DNA of 64,000 bases from Catajapyx aquilonaris (taxonomy: Eukaryota): the NCBI GenBank assembly GCA_000934665.2, contig KZ538001.1:62001-126000 (forward strand), read 5' to 3'. This document shows, one piece after another, positions 1-64,000 of this stretch. Under the pieces are notes generated by a model. That model had not been told where the DNA came from. It did no database searches and worked only from the letters and a program-made list of their open reading frames with translations. A program made the translations under genes and the position numbers. Each line of letters starts with the position of its first letter. Positions within the stretch are counted from its first letter, which is position 1.

Positions 1-1586
1 TGCCGCTCTTCCTAAGGTGCAAGGACGCAATTCTTGGGGTCATGCATAATCCGCAACCAGTTGAGCCCGCTGGGTTCACACCATCAACATGGCTGTATAA
101 TACACGTGAGAATTGGGATAATTATTCTGGTTTAGTACGCAGCACGGTTTGGGAATCGGCGAGGGTAACCGATTGCTGGATATTATTATAATAAGTGCGC
201 GTTCTTGACTCCGTGTCCGAAAAGGAATGGAGGGGGCTAAAGGTAATCCACGTATTAGTGTAGATGTGAATTCTGGGGTGAGAAGCTCTCATCTGAGTTG
301 GAAATTTCCGAGAGGGCGGAGTAAGCTGCGAGGTAGCGGAGGGGATTCACGCAGCGCCGACTTTCTCATGGAAATCGTAGGGTCATGCCGCGGGGCTTGG
401 ATGATGAGAAAGGAGGTGGAGGAGGAGGAGGCCAAAAGGGGGTGGCTGGGAGAATTACGGCCATAGGAAGCCTGCGATCAGCTCTCTTGGAAGGTCACTA
501 CTGACACCTGCTGTACCGGAAACTTGTCGCTCTGACTCATTTCTCAACGGACAGGCACTTCTTAATTTGATACGTGACGTAGGACGTTCAAAGTGAGGTA
601 GGATAGTGCCTGATATGTGACAGACAGAGGATATTGACAAAAAAAACGATTTTCAATGTCAATCGTGCAAAAATATCTAAAAATAATCGATATTAATTAA
701 TCGATAATTTGCGAAAAATTGGCGAATTGAACAGACTGCAGCGTTAACTATTTGGCCATGTTACTGCAGTACTGCAGTAAATTGTACTGGAACAGGGGAA
801 CAAGCAAAGCGTGATCGAAAAATCCTGGGATTCACGCTAACCAATGAACAATGCGTTGGCGTTTAGTTGAATGAAGTTATTTGAAGTGTCCGTCAATTCT
901 GTGCTGCTGTGTATGGGGGGATGGAGGGGGAAGGGAGAGAGGGAGGTCAACGCATCCCGCAGTCGGCATTAGAACACTGCGGCTGAGGCACGATAATCAC
1001 ATGGCCATGTTAGAGCCCTGAATTGCTGCTCCCAAAGGGCTCGCCATTTAGTCTATACACCTAGCACCAAAAGTACCTCCCCTCCCCTGCTGGCCGGCGA
1101 ATACATGCATAGCCAATTTTCCATTACTCATTGTTGCACGGGGTCGTACAGAGCAGGAGGCAGACACCCATGCACAGAGTGAGGACCCCCACTATTTCAG
1201 GCCTGGCTATCACCGGACGGGGTAAGGCCCCGACCCGCATCCGGCATGGATTATTGACAGACGGAACAATCGACACATTGCCGCCGCGTTATTGCGGTTC
1301 ACTCGGGATGCCCGGCAAGGATCAATGGGTCATCACCTGATCATAATGGGCCGGCCTGTCACCTGCCTTCAACCCACACTGGACATGTGTTTTCTGGGGG
1401 AATACGGACTGAATTGTCTGATTTAAGCAGCTGTTCTGGTTCATTAACACCCTGCTGTTCATCCCTTTCAGATCTAATCTGTGTTGAAGAGTAGGGTACA
1501 AGTGTTGTGACAAGCTGCCACCCACACTGCACGTTTGATAATTGTACAGTATTTTGAAGGAAATATACTCTATTTATCGCTATTTA

Positions 1587-1628
1587 TCGCGGAACCCCTG
1601 GCGATTGTTCGCGGAACCCCGGTTGAGA
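1587..1628. mobile_element. Possible hAT (Charlie-type) subterminal remnant
   Basis: TCGCGGAACCCC twice (1587-98, 1609-20) followed by GGTTGAGA, as in hAT right ends; no matching left end seen. Confidence 0.35.
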
Positions 1629-1780
1629 TGTGTACTCATGTTTAGTAGTTTGGGCAGATCTTTAAAGCCATCTTTTGACCAGGTATAACTCCCGGACGTA
1701 CAGTAGAGAAGGAATGACGTCCTTATGTGATTGGCCGAGTACGTAGTATAGAGTAGGTTACGATCTAGAAAGGACATTTA

Positions 1781-2080
1781 AGTGAAGTACCCGGGCCATA
1801 GTGGAGTCTCCTGTAGATGGCGTAATAGGCCAAAGTAACAGCAGTTGATAGGATAATAGCCCTAGGAAAAGGGAGGGAAGAGAGGAGGGCAGTGGAGCGC
1901 ATGAGTGTCCTGTGACAAGTCCGAGTCTAGGGAGTTGACCGTTTATGGGGCACTTCCTGCGGTCGTGTTTTGGGTGAGATCATGGAATTCGGAATATCTG
2001 GATCACTTAAATTGACTCAGTCTCTTAAAGAGTTTTTTTAAACTAGAGGAGGTGACCAGAATGATGGGGAATCAAACTCA
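1781..2080. mobile_element. Possible diverged, oppositely oriented member of the solo-LTR-like family (copy E)
   Basis: gagggcagtgg, gtctagggagt, ggtcgt..tttgggt and tgacc occur in the same order as in the reverse complement of copy A; boundaries are approximate. Confidence 0.35.
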
Positions 2081-4289
2081 ACCATTGACGGAATACCAAA
2101 TCTGTACCGACTATAGTATAATAGACTGACATCGCAAATAATGGGCTAACTTTATACGTGCAACTCGATCCCGTATTGTTTTTAAAACTAAAGAACAATG
2201 GAATTAGGTCATTCTCATATTCCAGCCTGATTTCAGCATTCTCATATTTTGGTCAGAATAGACCTATTATAACTTGCACACCAGCAGTTCCCGTATGCGC
2301 CAATAGAAAAAGCGCCAAATTCCAGTTTCAACTAAAAGATTCCAATTGAAACACTATTTTAACTCCACGGTATGAATGTTCATACAGTTCCACCGTAATC
2401 AGTGCCCGGCCTTGAACTGAGGCAATCGTCCGCGAGATTCCTACTGATAAGCATCTGGGGTGTCTTTTCAGGGCGTGCCGTATATGGGCTGATGCGAAAG
2501 TGGTTGTTCATTTGTGTAAAAGAGCGCCGAGGGGTCGGCAAAATGAATGGGATCTGTTTGATAGTGAAATTCTGCTGGTAGTCTCCCTGTCCATGCTATG
2601 CAGCCGTAGTGTATCTGGGTGGACAGGGTGTGCGATTCCCATATAGAGCCATATGAGGCAGCTGGCGGGTCCATTTGAGCCCAGATCTGTTGGGCAGATT
2701 GGGAGCGCAGGCAGAGAACTCGTTGCGGCCTTCATTAACGGAAATCCAGTGATGCTGTCCGATTAGTGGAATCTTGTTGGATTGCCCCCTGTGTTCCGCG
2801 TTAGTTAGTAACGCTCATGTAGTGAGTGAGTGCTCCAATTGAAAAGGGCAATTCTGAAATCGAAGGGTGGGGACCCAAATTTTCCACGGCCACTTAGCTG
2901 TATATATACTGAGGGGCGGTGTAATGCGAATGTTGACAGCGGTTTGTTGGAGGAGACCGCAAATCTTTAATACGTTTTTTTTGCAGATTCGGAAGCGGTC
3001 ATAAATTATATGCAAATTGACCCTTAACTCTGCAGGGGAATCACAGGCTAATGCGGATTTGATCACATTAGTTTTGAAATATAATCTGAGGCGAGTTTAA
3101 TAAGGCTTATTGACAAACACCACCAAAACGGTTGCCAATCTTAATTTGCTCATGGGAAGCCAACTGTTGTGTGCAAAATCCCAAGGCTCACGCGCTTCAT
3201 GAGTAATTCATGTGCACGCGTCAAGGCTAATAATTGCAACTAGGGTCCATCCGCTAGGTAAAAAAACTGGATGGGGGGTATAGCGTATAGGCCTATATCG
3301 TTGTCATTGTTGTCCCAAAGGTGCCTCCGGATGGCCATCCTTACTGTCTTGCAGCAAATAGGAGGGACATTTGGTGGATTTGCACACTTGGTTTATTTGT
3401 CATTTGCGTGGGCGACGGGTGATGGAGCGTGCAGCGGGCGTCGCCATGACGGACTCGGGCCATTGGCGCCGAATAGGGCCGATGGGGCACGCCTCGAAAG
3501 AGAAAAGAATTGAGGAAGTCGCCACCGTAGCAAGTCGCTCAACCGCAGGCTGCTCTTTTTTCCTTCAGCTTCTGGGCCTTTTTCTACTAACACACCCACA
3601 GTTCCTCAAGACGTCGTTTGCGACACTCATATTTCGAAAATATATTTCGCAAATTCGTCGTCCGAAATCTTAAAAGAGTCCACAGCGGGTACGTAGAAGC
3701 GCAATAAATTGAGCGAAGATAGTGGTGGTCGAGAGTGACTATAGTCTTGAGTTGTTAGGTGTGTGCTTGGAATGGGATCCCTCGTCTGGAAGTAGCCATT
3801 CGGTTTGGCCCCATCCTCCCAAGACTGAAGATTCGGGTCGGATGTCCCCATGGGAGCCCGATGCCCGGCACCTGATCAGGCAGGTGTATAGGGCCCTTCG
3901 CTGGGTTTTGGTGCCCATCATAGCTCCACGCCACGACTCTTAAAAATTTCGGGAGGAGGGCCTGGGCCCTGGCTGGGGTTGGATTATGGCCGACTGGCGG
4001 CAGCAGAAATCAGCAGAAGCGTCTGGTGTGCGGTCGCAGGCGGCTGCGGGTATAGAAAGAGAGAGGCCAGGCCATGGAAGCTGATTAGGGCATTAATAAT
4101 CCAGTGATGGCCTCTCCATTGGTCTCCCTGGATGACTGTCCCAGGCACAGATGCCGTCATGGAATGAACGCCAGCACCAGGTGGCTCTGCCGGCTTGATC
4201 TCATTGCGATTACTGACACGCATCCCTGCATATCTAGTTACGGATTCAAGATCCTTATTAGTTTCTTACCTGAAAATTTCCATAGTCGC

Positions 4290-4290
<1 letters not shown>

Positions 4291-4350
<60 letters not shown>

Positions 4351-4368
4351 TTTATTTTTATTATTATT
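4291..4368. repeat. (ATT)n microsatellite
   Basis: About 20 perfect units plus a degenerate tail. Confidence 0.97.
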
Positions 4369-5817
4369 GCAGGAGGAGGTTGTAGTGTGACATAGGTCAT
4401 TGAATAAGTGGGAAGGGTGAGATCGATAACTCCCGGTGTCAAGTCGTGATCGGTCGTGATAGTCAATCATATTTCATTGGTCAATAATGTCATATGGGAT
4501 TGCTGGAGAGGTGGGGAGAGACGATTTATAGGCGAGGGATATGCGCACAGAATACACTTGGGCGGTTCAAGTTCTGTAACATGAAAGCAAAATCGTTTAG
4601 TGGCCCATTTAGGCCCATGCCTCCCCCNCCCCCCCCCCCCCCAAAAAAAAACGTGCATTTTTGTCTCGGGAAATTATTGCACCGCTAACAAACGATTGTA
4701 CTCATAAGGCCACCGGTTATTGGGGTTGCTCTTTGCATACTAGTGTCATGGAAAACCAATAGTGCGAAGTTTCATATCTGACGCTTCCTGGCAAACAAGG
4801 GCTTCTCGTAATTATGTTTCTGTTTGCACCAGTGCAGTGCAAGCCTGCAGCAAGAGTGTTCACTACACATGCAGAATACAGGCTCCCTACTCAAAAGTCT
4901 GGAAACTCGCATCAAGACCTGTAAACACAACATTATTACATAATATCACAATAGTAATGAATAATTTTTCTACTCGCTCAATGTGAGTATTTCATCGAAT
5001 GGACAGTGAGCCGAATAGCCCGAAGTACTGGAAAATAACAGTTATTCCGCGAATAATCCCATGGTAACTGAAAATAAGGGCATGTAAAAGGAAGATATCA
5101 AGAGGTTGAATTCTCGGAAACTAAAAGCATGGTCTTCTGTCTCCTCCCTCTTCCTTTCCCCCCCGTAGCATGTGGCACCATTAGCGTCTTTGTCTGGAGT
5201 GGGGAGGGTCTCCCGCAAGGAGAAGGCGAGAGACTGCGGTTTCATGCTTCTGCCAGTTCTTTATTTTTGTCGTGCTGCCACCGCCTTGGAGGTAGCTAGC
5301 CTGCAGGAGTTGTTTGCCTTTTCTGCATGTCAGCTGGGGTGGGGCCTAAGTTCATTTTGCACACTGGGTCCAAAATTATGGGAGGGCTGTGCCAGCTCTG
5401 GCTCTTTCTTTGCATTTCATGGACAGGGTGTTTCGTCGAGCAGATCTGTCATTGATGACCCAGATGCTGGTTGTCACCAAATATTTGTTCATCTAAATTT
5501 AGTTGTGACAGTCAGCGTTTTTTGCGTGTTCAGCAAAGCAGTTACTTTAGTGGCTATCATATTACCTGATAATAGGTGGTATGGACGCGTTTTTAAAAGT
5601 ACTGGAGGAACTAGTCGGGGAAAAAAAGAATGGGCTTGCACCAGTAGGTCACCCACAATGACTTAATCTTGGAATTTTATTGCAATACAAGACCTACATG
5701 CATCTACTCAACCTAATATTCGCGGCTAATATTTTTTGCACATTAGAAAAACAGCTTCAAAATAATACTCGTGACATTGAAATATATCTGTAAAACGATT
5801 CAGTTATGAAATTAATA

Positions 5818-6078
5818 CAGTGTTCCAAGTTCGTGGATCGTTTTTATTTATCGCAAATATCGCCAGAAGTAGCGATTTTTGTGTAGTTTGTTGTGCCCCG
5901 ATCCAGGTGCCTCAGTTGGACTACTATTAGGTCTTAGGTGGTCGAATGTAGCAGTTTCTATAGAATAGGGCACCTGGATCGGAGCACAACAAGTTACACA
6001 AAAATATTGCTGCTTGAAGCTTTAAGCGAAATTTTCTACAAGTATAACGAAAAGGACCCACGAACTTGGAACACCCTG
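5818..6078. mobile_element. Tc1/mariner-superfamily MITE with long imperfect inverted arms
   Basis: TA-CAG(gg)TGTTCCAAGTTCGTGG ... CCACGAACTTGGAACACCCTG-TA termini; inner inverted pair tttttgtgtagtttgttgtgccccgatccaggtgcc (5876-5911) / ggcacctggatcggagcacaacaagttacacaaaaa (5969-6004). Confidence 0.85.
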
Positions 6079-7893
6079 TATTTGTAATTAAATTATGAAT
6101 TAAGTTATAGCATGTTCCCTTGCTGCTAGGGACCGTGTGGAACAGTGTAGTGTGAAAAAAAAAATCGCAAACTGAAACAGACAATTTGAACCCACCTGAA
6201 CTGTACAAGACGCACTGTTGTGAAAGGAATTGGGTTGCTGTAGTACAGTGTCTGGAATAAATGTGGAAAAACTGTGGTAGAATTACAGTTTTGTGATGTG
6301 AAACAAAGTTGTGGGAAAACCCGCTTGATTATAGATTTAATATCGTGTATTAGCAGTCTAGCCCAGTTTTATGAACCCCGTTAAGTAATAATCTAACTTG
6401 CAGTTAGATTCTGGCAACCGGCTGGTTTTTGCGTGTATCCTAGAAATTCACTTCCGCAAGCTCCTAACCGAGTTACCGGTCCTAAATGTAGCACCGCCCT
6501 TAATATCAGTGAGATATTGCCAGCCCGCTTATACAGTCAACCCACGAAGTTGCATCGTAATTGGTTCCGACACCGGATAGGCAAGTCGAGACGACATAAT
6601 TCTGGACCGAGCAGGAATAGCCAATGATCATCATGCGCCATGTGAAAAGTGTGCCCAATAGACGCAAATCTTTCTCCAAAATGGAAAATGTGTGTTGCAA
6701 ATTATTTCGAACTCAATATAGCTGAAATGGCTAGCCACTTGGAAAACCTGCGGGGTGACTGTGGGAATCGCTGTTTTTGTTTCCTTGATGCGTGCGATTG
6801 TTAGTGAGGAACATCCGGAACCCTAGGGGCTTGCGTGGACACGCCTCCCCCCTAGCCCTAGCCACCCCCGCACTTCTCGTCATTTGAAGGTGTATCAACC
6901 CCGCGCTCTACGTAAATTACAACTTCCCATTCTTGTTATTTGCGCAATAGTTTCCAGTCATTGCCTCCTTCAGCACATAGGCAACAAGACCTGGTTGGCG
7001 TCTAAAAAAAGTTCAATTTCTGGCCATGTTCGTGTTTCATTTCAGATGTGAATAGTACTTGTTGGAAACTGAACAATGGTAATTGGGAGCTAGCAACAAT
7101 ACAGGCAGAGTGACCGCAGTGCGGGCCTCTTGAAAGTCGTTTCCTATTTCTCTGATGGATGTGGAATCCCTTCAGCATCCTCCGCCTTTTCTTCTCCCTG
7201 TGTAGGCCTTCCCCCTTACAGAATGAAAGTCCAGCTTGAGGAAGAGCGAAGTAGGTGGAAAATAATTCGGGACGGGTCCAATAATGGAGGCCATTTCCAT
7301 CCACCTTTGCGTGCTGGTGGAAGTTTTCGCATGGTCATTTACAGTTGCGAATGTGCACTCGAGTCAAAAAAGTTTCTTCTCCTCCTCCCCATGCAAGCTT
7401 CCCCGCCCAGTAAACTCGTCTTTCCTCAAATTACTTTTCCAAACGTAATTTCGGCGGCTGTCCGAAGGACGGACAGCCAAGGGCTTCCAGCTAATGGAAA
7501 AGAAGGGGGTCTGCAGGCCCTGAGTGAGGCGAGAACTGGCTTCGTTTGGACCCGGAGAAAAAGAGAACCTCCAGTCCCCCCCTCAACCTAGGTGTATATA
7601 TACTGCAGAGGACCGCCCTTGTCCGCCCCTTCTTTTAAAAATAGCAGGGAACGGGACACGTGACCCCAGCGGAAGTGCTGGGGGGTGACATTAATTATTA
7701 TCTCGCGGCTGGCCTGGTGGACCCGGGCCAGCATCCGACTCCTGAAGGCGCGAGGCTGGCTGCCGGTGTCCATTTGCAAGACGCCTAGTTTAAAAATAGG
7801 TGAAAAAGGAGGTCTGACGCGTAGGAGGTACCCCGTTCATGAGGGCTGATTCATAAGTTGCAAGAAGTCTGATCATGACTGCACTCCTTGGAG

Positions 7894-8072
7894 CGACCAT
7901 TCCCCACAGAGCGACGCGACGGAGATGGTGCGACAATTCCCCACAGAGCGACGCGACGGAGATGGTACGACCATTCCCCACAGAGCGACGCGACGGAGAT
8001 GGTGCGACCATTTCCACGCGACTGTGATGGTGCGACCATTTCTCGCGGAGCGACAATGCGACCATACCATTC
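7894..8072. repeat. 37-bp minisatellite, 3 near-identical units plus shorter degenerate units
   Basis: Unit CGACCATTCCCCACAGAGCGACGCGACGGAGATGGTG at 7894, 7931 and 7968, then shorter CGACCAT-initiated units. Confidence 0.92.
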
Positions 8073-10489
8073 AGTGAAACTTGCAGATATGTTTTTGGAC
8101 GAAAATGGGTTGGAGCGCATGGCTTGGGAATAAACATGGGTTGTTGGTAACGGTGCGAGACAGTCTTGGAGACGTGTGGTGGGTTGTCTGGCATGGTTAA
8201 GTCCGGCCGTGTCCGCGAGTGCATCCCGAGAGCTTTACTGGCAGGCAGAAGCGTACAGGAAAAGCGGTTCCCGCTCGCCTGCATGCAACTGCTATATATT
8301 TAACGCGGCGTGAAATTAGAACGGGTCGCTGAAACGTAAATATTGGCCAGGTTTTTACGGGCCGTTGCAAGTAAAGCGGCCTCTTTTTGGACGGACCTCT
8401 GGAAACAAGCCATCGGACCTGATTTTCTCGGGCGGAGATGTGTTTTTGGCACTTGATGCACACCTGTAGCCAGCATCTGCTACATACAGTATGTGAGAAA
8501 AGGCTTCCAAGTTTTGCAGCGTTTATGAGCTAGCGTAACGATCTTGGATATTTGATAGGCACCAGGCCCCAATATGTTCCGGGAAAATAATCGCATTCGG
8601 TGAAGATGTCAACATTTACGGACCCATCCGCTTGTTTGCGTGTCGATTCCATCGGGAATTACAGGCGTTTGGTGGCCTATTACGTAGGTACGTGCATTGT
8701 AACGTACATGGCACTTGTGTACACGCAATTTTGTTGCCGGACCATGAACAACTCGGCGGGTAATAAACTGCGCGTTTAAAAGGCATAATGCCCTGCCGGC
8801 CTGATGTCAGGAATTAATATTCTGGGCGTGATTGGTGTCCCTGAGCTTTCATGTCTTTTGATGAAGGCACGCTGAACTGCGTTATACAACAGCTTCATTC
8901 AGGGGAAGTCTGTTAAGCTTATTTTAAACCAAGCCGTTGACAAATATATAAGTAAGATATATGTTATTCAAGTTAAACAGAAACTGATGTAACCTTTAAA
9001 CTGGATTGTACATTTTCGCTGATGAAATTCTGTCGGGAGTTTCCTCTTTAAAAGCGCAAGTTACACAGTGCATGCTTAATCCCGAAGTGAGTGTGTCAAC
9101 ATAGCAAAGTTGACGTTCTCTTCGCCTGCCACTTAACGGGTAATACAATGAAGGACTCAGATCGGTTGGCATATATTGAATCACCCTGTAATAGTTGCAT
9201 CAGATTTAGTTCCAACCTATGCTCGTTCCTTGTTAATAATTCTTTCTGCAGTAGTCAAGTGCGGCCCTTTTAAAACAAGCCGGATTAGGTGACAATGTAA
9301 CCGTTCGAGTTGCACGTTTAGCGTGTGACTCTCCGTTTGTTTAACACTGAATTAAACATGAGGTTTTTCCAACCAGCTGTGTTGCGGTGCCGTTCACGCT
9401 TTGCAAGCCTGCATTTATGCCTCCTTTTTATTTGCGGCGACGTTTCTCATTAATTGGCAGGCTTGTTTGCCATTTTTCATAAGCCATTGGACTGTCCTGC
9501 GTTTGAATTTACTGTGGACCGTAGCACAGCTCTCAAGAGTGGTGTTCGTTCCATCATAATATGTATGGGAAAGCCAGTTAATTCCGGGAGCCAGTAGGTG
9601 CAAAATGATTGAAGCAAGTGATGGATGACTCTGTGGCAGCTCTTGTGGGAATAATGGTGCGAATATTGGTTCCCGCGACTTTGGTGATGGCTTGAGAATG
9701 GCAACCCTGGACAGTAGGACCGGAGAAATTTGGCAGTGGAGACACGGTGTTCGGTAGGGCATTCAGCTGCAGGATGGCCTATTATGAAAAGCTGTGATTA
9801 TACGGTCCTGGCGTGACGCAAGTGTCAAGTAGGATATATCGTTGAGCAGCAAGTAGAATTTTCAAGAGTGGCTGTTTACAACAATGCAGCTGCACCATCC
9901 GGTTCAGAAATGATTAGTGTCAAGAACAGCCTGCTCCGATTGAATGCAACACCAGCGGCTCATTGGCCTATGTGCCCTTAACGAGCGGCGGTTGTGGACT
10001 GGCACCTGTAAATTCGTTGCAGGTACATCACGACCTACTCTAATTAATGATAAGCTTAACCGTCCATAACAGCCGCATTTATTCCACTCCCCGTATGTTA
10101 CACGGTCCCGGCATGAAAAATGTAACACGACTCGTTGGAAAAGGTGCGAGAACAGCCCCTGTCGATCTAATAAGGCAATCAAAATCTGGCCCGCCTGCTG
10201 CCTATAAAATCATGTACTTCTTCATGATGCAGTAACGGTGATTTTCACAGATCAAATGCCCTTGCCCAGCCGTCGTTAATGGTTTAATTAGTAAACACCT
10301 GCGCCTGTGCCCATTATAGGCACTGATAGGCTTGCTTTAGTGGCGTCCACAGCTCGTAGAATGCGCTATAAAAGTGAATCACAGGTTTCGTAGCATATTG
10401 GAGGCTCTAAGAGAATGATGGCCAAACTCTGGTTGGACCCGATCGAGGTTAGTCGAGCAGGACAAGTGGGTCTGGTTCCCAGCTCTGGC

Positions 10490-11270
10490 GGTATCGTCAG
10501 GCGGTTTGCATAATTGACAGTGACAATGTGGAAATCGGTGGCGGTGGTTACACTCGTCCTCCGGCAGTTCCATCAGCACTGGTAAATTTTGCAGGCTCTA
10601 CTCAATTAAAAGGGCAGGTGTTACGTTCGACCTGTGCCTGTTCGGTATGCAAACCCTCCATTGCGCATGCGGGAAGCCTATTTCTACCCTCCATCATATT
10701 GAGTGGCATCAGCTGCACTTGACTCGCACATCATGGTTCAGGAGACCCCACCCTAATCAGGGGACCCCCGAGCGCTTTTGGAACCCCCCGAATAGGGCGC
10801 ATTGTCCACCAATAATTTGTCGCGACTTGAACCCTGATTAGCTTTCAGTTGGGAGCCTCGCCGACAAATTGAGTGGTACTGGCACGTGGAGATGTTCATG
10901 AATATGCACAAGACAGGACACTAAGCCTGGCTCATTGATTGATCGGTGGGTGCCCCCTTCAAGATCCCTGGGTGCGGGAAAGGTCCACGTACGAGTCGGA
11001 CTAATTACAATCCTGGAGTCCACACATGCTTCTGGACCAAAAGTTGGGTGCAATTAGTCAAGGCGCGTCTTATTAGCCTGCCATGTGGTGGTCTTGATGG
11101 ATATAACACGGGATTTTGCTGCGTCAAAATTAATTAACTGGGGACATGATGTAACGCGTGATGAAGGGTTGCACCGTGGACCACCAGAAAATTCCAGCAG
11201 AAGCTATGATTTACAAGCAAGTGGGCTTGGATGACAGCGGTTTGGTGCTATGGGCCCCGCTTGATGGCGG
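10490..11270 (+). pseudogene. Highly decayed LINE ORF2 AP-endonuclease remnant (CR1/L2-group-like)
   Basis: In one frame: IICRDLNPD*L (from 10812; cf. GDLN) and TRQDTKPGSLID (10908-10943; cf. PTR...LID). Then S-(+1 shift)-DQKL (cf. SDH), and later ITRDF...LINW and VLWAPL, in the expected order. Stops and frameshifts throughout; ends approximate. Confidence 0.45.
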
Positions 11271-13673
11271 CGTGGAAAGGTTGATGCAAGAGGATGTTTT
11301 TGCTATCGTTATGAACCACCCAGTTGGACGAGTGACGTTCCCCCTCTTTTTATGCAGAATGGACAAAAAGGCCTAGAGCTCCTGTCAACGCCATGCTAAA
11401 TACGAGGGTGTTTCCAGAAGGAATGTTTAATCAGGAGCTACAACTGCGTTCGTCATAATTTGATGAGTTAGGCCGGCTTCAAAAAGACGGCTGTTGACGT
11501 GGTGTCGGCCCCAAAATCAACCGGAAAATAGCGGGGGGAATCACATTGTCGCCTGGTTCTTTGATTAAAATGAATGCGGTCGGTTGCTACCTGTTATCCC
11601 GGTCCATTTGTCACCAGCCGGATTCTCACGCAAGTTGAAACCGCGACATTACAATACGAACGTGACATATGAGCCAGGCTTTGATATATACGTAACTCAT
11701 TCATAGCACAAGGAGGTGAATCGGAACCTTTTTTCCCCCTTTTCTTTTCTTGGTTCCATTTATCTTGGGAAATCTGTGCGCGCAAAGCGCTTATTGGGCC
11801 AATATGAGGCGGCTCCCAGAAGCTGCCATCCATCATTTTGAGGGAAGCAGAGGCTTCTGGGGCCCTTATGCCGAGTGCACTCAACTCCAATACCTAGCAG
11901 CATTGTGATGAGTGGACGCCTCTTCAAAGCAGTCCGTGTTTTTCTGACGTGAAGTGGCGTCATTCCCAATCATGTCGACCAGGGGCTTTCGACAATCCCG
12001 CCCGTGGACTTCCCATTGCCGTACCTGCAAAGGGAATATAATAGCGGGCACCAGTACTCTACCTCTTCCTAAAGCCCCTCCTAGCCCGCCAGCCTTGAGG
12101 ATTGGAGAGATGGTCCTCTTGGGAACCTGAGGTCGGAAGTTTGAAGCCTTGATTCCATATCTTTTCCACCACTACCAAAACTTGCCCCCATTCCCATAGA
12201 GTCAGTTCTTACGACTTGCAAACTCGAGGATCTTCTGGCGCGAATTTATGAGCGACAGCCAACTCGTGACTAATTTATTTGTATCACATACATTTATTAT
12301 GGGACAGTTGCTACCGGTGTGAGCTGAAAGTGGAAACCTAGTTGTTCCCAAGCACTGTGTACGCCTTTAGAACTGGGCCACTATAGTCATAACTCACGCT
12401 TGCCTTACCTGCAACCTAATGCTGAAGATGCTCTCTGGAGGACCTGGCATTGTACAAGGATTTCGAAAACATGGGAGACTCATAACCAATGAAGGCGTCT
12501 CCGGCTCCGGTAATTTCTGGGGCTAATCTGTGACTTGGCGCATGTTGATGATTTTGCTAGGGTAAACACAATCCTCTAGGGGCTATGCAGTGGAGCAAAT
12601 ACGTGCCAGTGCTGGCGTTCAATTTTGTTTCGGAAGTTAATCACGGAATGCTCAGCAGTTGAAGCTGACTGATTTGAGCAGCCGCCTGTCTGTTGGCGAT
12701 GTTGCGGGATCTATTAGCGCATAGAACTGGCTTTACACTGTTTTTGGCCGGTAGACTGGCCGACACAAACATACCCGTCGAGGAGAGTTTTGCTTCAAAA
12801 TAGACATGGCTGGTCAAGTTGGACGAGACACAATATTGTTTTTCCTTTGCGTAGACAGTGCCGACATCATAAGTATACCACGCATGTCACTTGCAGGCAT
12901 ATGTAGCGCTTATAATAACTCAGCAGTTTTGCTCTTTGTTGAAGAGTTAGGGAGTCCGCCCTGTGTTTCTTCAAAAAGCGTGACATTTGGACCTGTATTG
13001 TAATTCTGGCTTTACGGTTGTTATGTTGAGACGACGCCACATGTTTGTGACCAATATACTAGAGCGACCTTTTCGATTCCTTTATAGGGTGTATTTAACG
13101 CACATGACTGCGCCTCTTTTTTCTGCTAGTTGCTTTCTATGCACTCCCTTTTCCACTGGAATGTTATGGAATATCCTGCAGGATAGATCACGCGACTATC
13201 ACGCACAGTGACGGGCTTATTACCAAGTAGATAATATTACCTACCATTAAAGCTGCAGACCGTGGGCTTTAATGGGTGAGAATTTGCATGCGATTATCTC
13301 CGTATGGAGCCAAAATATTGTCAATAAACAAGTGCAATTTGGCCTTATTTATCCACAAGGCACCTAAATTTGAGACAACGTTTATGCTGTACTGTACCAT
13401 CGAAACATTTTTCATTGTTTCGCTTTGTATACCACGTAAGCGTGCATTATCTCGAAATCAGAGATTATACAAGAAAAAACACTGATTACAGTACTCTTCT
13501 GGGAATATTCCCTCAGCATAGAATAACAATAATATTAATATAACACAATGAATATGTATTTTAGTAAATTGGCATGAAAAGTATGGGAAATAATACACAT
13601 GTGGATAAGTTCAGTGTAGATTTAATATCACATTACTTATGATGTCCTGTCGAAGTGTCAATGTGTGACATGT

Positions 13674-13744
13674 GTTAATTAGTGCCATTTTCTTTGCAGG
13701 TAAGCATCGTGACTGAAGCTGCCTCCAACATGCTGCCAGTAAGT
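13674..13744 (+). promoter_or_regulatory. Candidate recursive splice site (ratchet point) with 39-nt cryptic RS-exon
   Basis: gttaat...ccattttctttgcAG|GTAAGC (AG 13698-13699, GT 13700-13701), then a second consensus donor GTAAGT at 13739-13744. Same strand as the Ig exon. Confidence 0.65.
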
Positions 13745-15169
13745 CTAACCCGGAACCTTAGATCAAGCCTTTAACTGCTGCATTTCCAGCTGTAAAGAGA
13801 AATAACGAGGCGGGGGTTTTTGGAGAGAGAAAAATGCTCGAGGTTCCATGATCCCCAAATGCGAGAAGGCTTTATAGGAAAACCAATATTCGGAAAGGTG
13901 CGAAAATGTAAATTACGTTTGGTAATGCCGTTGATGATTCAGCGATACGTCTTATCACGGGCCGTTGAGCAGAGAAGGAAGAAGGGCGAAGGAAAGTGGA
14001 AGGCAGTCGGATGCCTGCCAGGCCAATCCAATAGAGTGTTTGGTTGTCTGGGTGTATAGGGCGGGGGCGGCAGACGACTAGTAAGAATAGTAGTGTAGTG
14101 TAGTTTTTGGGCGACCAATGAGCCCCGCCTGTAAATAACGGAGGCCCCGGGATATCGATTTCCCGTTTGCAAGGAGGGAAATGCCATTAATTTTTGCCAG
14201 GGTTTCCCCCGTCCGGCGGCCCCGTGTACTCATTCCTTGTCTTGAAAATATTATCCGTGTAGAAGCAGCGCTCTTTAGGGGATGGGAAGAGCGTCCCCAT
14301 CACTCATGGCTGAGGGCCCGTTATCCGGCCAGGAATTGAGATTTTGGTGGGGAACTGCAAACACTCGAGAGGTCCCTGGGGAACACGCGCCTTTTATGGG
14401 CGAATTGGTTTTAAAATATGCGCCGTAACGATGTTTATAGGTTGGAGAAACAAACCCCTGCCTCCCCACCTCCCCTCTCGCCGAGCTGTAAGGAGAGAGG
14501 AGGCTGTAGAGGCTTATCAGCACTTTTTTTTTCTTCCTCTCAGTTATGGTATCAGGCATGAAGGAGAACCTATTTTTGCTAGTACAGTACCGTGGATTTG
14601 CGCATGAAGAACGACGGTGCATTGTCCGTCTCAAATTGTCGCAATTTATAGCCACAACTCCTGATGAAAAGTTGGGTGTTTGATAATTATGGGGGAGGAA
14701 GGTGGTAAGGCAGTGGGGTGCTCTAATAATGGGTACAAATGGCACGTCTGAATTGGAGAGAAGTTTGGTCGTGACCGCAGCAAAGCATGTTGCGGAGGAC
14801 GGGAAGTGATGGTGGACCACACCAAGGTGGCGATTCCGGTCATTTTCTCCAATGAAGCCTATAGGGGGTGCCCTGCAATTCCGGCCAGCGTGTTTCTTGA
14901 CTCCTGCGGCAGAAATGTAGTCCGGCTGCTGTACAGAACCTGGAGGCCACAAACCATATGGCTCTATTGCGCCACGCTCGAGCTGGACTCCAATTAGGCT
15001 ATTCATCATATTGCGACTTTAGGCGTGCAGTAGGGACGAGACAAGCTCATTTTCATGCACGGATTTCAGATATGATGTCAAAAATCTGCACGCTGCCACT
15101 TTGCGTTTTAGTGAATTTTTTAACGAGTTATATGCTGGAAGGTGGCAACTATTTTTTCAGTGTATAGGT

Positions 15170-15347
15170 TGTGAGGGTTAGCCTCCACAGGTCATCCCTC
15201 AGGGTCCTGGTCCAATAATACACAGGTTAGGAGCAACCCAATAAATTACGACCAGCCCGGAACCAGGCCGTTCCGCGACTCCCTCGACAAGAAAGCCCCA
15301 CCAGGTACACACCTACACGCCACTGCCCTCTAGTGAGGGGTGTCACA
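15170..15347. mobile_element. Solo-LTR-like element, copy A (178 bp)
   Basis: TGTGA...TCACA termini, exact 4-bp TSD AGGT (15166-69 / 15348-51); shares TGGTCCAATAAT and CCAGGTxCACACC with copy C. Confidence 0.7.
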
Positions 15348-18300
15348 AGGTCATGCTAATGTAACCCCGCGAGCATAAAGATTGAGACGGCAGGCCCTTT
15401 TTTGACCTTTCTTTATCCGACTCAAATTAATGAACTCTTTTTGGACCGAGTTAGGCGTGCGTTCAGGCATGTGTTCGTGTATTTATGACAATATATTCGA
15501 TACCGTAATAGCTGAGATTGGCAGAGCAGCCTGTCGATGCCGTCTCCATCTTTATGCTCGCGGGTGTACATCTTCGATCAACTCAAATACACTTCACCAG
15601 GCGATACACAGGAACAAATGCTACTTAGTGGTGTACATAACTCAAAATCATCCTCCAGCTCAGCTTACTAAACTTGGCCAAGTGCACTAAATGAGCGTAC
15701 GTAGCCTTCAATTACACGTGGCCAAGCACCTAATGAAAATGGAGCTGAAATTCTCCCCCCAAATTTGGGGCCACTTGTTTTTGACTCTAGGAATTTGCGT
15801 GTGACGCACCGTAATATTGCATGGCTAGCATAGTTTCCATTGAGAAATGAATTCCCCTAATTTGATGTATCCCCCCCATCTCCTTTGTTGAGCGAGCCGT
15901 CTGAATCGCGTTCCAAGCCAGCATCTCTCCATGTAAGCCGTGGTGATTACTGAAAGGAGTATATTCATTCGAGCCAGCCCAGCATCCATCTGGGTAGGCC
16001 TGTGTGCAGATGGATCCTTTTGGGCTGGCACCCCCTTCCCATCTCTACCCCTTCTTCTGCAGCATCTTCCTTTCCCATTCTTAAAGGCCTCCCCCTAATT
16101 TTCTATTTATCGTATGAATAATTCATCGAGTTTGCAATCTTTGCTTTGCAGTAGTGGCGGGAGGGCTTGATGGTGGGTGGGGTCCCGCCCTGATGAAATA
16201 TAGAGCTCATCCCTTGAGAGGAGAGCTGGTGGGGACACGTCATCTCGTAAAAATGGATTCTGCCCGCTCTTGGTTTAATTTGGCGCGTTCCGACCCCCGC
16301 TTTTTTTTTCGCCCATGAGCCACCTTAGGAATTCCGCTACATGCTGGGATTCGGAGTGCACTTTTTTTCTGTTTCGTGTTTTTTTTCCACCTTCATCACC
16401 CCCCACCCGCGATGCTGCTAAAAGGACCAACTAACTAACTAACTAGCAAGTAGTAAACAAGCTCCTCTGCAAACTCTCCAAGTTGTCGCTACAGGCTCGC
16501 TGGGAGATGTCAACATATAGCGACCTTTTTTACAGTCTCGACGCGACGGGACGTATATAACGGTGCGTAATGGATCTAGTGTCTAGTGTAGAAAAAAATA
16601 GGATAATAGCAGGTGCTGGAGCTGGTGTTTTCAACATATGAAGAAATATGGCAACGTTTAGGTTAGGGGAGTAGGGCTATAATTATGCATCAGGAAGTAG
16701 GGTGTTACAAATGCCAAATTCCTGTGCCCGTTTTTTGTTGGGTATGAGCCTCCCTGTATGCACAAGGAGGATCATACCTAACAAAAAAACAGGGAAATAC
16801 TGAAGTAATTCTTGGTTAAGCTGATCAGGGCATGGTTCCTGTAGGCTTATGCGATGTGTCCATTACATTTGACCGGCGAAGAGCACATTTGGAGCGTGCC
16901 ATGTCTGGGCGAGTCGTTGAAAGCAAGGTTTCGCTGGGGTGGTGAGGGAGAGCTAATGACATTTGCCGTGTTTGCCGAGAGGCTCAAGTGCCGTAAGTAA
17001 CTTTTCTCGCAAATAGGGGTGCTGAAAGTGCAAATTAGAGTCTTTTAAGTTAGGGTGAGGTTGATTTAGGTGAGCAGTTGACGATTACTTAGGCAGCCTG
17101 CTGGGGCATAGGCTTTGGGTCGCTGGCTCGGTTTTGCCTGCTCGCGATGCTGATGTCAACTTAGCAAGTCCACATCAGGGACATAACTTGAAATAAATAT
17201 ATTGTGCGTCCAGGCTTGAAAGGCAGCTGACCCTTAACACCACCAACTACCCCCAACCTGCATGATGGTGACTGAAAGGTCAGTGGAGTGATATGAAACA
17301 ATCGGTTGTAAAGAAGGGGAAAAGGTAGAAGGTGCGGGTAGGGAAGAGGCCAAGTGTGTGCAGAGGCGACAATAGATGAGGCCAATAGAAGCTGGAGAAG
17401 TGGGTTGGGCATGAAAATAATCCAAAATGGACGAGGGAAGCTCCAGTGAAACGAAGAAGAAAAATAATAATCCGATGGTTCTACACTTGATTAGCACATT
17501 TTTGGGGAAAAAATTGCAAGCTCCTTATACAGTCTATGTAGCGGTTTATTCAAGGTAGTAGCCTACACGGAGAAATAGTAATGAGGAATTTCTTTGTGCC
17601 TGATAAAAGCATGCAAGCCGGAAAGCCGACTCCATTTCTCCTTTTTTAAGGAATTATGATGGGCTCCTATCATGGAGCGCCTCTTTATCCGTTTGATGTG
17701 GCTGCTCATTTAATAAGAAGGGCCGCGGAGGACTCAAGGCGGTCTCGCCTTTTAGAGCGTCAGCGAAGCAGAAAAGCCGAGCTGAGCAAAATGTAGGTTG
17801 CTTCAGAAAACGCCCGCTGCAACTAGGGGACCGGGGGGTGGGGAGCAAGGGGGTGGCGGGGACGACGACAAGTTTCAAAGGATGGATAGAGAATGATATT
17901 CCTACCTTTTGGAGCAGTGGAAAAGAAGGAAAAAAAAATGAAGGAAAAAGGAACCAACGAACGAGGGTTCTTCCATTTTTGTCTAGGATCGGAGTGATAT
18001 TTCAAGGCGATCCGATTCCGTCGTTTGTGATTGGCAGCGACACCAATTTGCCGTGTAATTAAAAGTCCCCTTGTTAAGGAGACGGATCTGCCTGGCCTGA
18101 GCTTTGATTCGTTACCCTTGTTCATTTGTCCGTTATCAGTTACGCAATTAGGGCTGACATGTTCACACGGGACTCGTTGTGTCATTGGCTGATTCCAACC
18201 ACATTCTAAGAAATTTGGGCAGTTTGTCATTTTTGTAACAATTAGAATGGAAATTACATACCCATAACTATATATTTAGAGACCCAAACGATGCTCGTGT

Positions 18301-21300
18301 GAATCCAGCTTGATACACTTGACTAAGGTGTCTGGGAGATATTCGTGCCGGAGTGTTGGAAGCGGTACATGTACAAAAAGGAGTGATAGTATCATGGCGG
18401 TCATATTTTTGTTATGGGTTTTAAAAACAGTGTGAGAGAGGGGGGGCCCTTTACTGGCGCCATAATAAACGCTGCGTGATCCGACTCGCTCCCAAAGTGA
18501 TTTCGATGGTTCCAACATGCTGCAAGCTAGAAAGTAGCCCTTTGCTACAAATATACTAATTCCTGTACTTTCCACTCTGAATTGGACTCCCAACAAAAAA
18601 AGTACGGCAGTTTTCACAATGCAGGAAATTAGGATGATATTGATTGTATTGCTATGGACGCTGAAAATTCCTGGTAACCTTAGCTTTGGATTTTTTTTTT
18701 CAGTCCGAGTTGGATTTTTTTTTTGCTACACATGCAAGTAATTAATTAGGCAAATTTTCAGCAAAACCGCAGTGTGGCATCACCATAGCAGATTGATATA
18801 TAATTAATGATACAGTACCGACCAATACAACAAGAAACATGTTTGTATCTGATGTTATGTTATTACAATTCGTAGTATTCCAACAAAATGCTATAATTAT
18901 ATCACCTGCAATCCTTTAATCCTGCAGCAGGACTGTTGTAACCCATTAACGTAATCACATGACTAGGCTGCCCGATTAACCAAATTACGCACGTAATTAT
19001 TTAATTACTAAATAGGAATGAATAGTAGAGCATATTGGTATTAGCATAGGCCGGACCGGGCGCTGGAGCTTCACGAGCTTATTAAGTGAACTAGTTGCAC
19101 ACTCATACTTGGAGTGATTTCCCTAGATACCGTACTCTTCGTTGGAATATATTGCAGCCTGTTGGCTCTTCCTACCCCCCCTTTTTTTCACTTACCCAGC
19201 TTTTGCAGTCTGAAAAGGCGAAAAAGCGAGCGACCTCCCCCCCCCCCAGAAAAAAAACACACACTGTAAATCCCCACCCGCCTGTCTCCAACATAAATTT
19301 AGTAGTTGCAACTTGGCGACACGAGTTAGCTCCCCTAACCCCCACCTCTATGTCATTACGGCACGGGTTTTTTTTAGAAGCCAAAAAGAGTTTTAGGGGG
19401 GTTGAGAGTACACAGCATGCATGGCAGTAATGTAGGGAGACTTGAGATCATGTTTGTTTAGGGGGGCTAAAGGGATGTGCTATGAAGAAATAGTGATAGT
19501 TGTCATAGTGGGTGGTGGATTCAGTGGGCGAGAGAGAGAGAGAGCGCAGTCAGTGTGTATAAAATGGATGAAAGCAAAACACGGTATAATTAAACCGCCG
19601 ATTAACATCAACATTCGAAATAAATTTACTGCGTTATTAATAAGGCTTATTGGCTTTATCACCACAGCTGACCAAATGAATAGTTTGTTTCCATGGTTGC
19701 AGTGTACAATCATAGCTGATAGACTGTCCGATCGACCGTGCCATAAGGTACCGGTCAGTACTCCCAATTATTTTTCTATACGACCAACAACGGACAAGGC
19801 GACAATTAATGGTCAGTATACTATAACGCCTGGTATGATAGTAATTGGGAGACTGATGATACACAAGCGACATCAAAGGACTGCTACTATCAAGCCTATA
19901 CCTGGTTTCCGGGCTCTGTGAAGGAAGTGACAAAAGCCTGATTCCCGGTAGAGGGGGCCCCTAATTCGCGGGGCTGGTATCCGATATCCCTTCTGTTTCG
20001 CAGGTGCTTGTTTGTTTTAAGCCACTTGACGCAGCTTGTTACTACTGCTTAGTAAATAATTATGACGCGGCCGCTGGCTTATTGCAGTTTAATGCCCGCT
20101 TAAAGGCGACGCTTACCAAGCAACGCACGGCTAATTCTAAACATAATATTACAAGCTAATATTGAGACAAATATTAAAACACATTTTTTCTAATTATTTG
20201 CTTATAATATTTTTAGAATGAGCTATTTCTAAACTTAATATATTACAAGCTATCCAAATAGCTGTTGTCTCGTGTGTTATAAGCGTTATTCGTGACTTTG
20301 GACGACGCACCCAATTCAACCCTTATTGCGTTTCTTATTCGACACCCGATATAGCATACGTGTCTAGGGTGCGAAGGAGCTTAGATCTTGAGTTATGTCT
20401 TGATGGAGAAATAGTACCAGCAGGTGGCCACCTGTTACCCGGAATTTCACCAAGGTTTTGTCAACCCGGCCGTCTGAATCTAATTAAAGTTGTCCTTAAC
20501 ACCGGTCTGAGCACGTAATTCCGTTTTTTATCGAAAAAACGAACATGCTCTACCGGAAACGTGTGGGTAACGCGATTCATTTTCAGTGATGTTACTAACG
20601 GGATTTTCAGTAACCCCCCTTGTATTTTTTTTTTGCGCACTCTCTCACACGACGATTAAGAATGAGATCAACCAAGCCCACTTTTCACCTTAACTCTGAC
20701 TCACAGCTGGGAAAGTTGGTAAAAACGCACCCAGCCATGAAGTTGAACAGAAGGAAAAGGCTCCACCCTTGTGCATGCGATGCAACTAAGAGGACATTAA
20801 GGATTGGGTCCGACCATCCATGCAAGTGTTGACAAGCTGTGGGCAAGAGGAATCGTTTGTCCCCCTATATTTATTTCGTTTGAATGAAACCGACGGATGC
20901 AAATAGGCGTACCTGCTGTTAGGGACAAATAAAAGGGGGGGGGGACAGATCAATATTATGCTTTTGGCAAATTACCGTTAGCCTGACGTCACTTGGTTAG
21001 AGGCTACTCGGCGGTTGCCACCAGAATGCAACCTCATATCAGTTAACTCCGACACTCCGATAGAATAAACACAAGGTCAGCAGTCATTGCCCCTATGCAA
21101 CAACCTTGGAAATAACATGTCTTTTTATTTGTACGAACGTCTATAGAAAATTAGGGTATGGGAAAACTTCCGGAGAGATCACCCCGGAGTTATAGGTCAT
21201 TTCAGTTGGTTCAAGTTATAGAACGGGGGCTAAAATCTGTCCTTCGATTGAGAAGTTTGGCAGTTCGGATTGTTCGAGGATTTTTTTTTTTTAACTTTTT

Positions 21301-24300
21301 TTCTGGGGCGTGTGGGTGGGGTGTTCAGAAGGGCACGAAAATTGGCGGGGGTTATTTCGAAGCCCCTTCTAGAAAGGTAGCATGGGAACCAAGGCCTGCA
21401 TCTTCCTGTGCGGGTCGACTACCCCGCTTTTCTCGTTACCTCTTCTACTAGCTTTCGTTAATCAATCAGTGCCCTCAGGCTCGGAAGTGGATCCTCCGTC
21501 CCTGGCCGCCTTTCTGACGACTTTTTTTTAACTACTTAAATTTCTATATAAAAAATTTTTCACCGTTGAATATACGAGCTGAAAGCATTGGAGCGGAAAT
21601 ATGTTGGGTATGGTGAAGACCACACCCATTCCTCCACCTAGTCTTCCACCCACTTAGTTGGCAGGACATTTTATTAATGAACAAATCATGGCCTTCATAG
21701 GGTCAGGTTTTGCTGGCTTTTTACGAAATGATTTGCGAGCAGCTTGTGATTGATTTAGGTAATATTACAGAGTAGGGGGAGCTGTAGCTTTTTTACTGGG
21801 CGGACACGACAGCCATGTTGATACTGTAATGTGATGACATTAAGGAGATTATGATATCCACAAGCCAGCTCGGGCTCTGTGAATGACAAAATATTGGACG
21901 GGACATTCGGGGTAATGAAAAACGGCGACACTTACGTGCCGCATTATTTTAAGTGGTAGTGTCCACTGCCACATTCTGGAAATTGGATCCATTTTGCATA
22001 TTGCTGTAAGGCAGTGTATTTATAAAGGTGCGATTTTGGCTTCGTGAGAAATAATTGCAAAAACAAAAATTGCAAAAATCAACTAGGATAATTTTGTAAT
22101 GTAGGTCCCATGAGTTGTAATACCCTGTGCATGTCAACGCAGAAATGACTCAGAAATGAAGTGATTGAGTATAACGTGTAGTTTATGTCATGGATAATGC
22201 ATTGCTGCGCTATAGAAGGCAAATGAATCCTCCAGGGGGTTGAATGTTGACCGATAGCCTTGACCAATGGGAAAACGATCTGGATCTCAGCACAAGCTGC
22301 ATTTTATAACGAATAAAAAAAGCTCGAGCAAAGAAACTCCTCGCTTTTTTATCATTTTTTTTTCCTTTTTTTTTTGAATTTTACTTTGTAAAGTGGCACT
22401 TGGGCCGTGCCTTTGACCCCAGTTGGAACCCTCCCCTTCCTCCAGCACCCAGTTCCCGAAAATCCGGCCCCACACTCATCGAGATTTTGCTGAAAGTAAT
22501 TGGAGAGATCAATAAGCAGTCTGCAGCAGCGCTTTGAAAGTGCACTCGGAATCTCTTCCGCTCGGCGAAGAATTTGAATCAACGAATTCCACCGCGAGTT
22601 GACAAAGATATTTCGAAGGCCGCGAAATAATGAGAGCTCGGCACCGCTTTTCTTCCCCTGGAGAGACCCCCCTAGCTAAGCCCACGATTCGCAGGCTCTT
22701 GTTGACAACCCCACAGCTTCTCGACATATTTTTTTATTTATATACACAGCAAAGTAGGGGGACATTTTTGGTCGACCCCCACACTTGTCTGTCAGGACCA
22801 AAAAAATGAGAGAACAAAGAATTCCCAACGGCGGTATATGTTTAGGAGTAGATTTGATCTAGCTCATGCTGTGCGGCTAATGCGATTTGTGTGCGAATTT
22901 TCTTAATTTTAGGTTAGCAATTATAGGGGGATGGAGATAAAGCTGAGCATGTTGTCAGTGGGACGTGTGAAGGTATAGAGTTTGGCCTTGGTTCCCCCAG
23001 TAGGAGAGCGTGAGTAAAAACTGGGAGGACCGCTGGTGTTGCGGGACAAGGTTCTTGACTTACAGTCCCACAGGGGGAACGAGAGCTAAATATACAGGTC
23101 TTTAAATTTTAGAAAACCCTTTGTAGCCAGTCTCTATCTTAGAAAACAGTATACACTGGAGGAAAAACGTTTCTTTGTGCGCCCGTATCTTTAACACCCT
23201 TTTTGTGCATTCGTAGTAGCATTTTGTAGACCCCAATGGCTTAGGAGACAAGGACTGATTAGTGGATCACGGATTGGGCGAAAGTCGTGCCGGTGGAAGG
23301 AAGAACCCACTTGCTGGCAATTGATAATAACCTGAACAGCCTGAGGGACCTGGGTGAATGCAGGTAGCCCATCCAGGGCTAGGAGGTTTGTCCGGGGGTA
23401 CATCTGACGTAGTATTTTTCCAAGGCCAGTTGAAACCGTGGCGGATAAGAGCAGTTGCCTTGTCCGGCCAACCCAAGATGGAAAGCACACGGTGGGAACC
23501 TAACCGGCTTCCACGGCTGGCAAACCAGCCTTCCTTCCTGGCCACACTTTTTTTTCCACTTCTTCTTCTCCTTCTTCATCTTCTTCCAAACCCTGGAGGC
23601 ATTTCTGCCAGCAGGTGGGAAAGCCAGACTAGACCTGGAAAAAAAAGGAAAGAAATAAGGAGGGAAGGGCAAGTTGCGTCTTAAGGGGTGGACGTGGTCT
23701 GCAAGTGGACTTGGCACCCAAGCCAGCCAAGTGTTGCCACCTTTTGGTGTTAGCAGGAGTTGTGGACAACCGGTCATCTTCAGGGCGTACAGATCACGTT
23801 GGCTGCTGATCCGCAATCGCCATCTGGGAATCGATTTCTTAGACCTATTCATTCGAGGGTGGCCTGCCGACCCTCTTTCATCATTCCAGAAATTGCGGAT
23901 CTAAACTGGCGACAATTCATGCATTTTTCATGGCCGGGAGTACTGAGACTGCTTCCAAATATCTTTGCGGTGTGAGGAGGAGGAGGAGGAAGTGGAGTAA
24001 CAATGGATGTCACGTATAGGTCTCCAGCTCCTGACTGGAAGGAAATTGCACTTTGAAATTGTCCCGACGGTTGTTGTCACGTTCCTACGCATTCTTCCGC
24101 AGCCAGATAACTAGGTTGTAACCCACTTAAAGTGTTGACCCTGCCAACTCCTGCTCATCTTAACACCTTCCCCAGGCTAAAAATACTGAATGAGACAAAC
24201 AAAACGATACTTGATTCAGCCGTTTGGTTCGAATCATTTGTAGCGTGCTTGGGGAAATCTACAGAAAAGCCACTAATGATTGTTTGTCTTAAGAGACATC

Positions 24301-27300
24301 GGAACCGTGTTGGTAATCATCCAATCCTCAAGGGGAAGTCTGAGTAAGTGACCCTTTCTAATCCTTTTGTAGCCACATGAGATGGAGTCGAATGAAAGTG
24401 GGCTCCCCAAAGGGACCACCGAATTTGGCCAGGAGCAAGAGCGTGAGCGAGGATTCTTCTGCCTTGATTGCAATTTGGAAGGATGAGTTTTTTTCTACAG
24501 GTGAAGGTGGCTGGAAAAAAACACTGGGATTGCGTCGTTGTAATACGTTAGTCTTGGCTCTTGGAAAATATCAATTAATCTTGGCAATTAGATTAACTCG
24601 AATCGATTCGGTGGATTTGTGCTGCTCTAGCCACAATATATTGAAGCCGGCCCTTATACTATCACTGCATAGTGATAGGGAAATGATGGATAGAATGAAA
24701 ATCCTTTGCTCGGTTGAGGAGTAAGCAAACCGCGCTTCAAAGGCCCTTGAAGTTCCTTTGTGCCAGCCCGGATCGCGAGTATAACTTAGGTCCAGGCTAT
24801 TCTGAAAAAGATATTGAGATGGAGAAATGGGAAGGACTTGTCCCAGAATGAAAATCTGAAGGCATACATGTCCATCCCTGTTGATTAAGCATGTTTGAAA
24901 GTACATAAATCGAGAAGCTGTGGAGGGATCTTTCGAAGCATCACATCCAGTGAAATGCAAACTCGACTTTGCGAGTGAATCATCGCGCGGAAAATCCGCC
25001 CCCCTGGTCCCTCGCCTGCGAATTGTCATGCAAAATCGGGATCGACTCTGCATGGGAGACTACGTGCAGACTATATAGGTGACGGCTGGATTTGATTTTC
25101 GTATAGGAGAATTAATTGTCTGATGGGCTGTATAGTGTCAGCGCAGTGCGGGAATCCAGGGTGACACACACTGGCCCGCCTTGGCTGTGCCTCAATCGGC
25201 AAGTAGCTGCAAGTTATTAGCAGTGTCATAACGTATTCTTGAGAGGCGAAAATATATTCGATCGGGGGAAACGAAATGGAGATGGAATGGTGCGACTGAG
25301 TGGCGCTGTGTGTTGCATGGGAATTCCCGAATTCAGAAATTAGATTCTGGGAATGTCTGGGGTGGATGGCTGAGTCGCTCTGAAATGGGCCGACAAGGAG
25401 GAGGCTTTTCAGGGATATAAAAGGCAGAGTGATTTTCCTATTTAGGAGGCTTCTCGGACGTCAGCTGTGCTGGCGCCCACTGGAATCCTTGTTTATGGCT
25501 GGCGCAAGTTTTTGACACGCGCGTCGGATGAGCCACTTCTTTTCTCCCGCCCCTTTATTTCTTCCCCTTTCCCTGACGGCCGTCGTATTCGGGGAAATAG
25601 CCCACAATAAATTAATATTTGCTCTACGTGATGGCCATATTGGTTTTTCGTTCCTGCAAGTGGTTCGCCACAAGCTGACACGGGGTGCCATCAAGCTGCA
25701 GCCGGATTAAAGTCCGTGTTACAAATCCGATATTTTGCTTCTCCCAAGTGCCCTCATCAGTCAAACCCAGCCAAGAAAATGGTTGTATATGGTAAAATCC
25801 ACAAGGTGTATGAATCTTCTCCAGCCAAACAAGAGGCCTTTGCCTGCAGCAGCAGCCCTGTGGATGGGGGGATTTGCTCTGGGATATTCAGAGGTGCTCC
25901 AAGTTGTCGTCTCGGAGGGGAATGGGATAATACCCCTTTTACTAAGCCCCGTGTTGCTCCGAATAATGAACGTCACTTGACGAAGTAGCGAGCCTTCTGA
26001 CAGGTTTGAAATGTTGAAGTGCTTGGATCGTGCCAGTCGATAAGGAGCAGAAGCTGGCTTTACCTTTCCGCCTCAAAAATCCGCTAATAGTGTAGGCTAC
26101 CTGCCCACTGTTTTCACGCGCTGTAATCAAGTGTGAGAGTAAAGTGCATATTATAGTTATGGCAAGTTAAAGCGCAAGCAAGCTGGAGCAAGTTGAACTA
26201 GGGCTCTGGAAGCTTTGAAGCCACCTAACCATCCGCCGTGCTGCTGTTGTTTGACGGTATTAGGGTAATTCACCTACGGCTCAGGCGCTTACATTAAACT
26301 CTGTCATTGCTCAGGCAGTACTGTAAATAAACAAGGAGTAAGAAATGGGGTCTCTGCCTGATGCTGCGGCTGTTGGACCTCTTCGGGCTATACAAGGGTG
26401 ACTGATTCGGACGTACTGAGGGTACCGGTAGTGATGGCGCAGGAGTGCCAAGAATAAAAAGAGCGGGTTGGGCTGGTAGGGATAGCAATATTGGCCAGTG
26501 CCAATCCCGGACCGGGGATTCCCAGAGCAAACGGCCATGTTTGAACAAGCCACCGATCCTTAAAATCGTCACGGGCAATCACAGCGGGTTTTCCATAAAG
26601 TGCCCATGAATGATTCATGAGTTTGTAACGAGCTGGAGCTACAGACCCTCCCCCCCCCTCTCTCTCTCTCTCTCTCTACTCCCTCCCCTACTTTTTCCCG
26701 GGTTTCCCTTCTCGTGCGTTGTTTCTCCCCGAATAATGAAGGCGGTTGGTTGTCCGCCTGCCCTCACTTGTTCCCTCTTTGCCTCTACCCATTTATCTAT
26801 TCATCCGTGCACCTATTCACATCGGCATACATAACCTAGCTACCTTCCTGAAAATGTTCCCATCCGCTCCCTCCCTCCTCGCCATCCACCGGAGCGCGAC
26901 TATCACATTATTTTCCGAACAGGAAAGTTGAAGTGGGGGGGTTTACCTTGCAAGTTTGGAAACTAGCCCTCTTCTTGCGAGAACAGTTCGCTTATCACAT
27001 TGCCAATTTCCGTTGGGCAACAAGAATCTTTGCCAGGCCCCCTAGTAATCATATTAATCGTCCGGAGGAAAAGGAACTTTTCCTGTCATGCAGATACATC
27101 TGTAAATGAATTGGAACTGGCTGGAGCTCCGTGTTCATTGTTCCGTTCCTTTCAAAACAGAGTTTTGGTGCTACCGGATCGAAAAGTCTTTTTTTTAAGC
27201 ATCAGGTAACCCTTGTCATTGCTCCTGTGGCGGTGACATTCTTTGCGTCAAGGGAGGAGGAAAATAATGGGCAACAACAAGGCCCAGCTCCTGTACTCAA

Positions 27301-30300
27301 CTGCGGGAAAATGTAAAATAGTGAATGGGTTCTGCCAGGCGGGATCCACGCTGGTTGTAAATCCGGTTATTCTGAAGCTTGAGTGTCGTCCCGGAGTAAT
27401 GATTACTTGAGCCAGCACATCTGTAAAACCATACTGCCAGAACAGCAAACTTTTTGAGTTGTTTCTAGTTTCACCACCATAGGAAAAAACCCTCCTGATT
27501 GCTTTCCACACCCACACATATTTATAGTATATTGCGATTGGGATGGCGCCAGGAGTTGCATAACTTATGTAAATCCTGGCAAGTTGGTCGAAAAGGGGTA
27601 TCCATTGCTGGCCGGCAGTGGTGTCGCGGTTCTTGAGTGAGGATAAATAGGTCCAAAACGTGACCCGCAGGAAGATGGGTGGGCGCCTGTGGGGCGTCGA
27701 TCCTGCTCGGAGAGTTCAGCTTGTGCCGCCCGAAACGAGTCCAGATTCTGCGATTCGAAGGGACGCGCTCTTTCAAGTGGAAGAAAGGAAGTGGATCTTT
27801 TCGAATTTTTTTTAGGAGGCCCACTGGGAGCGTAAGAACAGCTTTGTCTACGGTGAAGAACTTTTGCTTCGAGGGGGTGGACGCAAGACAGAGCCCTTTT
27901 GCCCTGTCGCAGACCAATGTTTCATCAAGTCTCCTGCTAGACTTTGCGTCCAGCCCACCACCAAGGCTTAAGCCCATTCTCAGATAGCATGTAAAAAGAA
28001 AGATGGGGACTTTTACCCCCCTGCGTCGCTCCCTTCCGCTCCCTTGACCCGTGTGAAGAGAAGTAGGTTATCTTCGAGACTTTTGTGGTAATCAATCAAA
28101 GTGGTCTACGCGTGTCTGAAAGCAGATTCAGTGTTCCTGGATGTGTTCCCAGTCACCGGTCGAGAACAATATTCTGTCATGTTTTTTTCTCTCACAATTT
28201 CTCATTTTATGCATCGCGGAATGCAATTACCTGGGGGTCTGGTTTTGACCCAAATTACTCATTGCAAGTAGATAAGTGGCCCTGTTTTACGCTGGTAAAT
28301 TACCTGCATTTTGCACGCCTCTGTTGAGAAGGAACTACGTACTAGGACCTGAAGTGCAGAACAATCAGTCTACTTAATATTTTAAACTATATGTAGGCTG
28401 CGATGAGGGAAGAATTCGGCAGTGTCTATAGAAAAAGAAGAAATATTCTACGTGGCGTGTCTAGCTGTTGATCTGGAGTGTTGGCTGAAGAAGTGGTTGC
28501 TTGACAACACTGGCCTTCCGCTTGCAGTCTGATTGGGAGGCATGGCGTGCCTCTTCAGGCTTGAAATTAGGTTCCCAGCTGGGAACAACACACGGGGCCG
28601 GACTTTTACTCTTCTGCAACGAAGGCTAGAGGAGGAAGAATCTTGATCCGGTTTTTATTTTGCGACCAACAGCCACACCGGGTTCCCCAATCCGCAGTGT
28701 TGAAAACCATATGCCCCAACCCAAACCGCTTAAACTTTCTCTCCGATGTTCGGAATAAGATGGATCAAGTCATAAAAAGCTCTAAAATCCAGCGATCTAA
28801 CCAGGCAGCAACTACCTGAGGGATGCTGTGGCAATTATAAGGTAATGGGCGTTGTCTTCCTGCTCCGTCGGTTAATAAGTGGAGGTTTCAGAGAATCGGA
28901 AGACGGACGCCTGGGGCCTAGAGAAGATGAGAGGAGAGATCGATCCTACCAAGAGAGAAAGGGTTCCAAACCATTCCCACCCAGACCCAGCCCCACCACC
29001 ACCACACTTGAAAGTGGCCTACAGGCTTAGGCTGCTGCCTAGGAGGGTACTCGATGAAGTAGCCACGTGATGAACATGGCGGATGGGCTGCTACTGATTG
29101 GATGTACACGAGTGGGTGGTTGACCAACGCACTACTATCCTGTTTGTTTGGATTACAGCTATAAATTCTGCATTGTCGCATTAGTGAGCGCTAATTATAG
29201 TCACGGGCCTCATATTTATAACAAGTTGGGGGTTCATTTAGGGCCATTACTACGCCTGGACCATTATGGCAATGCGGTCCACAAGTAACTGTTTGAGATG
29301 GCTGAACCATCCTTTTTATATACTCTGGCTCTAGGGGGTTGGAGGGCGTTCTTCTTTACTTTCCTCTGCACATGTCAGCCTTAGAGCACTAGATGCATTA
29401 GCTGGCATAACAGTCGGGGTAGGCAGGAAGGTTGTTCAGCTTAGATATGGCGTATGAAAAAGGGAAATAATCTGCAGCTAAAATGCAGCGTTAAGGAAAT
29501 GGAAGTTGCAAGACGTGGCTTTTAGGTCGAATCCGGCCGCACTCCCAGAGTGAGGCATTTTCAAGGGGAGCTCCGGTTGAGATGTTTGCCTGTGTGCTCC
29601 AGCTCTGCGAGTCACACGTAGCCCAGACTTCAAAGGGCTAGAAGTTCTTTAGCGATTATCTCGGTGACCTGTGCCGGCCTAGAGAATCATGTTTTATGGA
29701 GTGGCCAGAGAAATACTGTATAAATATGGCGGGGAGTCCCGGTTGTTTTGGGCTAGGCGGAAGAGCAGATTTGCAGCTGTGCTGCCCATGACATGTGGAT
29801 GGATGGGGGTGAATGGGTTGAATTTCACCCTCCAGCCTTCTCAGAATAACCAAAGACTAGAGTCCAAAAAATTTGAGGCAAAAACAAACGTACCGCAGAA
29901 TCCATGGAACTCTACCTCTCCAGTGGCAACGAAACAAAAAAAAAACTGGGCGACCGTATTGACTGTGATAATGATGATGATGTTTGCAGTAGAAGCCTGC
30001 AGTACCTGGGTTTGCATGAGTTGAGCTGCCAACCGTACATAGCTGCAGATGAGATCTGGCAATCTGTGCTTGGCAGCAGGGGCATCCTTTCCCGAGGGCA
30101 ACTCAGAGAAACCCAATCCGGCGGGGAAACTTTTTGCGTGGTTGGCTGAAACATCTGGTGTGCACATGCACATGCGTGCGTTGGTGGGGGGTAGGTGACG
30201 GAGCATGACAAGTGTCCTTCTTTGTCCTGTTGGCCTCTTGCACTGGGATGCGTTCCGTTTTGGATGTAATTATACGCTGCGGTTGACATGTGTATTATTA

Positions 30301-32799
30301 ACCGGGATCTTGCAGGCTATATTTACACTTAGCCACAATATGAGTTAGTGACACCAATTTCATGCGTAGAGTAACAACACGGTTTGATTTTGATGCATGT
30401 ACGATACGTTGTGTTATTGTGTCAGGTGCACTCATGGCCAGGGCCGTATTTACGCATGGGCAGTTCGAGGCAATTGCCCAGGGGCGGCAAATTGTGGGGT
30501 TTGGGATAGTGGAGGGTCGAAATATGGTGGAGGAAATTAGCGGAGAGAAAAATAACGCAATAACCACACGTCAACAAAGGGAAAAGCGAAGGGCACAATC
30601 ATGTTGAATAATAATGACACTGATTTTTTTTACTGGGCTGAACTGCTTTGATTCTAGGCTTGGGTTCCGATGGGCTTGCTTCATTTAGAGATAGTAGTGC
30701 CAACTAACTAAACCAGGAATGTCAGTTCATATCAATAATCACAACGCAACCAGTGCCAAAGAAAACATATAAGAATTATCCCATCCGTGACCAATTAGGA
30801 TTGGCAACCTAGATATGAGATATTTTGTTCCAAATTTGTAAGGGAATGAAGAGTACAATAGACCTACACATGGCTAATGATGACGCCCTTTTCCTGCCAC
30901 TGCTGTAAGGCGATCTCGAATCACTTCCCATTCACCAATCATCAATCAATAAACCTGGCATCCTCTGCGACCTCTGCGGTTAGATCTGATTTTTTGTGCG
31001 GGTTTTTTATCGAGCCCGCGGGATACCAGATTGCCTGCTTGATAGTAATTGAAAAGAATAATTAATATTCTCAAATTACAAGCTCCGATGGTGTAATGGG
31101 GGATGGATGTGTTGCTCGATCGAGGCCTTCAGTTTTCCCAGTAATTTTTGAGCGATATACTGTTTCAAAAATTATCCAGTTCAGAAAGTGTGGAAATTAA
31201 AATTTTTACATACTAAGATTCTTATCTCTATTTGCATCTGAAGCCCGAATGGCATATACATGTATTCAATTATTTGGAAGTATACAGTGTTGGTTGCCTT
31301 ATTAGCAGGATGATACTCAGGCACTGGAAGAATTTTACATTTTGCTCGCTGGCCGCATATACGACTATTTCAATATGAAAAATTGCTGCACAGTATAACG
31401 CAAAATCAGTGGAAAACTTTCTATTTTTAACCGATGTGATTAAAACAAATCCAGCTAGAATATATTATCTCCACTAAAAGCCTGGATTCTGGAATATCTT
31501 GTAAGTAATCGAGATTCTAGAGCCTGCCCAAATGAGTTATTAATATCTAATGAACCCTCCAAATTAATACTGCGTTAGACTACAAATCTTTGCAGAGACT
31601 GGAATGTTAATATCAATCTGAAAGTTGAACATTTATTGCTCATTATCCTCGTGCGGGAAAGTGGACCACTTACTACCCTATATCCTGCAGTTGTAACTCA
31701 GTAATTCTGGCCATAATTCCCTCTACACATATGTGAGCTTCTCCTTCGTTTAATTCGGCCCTACATTGCCTCAATTTTGTCTGCCACTACTTAAAGCCTG
31801 TTGTATCCATTCTCAGTGGCTCAATTGGGAGCGACACTATTGTTGAAACCGCAGCATGTACCAGGTGCCGCCCGGCACATCGATGGCGTCTGCTTTTCTC
31901 GTCTTTTCCCCCAAAAGATCGGAAGCCTTTTCCATTGCGCAGTGAAATTGGCCTATTCCTCATGAACCTTCAACCATGACCGTGTTCCCTCCATAAACTC
32001 CAGGAGGCGATTAAATCTTCCCACCGCACTCTGTCTTCCGACAAAAGAGATGGAGGGGAGGAGGGGAAGGAGAGGGGAATCTTCCATAGGGACTGACCGG
32101 AATATGACGTGTGTCGCCACCTATCCACCCCAGGAGAAATCAGGCAACGCGGCGTAGGAACAAAATAATTTCGGAAATGGAACTTCTGATGGTACGCATG
32201 AAAAGCGTGGCTCGAGTTGATCGACAAAAGAGATGAGAAAGAAATGGGAAAAAAAAGTACTTGGGTTTCTAGGAAATAGTGTCTGAGTTTTGTAAGGATC
32301 CGGGGATCTCTGGGATCTGCTTGTCGATCGTTGGGAAGAAGAGGAAGTTGTAGCCTACACTTCATGGACTACGATTTCTTTATCTAGGCGCGTTCTCGGA
32401 AAGTTTTCTTTAATTTGGAGGACATAGTGCGCGAACGTAAAACTTCTCCGACAAACTGCCTCCTCCAAGTTTTCTCAAGGTGTTCCGGAAAATTCGCTCG
32501 CCGTTCCGCATCGTAATGCGCTCTGGCCTTCCTTCGGGGGAGACTGCTGGGCTATGGCAATTAGGAACGGATGAAGGAAAAGGGAACAGAAAGGCAGTCT
32601 AGTAGTGACTTCCAGGGCTAAAGGTAACTAGTTCGAGCCAAGTAGCTGACTTGGGCTGCCCCATACACCTCACACTTTAGAAACACCCTGTACACTCCAT
32701 AATTTAAATTGGAAGGTTTGAAGTTGAATGTATTTTCTGTCTTTACCTGGCAGTGATTTGGAATTGCAGGCATCCATTAAGTGTGTCTACAGAAGCAAG

Positions 32800-32831
32800 C
32801 CCCCCCCCCCCCCCCCCCCCCCCCCCTCCCC
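32800..32831. repeat. Poly-C tract
   Basis: 27 consecutive C, then tcccc. Shorter C/G tracts containing an N lie at ~4623-4642 and 37777-37791. Confidence 0.95.
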
Positions 32832-34159
32832 GTCTTGTTAAGTAATAAGGGGAGAGGCCTGTGGGAATAGGGACGTAATGAATTGAAAAAGGAAGAGCGG
32901 TCGAATATTCGGAAGAGTGTCGTCAACAGCGCGTCAGGCCGGGTTGTAATGAGAAGCTGAATTTTCATCTGACATCTTAATTCGCACCCACTCGGCTGCA
33001 ATTTTGCCACAGCCATATTCGTAGCAACGGCAGCAACAGTGAAATAGGATTATGACCGGCCTAAGTGATAATGTGCACAATTAATATGGCCTCTCTGCAT
33101 TCAAGTTCTGTGCATTAATTTGACTGCCGTGTTTGTTTGCCCGCTAACTAGAGTGCCGTTGGCGACGGCTGCATCCGTGCTACAGTACTTTGCAGATAGT
33201 TCTGTTTATGCATGAATTTTTAAGCGCTGCGTGTGACATTATTGCGACGGCAGCCGACTTGCATGCTAGAAGAATGTCCAGTTTGATTTCTGCAGCAGTT
33301 AGGTACCGGTACTGACTCAACTGGTTAGCGTGAAGGGTGCCGATGACGGATGTGGCAATCCAGACTGCCGTTTTACTTTCTTCGTGCTGCGCCCGGCAAA
33401 TGCGCGCTTTAGGTTATTGTTGCTTGGCATGCGAAACACTATTTGAGGCAAAAGTGGAGGCACGCTCTATACGTACACTGCAGGATGATGGTAGGGCCTG
33501 GAGGTGTTTCAGGAAGTGCGTGATCAACTTTTTTATTGTTCATTGTCGTGAAGAGCGTATGCATTATTTATGCTCCTCTCGTTCCATTCATATAGTCAAG
33601 ACAGCCGTCTTATCAAAAGCAAGATCGGTCGACTTCTTTGATTCACGCTGTTGACACTTATTGCAACAAAAATCTGTAGGGATTCAAGCAGTGTACAGTA
33701 ATATCGACGGTTGCAGCTGGTATAGGCTTCGGCTGAAAGGCAGTATTCATTACAAAAGCCACCTAGGCAGAAGCGGAAGCAATGAAATTGCAGATAAGAA
33801 TGATGCAGTAACTTTCTCGGCAGCTTCAACATTGGCAGCATGGGGTAGGCGGATTATTTTCCTTCGTCGAATGTTGCGGAGGTGAAGGGAGAAGCAGCAG
33901 GAGGGAGGGTGGGTGGGAAGAGGAGAAAAATGGGGCTATGGGGAAGGGGAATGAGGGAAAGGAGCCGTATGAAGGGAGATCAATCTCAAAGATGAAGCTC
34001 CGGCACATGGCGGCCGGAAATATTATAAGAGACTTGAGCTCCTTCTCGGTTCCTCGGTTTCGTGTTCTGAGCATACACGGATCACTTGTCCCGAATTGAA
34101 CTCATCCCTCGTCCATAAATTGAATGAAAGAGCTCGGTTCTGAAAGCCCCATACATCTC

Positions 34160-34160
<1 letters not shown>

Positions 34161-34220
<60 letters not shown>
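34161..34220. repeat. (ATT)n microsatellite
   Basis: 20 perfect units. Confidence 0.97.
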
Positions 34221-34223
<3 letters not shown>

Positions 34224-36514
34224 TGGGTGTATGTTGTAGGTAGGTTAGGTAGACTATAGCTGGGGGTTGATATAGCTCGGGTGTGTGAGGGCGGAAAAAA
34301 TACTGGCCGTCTGGCGATTGGGGAGTCTGCACTCAATCCTCAAGTCAGGCCGGAATGGTCGTTCATAAATCCTGAGCCGGTGCACGTCGTGTGGGCCGCC
34401 CCCACCACGGCCACATCTTTGTTCGCCCAGCCTATTGGTACACCCCTCGGCAAGATTTGAATGCTAGTCAAGTGGCGGATTGGGAAGACTCAGGTGGTGA
34501 CCCCCCTCCTTCAACAGGCGTTTCAAATCTGGTGTCAAGTTGATTTGAAAGAGCAAACGCTGAGGCCTCTCTGCCTCCAGAACCTCCACTCCACTATCTA
34601 GTTGGAAAGCTTGCGTGCTTGGCGACAAGCCAGCTCCACTCTGGAGCTTTGGGAGAGAAGAAGGATTGTTGGTCTTTGCCGGGTTTGGAATAGCATAAGT
34701 TAGTGTATATACCGGCTGGTAATCTCGCTGCGAGTGAAATATTATATTATTGTCTCAAGCTAGTAGCTGCCAGGGGGGATTGGGTACAGGGCCAGATCTC
34801 ATCCTGGGACGTATGCAACCAAAGTGGCTCTTTTGCCCACCTCAGTTGCGGGCTTGCCGGGCTGAAAACTCGCCATGGGAAGTTGCCGATCCGGGCTTGT
34901 CTGCATAATGCCATTGTGGCAGAGCTTCTGGCAATTCATAACAACAATTTGTCAAGAAATGGGAAGGGCCTTTGTCAGGGGTGAACGCCACATGAATTAT
35001 TCATGCTGGGGCGCGAATTTTTCCTTCACTCGCTCGGCTCGCAAACATTTTCTGGTTTTTTTTTGCGACTGGAAATTAGGAGATGTGGGATAATCTTTTT
35101 GGGAGTGGAGAAAACTTTTTGGGATGCACCTATTGTGTCAATTTTTGAATGCATTGTTGTAAAAAAAATGACAGGTACCAAGTGTAATGTCAGCTCAGCA
35201 CTGTTTCTGGCAGGCGTAGGTCCAAAAAAGTAGGACCGAATTGCATGCGAAATGTTTTGCCTTTTCGGATGGGTGCAATTATTGTGTGTTGTGGCTGAAG
35301 AGAAATGATGCCAGAAGCATACACTTTTTCATCCTGGCCCTCTCTTGTCGTCGTTCAAAGAGACAGGTTTTATGGTGGACGGCTGGTGGTTCAATGAAGT
35401 AGTCAGCCGCACTAGACCATTGGGGAGTGTGTCACATGTGTCTCGGCCACATGTTACACATGGCCTTCTACACCACCAGGCGTCGGCTGCCTCCTCTCGA
35501 CGGATATTTATCCCTTTGTAGCGGAAAAAGCCCGGGAGAGTTTCTCGGCAATCAGTTGAGAGGTAAAGGATTTCTAAAAAAAATAATTATGCGCTTATAA
35601 AGGAAGGCGTATCAGGAGAATGGGACTTGGTGCGGCACACACTTTGCTGTCTCTTTATTCTCCAGGAAGGAAATCAGTAGTTGGCTCCAGATTTATTGCG
35701 GACGTTCGTTTCGTAAGGAGAAAAAGGGTGCCTCAAAGTGTGAAAACGAGCTCAGAGAAGCTCTGACGGTTTTGATGTTGTATATGTCGTGGCTTTACTT
35801 CCCAAGTGAAGCGTTCTTTAGAAGGCGGACTTAATTCCTTCCAGAGCTTGCCTTTGATGACTTTGACGTTGCCTTCTGCCAGGGCTATTTTGTGTTTGCG
35901 CTCTAGCTTGAAGGGAGAAACTATGAGAAGAGTCCAGGAGAATCAGAGTGCGAGGTTGCTAATTAAGAGGTAGAAATGCGAGTTATTACTTAAGATAAGG
36001 CGTTTTAAGGAAATCTGACCCGATCGTTGTAATGAGAAAATATGTTTTGGACGTAAAAACTGCACTTTGAGCCGTTACGTACGAAACGCGCATTGTAATA
36101 GCAAAATTCCCTCTTAGTACTCCGGGAAGCACTTTTAAAGTCTCAGGCCAATTGTTATTAATTCATTCCTCAGAATAAACCTTATTAAAGACTTGTTGTA
36201 GCTTTCAGGATACTTTTGGCATTTTCCGGAAAATTAAACAGTACAGTTTGAAAACTCGAGTGACAGTTTGGGTAAATGCTCCACTTATTCACAAGAGTAA
36301 TTCCGGATTTGTTGCAATCTTCATTTGGCCATATTTCCCGCCTCCGAGTATGAAACTAATCACTCACCGCGGATCGATCCAGCTACCGGTTTCCATCTTT
36401 TATAAAACACCAGGCGTCGACTTTGAAGCACTTTCTGGCAGCCCGTCGCTCGCAATGTAAAGTGTTTGAAAGGTGCATGGATGGTATTTAAACTGGAGCC
36501 TGATTGCGACAGCG

Positions 36515-36547
36515 CTAACACAATTTCCTCCTGTGTTGCAGGTAAGC
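36515..36547 (+). promoter_or_regulatory. Candidate recursive splice site (ratchet point)
   Basis: Branch-point CTAAC (36515-36519), AG-free pyrimidine-rich tract acaatttcctcctgtgttgc, then AG|GTAAGC (AG 36540-36541, GT 36542-36543). Confidence 0.62.
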
Positions 36548-36861
36548 GAGGATCTGGCGCGGCATGTGTTGCGCGTCTGCATCAATCCCTCTCGGCCAAA
36601 AAGTTTCTCCTTGAAGCGGCGGTCTGTGAAGCATGCTTGCATAGATATTAATTGCGCCCATTAATAAGCAAGCCGTGCATGTGGGCCGGATCGCAACGAG
36701 CAGCGATTTTTCAACCGGCTGCAGTGGGGAAGACACGCCATTCTACTCCCGAAGTCATGTAAAATCTTGACTACTTTTTGAAAAAAACAACAAAACTGCA
36801 GAGTCAGGAGACGCAACCAGTATAGGTTGAAGAAGTGTCCAGTATTTTTTAAGGGACAGGT

Positions 36862-37064
36862 TGTGAGGTCGACCTATCGAGAACGTCTCTACTGACTCTG
36901 ATTACAGGTTGCCAACAACCGGGTAATTAAACTAGCTTCATCTCCGGCCATCTCCCGACTGAGACTCAGGTTCGTCACTCTCCACACCCCGCATCCACGC
37001 CATCTCTTGGCAAAATTGCCAACTCTCAACTAACCCCATCTTCTGGATGCGGGTGGATGTCACA
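36862..37064. mobile_element. Solo-LTR-like element, copy B (203 bp)
   Basis: TGTGAGG...TGTCACA termini; ctagc-tctccggc-tctc-cgactga and aactaac-ccatct shared with copy C; cccatct..tggatgcggg shared with copy D. Flanks AGGT/AACT are imperfect. Confidence 0.65.
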
Positions 37065-38886
37065 AACTACACACTGGCAGGGTTACCAGGTATAGTCGGA
37101 TTTTGCGCAGCTGCTTTGCCTCCGAAGCCCCCGTCATGATAATTAGCAGTCGGCAGAAGAAGATTCGCATTCCGGCCCGAGCTTCGAAAGTCATTAGAGA
37201 ATTTGAAGGCAACGTAATGGAGCCCGGAGAAACGTGGCAGTCCTCCTCACCTGACGTGTGACGAATTAGTTTGCAGGTACTCCTGATTAATTTCACTTGG
37301 ACCAAGTGCGGGGCTAGGTCGGTGGGCGAAACATTTCCCACTCCGCAGATGTACCGGGGAGGCTTTCTTGACGGTTTACTGGTCGTAAACTCCATCTGCC
37401 GGGTCCATATGAAACAGGCAGTAAACCCTGGCCGGTGTTTAAGAATAAAGGAATGACTTTTATCGCCGGCGGAAAATGAGCTGTTCGCTCCACGTATGGG
37501 ACATTTTGATGGCGCATGTCAAGCATAACCGCCAAATATTATTATGGATGCCAAAATGCCATGTTTAAATCAATTCTGGTATTCATGCACATCCAGACCC
37601 GGCAAAATGGGGCGTTAGTATCTGTGCGGAGTAGCGCATTGAACATGTTTTGTGCTAATTAAACGGCAATTCGGGAGCAAAATGTTACTAAGCCTCGACT
37701 GGGTATAAACTTACCCCTGGCTACCATATTTTCACCAACTGATAATCACGTCGGTATACCCTACATATGGTCTTACGGGGGGGGGNGGGGGTAGTATAGG
37801 GCTTAGGGCTACACTACGATAGCAAAGACTAGTTGTGTATACATAGCAACAGTTAGAGACCTCTTGATGGTGTTCTCACGCTCTCGTTGTGAGACAGCCC
37901 TGGTTTTGAACGCGTATGTGCGCGCCGCACAAAAGCCTCAGGACTGGTGCTTTGAAGTGGTGTCCTTTGGTGACAAGCTAATGGGTATTCATTCGCCTTT
38001 CATAGACACTCTACCTCCCGATGAATCCCGCTCCACAAATGCCTCTGACCAGGTTTTGCAGCGCTAACTGTAGACACAGCAGCAGTCCTTGTTGACACGG
38101 TATTTCGACGACCGCGTCGGTTAGTTCACTTAACCGGTTCCGCGCCCTGCATCACCAAAAGCTGCATCTTGAGTCCTGGCTGAAACATAGTCCGAATATT
38201 GAGCCAGTTTTTCCAGAGTAAAACCGGTGCTACAACGCCTGGCCCAGCTTTTTTTTCTTCTTTTTTGGTTTAAACATGCAGAGATATGCAGTGAATTCTT
38301 TCCGAGTCTAGGCGTAGTATATGGGAGGGAGGCACCCTTGAGCCCGGACCCATCAGAGGAGCCCAATTTCTGGAGTCTTTTCGTCCCCCACCCGCCTTCC
38401 GATTTCCCGCCTTGCGCCCCAAATTATAATGCGGAAACGGGTGTTATCTTAAGACGGGAGAGATGCAAGCTCTCCTCCCGCCCTTCCTCCTTGCTTTGCG
38501 AGTTTCATTCCAAGCCCTGTGGAAATGGGTTTTGCTTTGTGCCGGAGTCGCTTGGGCGGCTTCATCAAGCGGCAGGAAACGAGCCAGTTTTCCTCTTGTG
38601 CCGACCAGAGGGCTCTTTGCTATTGCTGTCTAGCATAGTCGGGGGCTAGTTGTTGCTCTAACTAGACTTGCTGCATGTCCGTTTGCGCAGATGAGCTGAC
38701 ATGTCTCCCGGTTTAGACGTGGAAAAGTACCTAAAGTATCGCTTGATGCGAGCTGCCATCAAGGGACGATATTAGGGCAGGTCATCATTCGCGTTGCAGA
38801 GCGCTGATGATTACAGGCACTGCTGAAAGGACATATACTGTGTGTCAAAAAATGTATCCAGGCGCTATGCATTTGTTCGAACTTAA

Positions 38887-39034
38887 GCTGCGTTTACATG
38901 TGAGCGATTTGACAAGCGAAATCTTCTCCGAGGCTGAGTAACCCAAGTAACCAATGTTGTTTCAGGCGAAAATCGATTGTTAATTTCAGCCTCGGCGAAG
39001 ATTTCGCTCGTCAAATCGCTCATATGTAAACGCA
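38887..39034. mobile_element. PIF/Harbinger-like MITE hairpin
   Basis: 49-bp inverted arms 38889-38937 / 38986-39034 with 3 mismatches. Left end TAA-GCTGCGTTTACA resembles Harbinger-type termini; right terminus and TSD are not intact. Confidence 0.72.
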
Positions 39035-39080
39035 CACACGAGGCCGTTGCTAGAAAAACATCCTGCCAAACCATTCAAAT

Positions 39081-39259
39081 TGGGAGATCAGACCTTCCTA
39101 AGTAATCTCTACAAACCCAGAGCGGTCGTCGTGGATGTGGTCCAATAATTAAACAGATGTCTACAACCTAGCCTGGTCTCCGGCTGTCTCGCGACTGACT
39201 ACAACCTCAAGCTCCACCCCAGGTCCACACCAGAACTAACTCCATCTAGGGGAGCCACA
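39081..39259. mobile_element. Solo-LTR-like element, copy C (179 bp)
   Basis: TG...ACA termini, exact 4-bp TSD AAAT (39077-80 / 39260-63); collinear motifs with copies A and B. Confidence 0.68.
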
Positions 39260-42200
39260 AAATCTGATGGAATATGTACGATGAGGCCATATCAGTGAAT
39301 GAGAGTGGAGAGTGAGTTGTTCAGGACAGGTTAGCTGCAGGTAGAGGGGTTTTTGGGAGAACGCGTGCCAAGTGCTCGAATGACTGGGCGCAGATTTTTG
39401 GCGTTCCAGTTCGCAAAAGGGCCGCCGGCAAATAGCAAACTGAACTGTCTGCCTTGTGGCGGATTAATCAGCAAAGCGCAGCGGCCAGAATCGTCCAGTC
39501 TCCCGGCTCCATTTGGCAGCCGGCTGAAAGGGGGTTGGTTGAAGCTCGCATCCATGAAATTCTTGCCTGCAAATTGCTCTCCAAAATTGTTAGCTGGGGG
39601 AAAAGCGGGTCCAAATATTTATCCAGTGTTGTGCGTGCACCGAATCTGACAGAGGAGGAGGTAGCACGGGCCTGGAAATAATCATTTTAGTCTACTTGAC
39701 TTCTCGACTCCTTCTGCACGCGTGTCGGCTCGCCAGACAGTTTTGTACAGCTTTTTAGAACGTGGTAAGGCAGAGGTTGAAACATATATGTTCAATGTAG
39801 CTAATTACAATTAGTGATTTTTACAATTTTTCTCTCTCGAATACGCCTCAATAAAAAGGTATGTGCGCGCGCAAGTCTGCACTGCGGTCTTTTAAAGGCT
39901 GGCTTTTCTCCGGTGAAAAGCAGAGTACCGAAACTATTCACGGGACTTCTTATGTATGGCAGCTCACTGACTCGCCTTTGACGGCCACTTCAAGCCCTGG
40001 TATCAAGAGAGAGCGGAACGAGAAAAATTGTGGAAGACAATACTGCAGTACGAGTTCCGTCAAAGGGACGCCTCAGTGTACTGTTGAGATTCCAGGTCCT
40101 GTTGCTATGTAAATATTAGTGAATGATTTGGCACGTGAGACGTGGGTCACGTGTCCTTTTGTAGACCAAGGCTTTTTGTTAGTCGCCCTTGGTTTAAGTG
40201 TGGGGCTCAAAGTGTCCTTCCATAGCATCTGTCCAGAGCCAAGGATGATAATGGCAGTTGTGTATGCGCTAGGGCCGCGCAGAAATCCCATCTCGTGTCG
40301 GCCGGCACCATGAAGGGGAAAGCGCGCGGACACCGGTCTGCATAAAAATGTGGAAATTTTCTCACGGGGACTGGAAGTGGAGCTGACATGACCTCAGCCT
40401 GCGCTGGAGTGCTGGATGTCCCCGAGAAGAACACCCCCTCCTTCGGGGTTGGTCCGTCCGTTCCCAAAATGGTGCGACTTGAGAAGCGAAACCACACGGA
40501 GGAATTGGTTAGATCCGAGTGTGTAATGGGGGCGAGGCCTAATTACAAGGGTGGAAATGGGGTCTCCTTTTGTTGGGGCTGGCGGGGATGGCCTGCTGTT
40601 CCCGGCCCATTCAACCGGCAGACGACCAGAGAGAGAGCCCTCCGCCCCTCTCACTAATGCGCCCTCGGAGATTAGTTTGTTGAGCGCAGGCCCAAATCAG
40701 ACGGCCACGGCACGTCAGGAACGATGGATCCACCCGAGGGCAACGCAACTGCATATATGCCTCTCTTTGCTTCCATTTGCGCTCACGAAGCTTTGGACTC
40801 CGACTGCTAATGCCTGAAATATCATTATGAGCCAAGGTAGTGTGAGCATTAAATCGTGACAAGGCAATTCCAGTCGATTGTTGACTTTTCAGTTCACTAT
40901 CGTCGAGCTCCTGACAGGGCACGTACTGGAGGCAAACTTCTCATTAAAATTTGGTCGCCAAGATGAATAGTTTGTTGTCAGAATGGAAGTTGGGTGGATA
41001 GGAAAATGGCGGGGTGCCATCATCACCATGTTAATAATCTGGGGTGGGGGAAGAAGGTGAAAAGCAGTCAGGGTGGGAAAGCTCGACGAAGGTGAAGATC
41101 CGGGCTGAAAAGCACTGATCCCCAAACCCCGAGCATTTCTAATCGGGTTGGAACGCTGATTTTCACTTGAAAGCAAGAAGCAGGCATGCAGCCTGAGCTA
41201 GAGGAGAGAAAAGCAGAACTAGAAATACGGATGGGCCTGGAATTGACGGCTGCCTAGGACAGAGCGCTGCCTCCCCCTTTCTTCTGGAAATGGGACCATG
41301 CACTTGATGGAAATGTTCCGCTGATGCTTTGTTCACGCTGTTTGTACTCCCCTGACTTTTAGGTGGCTCCGATTTTCAAGTCGAATTGGGGGACTAAGCA
41401 GATTTGGCCTTTAATTATCTCACCCTTGCATGCCTTCCTTTAGTTACGACTGGCAGAATGGATTGGCTCGGCGTATATGTGAAATCACGTCACTCCAAAA
41501 TCCAGTCTTGAATGGCTCATTGCAGACACGCCTCGCATTGCTTAAGCAGGACGCTTGTTGGCCCAGTAGCCATTCATTCTGGCCTTGTTGAAGGAAGGAA
41601 GTTCATAGTTGATGTAAGGGTTGACCTCGCGGCAGCCTCCCGAGACAGCGGCCTTTTTGGTGAATAGGTGGGCTTGGTGCAGGAGTGGCTCGGACCTGGT
41701 GATTGCAAAATAGGATCTTCCTTCCCGTATTACAGTATACTCTCATAACAAGTTTCACTAGGTGGGGTTCCGCGATTCATGCAGGAGTTTGTGCAAGGTG
41801 TATGTGAATACAGGCCACAACTTTAGAGCCGTCAGGCACGGGGATGATTGGGTTTCCCTCCGAAAGCCTGTAGCCTAGACAAACTTCGCATCCAGCTTCT
41901 CTGGGAAGCGAGGCGCAGTACCTACTGGTATTATTTAAAATTGCGCTGTAAGTATAATAATGCACGGTACTTAAAATGAGAGCTAGGTCGTTCTTCTATT
42001 GCTTGGCTTCAGAGAGCCAGCGTTCATAAGCGAATCACAGTAGGCACGAGTTTGTTACCCTGGCACAATCCATTCAGACTGAATAATCAATATGTTGCAA
42101 TGTTTGATGCAGTTCCCCATCTGCATGAATGAACGTTTTTGTGCAGAAATAAAATTACAAAGTAACCAGGGGTATTTTTAAAAATGTGGGTACGTGTTTT

Positions 42201-43978
42201 GAGTGTTCTGAAATTATTATTTCCAAATTACATAAATTGTATCGATTCTATGAATTCAGCGAAGGTCTGTTTGGCCGAGGGATTCGGAATGCGCTGTTTG
42301 TAGTCGAAATCGGTCCTGAACGTCATGCAAATAAAAGAATAGGGCAATTACTGTATTAGGCTGAAAGTACTATGGGTATAATTTACTGTGCAGTGAACAC
42401 GATTAGTGAACAATATTATTTAACTGTCTGCTACAAAGTTCAAAAGTTTCATTCAAATTAGCCATTATTTTAATTACCTAGCTTGACACATTATCACAAT
42501 AATAATCAGCGTTGAATGCTGTACGATTTGTACGATCAGTATTGCACTGAATGAAGAATGAGTGGACGGTGTATGCAAACTAACTTGTTGATGCGGCAAT
42601 TTCCCCAGTCCATTTGCAGAAGTCACGAGTAGGCAATATTGGGAAGAATAACTGTACTACTATTGTGTGCCATTAACTTTTTTCACGGGCCGGTTACCCG
42701 TCAAAGGGAGTGCGGGAGAGCATTGTGTTCAGCCCGAAATTAAAACCCTTAACGCCTGCAGCCGCCAACTAACAAGGGTTTTTACCAGCCTCAAATCAAA
42801 TAGAGAGAAGTCAATATGTTCATACCTTCTCTGGTTTAATAATAATAACAATAATAATGATAATATTATTATTATAATCGAATGAGAGGTTAACCATACG
42901 GGAACATATTCATTAGCACACGCTCTTGTCTAAACCTCAGCAGAGAGCAACTAGTCAACACTATTTAGCCATCACTCCCCGGCCGGTTAGTTTGATTTAG
43001 CGTGACGCTAATTCGGGCAGTACCGACATGACCCGTAAAAAATTTTACCGCTTCGGATGATTACATTTGTTGTTGTCCGTGGCGCTCCCGTAATATATGC
43101 TCGTCTGAAATTGCGAAATGTGTACGAAGTCCAAACAGGAGTAGCGACATCAGCACACACATTTACACACATTCGCCATCTCTCACCCAACGCGCCCGCG
43201 CGCACACAGACACACATGTTAGTGGGGTCCACCACAAAATCCCGCAACTGCACATAGCCGCCATTCCGCAGAAGGGAATTATTAGGACACATGTTCTCGC
43301 GGGACAAGAAAATGAATGGTGATAATAATGTAGGCCAGCTGGCAATGGATGGAAATGTTGCAGGGGCGATCACCAGGACGGGGGGGCTCATTTAGACACG
43401 GCCGGGATACAGCTGCATGCATGTTTGAGTGAAAGGTAACCCAACAGTGCATGGGGCCAAGTAGTAATGAGGCCGCCAGCCAAGCTGGGCTGCTGACATG
43501 GAGCAGCTGGGGGGATGCTGTGGCCTATAATAATAATCATCATCATCATTGGCCGGGCTGACTTTTTTGTGCTGGGGCCTCCCCGATCATTTTAATCGAG
43601 GCGGAGGACCAAGTTGGGTCGGAAGTTGCATTTCCCCGGTTACATGCTCGCAATCAAGTCGCGTGGGAGTGTTGATACTCCGGTTCAATAACCTGGCAGG
43701 AAATTACTATGTGGGAGCACACAATTCCCCTGGTTTCTAGTAGCATCAGATGTGACAAACGAGGTTTTTACCTACTCGGAAGCATGTCGGAAGGATGCCC
43801 ATTAGATCTGTTTCGAGACATTATATTTGTGCCCGTGTCACGTTTCTATCTTTACGCCCGTGTAATTTGATTAGGAGTCAAGTGCTTTTCCCTATTATGG
43901 CGACGGTGCTGTACAGATTCTGCGGCTATATGGCAAAAACCTAGGAAGTGAAACTGGTTTTATTTTGCTTATATGTGA

Positions 43979-44337
43979 TTTTTATTAATATTTTTATTTA
44001 GTTTACCCCGTGATGACCCTTACGGGTGATATAGGGAGGTGGCATACCACCATCAGTTTTCTGTATATATTTTCAGCTTCATTCTCCGGTGCAAGGAAAC
44101 AGGGACAATGGGAAAGGATAGGGATTTTTGGGGAGGGAACATGGGTACAAGGTGCAATGTCGTAGCTATGGGTCATGTGCTGTTCCCCAGGAGGTTAGGT
44201 TGCCAGACACTTTGGTGCAGGTCAGAGACCCTCCTGACGCAGGTGAAAGGAAAGTTCCCCAAGCGGGGATCGAACCTGGGGCCTTTCACTCAGCAAGCCG
44301 AGACGTTACCATCTCGGCCATCTACACCTCCCCCATA
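43979..44337 (-). mobile_element. tRNA-derived SINE (second family)
   Basis: Minus strand: A box TGGCCGAGATGG, B box GGTTCGATCCC, unrelated body, 3' hairpin ACCC-GTAA-GGGT, then an A-rich tail. 9-bp TSD TATATGTGA (43970-78 / 44338-46). Confidence 0.85.
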
Positions 44338-47300
44338 TATATGTGAATAGGGAACTACAGCATGTCTCAATGCAATGGTTTTGATTTGAAGCCCCTGCGA
44401 TGTAGGCAACACGTTGCACAATAGAGGCTTTTGGGTTGCGTGTGTTTCAGGATGAGGCCAGGCTCGGGTTAGATGGTGGTTTCGCATCCTTGCCTTGTCA
44501 ACCTGAACATAACCACCAGCATAAATCCGAAAATCCTCGAGGGTAATTAGTGCAGGTTGACTTGGAAATGGGCACTTGGGTCCCACCCCTCCTTCCCCCT
44601 AAAGAACGCAATGCCTGCGGAATAATGAAGCGGGCCGATTCTGTACAATGGCACCCGTGCCAGATGGCTGCTTCCACGGAGACCCAGCCGGAAAACAAAG
44701 AAGAAGGGGAATGAGCCGCACCTATTGAATGCCCCCTCTCGACTTGCCACCAGAATGTTATCATGGGGAATAAGACACTTCACTTACCCCGCTTTCTCCA
44801 TGCCCCAGAGGAGATGTTCGCGGCGCTTCTTATCTGTGATCAGGACAGTGACTCTCAGCTTCCCTTTTCAAACTTGTTACGATTGTTTTATGGTGGCTAT
44901 TCATAGGCAGCAACAGTTATTTGCATTCCGGGCCGGAGATGGCACTTCATTGGGAAGGGCAATGGGGTCGAGTTGGGAGAGAAATTGTGCTCAAATTTCA
45001 GGCGTTTACACCATTGTTGTGCCAACTTTGTATTCAGGATCGCGATTAATGCCAGCATTTTTATGGAATGAAAGAGTGCTGGGTACTGTACCTTACATGT
45101 AATGCTTTATAGTCCGACGTTTTACATGCCAAGTGTCTCTGAGATAACGGACGTTGGCGCACTCGTATGGCTAGTGAGTTCCGCTATTAATAGAACATCC
45201 CCCAAGAGGTAGACTTTTGTCATAATCCGACACTGGAGACAGGAGGTAATTAGTCCCGCTGTTTGCTCCTGGGCAGCTTGGAGTCGCTTCTCTTCCCCCA
45301 GTTGTCACCAGCTTGTAAGTTAGACGGACTAGATCTCTCACGCTAGCTTGGTCCAAAATAATCATCGCATTTTTTCCATCTCACCGGCTCAACGTAGCTT
45401 TTTGCTATAACCAGCATGCAAATTACGGAGATTTATGCCAAAAGTAATGACACGAGGTTACCTCGTCAAGCTTGGAGGAGCTTCATCCTGGATGTAGGCT
45501 GTGCCTAGGAGCAAAGGGTCAGTGTCATATGTTTTGACCGAGTCCTTGGAAAACTGTCTATCCGGCACATTTCGAGTGTTTTCGGTTGGTTACACACAAC
45601 TGGAACCCTCGGGCAGGTCGCTGGGATGAGAGTTTGTGACATGCTGCTTCGCTGAAAGCTGGAGGCTTCTCCCGAGCCTAATCGATGTCAACCCTTCCTT
45701 TTCAAATGCTGTCAAGGGTCAACTGGTGAATGCAGCCAGTATTGCACTGTGGTGGTCTACTCGCAATATTACACGGCCAAACACTGGCCGGATTCTGCCT
45801 AGGGCATATTTAATCTCCCCTTCTTTGGAACCGGTTTCCAGGTTAGGGAAAGAGGGGAGTTGACAGTTTCACAACCGACTCTTCCTATACGCACACGGCT
45901 ACAAACTTACCAGTAATGTAAATATAGGTTTGAAATTCTGCCTCGTGTGAGAAAAGGGTATGCGCCATGATCTGGACTAACAATGGCAAGGCAGCACTCA
46001 TGTGTCAGGGAAGATTGAATTTTTGTTCACATTGCCACAGAACATTTCCTCTTCTCGCTGAATCGAACACCCTGAAAGACGAGACATGAGAAATTCGGTT
46101 GTGTCATTGTTGCAGTGGGTTACTAGACCCCAGAAGCGACAGTTTACAAATACGAGGTAGACACTGTACTTGCAAGAGAGTGCAGCTCTTTGCCCGTGTG
46201 ACATAAAACATGGAAAAGACCTTTTCGAATCAAAAATCTTTCCCTTTGCCATATCAGCTTTTGGCACCGTGTATAAGTAATCCTTTGTGAAAGACCACAG
46301 TGCTGGCATAGTAGAAGCTTAGGTCAGGAAAAAATACCTGTGAACCAACTTTCAAGTTAATGAGACCCACCTTTAAGTGGCAAAGAAGTAATTTTTTTTT
46401 CTCTCGTTCTTTTTCACCTTTCCTTTTGGATGGATATGGTTTGAGTCTTTTTGTAACGTGCGGGTCACTTTCTTGATTCTCCAGATTACTTTTTCCTAGA
46501 AGTGCGTTTTTTGTTCCGTTTCTCTCCTTTCTCCTTTTTTCCCCGCTCCTTTGGGAGGCTGGGGATAGGAGCAAGGTGCTCGGAAAGAATAAATTACACC
46601 ACTTTAGTAGAAGGCTTGGGAGCCACATTTTAGCTGCCTTGTGCCACTTTGGTGGAGACGATTATTTGCTTCTGTCTTGTCCCAAGTCCTTTGCCCCCTG
46701 CGGCATACGGGTGAAAAAGACTTGTGAAATGAGACGACGGTGTAACATCTTAAAGATTGAGTTGTAACAAAAAGTCTTTTAAACCTCCATCTATTACAAG
46801 TACGGCTGAAGCTTTATGCAAAAAAAGTGTTCATTGCATGACGTCACATTTAGATTGATATGTTTAAAACTAACCTGGACTGTCAAGTTGTCTGGATGCC
46901 GATGGTTTTGTAATGTTCTTCTGACAGCCCTGCGATTGTGACCGTCTCAGGGACTAAAGAAAGTAGAAGTGGTTTGACAAACCCCTTATTCCCATGCTTT
47001 TCAGCCGTCAAATATTCTATGTATGATGGCTCTCACACACGTGAACACAAAGGACGTGGGCACGGTAAAAAGAGAAAGGGGTGGAGAAAGCAAAATCTAG
47101 AAAGGACACGGCCTTCTAGCCTCCTCCACTGGGACTAGGAAGGCCTATGATCTTCGGAGACTGGCTGTCGGCAGCAAGAAAAGCGCCAAGTGCTTTCAGA
47201 CAGCTTCAGTACAGTCGAAGCAACCGGTCAAAGAGCAGGAAATGGGATATCTTCCTAACTGCCATACGTCACTGTAGTTTCCTAGTAAATCAGCTCGGAG

Positions 47301-48508
47301 TGCAAAAGGGTTGAGGGGGGGAAGGGGGGTGGCAGGGAGACCCGGGAAGTCTATAGTTTGGGACCACTCGTAGTGCCTTGTACTGTACTATCCAAAGGAG
47401 AATAAGGACCATTTTTTATTCTCCGCCATATTATTTTGGTAATGAAGGCAAATTGCTTTTCCGAAGCCGCTGGTATATATGGGAGACGGCCAAGGCAACG
47501 CCCCAGTTGAAGGTACACCAAATGGAAGTAGTCCTAATGGGAAAAGTTGGCACATCTGTTGCAGATATTCACGAGGAAATTTTCTGCGAGAGAAGAAAAC
47601 GGACTGCTTAAATACGCAATATTGTCAGTTGGAATAGGCATGGCCAGTCCGTCTTTTCTTTACGATTGCCGCAATTTGTTTTGGCTAACTGCGACACACA
47701 CATTAAGGATTAGTTTTGGAACACAACTTAAGAGTAGATGGCGGTGTCACACGAGTTCATTCCTTTGGACACCCTCTGACTGAGAGCGGGCCAATACTAG
47801 CGATTTGCTTGTATTGTGCAGTAGTTGGATAGCCATCCTTGGGCCAGAAATGTTGGGGGCAGGAGCCCTTTAGCAAGGCGGGGTCGGGCCCTTTGGCAAA
47901 CTCGCTAGTTTGCGTGTCTGGCATAGGAAATAGCACCTGTGCCCCGGCTGCGTTTGGCGGCTTGTTTGCAATGTCTGTTTGAGCAGCGCCGCCGGCGCCC
48001 ATGCCGGTACCCGGATAGGCTACTGTACTATGTATACACGGGGCCCCACTTCTTCCTTGGGAGACCCCTAGGACCAAGCGGTTCGTGCCTGAGGTCAGAC
48101 CAGGATCCCAACACACTATTACTTCTCACTTTCATCCATTGCATTTTGCTGGATCATTCTGTGCCTGAAAGTAAGATGCCAACATTATCTCACATAGTGT
48201 TGAAAAAATACACGAAATTGAATTGTATATGCAGGAATTATTTCACTTGAAAATGTTCAGAAAATGTTACGAGCGAAGACCTTTAACTTCTTTGCATTCA
48301 CAAAGAAAAGCACATGTTGCTCGCTCTCTTTGCAGAGAGCGAAATGACGTCATCTGACCCTTGTTTGTGTCTCTTTATGTTTTTGTGGAAGCCAGAAAGG
48401 GATTCTGGTAAACGTGCATCTCTCAGTCTCCCTGCCCGATGCCCCCAGGCGAAGTAAAAAATTCATCTGCCATCCAGTTGAGAGAGGCAGCTCGAGTTGG
48501 CTTTCAGC

Positions 48509-48570
48509 GGGGGAGAGAGAGAAAGAGGGGGAGAGAGAGGGGGAGAGAGAGGGGGAGGAAGAGAGGGGAG
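48509..48570. repeat. Polypurine GA-rich repeat
   Basis: Repeated gggggagagaga units, purine-only stretch. Confidence 0.85.
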
Positions 48571-48859
48571 CTGTTTTGAATTTAATATCATTTTCAGAAC
48601 AAGACGTTATTTTGTTATATTTTTGTTCTCGTAAAACACAGCATTGCATGTTTCTTCGACAAGCAGGAATCAGTACTTACGTAGTTTTATAAAGCAAAAC
48701 TAGGCTCTTTATTTTATTTTCATTTTCATAATGTCTTGTTACCAGGAACCCTATTGTTTGCTTGATTTCTTGGTTCAGTAGTTGAGTAATAAATGAGGTG
48801 TTAAGTGTGGATTCAGTGACTTTTCTACAGATGGTTATCAAGCCAGGCGATTTCTCGTA

Positions 48860-49021
48860 CAGTGCTGGCCATATATCGAGGCAACCGCCAGCGACATTTT
48901 TCCGAAGCGGCAGAAGAAGGAATCTAAGATAAGCATGCTACAAGCCGGGCGAGCAAGATTCCTTCTTCTGCCGCTTCGGAAAAATGTCGCTGGCGGTTGC
49001 CTCGATATATGTCCAGCGCTG
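48860..49021. mobile_element. Tc1-like MITE, 162 bp hairpin
   Basis: TA TSD (48858-59, 49022-23); 66-bp arms (48860-48925 / 48956-49021) with 2 mismatches, inner 56 bp perfect, 30-nt loop. Terminus CAGTGCTGGCCA matches the start of the Tc1-type TIR. Confidence 0.88.
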
Positions 49022-49327
49022 TACTCAGTAAAATGTGACTCTGGTCGTTCTGTATTTCTTGTCTTCATATTATGTTAGTAAACGTAATCATATAGCCTCT
49101 GACATCATGCTGGTATCATATTTTGGGTCATTCAGTGGAAAATGCGGCTTTCAGCGAGGAGAAAATGATGCCACTGTTGGTGATGTTGACTATGGTGAAT
49201 TGACAGGAAAGACAATGTGCGTTGTTACGTTTTTACATCAACCTGGCAACAGCGGAGAAACAAGGTGGCCATCCGCCACTGTTATGAAGGAAAAGCGTGT
49301 CCTTTTTGTATAGTTATTTATTCAATT

Positions 49328-49386
49328 CTTGCGTCTCCTTCATCGATGACTACCTCTTATAGGGAAATGTGATCATGATCATGATG
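49328..49386 (+). mobile_element. Second copy of the same retroelement 3' end, (GATCAT)-type tail
   Basis: cttgcgtctccttcatcgatgactacctcttatagggaaatgt vs cttgcgtctcccttcatcgctgactacccctcatagggaaatgt at 58295; no TSD found. Confidence 0.7.
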
Positions 49387-50340
49387 TTTTAATATATTAT
49401 AGCCCTACTTTCCCATGCATTTTGCGTTAATTATTTTTGTCCTGAAGCGATTATTACCAGAAATGTTTTGGATAGTGTGAATAATTGTCGGCGTTATGAT
49501 CATATTTACTTTCACATTCCGAAAAGCTCTCCCGCAAAATGGTCGGGGTGAAGTATCACTTGTAATTCTGTACCATAATAGAACCGCATGTGTTGCAAAA
49601 ACCATCTGCGCTAATATATTTATGGCCTGCGTCGACGATACATTCTTGTGCGTTTAGGACCGCTAGGAATTCATCGCTTGCTATATTTTAAAAAAATGGA
49701 GAGCCTCTTCACTTGCCTCTTCACCCCAACAGCACTTGTACGCATCAGCAATGTAATATAATCAAAGTAAAAATGTCAGGAATGTATGCACTGAAAACGC
49801 ACCGCGTATTTGTGACGCGTATTCGACTCGGTTAAACAGTATAGTATGCAGCCGTCTACTTGGAATAAAAGAGGGCGAAGCTGAAAACGCAAAACTCAAC
49901 TTGATCGATGAAACTCACGTGCCCGGAGGACTGCACATCATTCTAGTAGTGTATCTTCTTCAACTTACCTCCAAGGTTTTATATGTACTCTTCCCTCCTC
50001 TCCACCCCCCACGGCATCCCTTTTTTTGGTATGGGCGAGAAGAGGCAGGCGGGTGGATCCGGGACTCTGGGGCATGTCCAGTTAATGGAGATTCAGGGAC
50101 TGAGGCCTCCAGAGGCGAAGCGGACACCCGGAGCTGCGTAGTCTCTTTGGGCATGTCGGGTCCAAGAGCAGTGCCAGGCGCCATTCGATTGCCACCTAGA
50201 TAAACCCCATGACACTCTACCTCGCGATAAATTTTGTAGCCAGCCAGGGATTCAGTGTGGGGTAGATATGTATCGACCGCGACACTACTTGAGTCATGTG
50301 TGGACCGATATATTTCAAATGAATATTTTTCTATTTACAG

Positions 50341-50475
50341 TGGAAGGGCAGCAGCAGTATTTCCGGCTGGGACCTCTGGATATTGACGTCAAAGTGGGCG
50401 ACACTGCGCTCCTCAAATGCGAAGTCAACAATCAGGCTGGCGAGGTGCAGTGGACAAAGGATGGATTCGCCCTTG
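50341..50475 (+). CDS. Internal coding exon (135 nt, phase 1/1), N-terminal half of Ig domain 1 of a nephrin / Sticks-and-stones / Hibris family cell-adhesion protein
   Basis: Acceptor tttttctatttacag ends at 50340; donor G|GTAAGT starts at 50476. Translation (x)EGQQQYFRLGPLDIDVKVGDTALLKCEVNNQAGEVQWTKDGFAL(G) has the Ig B-strand Cys and C-strand Trp. QWTKDGFALG is the motif I recall from arthropod Sns/Hbs (Kirre/Rst have QWTKDDFGLG). The paralogue cannot be assigned from one exon. Confidence 0.92.
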
Positions 50476-53400
50476 GTAAGTGTTTCCCGATGGCTTTTTA
50501 TTTGCACACAACTGTTGGCAACAATTATGAAGCAATGCAGGTATGGCGTGTGGAAATATTTATGGCATTAGATCCTATTAGTTGGCGATGCAACGTTACC
50601 GCACTGATTACCACTTGTGCTCTTGGCATGCCCGAGAGAATTAGCAACCACCAATCAAAAGTTTGAATCGATTCCACTCGTGAATTATGCCTTCGAGTAT
50701 GTTAGGCTTCAAAAATATTGTTTGATGTGTTTGTTGGTGCCACATTGGTGGTATGGTCCTCCACGGATGTATGTGGCAGTGTTTTGAAAAATAACTTAGT
50801 GCCTGCGTAACACGCAAACATTTTACCGCAAAATCACACCTTAGGGGACGTAAAAGGACGATGATTTTTCTGGGTCAAAGCAGCTTTACGCCTTCCGCAA
50901 ATTGGAAAAGTTTGAAACCGCTGTCTATCCAGGGTTGCAAGAATGGTTATGCGTCTGTTATTTGGCTGTGAGAAAAAGAGGAGTTGGATTGGATTTAGAC
51001 CCGGTGCATTCCAAAGACACCAGAAACCCCACTGGAGCAGTGGAAGGAGACAAAAAAGGCGCCACTTGCTTTCCTTTACTCATGGGGGAAGAAACGGAAC
51101 GCGCTTGACTGGATTACATTTATCGAATCTGGCGCAAATGGGATACGCCCTATTGTCTTTAGGTTAGGTTCTGTTTCGGCTCGCCTTGGGATGGAACAAG
51201 TCGCACCAAAACATTTGGGTTTAATTGCCAGCCTTTTGAGGGTAAGCAGTTGGTGACCACCTTTCCAGGCTTGTGAAGCCATGAATGCAGTGCAACAAGC
51301 AGATAGCCAGCCCGTTGCTGCCAGTCTAAGAGCATTAGCAAGTTGTTAAGGAGAATATAACCGAGACTAATTTGGCATGATTTGAGAGAGTCGTGCAGAG
51401 ACGCCTGCACATTAATGTCCCCCTTCCTTCCATCCTTCCTTCGCCTTGTCCCCTCAGTTGGTGTGCCCCTTTGCACTGTAGGTGGCTGCCGGGAGAGCCA
51501 AGGTGAAACGCACAATTTGCTCTGCAGCACAGTACTTACCCTTCCATGCCTTTCCCCAGTCCCTGGTCTGGCTAATGGTCCTCTTCTCCCCCCTTTCTCT
51601 CCCTCCCTCCCTCCCTCTAATGCCCCAGACCAGCTTTGCATCTGCTCCTCCCACCTGCCTTGCAACTCGCCGCAACCTTGCTGCTCCCCTAATTAATCGC
51701 TCAGACTGGCCGACCTTCCTTCGGCTCGACACCACAGGCTTGCTTGCAAATTCAGTTTCGCGCCCGCTGCCCATCAAGCACCGGTTCTATCTCTGTCGCT
51801 TTACAAGATTTGCCCCCACCTTTTTGTTGGATCCTTCGGGTGGTGTCAGGTTGCAAAGTATTCCCTGACCCTTCTGGATTAACCGCGCTCTTTTAGTAGG
51901 TAGTTGACTACTTTGGGTGCAAAAATAGCCAACATCTGCGACTAATATTGAGGCTGAATCCGGCTGTACTCGGAGATTAATTCCGTTACCAAGAAATGTG
52001 TGGGGCATGCTTACATCTGACTTGGTCCTGTAATTTCGCTTCTGAGCATCCTTGGCCCAATGTTTTAAGAAGATCCAAAGGGAATAATTCAGGATTACTT
52101 ACCTTGTCTAACTTGAGCCAGACATATTAGTTACGATTTCGTTTCGCCTTGCTACTGCCACCTGGGGGTGTACACTCCGCTTCAGCTCAGAGCCACGACG
52201 GAAAGGGGTTTGTCAGTATATCTCGGACAACAGGATTCATGCAAAGCAGGCCGTACCATCGGGGCCAGGAAAAGAAGGCTAGGCCCTGAGTTAGTTAGTT
52301 TAGTGCTCCAGGAGAAAGTGGGGACAATCCAGGCGAGGGAAGTGATTTGATTAGATTAGGGCAGCCGGAGCGTCGTTTGGGGCGGCTGTTTAGCTGTAGC
52401 CGCGCCGCTCTTCTGCTTCTCCGGGGAACTTGACTCTGGATTAGAGAGCCCAGCTGGGTTAATAGGTTGTTATGAGCTCGGGGCTTGGTACCGGACGGCA
52501 CAGACGTGACCTCAGAGCTAGAAAAATGCCACATGCTGATCAGACGGATCTTGCGGATGTTGGTGTTTTAAAAAGTGCACAAGTCCGCATTGGCGCAGAG
52601 AGGAGAGGCTCTTGGGATCGGGCTAGTCGACGCGATAAATTTGCCCCCGCCTCTTCTCCTCCACCTCCCGAGGGTAAAGGGGGTAGGAGAGTCTTGCTTC
52701 ACTTGCTTGCTGGTTGCCTGGGCCATAATTTTCGCGCTTTTCCCAAGTCGCGGAACCTCCTTTAATCAAATTACTCCCAGCGTCCCAGGCGTGCCGACGA
52801 GGCAAGTAGTTTTGGGCGCCGTCCGGTCTCGGGATGCAAATTTTGGAAAGAGGTGCGAAACCGAGTGAAGGAGTTGGGAGTGTTGTCTGGTCAGGTGAGA
52901 GGCAGGTATGCTATATCCGGGAAAAGAAAAGTTTGCAGATGTGTTGAATTTTAGAGTGGAGAGCGGGTTTTGCGTGGGGGAGGAAAATGGGCTCACACAA
53001 ACTCGGTTCGCGGTTTGTTGTTCAAGCCTTGTCTTCTAAACATGGGGTGCGTCAGGAACAGGTGACATGGGCTGCAAAATTCTGCTCTCTCCCAAAAACC
53101 TTTTTTCATTTCAAGAGAAATCCGAATTTGGTTTCAATTGTATATGGACAGCCCGGAATGGTAATGGACTGTGAGTCTGGTAGGGCGAAATCCGGGGAAT
53201 GTTTGTTTGCTATTGGTGCTGGGAGGGAGGTCGTGGAGGAACATGGCTGGCATATTTTTTTTGTCTCTAGGATTTTATTATATTTTGTGTTTGCTTATTT
53301 TTCTCACAATCTCCTGCCGTCACGAGACACAGTGAAGGTTTGTAGAAAATTGTCATCAGTATTCCGGACGAAAAGCGACGTTGCTGCCTCTGAGGGAATG

Positions 53401-53654
53401 GGGCTTAATGAAATGATGGCAGCGGACTCGTGTTGTCGCTCCCTCCCCATGCTTCCCCATGGCGTCACACATTCCATATGCAGTTATTTTGTTTTGGCTC
53501 GCAGGAGTGTGCAGAGTGTAATCTCGCCAGGTTGAACGTACTAACGTGTAGAGTTTTTATAAGTGAAATGTTTTTGTTATTATAGTGTGTAATTTTTATT
53601 AAGTAGCCAGCTGTGGGGCAAAGTGAAAAAATACTATTTAAAATGCGAATAATA

Positions 53655-54412
53655 CGAGGGAGAATCAAAAAGTAATTGAGTAATCTTTTAATTCAAAGGT
53701 TTCACTAGAGAAACTGAAACTAAGATATACATAATTATGAAAGTGCAAGTCTTTCTCTAATTTTAGACGTAGTCGCCATACAATTTGGTGCATTTGTCCC
53801 ATCAGGACACGAGTTTTTCCATACCCCTGCAGAAAAAAGCGTCCGACTGGGTGGGAAGCCAGTGGGAGATGGCCTCTTTCACTTCCTCGATGTCGCTGAA
53901 GTTCTGACCTGCCAGGTCCTTCTTCATTGGTCCAAAGAGATGGTAGACCATGGGTAAAATCACCCCTTTGGACCAAAAAAGAAGCAGCTGGCATGTCATA
54001 ACTTCAGCGTGGGTGGGAAGCCAGTGAGGGATGATCTCTCTCACTTCCTCGATGTCACTACGTTCTTGAGAAGCTAGTGTTTCTTTTTTGGTCCAAAGAG
54101 ATGGTTTTACCGATGTTCTACCATCTCTTTGGACCAATGAAGAAGCACCTGACAGGTCAGAAGACCTTCAGAGACATCGAGGAAGTGAAAGAGGCCATCC
54201 CCCACTGGCTTCCCACCCAGTCGGGCATTTTTTTTTCTGCAGCGTTATGGAAAAACTCGTGTCCTGATGGGACACATGCACCGAATTGTATGGCGACTTT
54301 GTCTAAAATTAGAGAGAGACTTGCACTTTCATATCTATAGGTCAGTTTCAGTGTGTCTATAGTGAAACCTCTTAATTAAAAAATTACTCCATTACTTTTT
54401 GATTCTCCCTCT
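53655..54412. mobile_element. Non-autonomous palindromic mariner derivative made of two inverted transposase 3' ends
   Basis: TA flanks at 53653-54 and 54413-14; termini CGAGGGAGAATCAAAAAGTAA ... TTACTTTTTGATTCTCCCTCT. The left arm (-) encodes the mariner C-terminus YHLFGPMKKDLAGQNFSDIEEVKEAISHWLPTQSDAFFCRGMEKLVS*WDKCTKLYGDYV*; the right arm (+) carries a diverged, frameshifted copy. Confidence 0.93.
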
Positions 54413-55045
54413 TAGTATGAACGACAGGGCAAGCGTTTCGCAGATTCATTGTGGCTGCCTAGCTATATGGGCCGTATGGGAGTAGAGCTGCATCCAAATC
54501 CACTGATCCTTGTTATTGGGTAAACGATACCAGGAAGGCTATCGATCGCATACTTCACCGATTCACGTACTACTATTCATCATTGGAGTGGATAATGTAT
54601 TGCATCGTTTAGGATGAATGAAAAGGTGAAGCACCTCCTTTATTTCTCTAGTGTCGCCGGATGACTCCTATAGATTTGTAGCGAAGCTTTAAGTAATTGA
54701 TTATACCTATAATTTATCTCTACCGATGTGGAAGATGATATACCTATTCATATACAGGGTGTGCTTAAAGTTGCTCATTTTCTCTTTGACTCAGGGCTCT
54801 TGCGATATGCATGTACAAAATTACTATGACTGACATAATATATAGGTGATAATATCGTGTTAACTTTTGTTTCATACCTGACACAAGTAATGGGGGATAT
54901 CCGGCGGGTTATTCCACCGTCAGTCAGCCGAGCTACATTAATCGCCTGATGTGCAGAATGTCCTGTTATTCACATGTGTACATGTAGTTCATATGCAATT
55001 ATTTCCGCAATGAAGCTCGTCCAAAATGGCCAAATCACCACCACC

Positions 55046-55084
55046 ATAATAATAATAATAATTATTATTATAATTATAATAATA
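55046..55084. repeat. Mixed (AAT)/(ATT) microsatellite
   Basis: ataataataataataattattattataattataataata just upstream of the V-SINE. Confidence 0.85.
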
Positions 55085-55111
55085 CACCAGATCGAATCAT
55101 ATGAACATCTC

Positions 55112-55378
55112 TTAAATGGCGACACTGTGGCGGAGTGGTTAGCGCCGCAGCCTTCCACCTCTAAGGTCCCGAGTTCGATCCCCGGGTCGGACGAAGGATA
55201 CTTATGCGGATAGAGTTTCGATGGGTTCTCTCCATGTTCGCGTGGGTTTCCTCCGGGTTCTCCCGTTTCCTCCCGCAATCAAAAGGCAATGATTAATGAC
55301 GGTTATTCAAAAGATGATCCCCTAAGAGGCCCAAGGAAGCCTATCACGGGATATCCATTATTATTTTTAATTATTATA
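55112..55378 (+). mobile_element. tRNA-derived SINE carrying a V-domain (V-SINE type)
   Basis: A box TGGCGGAGTGG (55128-55138), B box AGTTCGATCCC (55172-55182), central GTTCTCTCCATGTTCGCGTGGGTTTCCTCCGGGTTCTCCCGTTTCCTCCCGC matching the V-SINE core as I recall it, ATT-rich tail, probable TSD AACATCTC (55104-11 / 55379-86). Confidence 0.88.
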
Positions 55379-57285
55379 AACATCTCCGATTTAATGGATG
55401 CTATTCACTGATTAATAATAATAAGTGTTGCCAAATTCCATAGGTTACGCTATGTGTGTATTATTTTTGTTCAAATATGCTGCAGCTAACTTAGGGACAT
55501 GCCCTAAATATAGGCTACACCTACAATACCGGTATGCAGAGAAGGAATAATTATTGTATCCGTTCTAAATAAAGGCAGTCCAGGACAGGATTAAAGGCAA
55601 TTATTAATTATGCTCCTAATTTTAGACAATCATAAATACCTGCTTTTATATTACTCGAAAACACTCGAGTCTAGTTAATCCAAGCTGCATTATTTATTCT
55701 GTTCCGTCCCTATAACCTGGATAGGAGAAGCCATCCATTGTAAGTAAATAAATATGTTGAAAACCCAGTAGATATGTGAAAATACCTATTTACAAGACCT
55801 CCATGCCACAGTAAAATATACGACACATGTGATAGTGGGTACCTCAGGGACACACAAGATAGAGATGCTGCACATTTTTTAGAATGTTAAGGGAGCAAGG
55901 AGGGAAAGCATACTGATAGAGGAAATGGTAAAGGATTTTGACACAGAATGTCAAGAGTGGGGAGGAAAATGGTGAAAAGGTGAAGAAGAAATGGGCCTGG
56001 AGGCGCCTCGCTCGACTCGGTCTTCACAGTGCCGTGCCCGATTGGTCATGCACGATCAATGTTACCATATTTCAGCGTCGCCACTTAATGCTTGTCAGGA
56101 CTTGTCGGAAAGGGAGGGAAAATAAGGCCATTTTCGAGTAACAAATATATTTCAGTATTAAAATTTTCTCTCGTGTAAGGGGTTATAAAACGAAATTGCT
56201 TGGTTCCACCCAAATAATGGCCTCTTTGACCTTGTGCCAAGTTGTGTGTGCCGACATTGCGATAGTTGGGAATAGTGTTATGCAGATGGTTGAATGCGGT
56301 CGAAAGTTGTAACTTTTCAGACGACATTTGCATATGAAAATACTGCGGCGCAGATTTATTAGATAGGAAGCACTGTAGTTTGGACATGAAGAATCGCGTA
56401 TTGATCACGCGATGAAGCCATGAACAACCTGCATTTGAAGGTTTGTCAATTAATTGAATGGGAAATATGCCGTTAATTTTCAATGCTGATTAATTATTGG
56501 ATCTAGAGCTATTGCGTTGTACTTGCCATTTTACACGCATAATTGTAGGCAGAGCAACATGAAATATTTGCGTTATCAGTTTTTGCAATGATTTTTAGTA
56601 ACTTTAAAATGGGGTATGCTGTGTTAAACGAATATATGTTACACCCTGTGTTTTGACAAATGGACTATTGCAACGGACAAAAAGCAAATACGTCTTCGTG
56701 TTTCTTGCCACAGGCGTATTATGCACTCGCAGTCAGTCCTGAACAAAAGAACATTTTGCCTCGGTTTTCCCTAAAATAAAGATTTTCTTGAGTTAAATCT
56801 TCTTAAAACTCGCAGCCAGCAGAATCACTCACTTTCATGCCTCAAAAAGAGATTCTTCAGACTGAGAGGGAGCTCGTGATTAGATAGAAAGCCCTTCTAA
56901 GTAGGTCTTTAGTTCCACGAAGTGACTTGGGAATCATGTATGTAAACAAGGCATTTGGAAAGTCGAGCGTAATCTATCCATAGCGTTATCAAATCTTGGT
57001 CAAATTTTATGATAGGGAAGCCCTAGTCCATTTTTTGGATCTGGTAACATTACGGTGATATCGACCTTTGGGTTTTGCGACATTACATCTGGGCGACTTG
57101 CTTAAAATGGGGCGCAGGGATTGGTCGGGGCATAAGGGAACATCATTAGGGAATTGTCTGACGTTATGGCCTGTAAGATCCTAAATTAACTGACTGGTTA
57201 GTGTCGTAGGTTCGTGATTGGAATGATTAATTTTATGAGAGGACTGTAGAGTACAGTTTCGGCATGGATGCTTACCCTTTTCACG

Positions 57286-57286
<1 letters not shown>

Positions 57287-57343
<57 letters not shown>
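57287..57343. repeat. (ATT)n microsatellite
   Basis: 19 perfect units. Confidence 0.97.
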
Positions 57344-57346
<3 letters not shown>

Positions 57347-58187
57347 TGACTTCTAGATCATTTGGGGCCCACTTGTCAGTTGGCTGAACCACATTGTCAG
57401 GTATTCCGTGATTACATTCTTCACCACAACACTTTAACAATGCAGTTTACATAATTTTATGCTAGTCTAGGTGCTCACAAAACAGCTAATAGAACAATGG
57501 ATTAATTGGCTCTGGCAATGAACACCTCCGGCATAATTAGAAGGCTCAGGAGCGACAATGAAATGCCAGCAGTTGTTATTGATGTTTTGTAGGCAGTTTT
57601 AATGTGACCCAAATTGATGTTTAGCATGCAGGTTTTGTGGCGAAGAATAAACCGGTGCATAATTTCGACTTATGCATTTCAATTGCGGAGTACCAGCACC
57701 AGCTCTTGTTGTTGAGAGAAAACAATTGACCACATATATGTGTATGCTCAGGGAATACATGTGGTCCAAACCAAAATACGTTGTCACATGACGCAAGCTG
57801 TACGAAAAAATAATGTCTTATCAAGGATGAGGTCACGTCAGACCAGACACGGCGCAAGTGTCCTCTGTGATTACTGCAGGACTCCCTTTTGGCTCTTGAC
57901 CGCAGTGTACAAGTAGGTTCGGCAACTTTATGCCTGGGATTCTGTTAAACGCCCCGGAAAAGGCTTCATTTCTTCACAAATGGGCTTCATTCCCTGGGGC
58001 CAAAGTCGCTTTTGGCTAGCTGGCAGAGAGTTGAGCCAAGTAGTTGGAATTTGGCTTGTCCTTTTAGCCTCTATGGAGATTGGGAGGAGGAGGAGGTAGG
58101 GCCAAGGGGCTGGGGGTGAAGCCCGTTTCTTATTCTTGAACTGGAATACTGGAGTGTTGGATATCTATGAAGGGTAAATGTGGCTCA

Positions 58188-58368
58188 GACATCACCTTAT
58201 CCTCAGACATATTTACCTATTTACCCATTAATTAACCTACTGGTTGTTTTTAGGTTTATTCTCATGAGTTTTATTAGTTCATATGTTGGGTTAGCTTGCG
58301 TCTCCCTTCATCGCTGACTACCCCTCATAGGGAAATGTCGTGATGTTGTTGTTGTTGTTGTTGTCGTT
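58188..58368 (+). mobile_element. 5'-truncated non-LTR retroelement 3' end with (GTT)n tail
   Basis: Exact 14-bp TSD GTAAATGTGGCTCA at 58174-58187 and 58369-58382; the terminal ~44 bp (58295-58338) recur at 49328-49370. Confidence 0.8.
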
Positions 58369-61300
58369 GTAAATGTGGCTCATGTGACGCGATATCTACT
58401 GTATACCTTTACTCAAATATGTCGCATGTGTGGTTTATGGGCAGGCTTAGCAGGACTACTGCAGGTTTAAACAATTTGAGTACCGGTACTGTATATCCGA
58501 GAGCAGAAGGACGTAAGGCGGAAATCAATGGAAGAGGTGAAAAGTTGAAGTTGATAGGTCACGTTGGTTCTGGTTAAATAATTGGCATGTGTACCGGCGG
58601 TCCCATATATTTTACTTGAACCGACGTGACTTATCAAACTGATTCTTCTCAGGTCTCCGGTGATATGTAGCCAGCAAGCCACATTCCCTGGCAGCAGAGC
58701 GAAATCACGTCCGCTAAGTCCATTGATATAAAGTTGTCCACGTCGGAGCATTCCACTACCCCAGGAAGTGGACAATGCCCGAAGCCAAATTGAAATTGCC
58801 AGCGAAACAGCCGAGTTACCATAAATTCTCCATTTTGTGCCCGTTCAGGAATAGCCCTTTGAAGTCTTGCAGATGAGCAAACTAGATTTTCGATCATACC
58901 TCTTGCAGTCGAAAATACTTTAGTAATCTCTCGTGCGCTTTTCAACCCCCAGGTATGATCAAGTATCACGACAGTATGAATGTGAAAAAAATCTCACATG
59001 CTGTATGCATTAAGCTGATATAACAAGAGCATGGGTATATCCCGCTCTTCTTCTGGATAAGTGAAAAGGCTCTAAATATTTCCATTGTGGCACTCGACTT
59101 TGGACACTGGGATTCACGCACCCTTCCCCCGTGATGCATTGCATTATTTAATTCACCTTGCTTCCGTGCAAAAGTTTCCAGACTGTCAGGGTGCACATTT
59201 AGGGCGCTATCCATGGGGGAAAAAACTGCAGCATAGCTATTTGAATCTGGTAGGCTACCCTTAGGCTGCAAGAAATTAGTTAGCCATACCGCATTTAGAG
59301 AGACTGACCTCTGATATTCATCGGTGCTACTTGGTTTCTTTACAACCCTCTGAACCATAGCCGCATTCTTATAATATTTTTAAATGTCTGGAGGCTTTTT
59401 TAAAAAATTCGATACCATCGGAAGCAGTACCGTAGGGAGGAAAAATGCTCCCTTTATCGGGGTGACTGGCCACGTTATTATTGTTATATTTTTTGCCTGA
59501 AATTATGGGAGAAAAAAAAAGAGCCGAGATAAAGGAGAGCCAAGAATGCCTACACATACATTATATAGCCGCTTGGAAAACCTGGACAGAATAGTCTATT
59601 ATTTTTCCCGATTTTTAATATTCAGCGCATTGAAAGCTTGAATGGCTTCCCTGCGGCGCTGCTCGCTGCTGCTTGGGTGTCATTTTTCACTTGCAGTTTG
59701 GTGCATAAAGGACTTTGTGTGCACTTGGGGGTCCGATCGATAAGTGACAAACTTTCCGTACTGCTGCGACGAGAATATCCGCACTGTGGAGAGGTTAATT
59801 TCATTGTGACTTTCCATTGCAACCTAACTGAGGGAGCTTTCTGTGCTATGGAAAGTGTGGGGACGGCAGGCTTTTTTTGTACGCTCGTCTCGGGCCGTGG
59901 AAAGAAATACAGCCGTTAAAACGAATTTCATGTAGCCGGGGAAATGATTGATACTTGTTTTGCTGGCCCCAGATTCTACGAAGGAAGGAGGCAACCAAGC
60001 GCAACGCAACTCCCTCGGGTTTATTTTTTTATTCGGCAATGAATTTAATTAATTTTAAGCCTGCTTCTGCCATATGTTGACAAGGCTAATGCTCCAAGCC
60101 TATTTTGCAAATACAGTTTCATTTGCCAAGCACCACTGAAAGCTTTGAATGATGTGAAATCATACAGGCGTCTCCTAGGTATCGACTCGGAAGATATTAG
60201 TCTGGGTGGCGTCCGTCACCCCCATCAACCTTCGTCTTCTGTAGCATAGTGTTGCAACAATACACAAGTGGAGTTAAAATTAAAGCTGAATTGTGGCAAG
60301 TGCCACAGGTGGGTTGAACGAACTTATAAGCATAGATTTTCGTGTTGGTCAAGGTGCTAAAGAACGGTTCTGAGCCTCGTTTTGACAGGGATAACCAGGA
60401 GGACACCAAAGTCCCACTTTTCCAAGAGCCTCTTTTCGTGTCTGATTATTTTCCCTTCATTCTTTCGGTTCTTTTCTTTTCCCCGTGGCTTCCCCATCAT
60501 CCCACCCGCCTGCTCCCCCACCCCTTTCCCGGAAGCGAGATTGGAAACGCTAGCTGTCTTTTGGGCCGGAGGATTGGTGGTCTGGTAGTTTCCTTTGATG
60601 CGGCGGAATCCTTCTTCTCCTCCTCCTTCCCGTCCGGGTTGGTCACACGGGCGGGAAGGCCTGAAAAACATTCCCCTGACCGCAAAAGCCATATTGAACC
60701 AGAAAATCTGATATCGACTGTCTTGCAATTTTTCTTTGTTCTGGATATTGCGGATGGAAATCGCCTTTGATTCCATCTTCATGTTCGGAGCCCCAAAGTC
60801 CTACGGGGTTCATTGGAGCAGATTCAGCAAATTGAGGTCCTTTTTGGAGCAGATGGGTGTATTGGATGGGGTGCGGCTCCGGGAAAGGGGGATTGTTGAT
60901 TCTCGTCTGTGTCTGTGGAGGCGGGATGCGAAAACGGGCCCTCTAACCTTTTCCCGATGCCATCTCGTTTGACTAGGTTTCTGTCGCTGACATTCAAGTC
61001 GCAAATGTGCATTTCATATTGCCTCTGTCTCGCATGAGAAATTGAAAACTAACGCTGCTCCAGTTTCCTCCACCAGAGTTAATAACCGGCAGTTATAGCA
61101 GCCCATGGTGACCTGCTTGCAAGGGCCAGGATCAGCTGATTAACTAAGCTCCAAATCGATATCTAAGGAGAAAAGTTCCGACTTGTCTGACGTGCTCAAC
61201 TAGTAGGATAGTTGGGAGATGGATAGGTAGATAGAGCTCCAGCCACATTAGCATTCGGATGAGTGCCTTTCCTGCCTGCCGTCGTCTCTTCCCATCAGCC

Positions 61301-62810
61301 TCCTTCTAATGAATTCCACTTCTTGCGGCCAAGCAACTTTTAGAGGGGGCCGCTCCAGCGAGTGCAACAAGTTTAGGGTCTCAGCACCTGAAGCTGGGCA
61401 GGAGGAACGTCTTGCACTTCCGGAGAGATGAATGCCTGTCGAAATTGCCCGCCTGCTCCCAAACTTGTGCCAGGCAAATATTTCGCTAGGCTGTGCTTTT
61501 CTGCGGCGACAGTATAACACGCACATCTGCACCTACTCTGGGAATTGGACATGTCGCATTGTTTCCAGATCCAACAGCGCTGGCTGCGTGTTCGGTAGGA
61601 AAATGAGGCGCAGAATGAATTGCAAGTTGGTCTGTTGCTGCAGCTGCACTTCTTTTGACATGGGCGGAATCACGGTGGAAGTGGAGGAGAAGAGGTAGGG
61701 GCGTCATAGGTAAATGAACGATCCCTGCTGCAGCCTGGCAGATGCTTTGGAAAGCAGAGAAAAGAGGTCAGGAGCTATGGGCCCTGGGTGGGTGAGTGGG
61801 TGGGGTGGAAGAGAAAGATGTGTCTGTTGGAAGTTGACGAGTGCGACTGCAATATCAAGACCACGTCGACTTTTCCATCTCCTGGGGACGTGGGCGCTTG
61901 AGATGCAACCTGCGCAGACGAGTTTGCCTTTCCCCTTTCCCAACTGACAAGACCTGAATTGATTCCTTCTCCACTTTTGCGTTTCAAAGGGGCTGCAGCT
62001 CATGTCGAAACGTTGGCGTTGATCGCTGCTGCTGCTTCCATCCCATATTTCTTTAACCAGCCTCCTCCTCCTCCTCCTCCTCCGTCGGTAGGAAGACTGC
62101 TGCTTCCAATATTCATAGTGTTGATTTGCTCCAGGACGCACCCATCCGTGTTTTCTCACAGATGCCCGAATCAAGGAATTCAAATGTTGCCATACACTGT
62201 GACTAACAAATAACTCGATTTGGAACTTCCAACTTTTCCTTCCCTTTTTTATGTTGTGGTACCTTGAGACTTATAGTATATTCAGTGAACACGCTTCCAC
62301 GATACCACAACGAGCTTCCAGCCTGTGTCACCTCCCAATCGGTGGACACTGCCGCTGCAAGCGACATTAATTTCACCACTCTTGTAGATCGGGAGCTGGA
62401 AACACAAAGGGGTAAAGTAATTAGTCTGTGCTGAGCTGACATTGCACACGTGCCGCAGGCCACCCGTTATTTTGCAATAATTACATACCAATGATTCCAT
62501 GGTCGGTGCCCTTTTCGCTTTTTTTTCCTAAGGATACTTGGCCATGCTATGCAAGGCCCGAGCACCAGTAGCATGTGTGGCAGTTGGATTGGAAATTAGT
62601 TCATCGCACATGCCGCAGCTCGACTGGGTTGACCCCGTCGGGTTTTAAAGCAAGGAAGGAGGTATCAATGGTCGGCAGTGTTCGGTTCCACTAATAGGTT
62701 CTATCAATCTGATTATGTCATGGCTAAAATTTCAAAAGGAATGCTTTTTTCGTAGCATTCACATTGCTCGCGTGACGATGGCTTTGCATCGGTTGGCCGT
62801 ATACGGTACA

Positions 62811-62997
62811 TGAGAGATTTGACGTCCCTGGGTCATCTCTCTGACCCTGCAGACTAGCCTTGACTAAGGCTGCCACGAGACAGCTTACAAGGACGCCTCC
62901 AACCAGGTCCTCTCCCGACACCCAGCATATCCACTCCATTAGCGACAAAACTCACAACTCGTTCACAGCCCCATCTAGTGGATGCGGGAGTGTCATA
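62811..62997. mobile_element. Solo-LTR-like element, copy D (187 bp)
   Basis: TGAGAG...TGTCATA; ggtcatctctctgaccctg near the start and ccccatctagtggatgcgggagtgtcata at the end align by eye with copies A and B. No clean TSD. Confidence 0.55.
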
Positions 62998-64000
62998 TGT
63001 ACTGTATAAATATGCGATGAGATCGCCAGAAATCTGGAAAAATGTCACGTATCTCTTCCCCTGTCTTGATTGCCTCCTCGGGAAACATCACTTAGGTGCC
63101 ATCGGCAAGTGCATCTGTGACAAAACTCAGTTGTCTACTCGGCGAACTGGAAGAAAGAATCAAATGAAAGGGGGGGAGATGGCGAGGAGGGAGAGACGGT
63201 GACGATCCGGTTGGAATGGTTAGCCAATGGCACTTACCGGCCCCATCCCGGACCTGGCCCTTTTTACGGTGAGGTAACGAAAGACTAAACACGGCCATTT
63301 GATCCCCTTCTTTCTTCTGTTGATGGTGCCGTCAGCGGACGAAATGGAGCTTCTTGGTTCCCCTGGAAAAAGGCGATGGAAGAGAGAGAAAGAGACCTTC
63401 TGCAATGCAGAGAAAAACTTGTCCCAATCGACAAGGCTAATAATTTCATCGGCCGCGATTATTTCTGGACTCCCCTGTTATTGACCCTGTCTGCAAGTTC
63501 CAAGTTTTTCCAAATTTCGATACCGTCCAGCGTCAAGGGTAGTATTGTCACTTTCTTTACGACCACACCTCTCCCACCCTCCCAGGCTGGATTCATCGAT
63601 TGGCACTTGACTCGGCAACGGGATCAAGCGACAGTCTGAGGATTTATTGCGCACGGACTCGTGTCTGTCGTGCAGCAACTACCAGGTCATTCTTGCTCTG
63701 TGTGAGCGCTAATGGCCTGCGTGTTATCGCTGGCTGAACCTGCTGACTCCCGATATTTCCATATGAAAGAAATACGAGAGCAACCATGCATCAGAGGCTG
63801 CACTGGCGAATCACAAGCAGAATAGGACATGAGTTCTGGTTTATTATACAAGGAGCGCAAGTGGCATGCATGGCGTATAAGGATTTTCTAGTGGTGTAAG
63901 TGACTAGTCAATTATTCAGTCTACCGCAGCGGTAAGTGCTGCGTACCTGATGCAGAGAGGGTGCCAAGTTGGACTGCGGAGGTACGACGACGGTACCTAA

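Follow-up and report, generated by a model that had tools for sequence, protein, structure and literature searches.

Does the presumably very long intron that precedes a nephrin-like gene exon in Catajapyx aquilonaris contain a ratchet point, i.e., a site at which the intron is removed stepwise? The question arises from a stretch of 64,000 nucleotides of contig KZ538001.1 (the window), in which an acceptor directly abuts a donor at position 13699/13700 and a further donor follows shortly downstream. We favor the reading of this site as a ratchet point of the Drosophila type, with a cryptic exon that is normally skipped, in a probably very long intron before the first Ig exon of the gene, and put its chances at about even. 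The features that carry the argument are collected in Table 1.

Table 1. Positions of the candidate recursive splice site, of a second look-alike site, and of the Ig exon in the window.
Feature	Position	Strand	Remarks
Branch-point-like motif TTAAT (YTRAY)	13675..13679	+	A at 13678, 21 nt before AG
Acceptor half of candidate ratchet point, ccattttctttgcAG	13685..13699	+	pyrimidine tract ccattttcttt, then gCAG
Donor half of candidate ratchet point, GTAAGC	13700..13705	+	consensus bases from +1 to +5; C in place of T at +6
Candidate cryptic recursive-splicing exon	13700..13738	+	39 nt (length printed by script)
Downstream donor GTAAGT of candidate cryptic exon	13739..13744	+	preceded by weak exonic part CCA
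Second ratchet-point-like site, cctcctgtgttgCAG/GTAAGC	36527..36547	+	junction 36541/36542, TT at -5/-6
Exon for Ig domain 1 (first half), nephrin-family protein	50341..50475	+	135 nt, acceptor tttttctatttacAG, donor TTG/GTAAGT

Members of the nephrin family are conserved adhesion genes that act in filtration diaphragms, in muscle fusion, and in the wiring of neurons. The Ig exon lies on the same strand as the 13700 site, 36,641 nt downstream of it. It contains no in-frame ATG, and its first two bases complete a split codon, which puts the preceding intron in phase 1. Its 44 residues give sub-threshold Ig-domain matches in Pfam and match the start of domain 1 in solved structures of SYG-1, Kirrel, Kirre, and Rst. 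A search for homologous proteins with the 44-residue exon among longer proteins gave no match; an exhaustive protein search did find relatives, with 657 proteins at E <= 0.001. The best full-length matches in a single stretch are proteins of 1267-1422 aa with 54-62% identity, named nephrin or nephrin-like, from a lobster, a psyllid, a phoronid, and a nemertean. The alignment covers residues 22-70 of these proteins, immediately behind the signal peptide, and nephrin orthologues carry only a signal peptide ahead of the region that matches the Ig exon.

When the first 400 residues of seven nephrin-type proteins were compared with the window by tblastn, the Ig exon was recovered with E-values between 2e-15 and 4e-11, and all other matches in the window had an E-value of 0.099 or worse. 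A Pfam scan of 150 of the 187 open reading frames of at least 80 aa gave an Ig-family match in the frame of the Ig exon alone, and no second-half Ig motif was found in the window. The remainder of the window looks non-coding. The putative assignment of the host gene to the nephrin family is supported by this one exon of 44 residues, to which domain 1 of Kirrel/SYG-1 can likewise be matched. The initial annotation had described a phase-1 entry, a distance of 36.6 kb from the site to the exon, a nephrin-family gene and a single coding exon, and all four descriptions agree with the split codon, the count of nucleotides, the best full-length matches and the tblastn comparison, respectively.

Several other features of the window were recorded along the way. 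On the minus strand, the stretch 1580-1777 contains a weak but recurring tblastn match at 1587-1708 to the nephrin residues around WTKDGF (E 0.2-6). As a nephrin exon this candidate was rejected: the frame (...YTWSKDGF...) is otherwise not Ig-exon-like, and the match is probably due to chance. A second minus-strand feature is an unusually long open frame of 247 aa at 14275-15018, 0.6 kb downstream of the 13700 site, which has no Pfam match and may be a product of chance or a decayed mobile element. A nested set of inverted repeats, whose arms measure 50-108 nt and are 88-92% complementary, occupies 53649-54418. We take the frames therein to resemble the C-terminal part of a transposase; Pfam matched no family to them, and the region probably represents a DNA transposon in decay or a palindromic sequence derived from one. 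Very high-copy repeats are present at 44000-44330 and 48857-49024, where the summed contig depth in a DNA run reaches thousands to hundreds of thousands, compared with about 26-28 for unique sequence. The latter of the two is an inverted repeat with 69-nt arms that are 97% complementary. A search for sequencing runs that match 9000-18999 listed four DNA runs from a single sample and one small run of unknown kind, and no RNA run. The small run, inspected over 44000-53500, covers just these two high-copy repeats and is uninformative on expression. A tandem repeat with a 37-nt unit in three overlapping copies of 92% identity is found at 7889-8015, and long (ATT)n microsatellites at 4286-4377, 34156-34220, and 57282-57346. 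A Pfam match of a low-complexity frame to a surfactant propeptide was produced by such an (ATT)n microsatellite and is spurious.

The exon that precedes the Ig exon was sought as a signal-peptide exon ending in phase 1 between positions 1 and 50340. At four stringencies, this search gave 1, 23, 4, and 20 candidates, none of them convincing. These scans are crude, and by a hand estimate some real nephrin signal peptides are too weakly hydrophobic for the stricter cut-offs. The most hydrophobic candidate, at 48935, lies inside the high-copy inverted repeat and was discarded, as was a candidate at 13288/13384-13435, which is not signal-peptide-like and reads into the TGA if joined to 13700. Since no upstream exon was found in the window, the preceding coding exon probably lies upstream of it, and the intron would then be longer than 50 kb; for the same reason, transcription could begin at a point downstream of 13.7 kb. 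Sites at 13700 and 36541 imply segments of at least 13.7 kb, then 22.8 and 13.8 kb. As a separate observation, two annotated isoforms of a lobster nephrin-like gene (P0155 and P0092) differ only in the N-terminal stretch preceding the shared Ig exon, with a signal-peptide-like start in one and none in the other. Thus, alternative 5' exons upstream of the Ig exon occur in the family.

Around the junction 13699/13700 the plus strand reads ttctttgCAG/GTAAGC, which places acceptor and donor side by side around AG/GT. Ten of the 13 bases preceding the CAG are pyrimidines, T13694 and T13695 provide the TT at -5/-6, and TTAAT may serve as the branch point. Once an upstream exon had been joined to 13700, GTAAGC would re-form a 5' splice site. 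This re-formed donor is to be compared with CCA/GTAAGT at 13739, and the outcome hinges on the last bases of the upstream exon. The hexamer GTAAGT occurs ten times on the plus strand of the window. Folding of the RNA at 13640-13780 gave nothing unusual in structure (z = +0.98), and Rfam had no match within the window.

Read in phase 1, i.e., in the phase of entry into the Ig exon, the 39-nt unit gives xGT AAG CAT CGT GAC TGA, with the stop codon at 13714-13716. In phase 2, it is closed by TAA at 13701-13703. Its sole open phase is phase 0, which is incompatible with in-frame joining to the Ig exon, and a coding microexon is thereby excluded. The unit also contains an ATG at 13730-13732, and the initial annotation had raised the alternative of a start exon at the motif CAACATG. 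The frame rules this alternative out, since ATG CTG CCA leaves the exon in phase 0 whereas the Ig exon is entered in phase 1. The other points made there about the site hold on recounting. Acceptor, GTAAGC, and GTAAGT are all in place, the spacing of 39 nt was reproduced by script, the phase-1 stop is present, and AG/GT juxtaposition, pyrimidine tract, short unit, and a downstream donor of its own combine to a ratchet-point-like sequence. In terms of poison exons, the TGA provides an in-frame premature stop, provided that the coding region starts upstream.

A second look-alike site is located at 36541/36542; like TTAAT and the TT at -5/-6, it is an addition to the features given in the initial annotation. 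Both sites have the 12-mer TTGCAG/GTAAGC in common and lie on the same strand; they are not copies of each other, and neither falls within an in-window repeat. A strong donor was sought within about 200 nt downstream of the 36541 site and none was found, the best being GTGAAG at 36626.

Given the anatomy of the site, its statistical rarity as detailed below, its reading frames and the gene family, we infer each splicing step of the following mechanism. The 39-nt unit would be recognized first as a tiny exon through the TTAAT branch, the pyrimidine tract, CAG, and the downstream GTAAGT. The upstream signal-peptide exon would then be joined to 13700, and the first intron segment would leave. By this joining, a donor composed of the exon end and GTAAGC would be rebuilt and preferred over the donor at 13739, such that the 39 nt would leave together with the next segment. 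The look-alike at 36541 would give an extra step ahead of the final join to 50341. Two findings count against the ratchet reading: the 13700 donor carries C at +6 while the core of the downstream donor is a perfect GTAAGT, and the 36541 site is without a strong downstream donor.

If the 39 nt were retained, the TGA would stand in frame six codons in, and leaked inclusion would yield a truncated, NMD-prone message. The idea that the unit acts as an NMD switch is a speculative possibility, because in flies cryptic recursive-splicing exons are, according to PMC8605326, constitutively recognized and then removed rather than used as regulated switches. A more far-reaching version would see in the 39-nt unit a regulated recursive-splicing exon whose TGA switches the nephrin-like gene off by NMD in certain cell types or for certain promoters, and in the shared TTGCAG/GTAAGC a lineage-specific consensus in wide use in the giant introns of a non-dipteran invertebrate. 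We consider this version highly unlikely.

The intronic ratchet points of Drosophila (Ubx, kuz, Bx, and several hundred others) show the same AG/GT juxtaposition, pyrimidine tract, and TT at -5/-6 as the site at 13699/13700. Fly ratchet points combine an acceptor and a donor in tandem with a prominent pyrimidine tract, 196 of 197 having TT at -5/-6 (10.1101/006163), and they begin a short cryptic exon of about 50 nt with its own donor (PMC8605326). The 39-nt unit likewise is short, has a donor of its own, and contains a stop in the reading phase. Further likenesses would be the location tens of kilobases into the probable first intron of a developmental cell-adhesion gene and the occurrence of a second such site (36541) in this probable intron. 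In flies, a high-confidence site is present in 63% of the introns longer than 40 kb, first introns are enriched, and segments typically measure about 9-15 kb (PMC6110457).

There are differences as well. The donor half is GTAAGC instead of GTAAGT, and position -4 is G. The core of the downstream donor equals or surpasses that of the ratchet donor. In flies, the ratchet donor is as a rule stronger than the donor of the cryptic exon itself (PMC8605326), a comparison that here depends on the last bases of the upstream exon. The same source, in its section 8, states that donor strength alone does not predict skipping versus inclusion. Furthermore, the fly set is defined by conservation and RNA evidence, the candidate at 13699/13700 by its sequence. 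Finally, the host is not Drosophila, and even the best named matches of the Ig exon are just 54-62% identical.

With vertebrate recursive splicing, the site would share the recognition, by exon definition, of a short exon whose first bases form a 5' splice-site motif, and the competition of a re-formed donor with the exon's own donor over the fate of the exon, inclusion of which would lead to a faulty message (PMC6224609). In contrast to the reading favored here, fully suppressed intronic sites are described as rare in vertebrates, where the majority of recursive-splicing exons carry an annotation and are retained through the exon junction complex (PMC8605326, PMC6224609). Poison cassette exons, which are coupled to NMD, resemble the 39-nt unit in being short and in having a stop codon in frame, a long way ahead of the later exon junctions. 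They differ in being defined by regulated inclusion and, according to work cited in PMC8605326, in being usually highly conserved; the GTAAGC start of the 39-nt unit points to removal and not to regulated use.

Outside flies and vertebrates, the only claim that we found concerns a locust, in which a motif-predicted recursive site is supported by a U2AF65 pull-down (PMC8892266). Among the matches listed by a full-text literature search, no paper paired 'recursive splicing' with the name of a fly nephrin/Kirre gene, and in five supplement files of PMC6110457 kirre, hbs, sns, and rst are all absent.

How far the site can be explained by chance was assessed by counting YAG/GTAAG with at least 10 of 13 upstream pyrimidines on both strands of the window. 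Two such sites are found on the plus strand (13699 and 36541), i.e., on the strand of the gene, and none on the minus strand. Dinucleotide shuffling (1000 shuffles) gave 0.091 sites per strand on average; 83 shuffles reached one site and 7 reached two. The more complete combination of such a site with GTAAGT 20-125 nt downstream was reached in just 4 of 2800 further shuffles, and in 15 of 2800 when GT[AG]AGT was accepted; these chance figures are optimistic, the motif thresholds having been set after the site was seen. In favor of the reading that the motifs are non-functional intronic or intergenic sequence merely resembling a ratchet point, about 8-9% of windows with such a composition should contain one site per strand (83/1000; 0.086), and the finding was originally picked by eye out of a very large scan. 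Looser exon-like units, composed of an acceptor with 8 of 11 pyrimidines plus GTAAGT within 20-120 nt, are also common, with three on the plus strand and five on the minus strand. Moreover, a metagenome scan with the 20-nt core of the site returned five stretches with unrelated flanks, in which 53-55 of 140 positions are identical, including the 20 searched. The rarity of the full composite, however, is joined by the TT at -5/-6 and a well-placed branch-like motif at the 13699 site, and by a 12-mer that is identical in two sites which are not copies. Taken together, the combination of features at 13699/13700 is poorly explained by chance, and we consider a purely accidental origin unlikely.

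Two further readings were considered. The 39 nt could be included in some mature transcripts, either as part of a 5'UTR, if the coding region begins further downstream, or as a regulated poison exon, with the GTAAGC start incidental or partly used. The strong acceptor and the perfect GTAAGT donor core would suit an ordinary or expressed recursive-splicing cassette exon, and the differing lobster isoforms are in line with alternative 5' exons. Recursive-splicing exons that are expressed have been described in flies, and deuterostomes commonly have them (PMC8605326, PMC6224609); the limited predictive value of donor strength noted above (PMC8605326) speaks for this reading as well. A coding role of such an exon is excluded by the frames, with the TGA in the one phase compatible with the Ig exon and an ATG that ends in phase 0, and a place in the 5'UTR is disfavored by the signal-peptide scans, which, crude as they are, gave no such exon between 13.7 and 50.3 kb. 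By a rough estimate, an unrelated exon begins with GTAAG only about once per several hundred exons. We hold inclusion of the 39 nt in mature transcripts to be distinctly unlikely. Alternatively, a non-coding first exon could end at 13699, such that CAG/GTAAGC is an ordinary donor, GTAAGT at 13739 an alternative donor, and the pyrimidine tract a coincidence. Tandem alternative donors are common, CAG/GTAAGC is a good donor by itself, and the transcription start was not located in the window. The exon would have to be non-coding, given that a TAG at 13681-13683 interrupts its phase-1 frame and that it offers no usable ATG, and it would need a signal-peptide exon further downstream, which the same crude scans failed to provide. 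This last reading would account neither for the ten pyrimidines out of 13 and the TT at -5/-6 nor for the branch-like motif and the similar site at 36541, and we regard it as very improbable indeed.

Returning to the Drosophila-type ratchet point, recursive splicing as a mechanism is already well described, and the present case, if real, would lie outside the two well-documented groups. If the site at 13699/13700 is used, fly-type recursive splicing with a short cryptic exon would have a further example, in an animal other than Drosophila. This would also bear on how broadly animals with very long introns depend on stepwise intron removal.

Follow-up and report, generated by a model that had tools for sequence, protein, structure and literature searches.

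The window (the whole stretch of DNA analysed here, 64,000 nt from contig KZ538001.1 of Catajapyx aquilonaris) has a single detected coding exon, at 50341-50475. The 50 kb upstream of this nephrin-family exon are otherwise without a detected exon and carry two high-scoring sites, on the same strand as the exon, at which an acceptor is directly followed by a donor sequence. Here we focus on the second of these, a putative recursive splice site at 36541|36542 on the forward strand, which combines a branch-like CTAAC, an AG-free stretch, TT and CAG|GTAAGC. The features are:

50341..50475, forward strand: 135-nt coding exon with both boundaries in phase 1, encoding the start of the first Ig domain in a nephrin-family protein
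13694..13744, forward strand: companion site, with an acceptor at 13699|13700 followed by GTAAGC, a 39-nt segment and a donor GTAAGT at 13739
36515..36519, forward strand: branch-point-like CTAAC (motif only), with the putative branch A at 36518 (-24)
36524..36537, forward strand: pyrimidine tract within the AG-free zone, ending with TT at -6/-5 (36536-36537)
36539..36541, forward strand: 3′ splice acceptor CAG, with its AG at 36540-36541
36542..36547, forward strand: the sequence GTAAGC, the donor that would be regenerated upon splicing to the 36541 acceptor

The closest single-stretch matches of the Ig exon in an HMMER search were 55-74% identical. Ten matches were checked, among which five are named nephrin or nephrin-like, one is hypothetical and four are nameless. 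The exon shares 24-29 identities over 42-43 aa with six proteins (five nephrin or nephrin-like and one hypothetical), and both its first Ig domain sequence and its exon boundary are like those of named nephrins. At homologous loci the exon is also in phase 1, with its donor at the same position, and in full-length homologues the corresponding stretch comes right after a signal-peptide-like N-terminus. We take the nephrin family of the host gene to be the sns-hibris family. A word-index protein search with the 44-aa Ig exon as query returned nothing. Searching the window by tblastn with 150 HMMER matches identified no further exons, and the exon that follows the Ig exon is absent from the 13.5 kb downstream. 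The intron past the Ig exon (50476-64000) is longer than 13.5 kb, and the AG|GT sites in it are medium-scoring only (54340 and 58952). Rfam and ARAGORN searches of the window gave 0 matches.

A scan of the window for the upstream (signal-peptide) exon did not find it. The scan is non-discriminating, as matches of similar or higher hydrophobicity occurred in five of the six control loci. Its top match was an ATG-initiated ORF of 49 codons with a hydrophobic end (13288-13441, forward strand), which ends at a phase-1 GTAAGC donor (13436), 264 nt ahead of the 13699 acceptor. We rejected this ORF as the signal-peptide exon because the control loci give equally hydrophobic matches. Between 36.5 and 50.3 kb there was no convincing signal-peptide candidate (top hydrophobicity 1.69). 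Strand composition is uniform along the window: G exceeds C and T exceeds A in each of the four segments, the intron past the Ig exon among them, and in 1-kb blocks GC skew is positive in 53 of 64 and TA skew in 48 of 64. This uniform skew fits one long sense transcript.

The sequence-only reading had described a CTAAC about 23 nt upstream of the 36541 acceptor, followed by an AG-free, pyrimidine-rich tract and CAG|GTAAGC, and we recovered each of these elements. The most proximal upstream AG is at 36511-36512, the AG-free zone comprises 27 nt (36513-36539), and 12 of the 16 bases from -5 to -20 are pyrimidines. Among 4037 sense AGs the acceptor ranks 41st by an untrained score. The spacing is also as had been described (22.8 and 13.8 kb): the 36541 site is 22,842 nt past the 13699 site, and the Ig exon starts 13,800 nt beyond it. 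All of the sequence hallmarks of an acceptor|donor module that we tested are present. The motif and its rank are direct observations, as are the host exon and the host strand. Bases around the branch point could pair with the acceptor's TT tract in a 6-bp hairpin (36517-36537). Folding around the site is no more stable than in shuffles (z 0.28 and 0.65; hairpin z 0.28).

DNA contigs cross the 36541 site with 0 differences and at single-copy depth in runs X1 (34230-37723) and X4 (35663-37791). These are DNA runs from one sample, possibly the source sample, and confirm base calls only; in this respect they exclude assembly error. In run X5, 4 of the 30 bins over 31101-51100 were covered, at repeats, and included neither the 36541 site nor the Ig exon. 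We also considered a repeat origin of the 36541 and 13699 sites and rejected it, since the two have nothing in common beyond a 12-mer and unbroken single-copy contigs cross the 36541 site.

The alternative that survives best is that the 36541 site is a chance decoy, that is, an unused acceptor with GTAAGC next to it, the intron being removed in one step, with the 13699 site as its sole relay, or by way of numerous stochastic sites. We consider this somewhat unlikely and nonetheless a serious contender. The short core speaks for it. The 8-mer CAGGTAAG had been estimated to occur about once per strand by chance, in agreement with the 1.71 occurrences that we expect for both strands; there are four in the window (two sense and two antisense), and because 11 of 100 shuffles reach four, the 8-mer alone is not enriched. 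The core pattern TTNYAG|GTRAG likewise has no strand bias in the window (two sense, two antisense). At the CAGGTAAG occurrences, however, acceptor scores are 5.7 and 6.4 bits for sense and -1.2 and -2.0 bits for antisense, which bears out the earlier view that the sense sites have good acceptors and the antisense sites weaker ones. The full pattern (branch, AG-free stretch, TT and YAG|GTRAG) has a single occurrence in the window, the 36541 site. Markov simulations, run at two orders, produced it in only 4 of 300 cases for each order, which argues against a decoy. It is the whole acceptor context, not the short core, that distinguishes the 36541 site.

We scored all AG|GT sites on both strands, using a joint acceptor and donor score from an untrained matrix of assumed frequencies. 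The 13699 site ranks first (10.2) and the 36541 site second (9.5) among 233 sense sites, the third of which scores 5.1; both exceed all 194 antisense sites (maximum 7.1). That the top two of the 427 sites are both sense and clearly exceed the third overall (7.1) also counts against a decoy. At the score level of the 36541 site, Markov simulations had a mean of 0.05-0.1 sites per strand, and two such sites occurred in 0 of 40 simulations at either order. With donors permuted among the real sense acceptors, the mean was 0.06-0.19 sites at thresholds of 9.45-8, and the probability of at least two sites was 0.001, 0.01, 0.05 and 0.2 at thresholds of 9.45, 8, 7 and 6, respectively. The 9.45 threshold is the 36541 site's own score, and since it is post hoc, the enrichment result for two sites depends on the threshold chosen; at threshold 6 there are two sense and two antisense sites in the window. 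Two co-oriented top-scoring sites exceed what the chance models yield, in a threshold-dependent way. A single site is more easily had by chance: at least one was found in 5-18% of permutations (thresholds 9.45-8), and the 36541 site was picked out of a large scan.

The 12-nt identity between the 36541 and 13699 sites, to which the sequence-only reading had drawn attention, is real and not special. We identified an internal control on the other strand:

12404..12415, reverse strand: antisense control with 12 nt in common with the 36541 site, shifted by one base, without a pyrimidine tract and with the closest upstream AG 5 nt away

The exact 12-mer of the 36541 and 13699 sites occurs 21 times in the 539-row fly table of Pai et al. 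(PMC6110457). Because the 12-mer is the fly consensus and the antisense site (12415-12404) likewise matches over 12 nt, the identity adds nothing beyond the consensus.

A metagenome scan recovered 20 loci, of which L018-L020 were dropped (13-aa matches) and 17 were kept. These 17 homologous loci align with the window at the Ig exon only and reach at most 10 kb upstream. None of the 17 has a sense site above the cut-off upstream of the exon; five of them (three distinct) span 7.5-10 kb and none spans 13.8 kb. TTGCAGGTAAG is present in 0 of the 20 metagenome loci, and we found no look-alike of the 36541 site in the other scanned genomes. At L008:1459, the same as L011:1455 (minus strand), there is one antisense site 8.5 kb upstream of the nephrin exon that has a strong acceptor|GTAAGC, its own branch motif and C at -6. 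Either it is a decoy or it belongs to a transcript from the opposite strand. It scores 10.0, comparable to the 36541 site, so real DNA yields such decoys, a point in favor of reading the 36541 site as one.

Direct RNA evidence for recursive splicing is richest in Drosophila and some vertebrates. The process is well known in flies; outside them it is inferred by motif enrichment in bee, beetle and mosquito. Fly ratchet points were defined by junctions, sawtooth coverage, lariats and conservation (Duff et al., bioRxiv 10.1101/006163). In that study, TT at -5/-6 was found in 196 of 197 ratchet points versus 43.8% of all introns, recursive branch points were mostly at -36 to -21, and segments measured 2.6-63.6 kb (median 16.4 kb). 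According to Pai et al. (2018, PMC6110457), 63% of fly introns >40 kb have high-confidence sites. The 36541 site resembles Drosophila ratchet points in its juxtaposed YAG|GTRAG (CAG|GTAAGC, rank 2 of 427 AG|GT on both strands by the untrained score), in having TT at -6/-5 with a pyrimidine tract, and in the branch A, which as a motif lies at -24, 21-36 nt upstream. Several sites per putative long intron, segments of 14-23 kb (the 22.8 and 13.8 kb segments are within the fly range) and a developmental cell-surface host gene are further likenesses. On the other hand, the fly sites are RNA- and conservation-defined, whereas the 36541 site is known here from sequence alone, and its pyrimidine tract is, by eye, shorter and less T-rich than those listed at the top of the fly table.

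The closest published counterparts outside Drosophila are motif-level too, namely the RP-sites inferred in bee, beetle, mosquito and sea urchin (Shepard et al., 2009, PMC2773006); here only one intron is concerned. In that paper, the sense/antisense motif ratio in large introns ranges from 4 in bee and 8 in beetle to >>10 in mosquito and 22 in fly (its Table 2), which implies that 75-95% of such large-intron motifs are under selection in these insects. The antisense background given there, about 0.1 per 100 kb, is another argument against a decoy at 36541. The fly density of 2.2 per 100 kb and the two sites in 50 kb here are of the same order, with scoring that differs (PMC2773006). The picture is not the same everywhere: the locust genome is reported to have a vertebrate-like sense/antisense ratio with no enrichment (PMC3896762), though a predicted RS site in intron 2 of locust NPF1 was tested for U2AF65 binding (PMC8892266). 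A lungfish preprint describes a giant genome without a shift to recursive splicing. We found no literature that links the nephrin family or sticks and stones with recursive splicing; major fly site tables could list orthologues. For sns, hbs, kirre and rst there were 0 matches in the Pai S1 Table (PMC6110457; FBgn ids only, S2 cells), a weak result that depends on the FlyBase ids and names used.

In one fly model, ratchet points are defined via a cryptic exon that has its own donor about 50 nt downstream (Joseph et al., 2021, PMC8605326). The 13699 site has this full layout: the 39-nt segment carries a stop in the phase-1 frame, and its downstream donor is equalled by 4.5% of random positions. 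The 36541 site is unlike the model in that no downstream donor is better than random. The top donor 20-150 nt past it scores 0.48, equalled or bettered at 51% of random positions, which favors a decoy, and there is no strong donor within 300 nt downstream, as the sequence-only reading had noted. There may be a weak functional donor. The longest candidate exon is:

36542..36680, forward strand: weak cryptic RS exon candidate of 139 nt, with a donor GTGGGC at 36681 that is no better than chance

The 36541 site remains like the model in one respect, as its strong ratchet donor would out-compete any downstream donor (PMC8605326).

It is very improbable that 36541 is instead a genuine acceptor whose unannotated exon some transcripts retain (as a cassette, poison, 5′ UTR or alternative last exon), with a GT that is incidental or only sometimes re-spliced. 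In favor are an acceptor within the top 1%, a phase-1 frame without a stop for 35 codons, and a GC content that climbs from 0.50 to 0.62 across 36541, as at the Ig exon, but this rise is modest, with 8.7% of windows equally high. ATTAAA lies at 36926 and AATAAA at 37444, yet such poly(A) hexamers are frequent, with 26 and 28 copies across the window. A retained exon also lacks a credible donor, the in-frame GTs at +24, +33 and +84 being weak, and tblastn with the 150 HMMER matches finds nothing at the site. About as improbable as a retained exon is a location outside the nephrin intron, with the gene's 5′ exon in the 36.5-50.3 kb interval or the site in a different sense transcript, for example a non-coding RNA. 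Although the non-discriminating scan left the signal-peptide exon unplaced, that interval holds no convincing candidate, strand skew is unchanged along the window, and other genes or Rfam families were not detected in it.

We therefore prefer to read the 36541 site as an intronic ratchet point, which it probably is, in the very long intron that separates the signal-peptide exon from the first Ig exon in a nephrin-family gene. This wording allows for an upstream exon that was not located and for the missing cryptic donor. The serial recursive splicing proposed in the sequence-only reading is accordingly upheld in part: the sequence suits a fly-type ratchet point and the two top-scoring sites are co-oriented, while the 12-nt identity is uninformative. 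During transcription, the branch motif at 36518 would be bound by U2 and the TT/pyrimidine tract by U2AF. Splicing to the AG at 36541 would then start from the upstream exon or from the regenerated 13700 donor, and the junction would recreate a 5′ splice site from the last exon bases and GTAAGC. Splicing from the recreated donor to the 50340 acceptor would in turn remove the last 13.8 kb. As the regenerated donor would take out the remaining intron, no bases of the 36541 site would be left in the mRNA, and a cryptic exon would seldom be included, as no downstream donor competes. We infer that the site is transcribed within the nephrin intron and used, with the steps in this order.

A more specific proposal, for an arthropod other than Drosophila, is that the 36541 site is a used, true zero-nucleotide exon without a cryptic donor and shares its intron with a 13699 site whose 39-nt cryptic exon is of the textbook kind. 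We regard this as doubtful. If it were true, one intron would offer a natural controlled comparison of the necessity of exon definition for recursive splicing, and RNA-testable evidence for dense, fly-type recursive splicing well beyond flies. Use of the 36541 site would by itself extend the list of recursively spliced loci to a gene of the nephrin family and to another arthropod-like lineage. Enrichment appears to vary among insects, being present in bee, beetle and mosquito and absent in locust, so a genome rich in such sites bears on the age and spread of the mechanism. As a single motif the 36541 site is modest; more useful is the contrast between the two sites, of which 13699 has a visible cryptic-exon donor and 36541 has none.

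Several repeats lie around the site. Contig depth is raised in the bin at 36437-37103 (123 vs about 28), from diverged repeat copies; most likely it comes from a diverged copy at 36929-37053, about 390 nt downstream of the 36541 site, which resembles 39165-39198 (79%) and 62910-62988 (74%). Short, high-copy inverted-repeat elements, MITE-like and sharply bounded, lie at 38885-39035 and 48857-49024; their summed contig depth is very high. The highest-copy repeat within 31101-51100 is at about 43980-44320 and is presumably SINE-like. A near-palindrome of about 770 nt (53649-54418) has arms that are 88-92% complementary. We assume that its ORFs resemble a mariner transposase remnant; a Pfam search of these ORFs gave no match backing mariner. 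A 37-nt tandem repeat at 7889-8042 has 3-4 copies with 92-93% identity. Three variant positions in one X4 contig fall at 35611-35662, and the window has two N bases, at 4628 and 37786.
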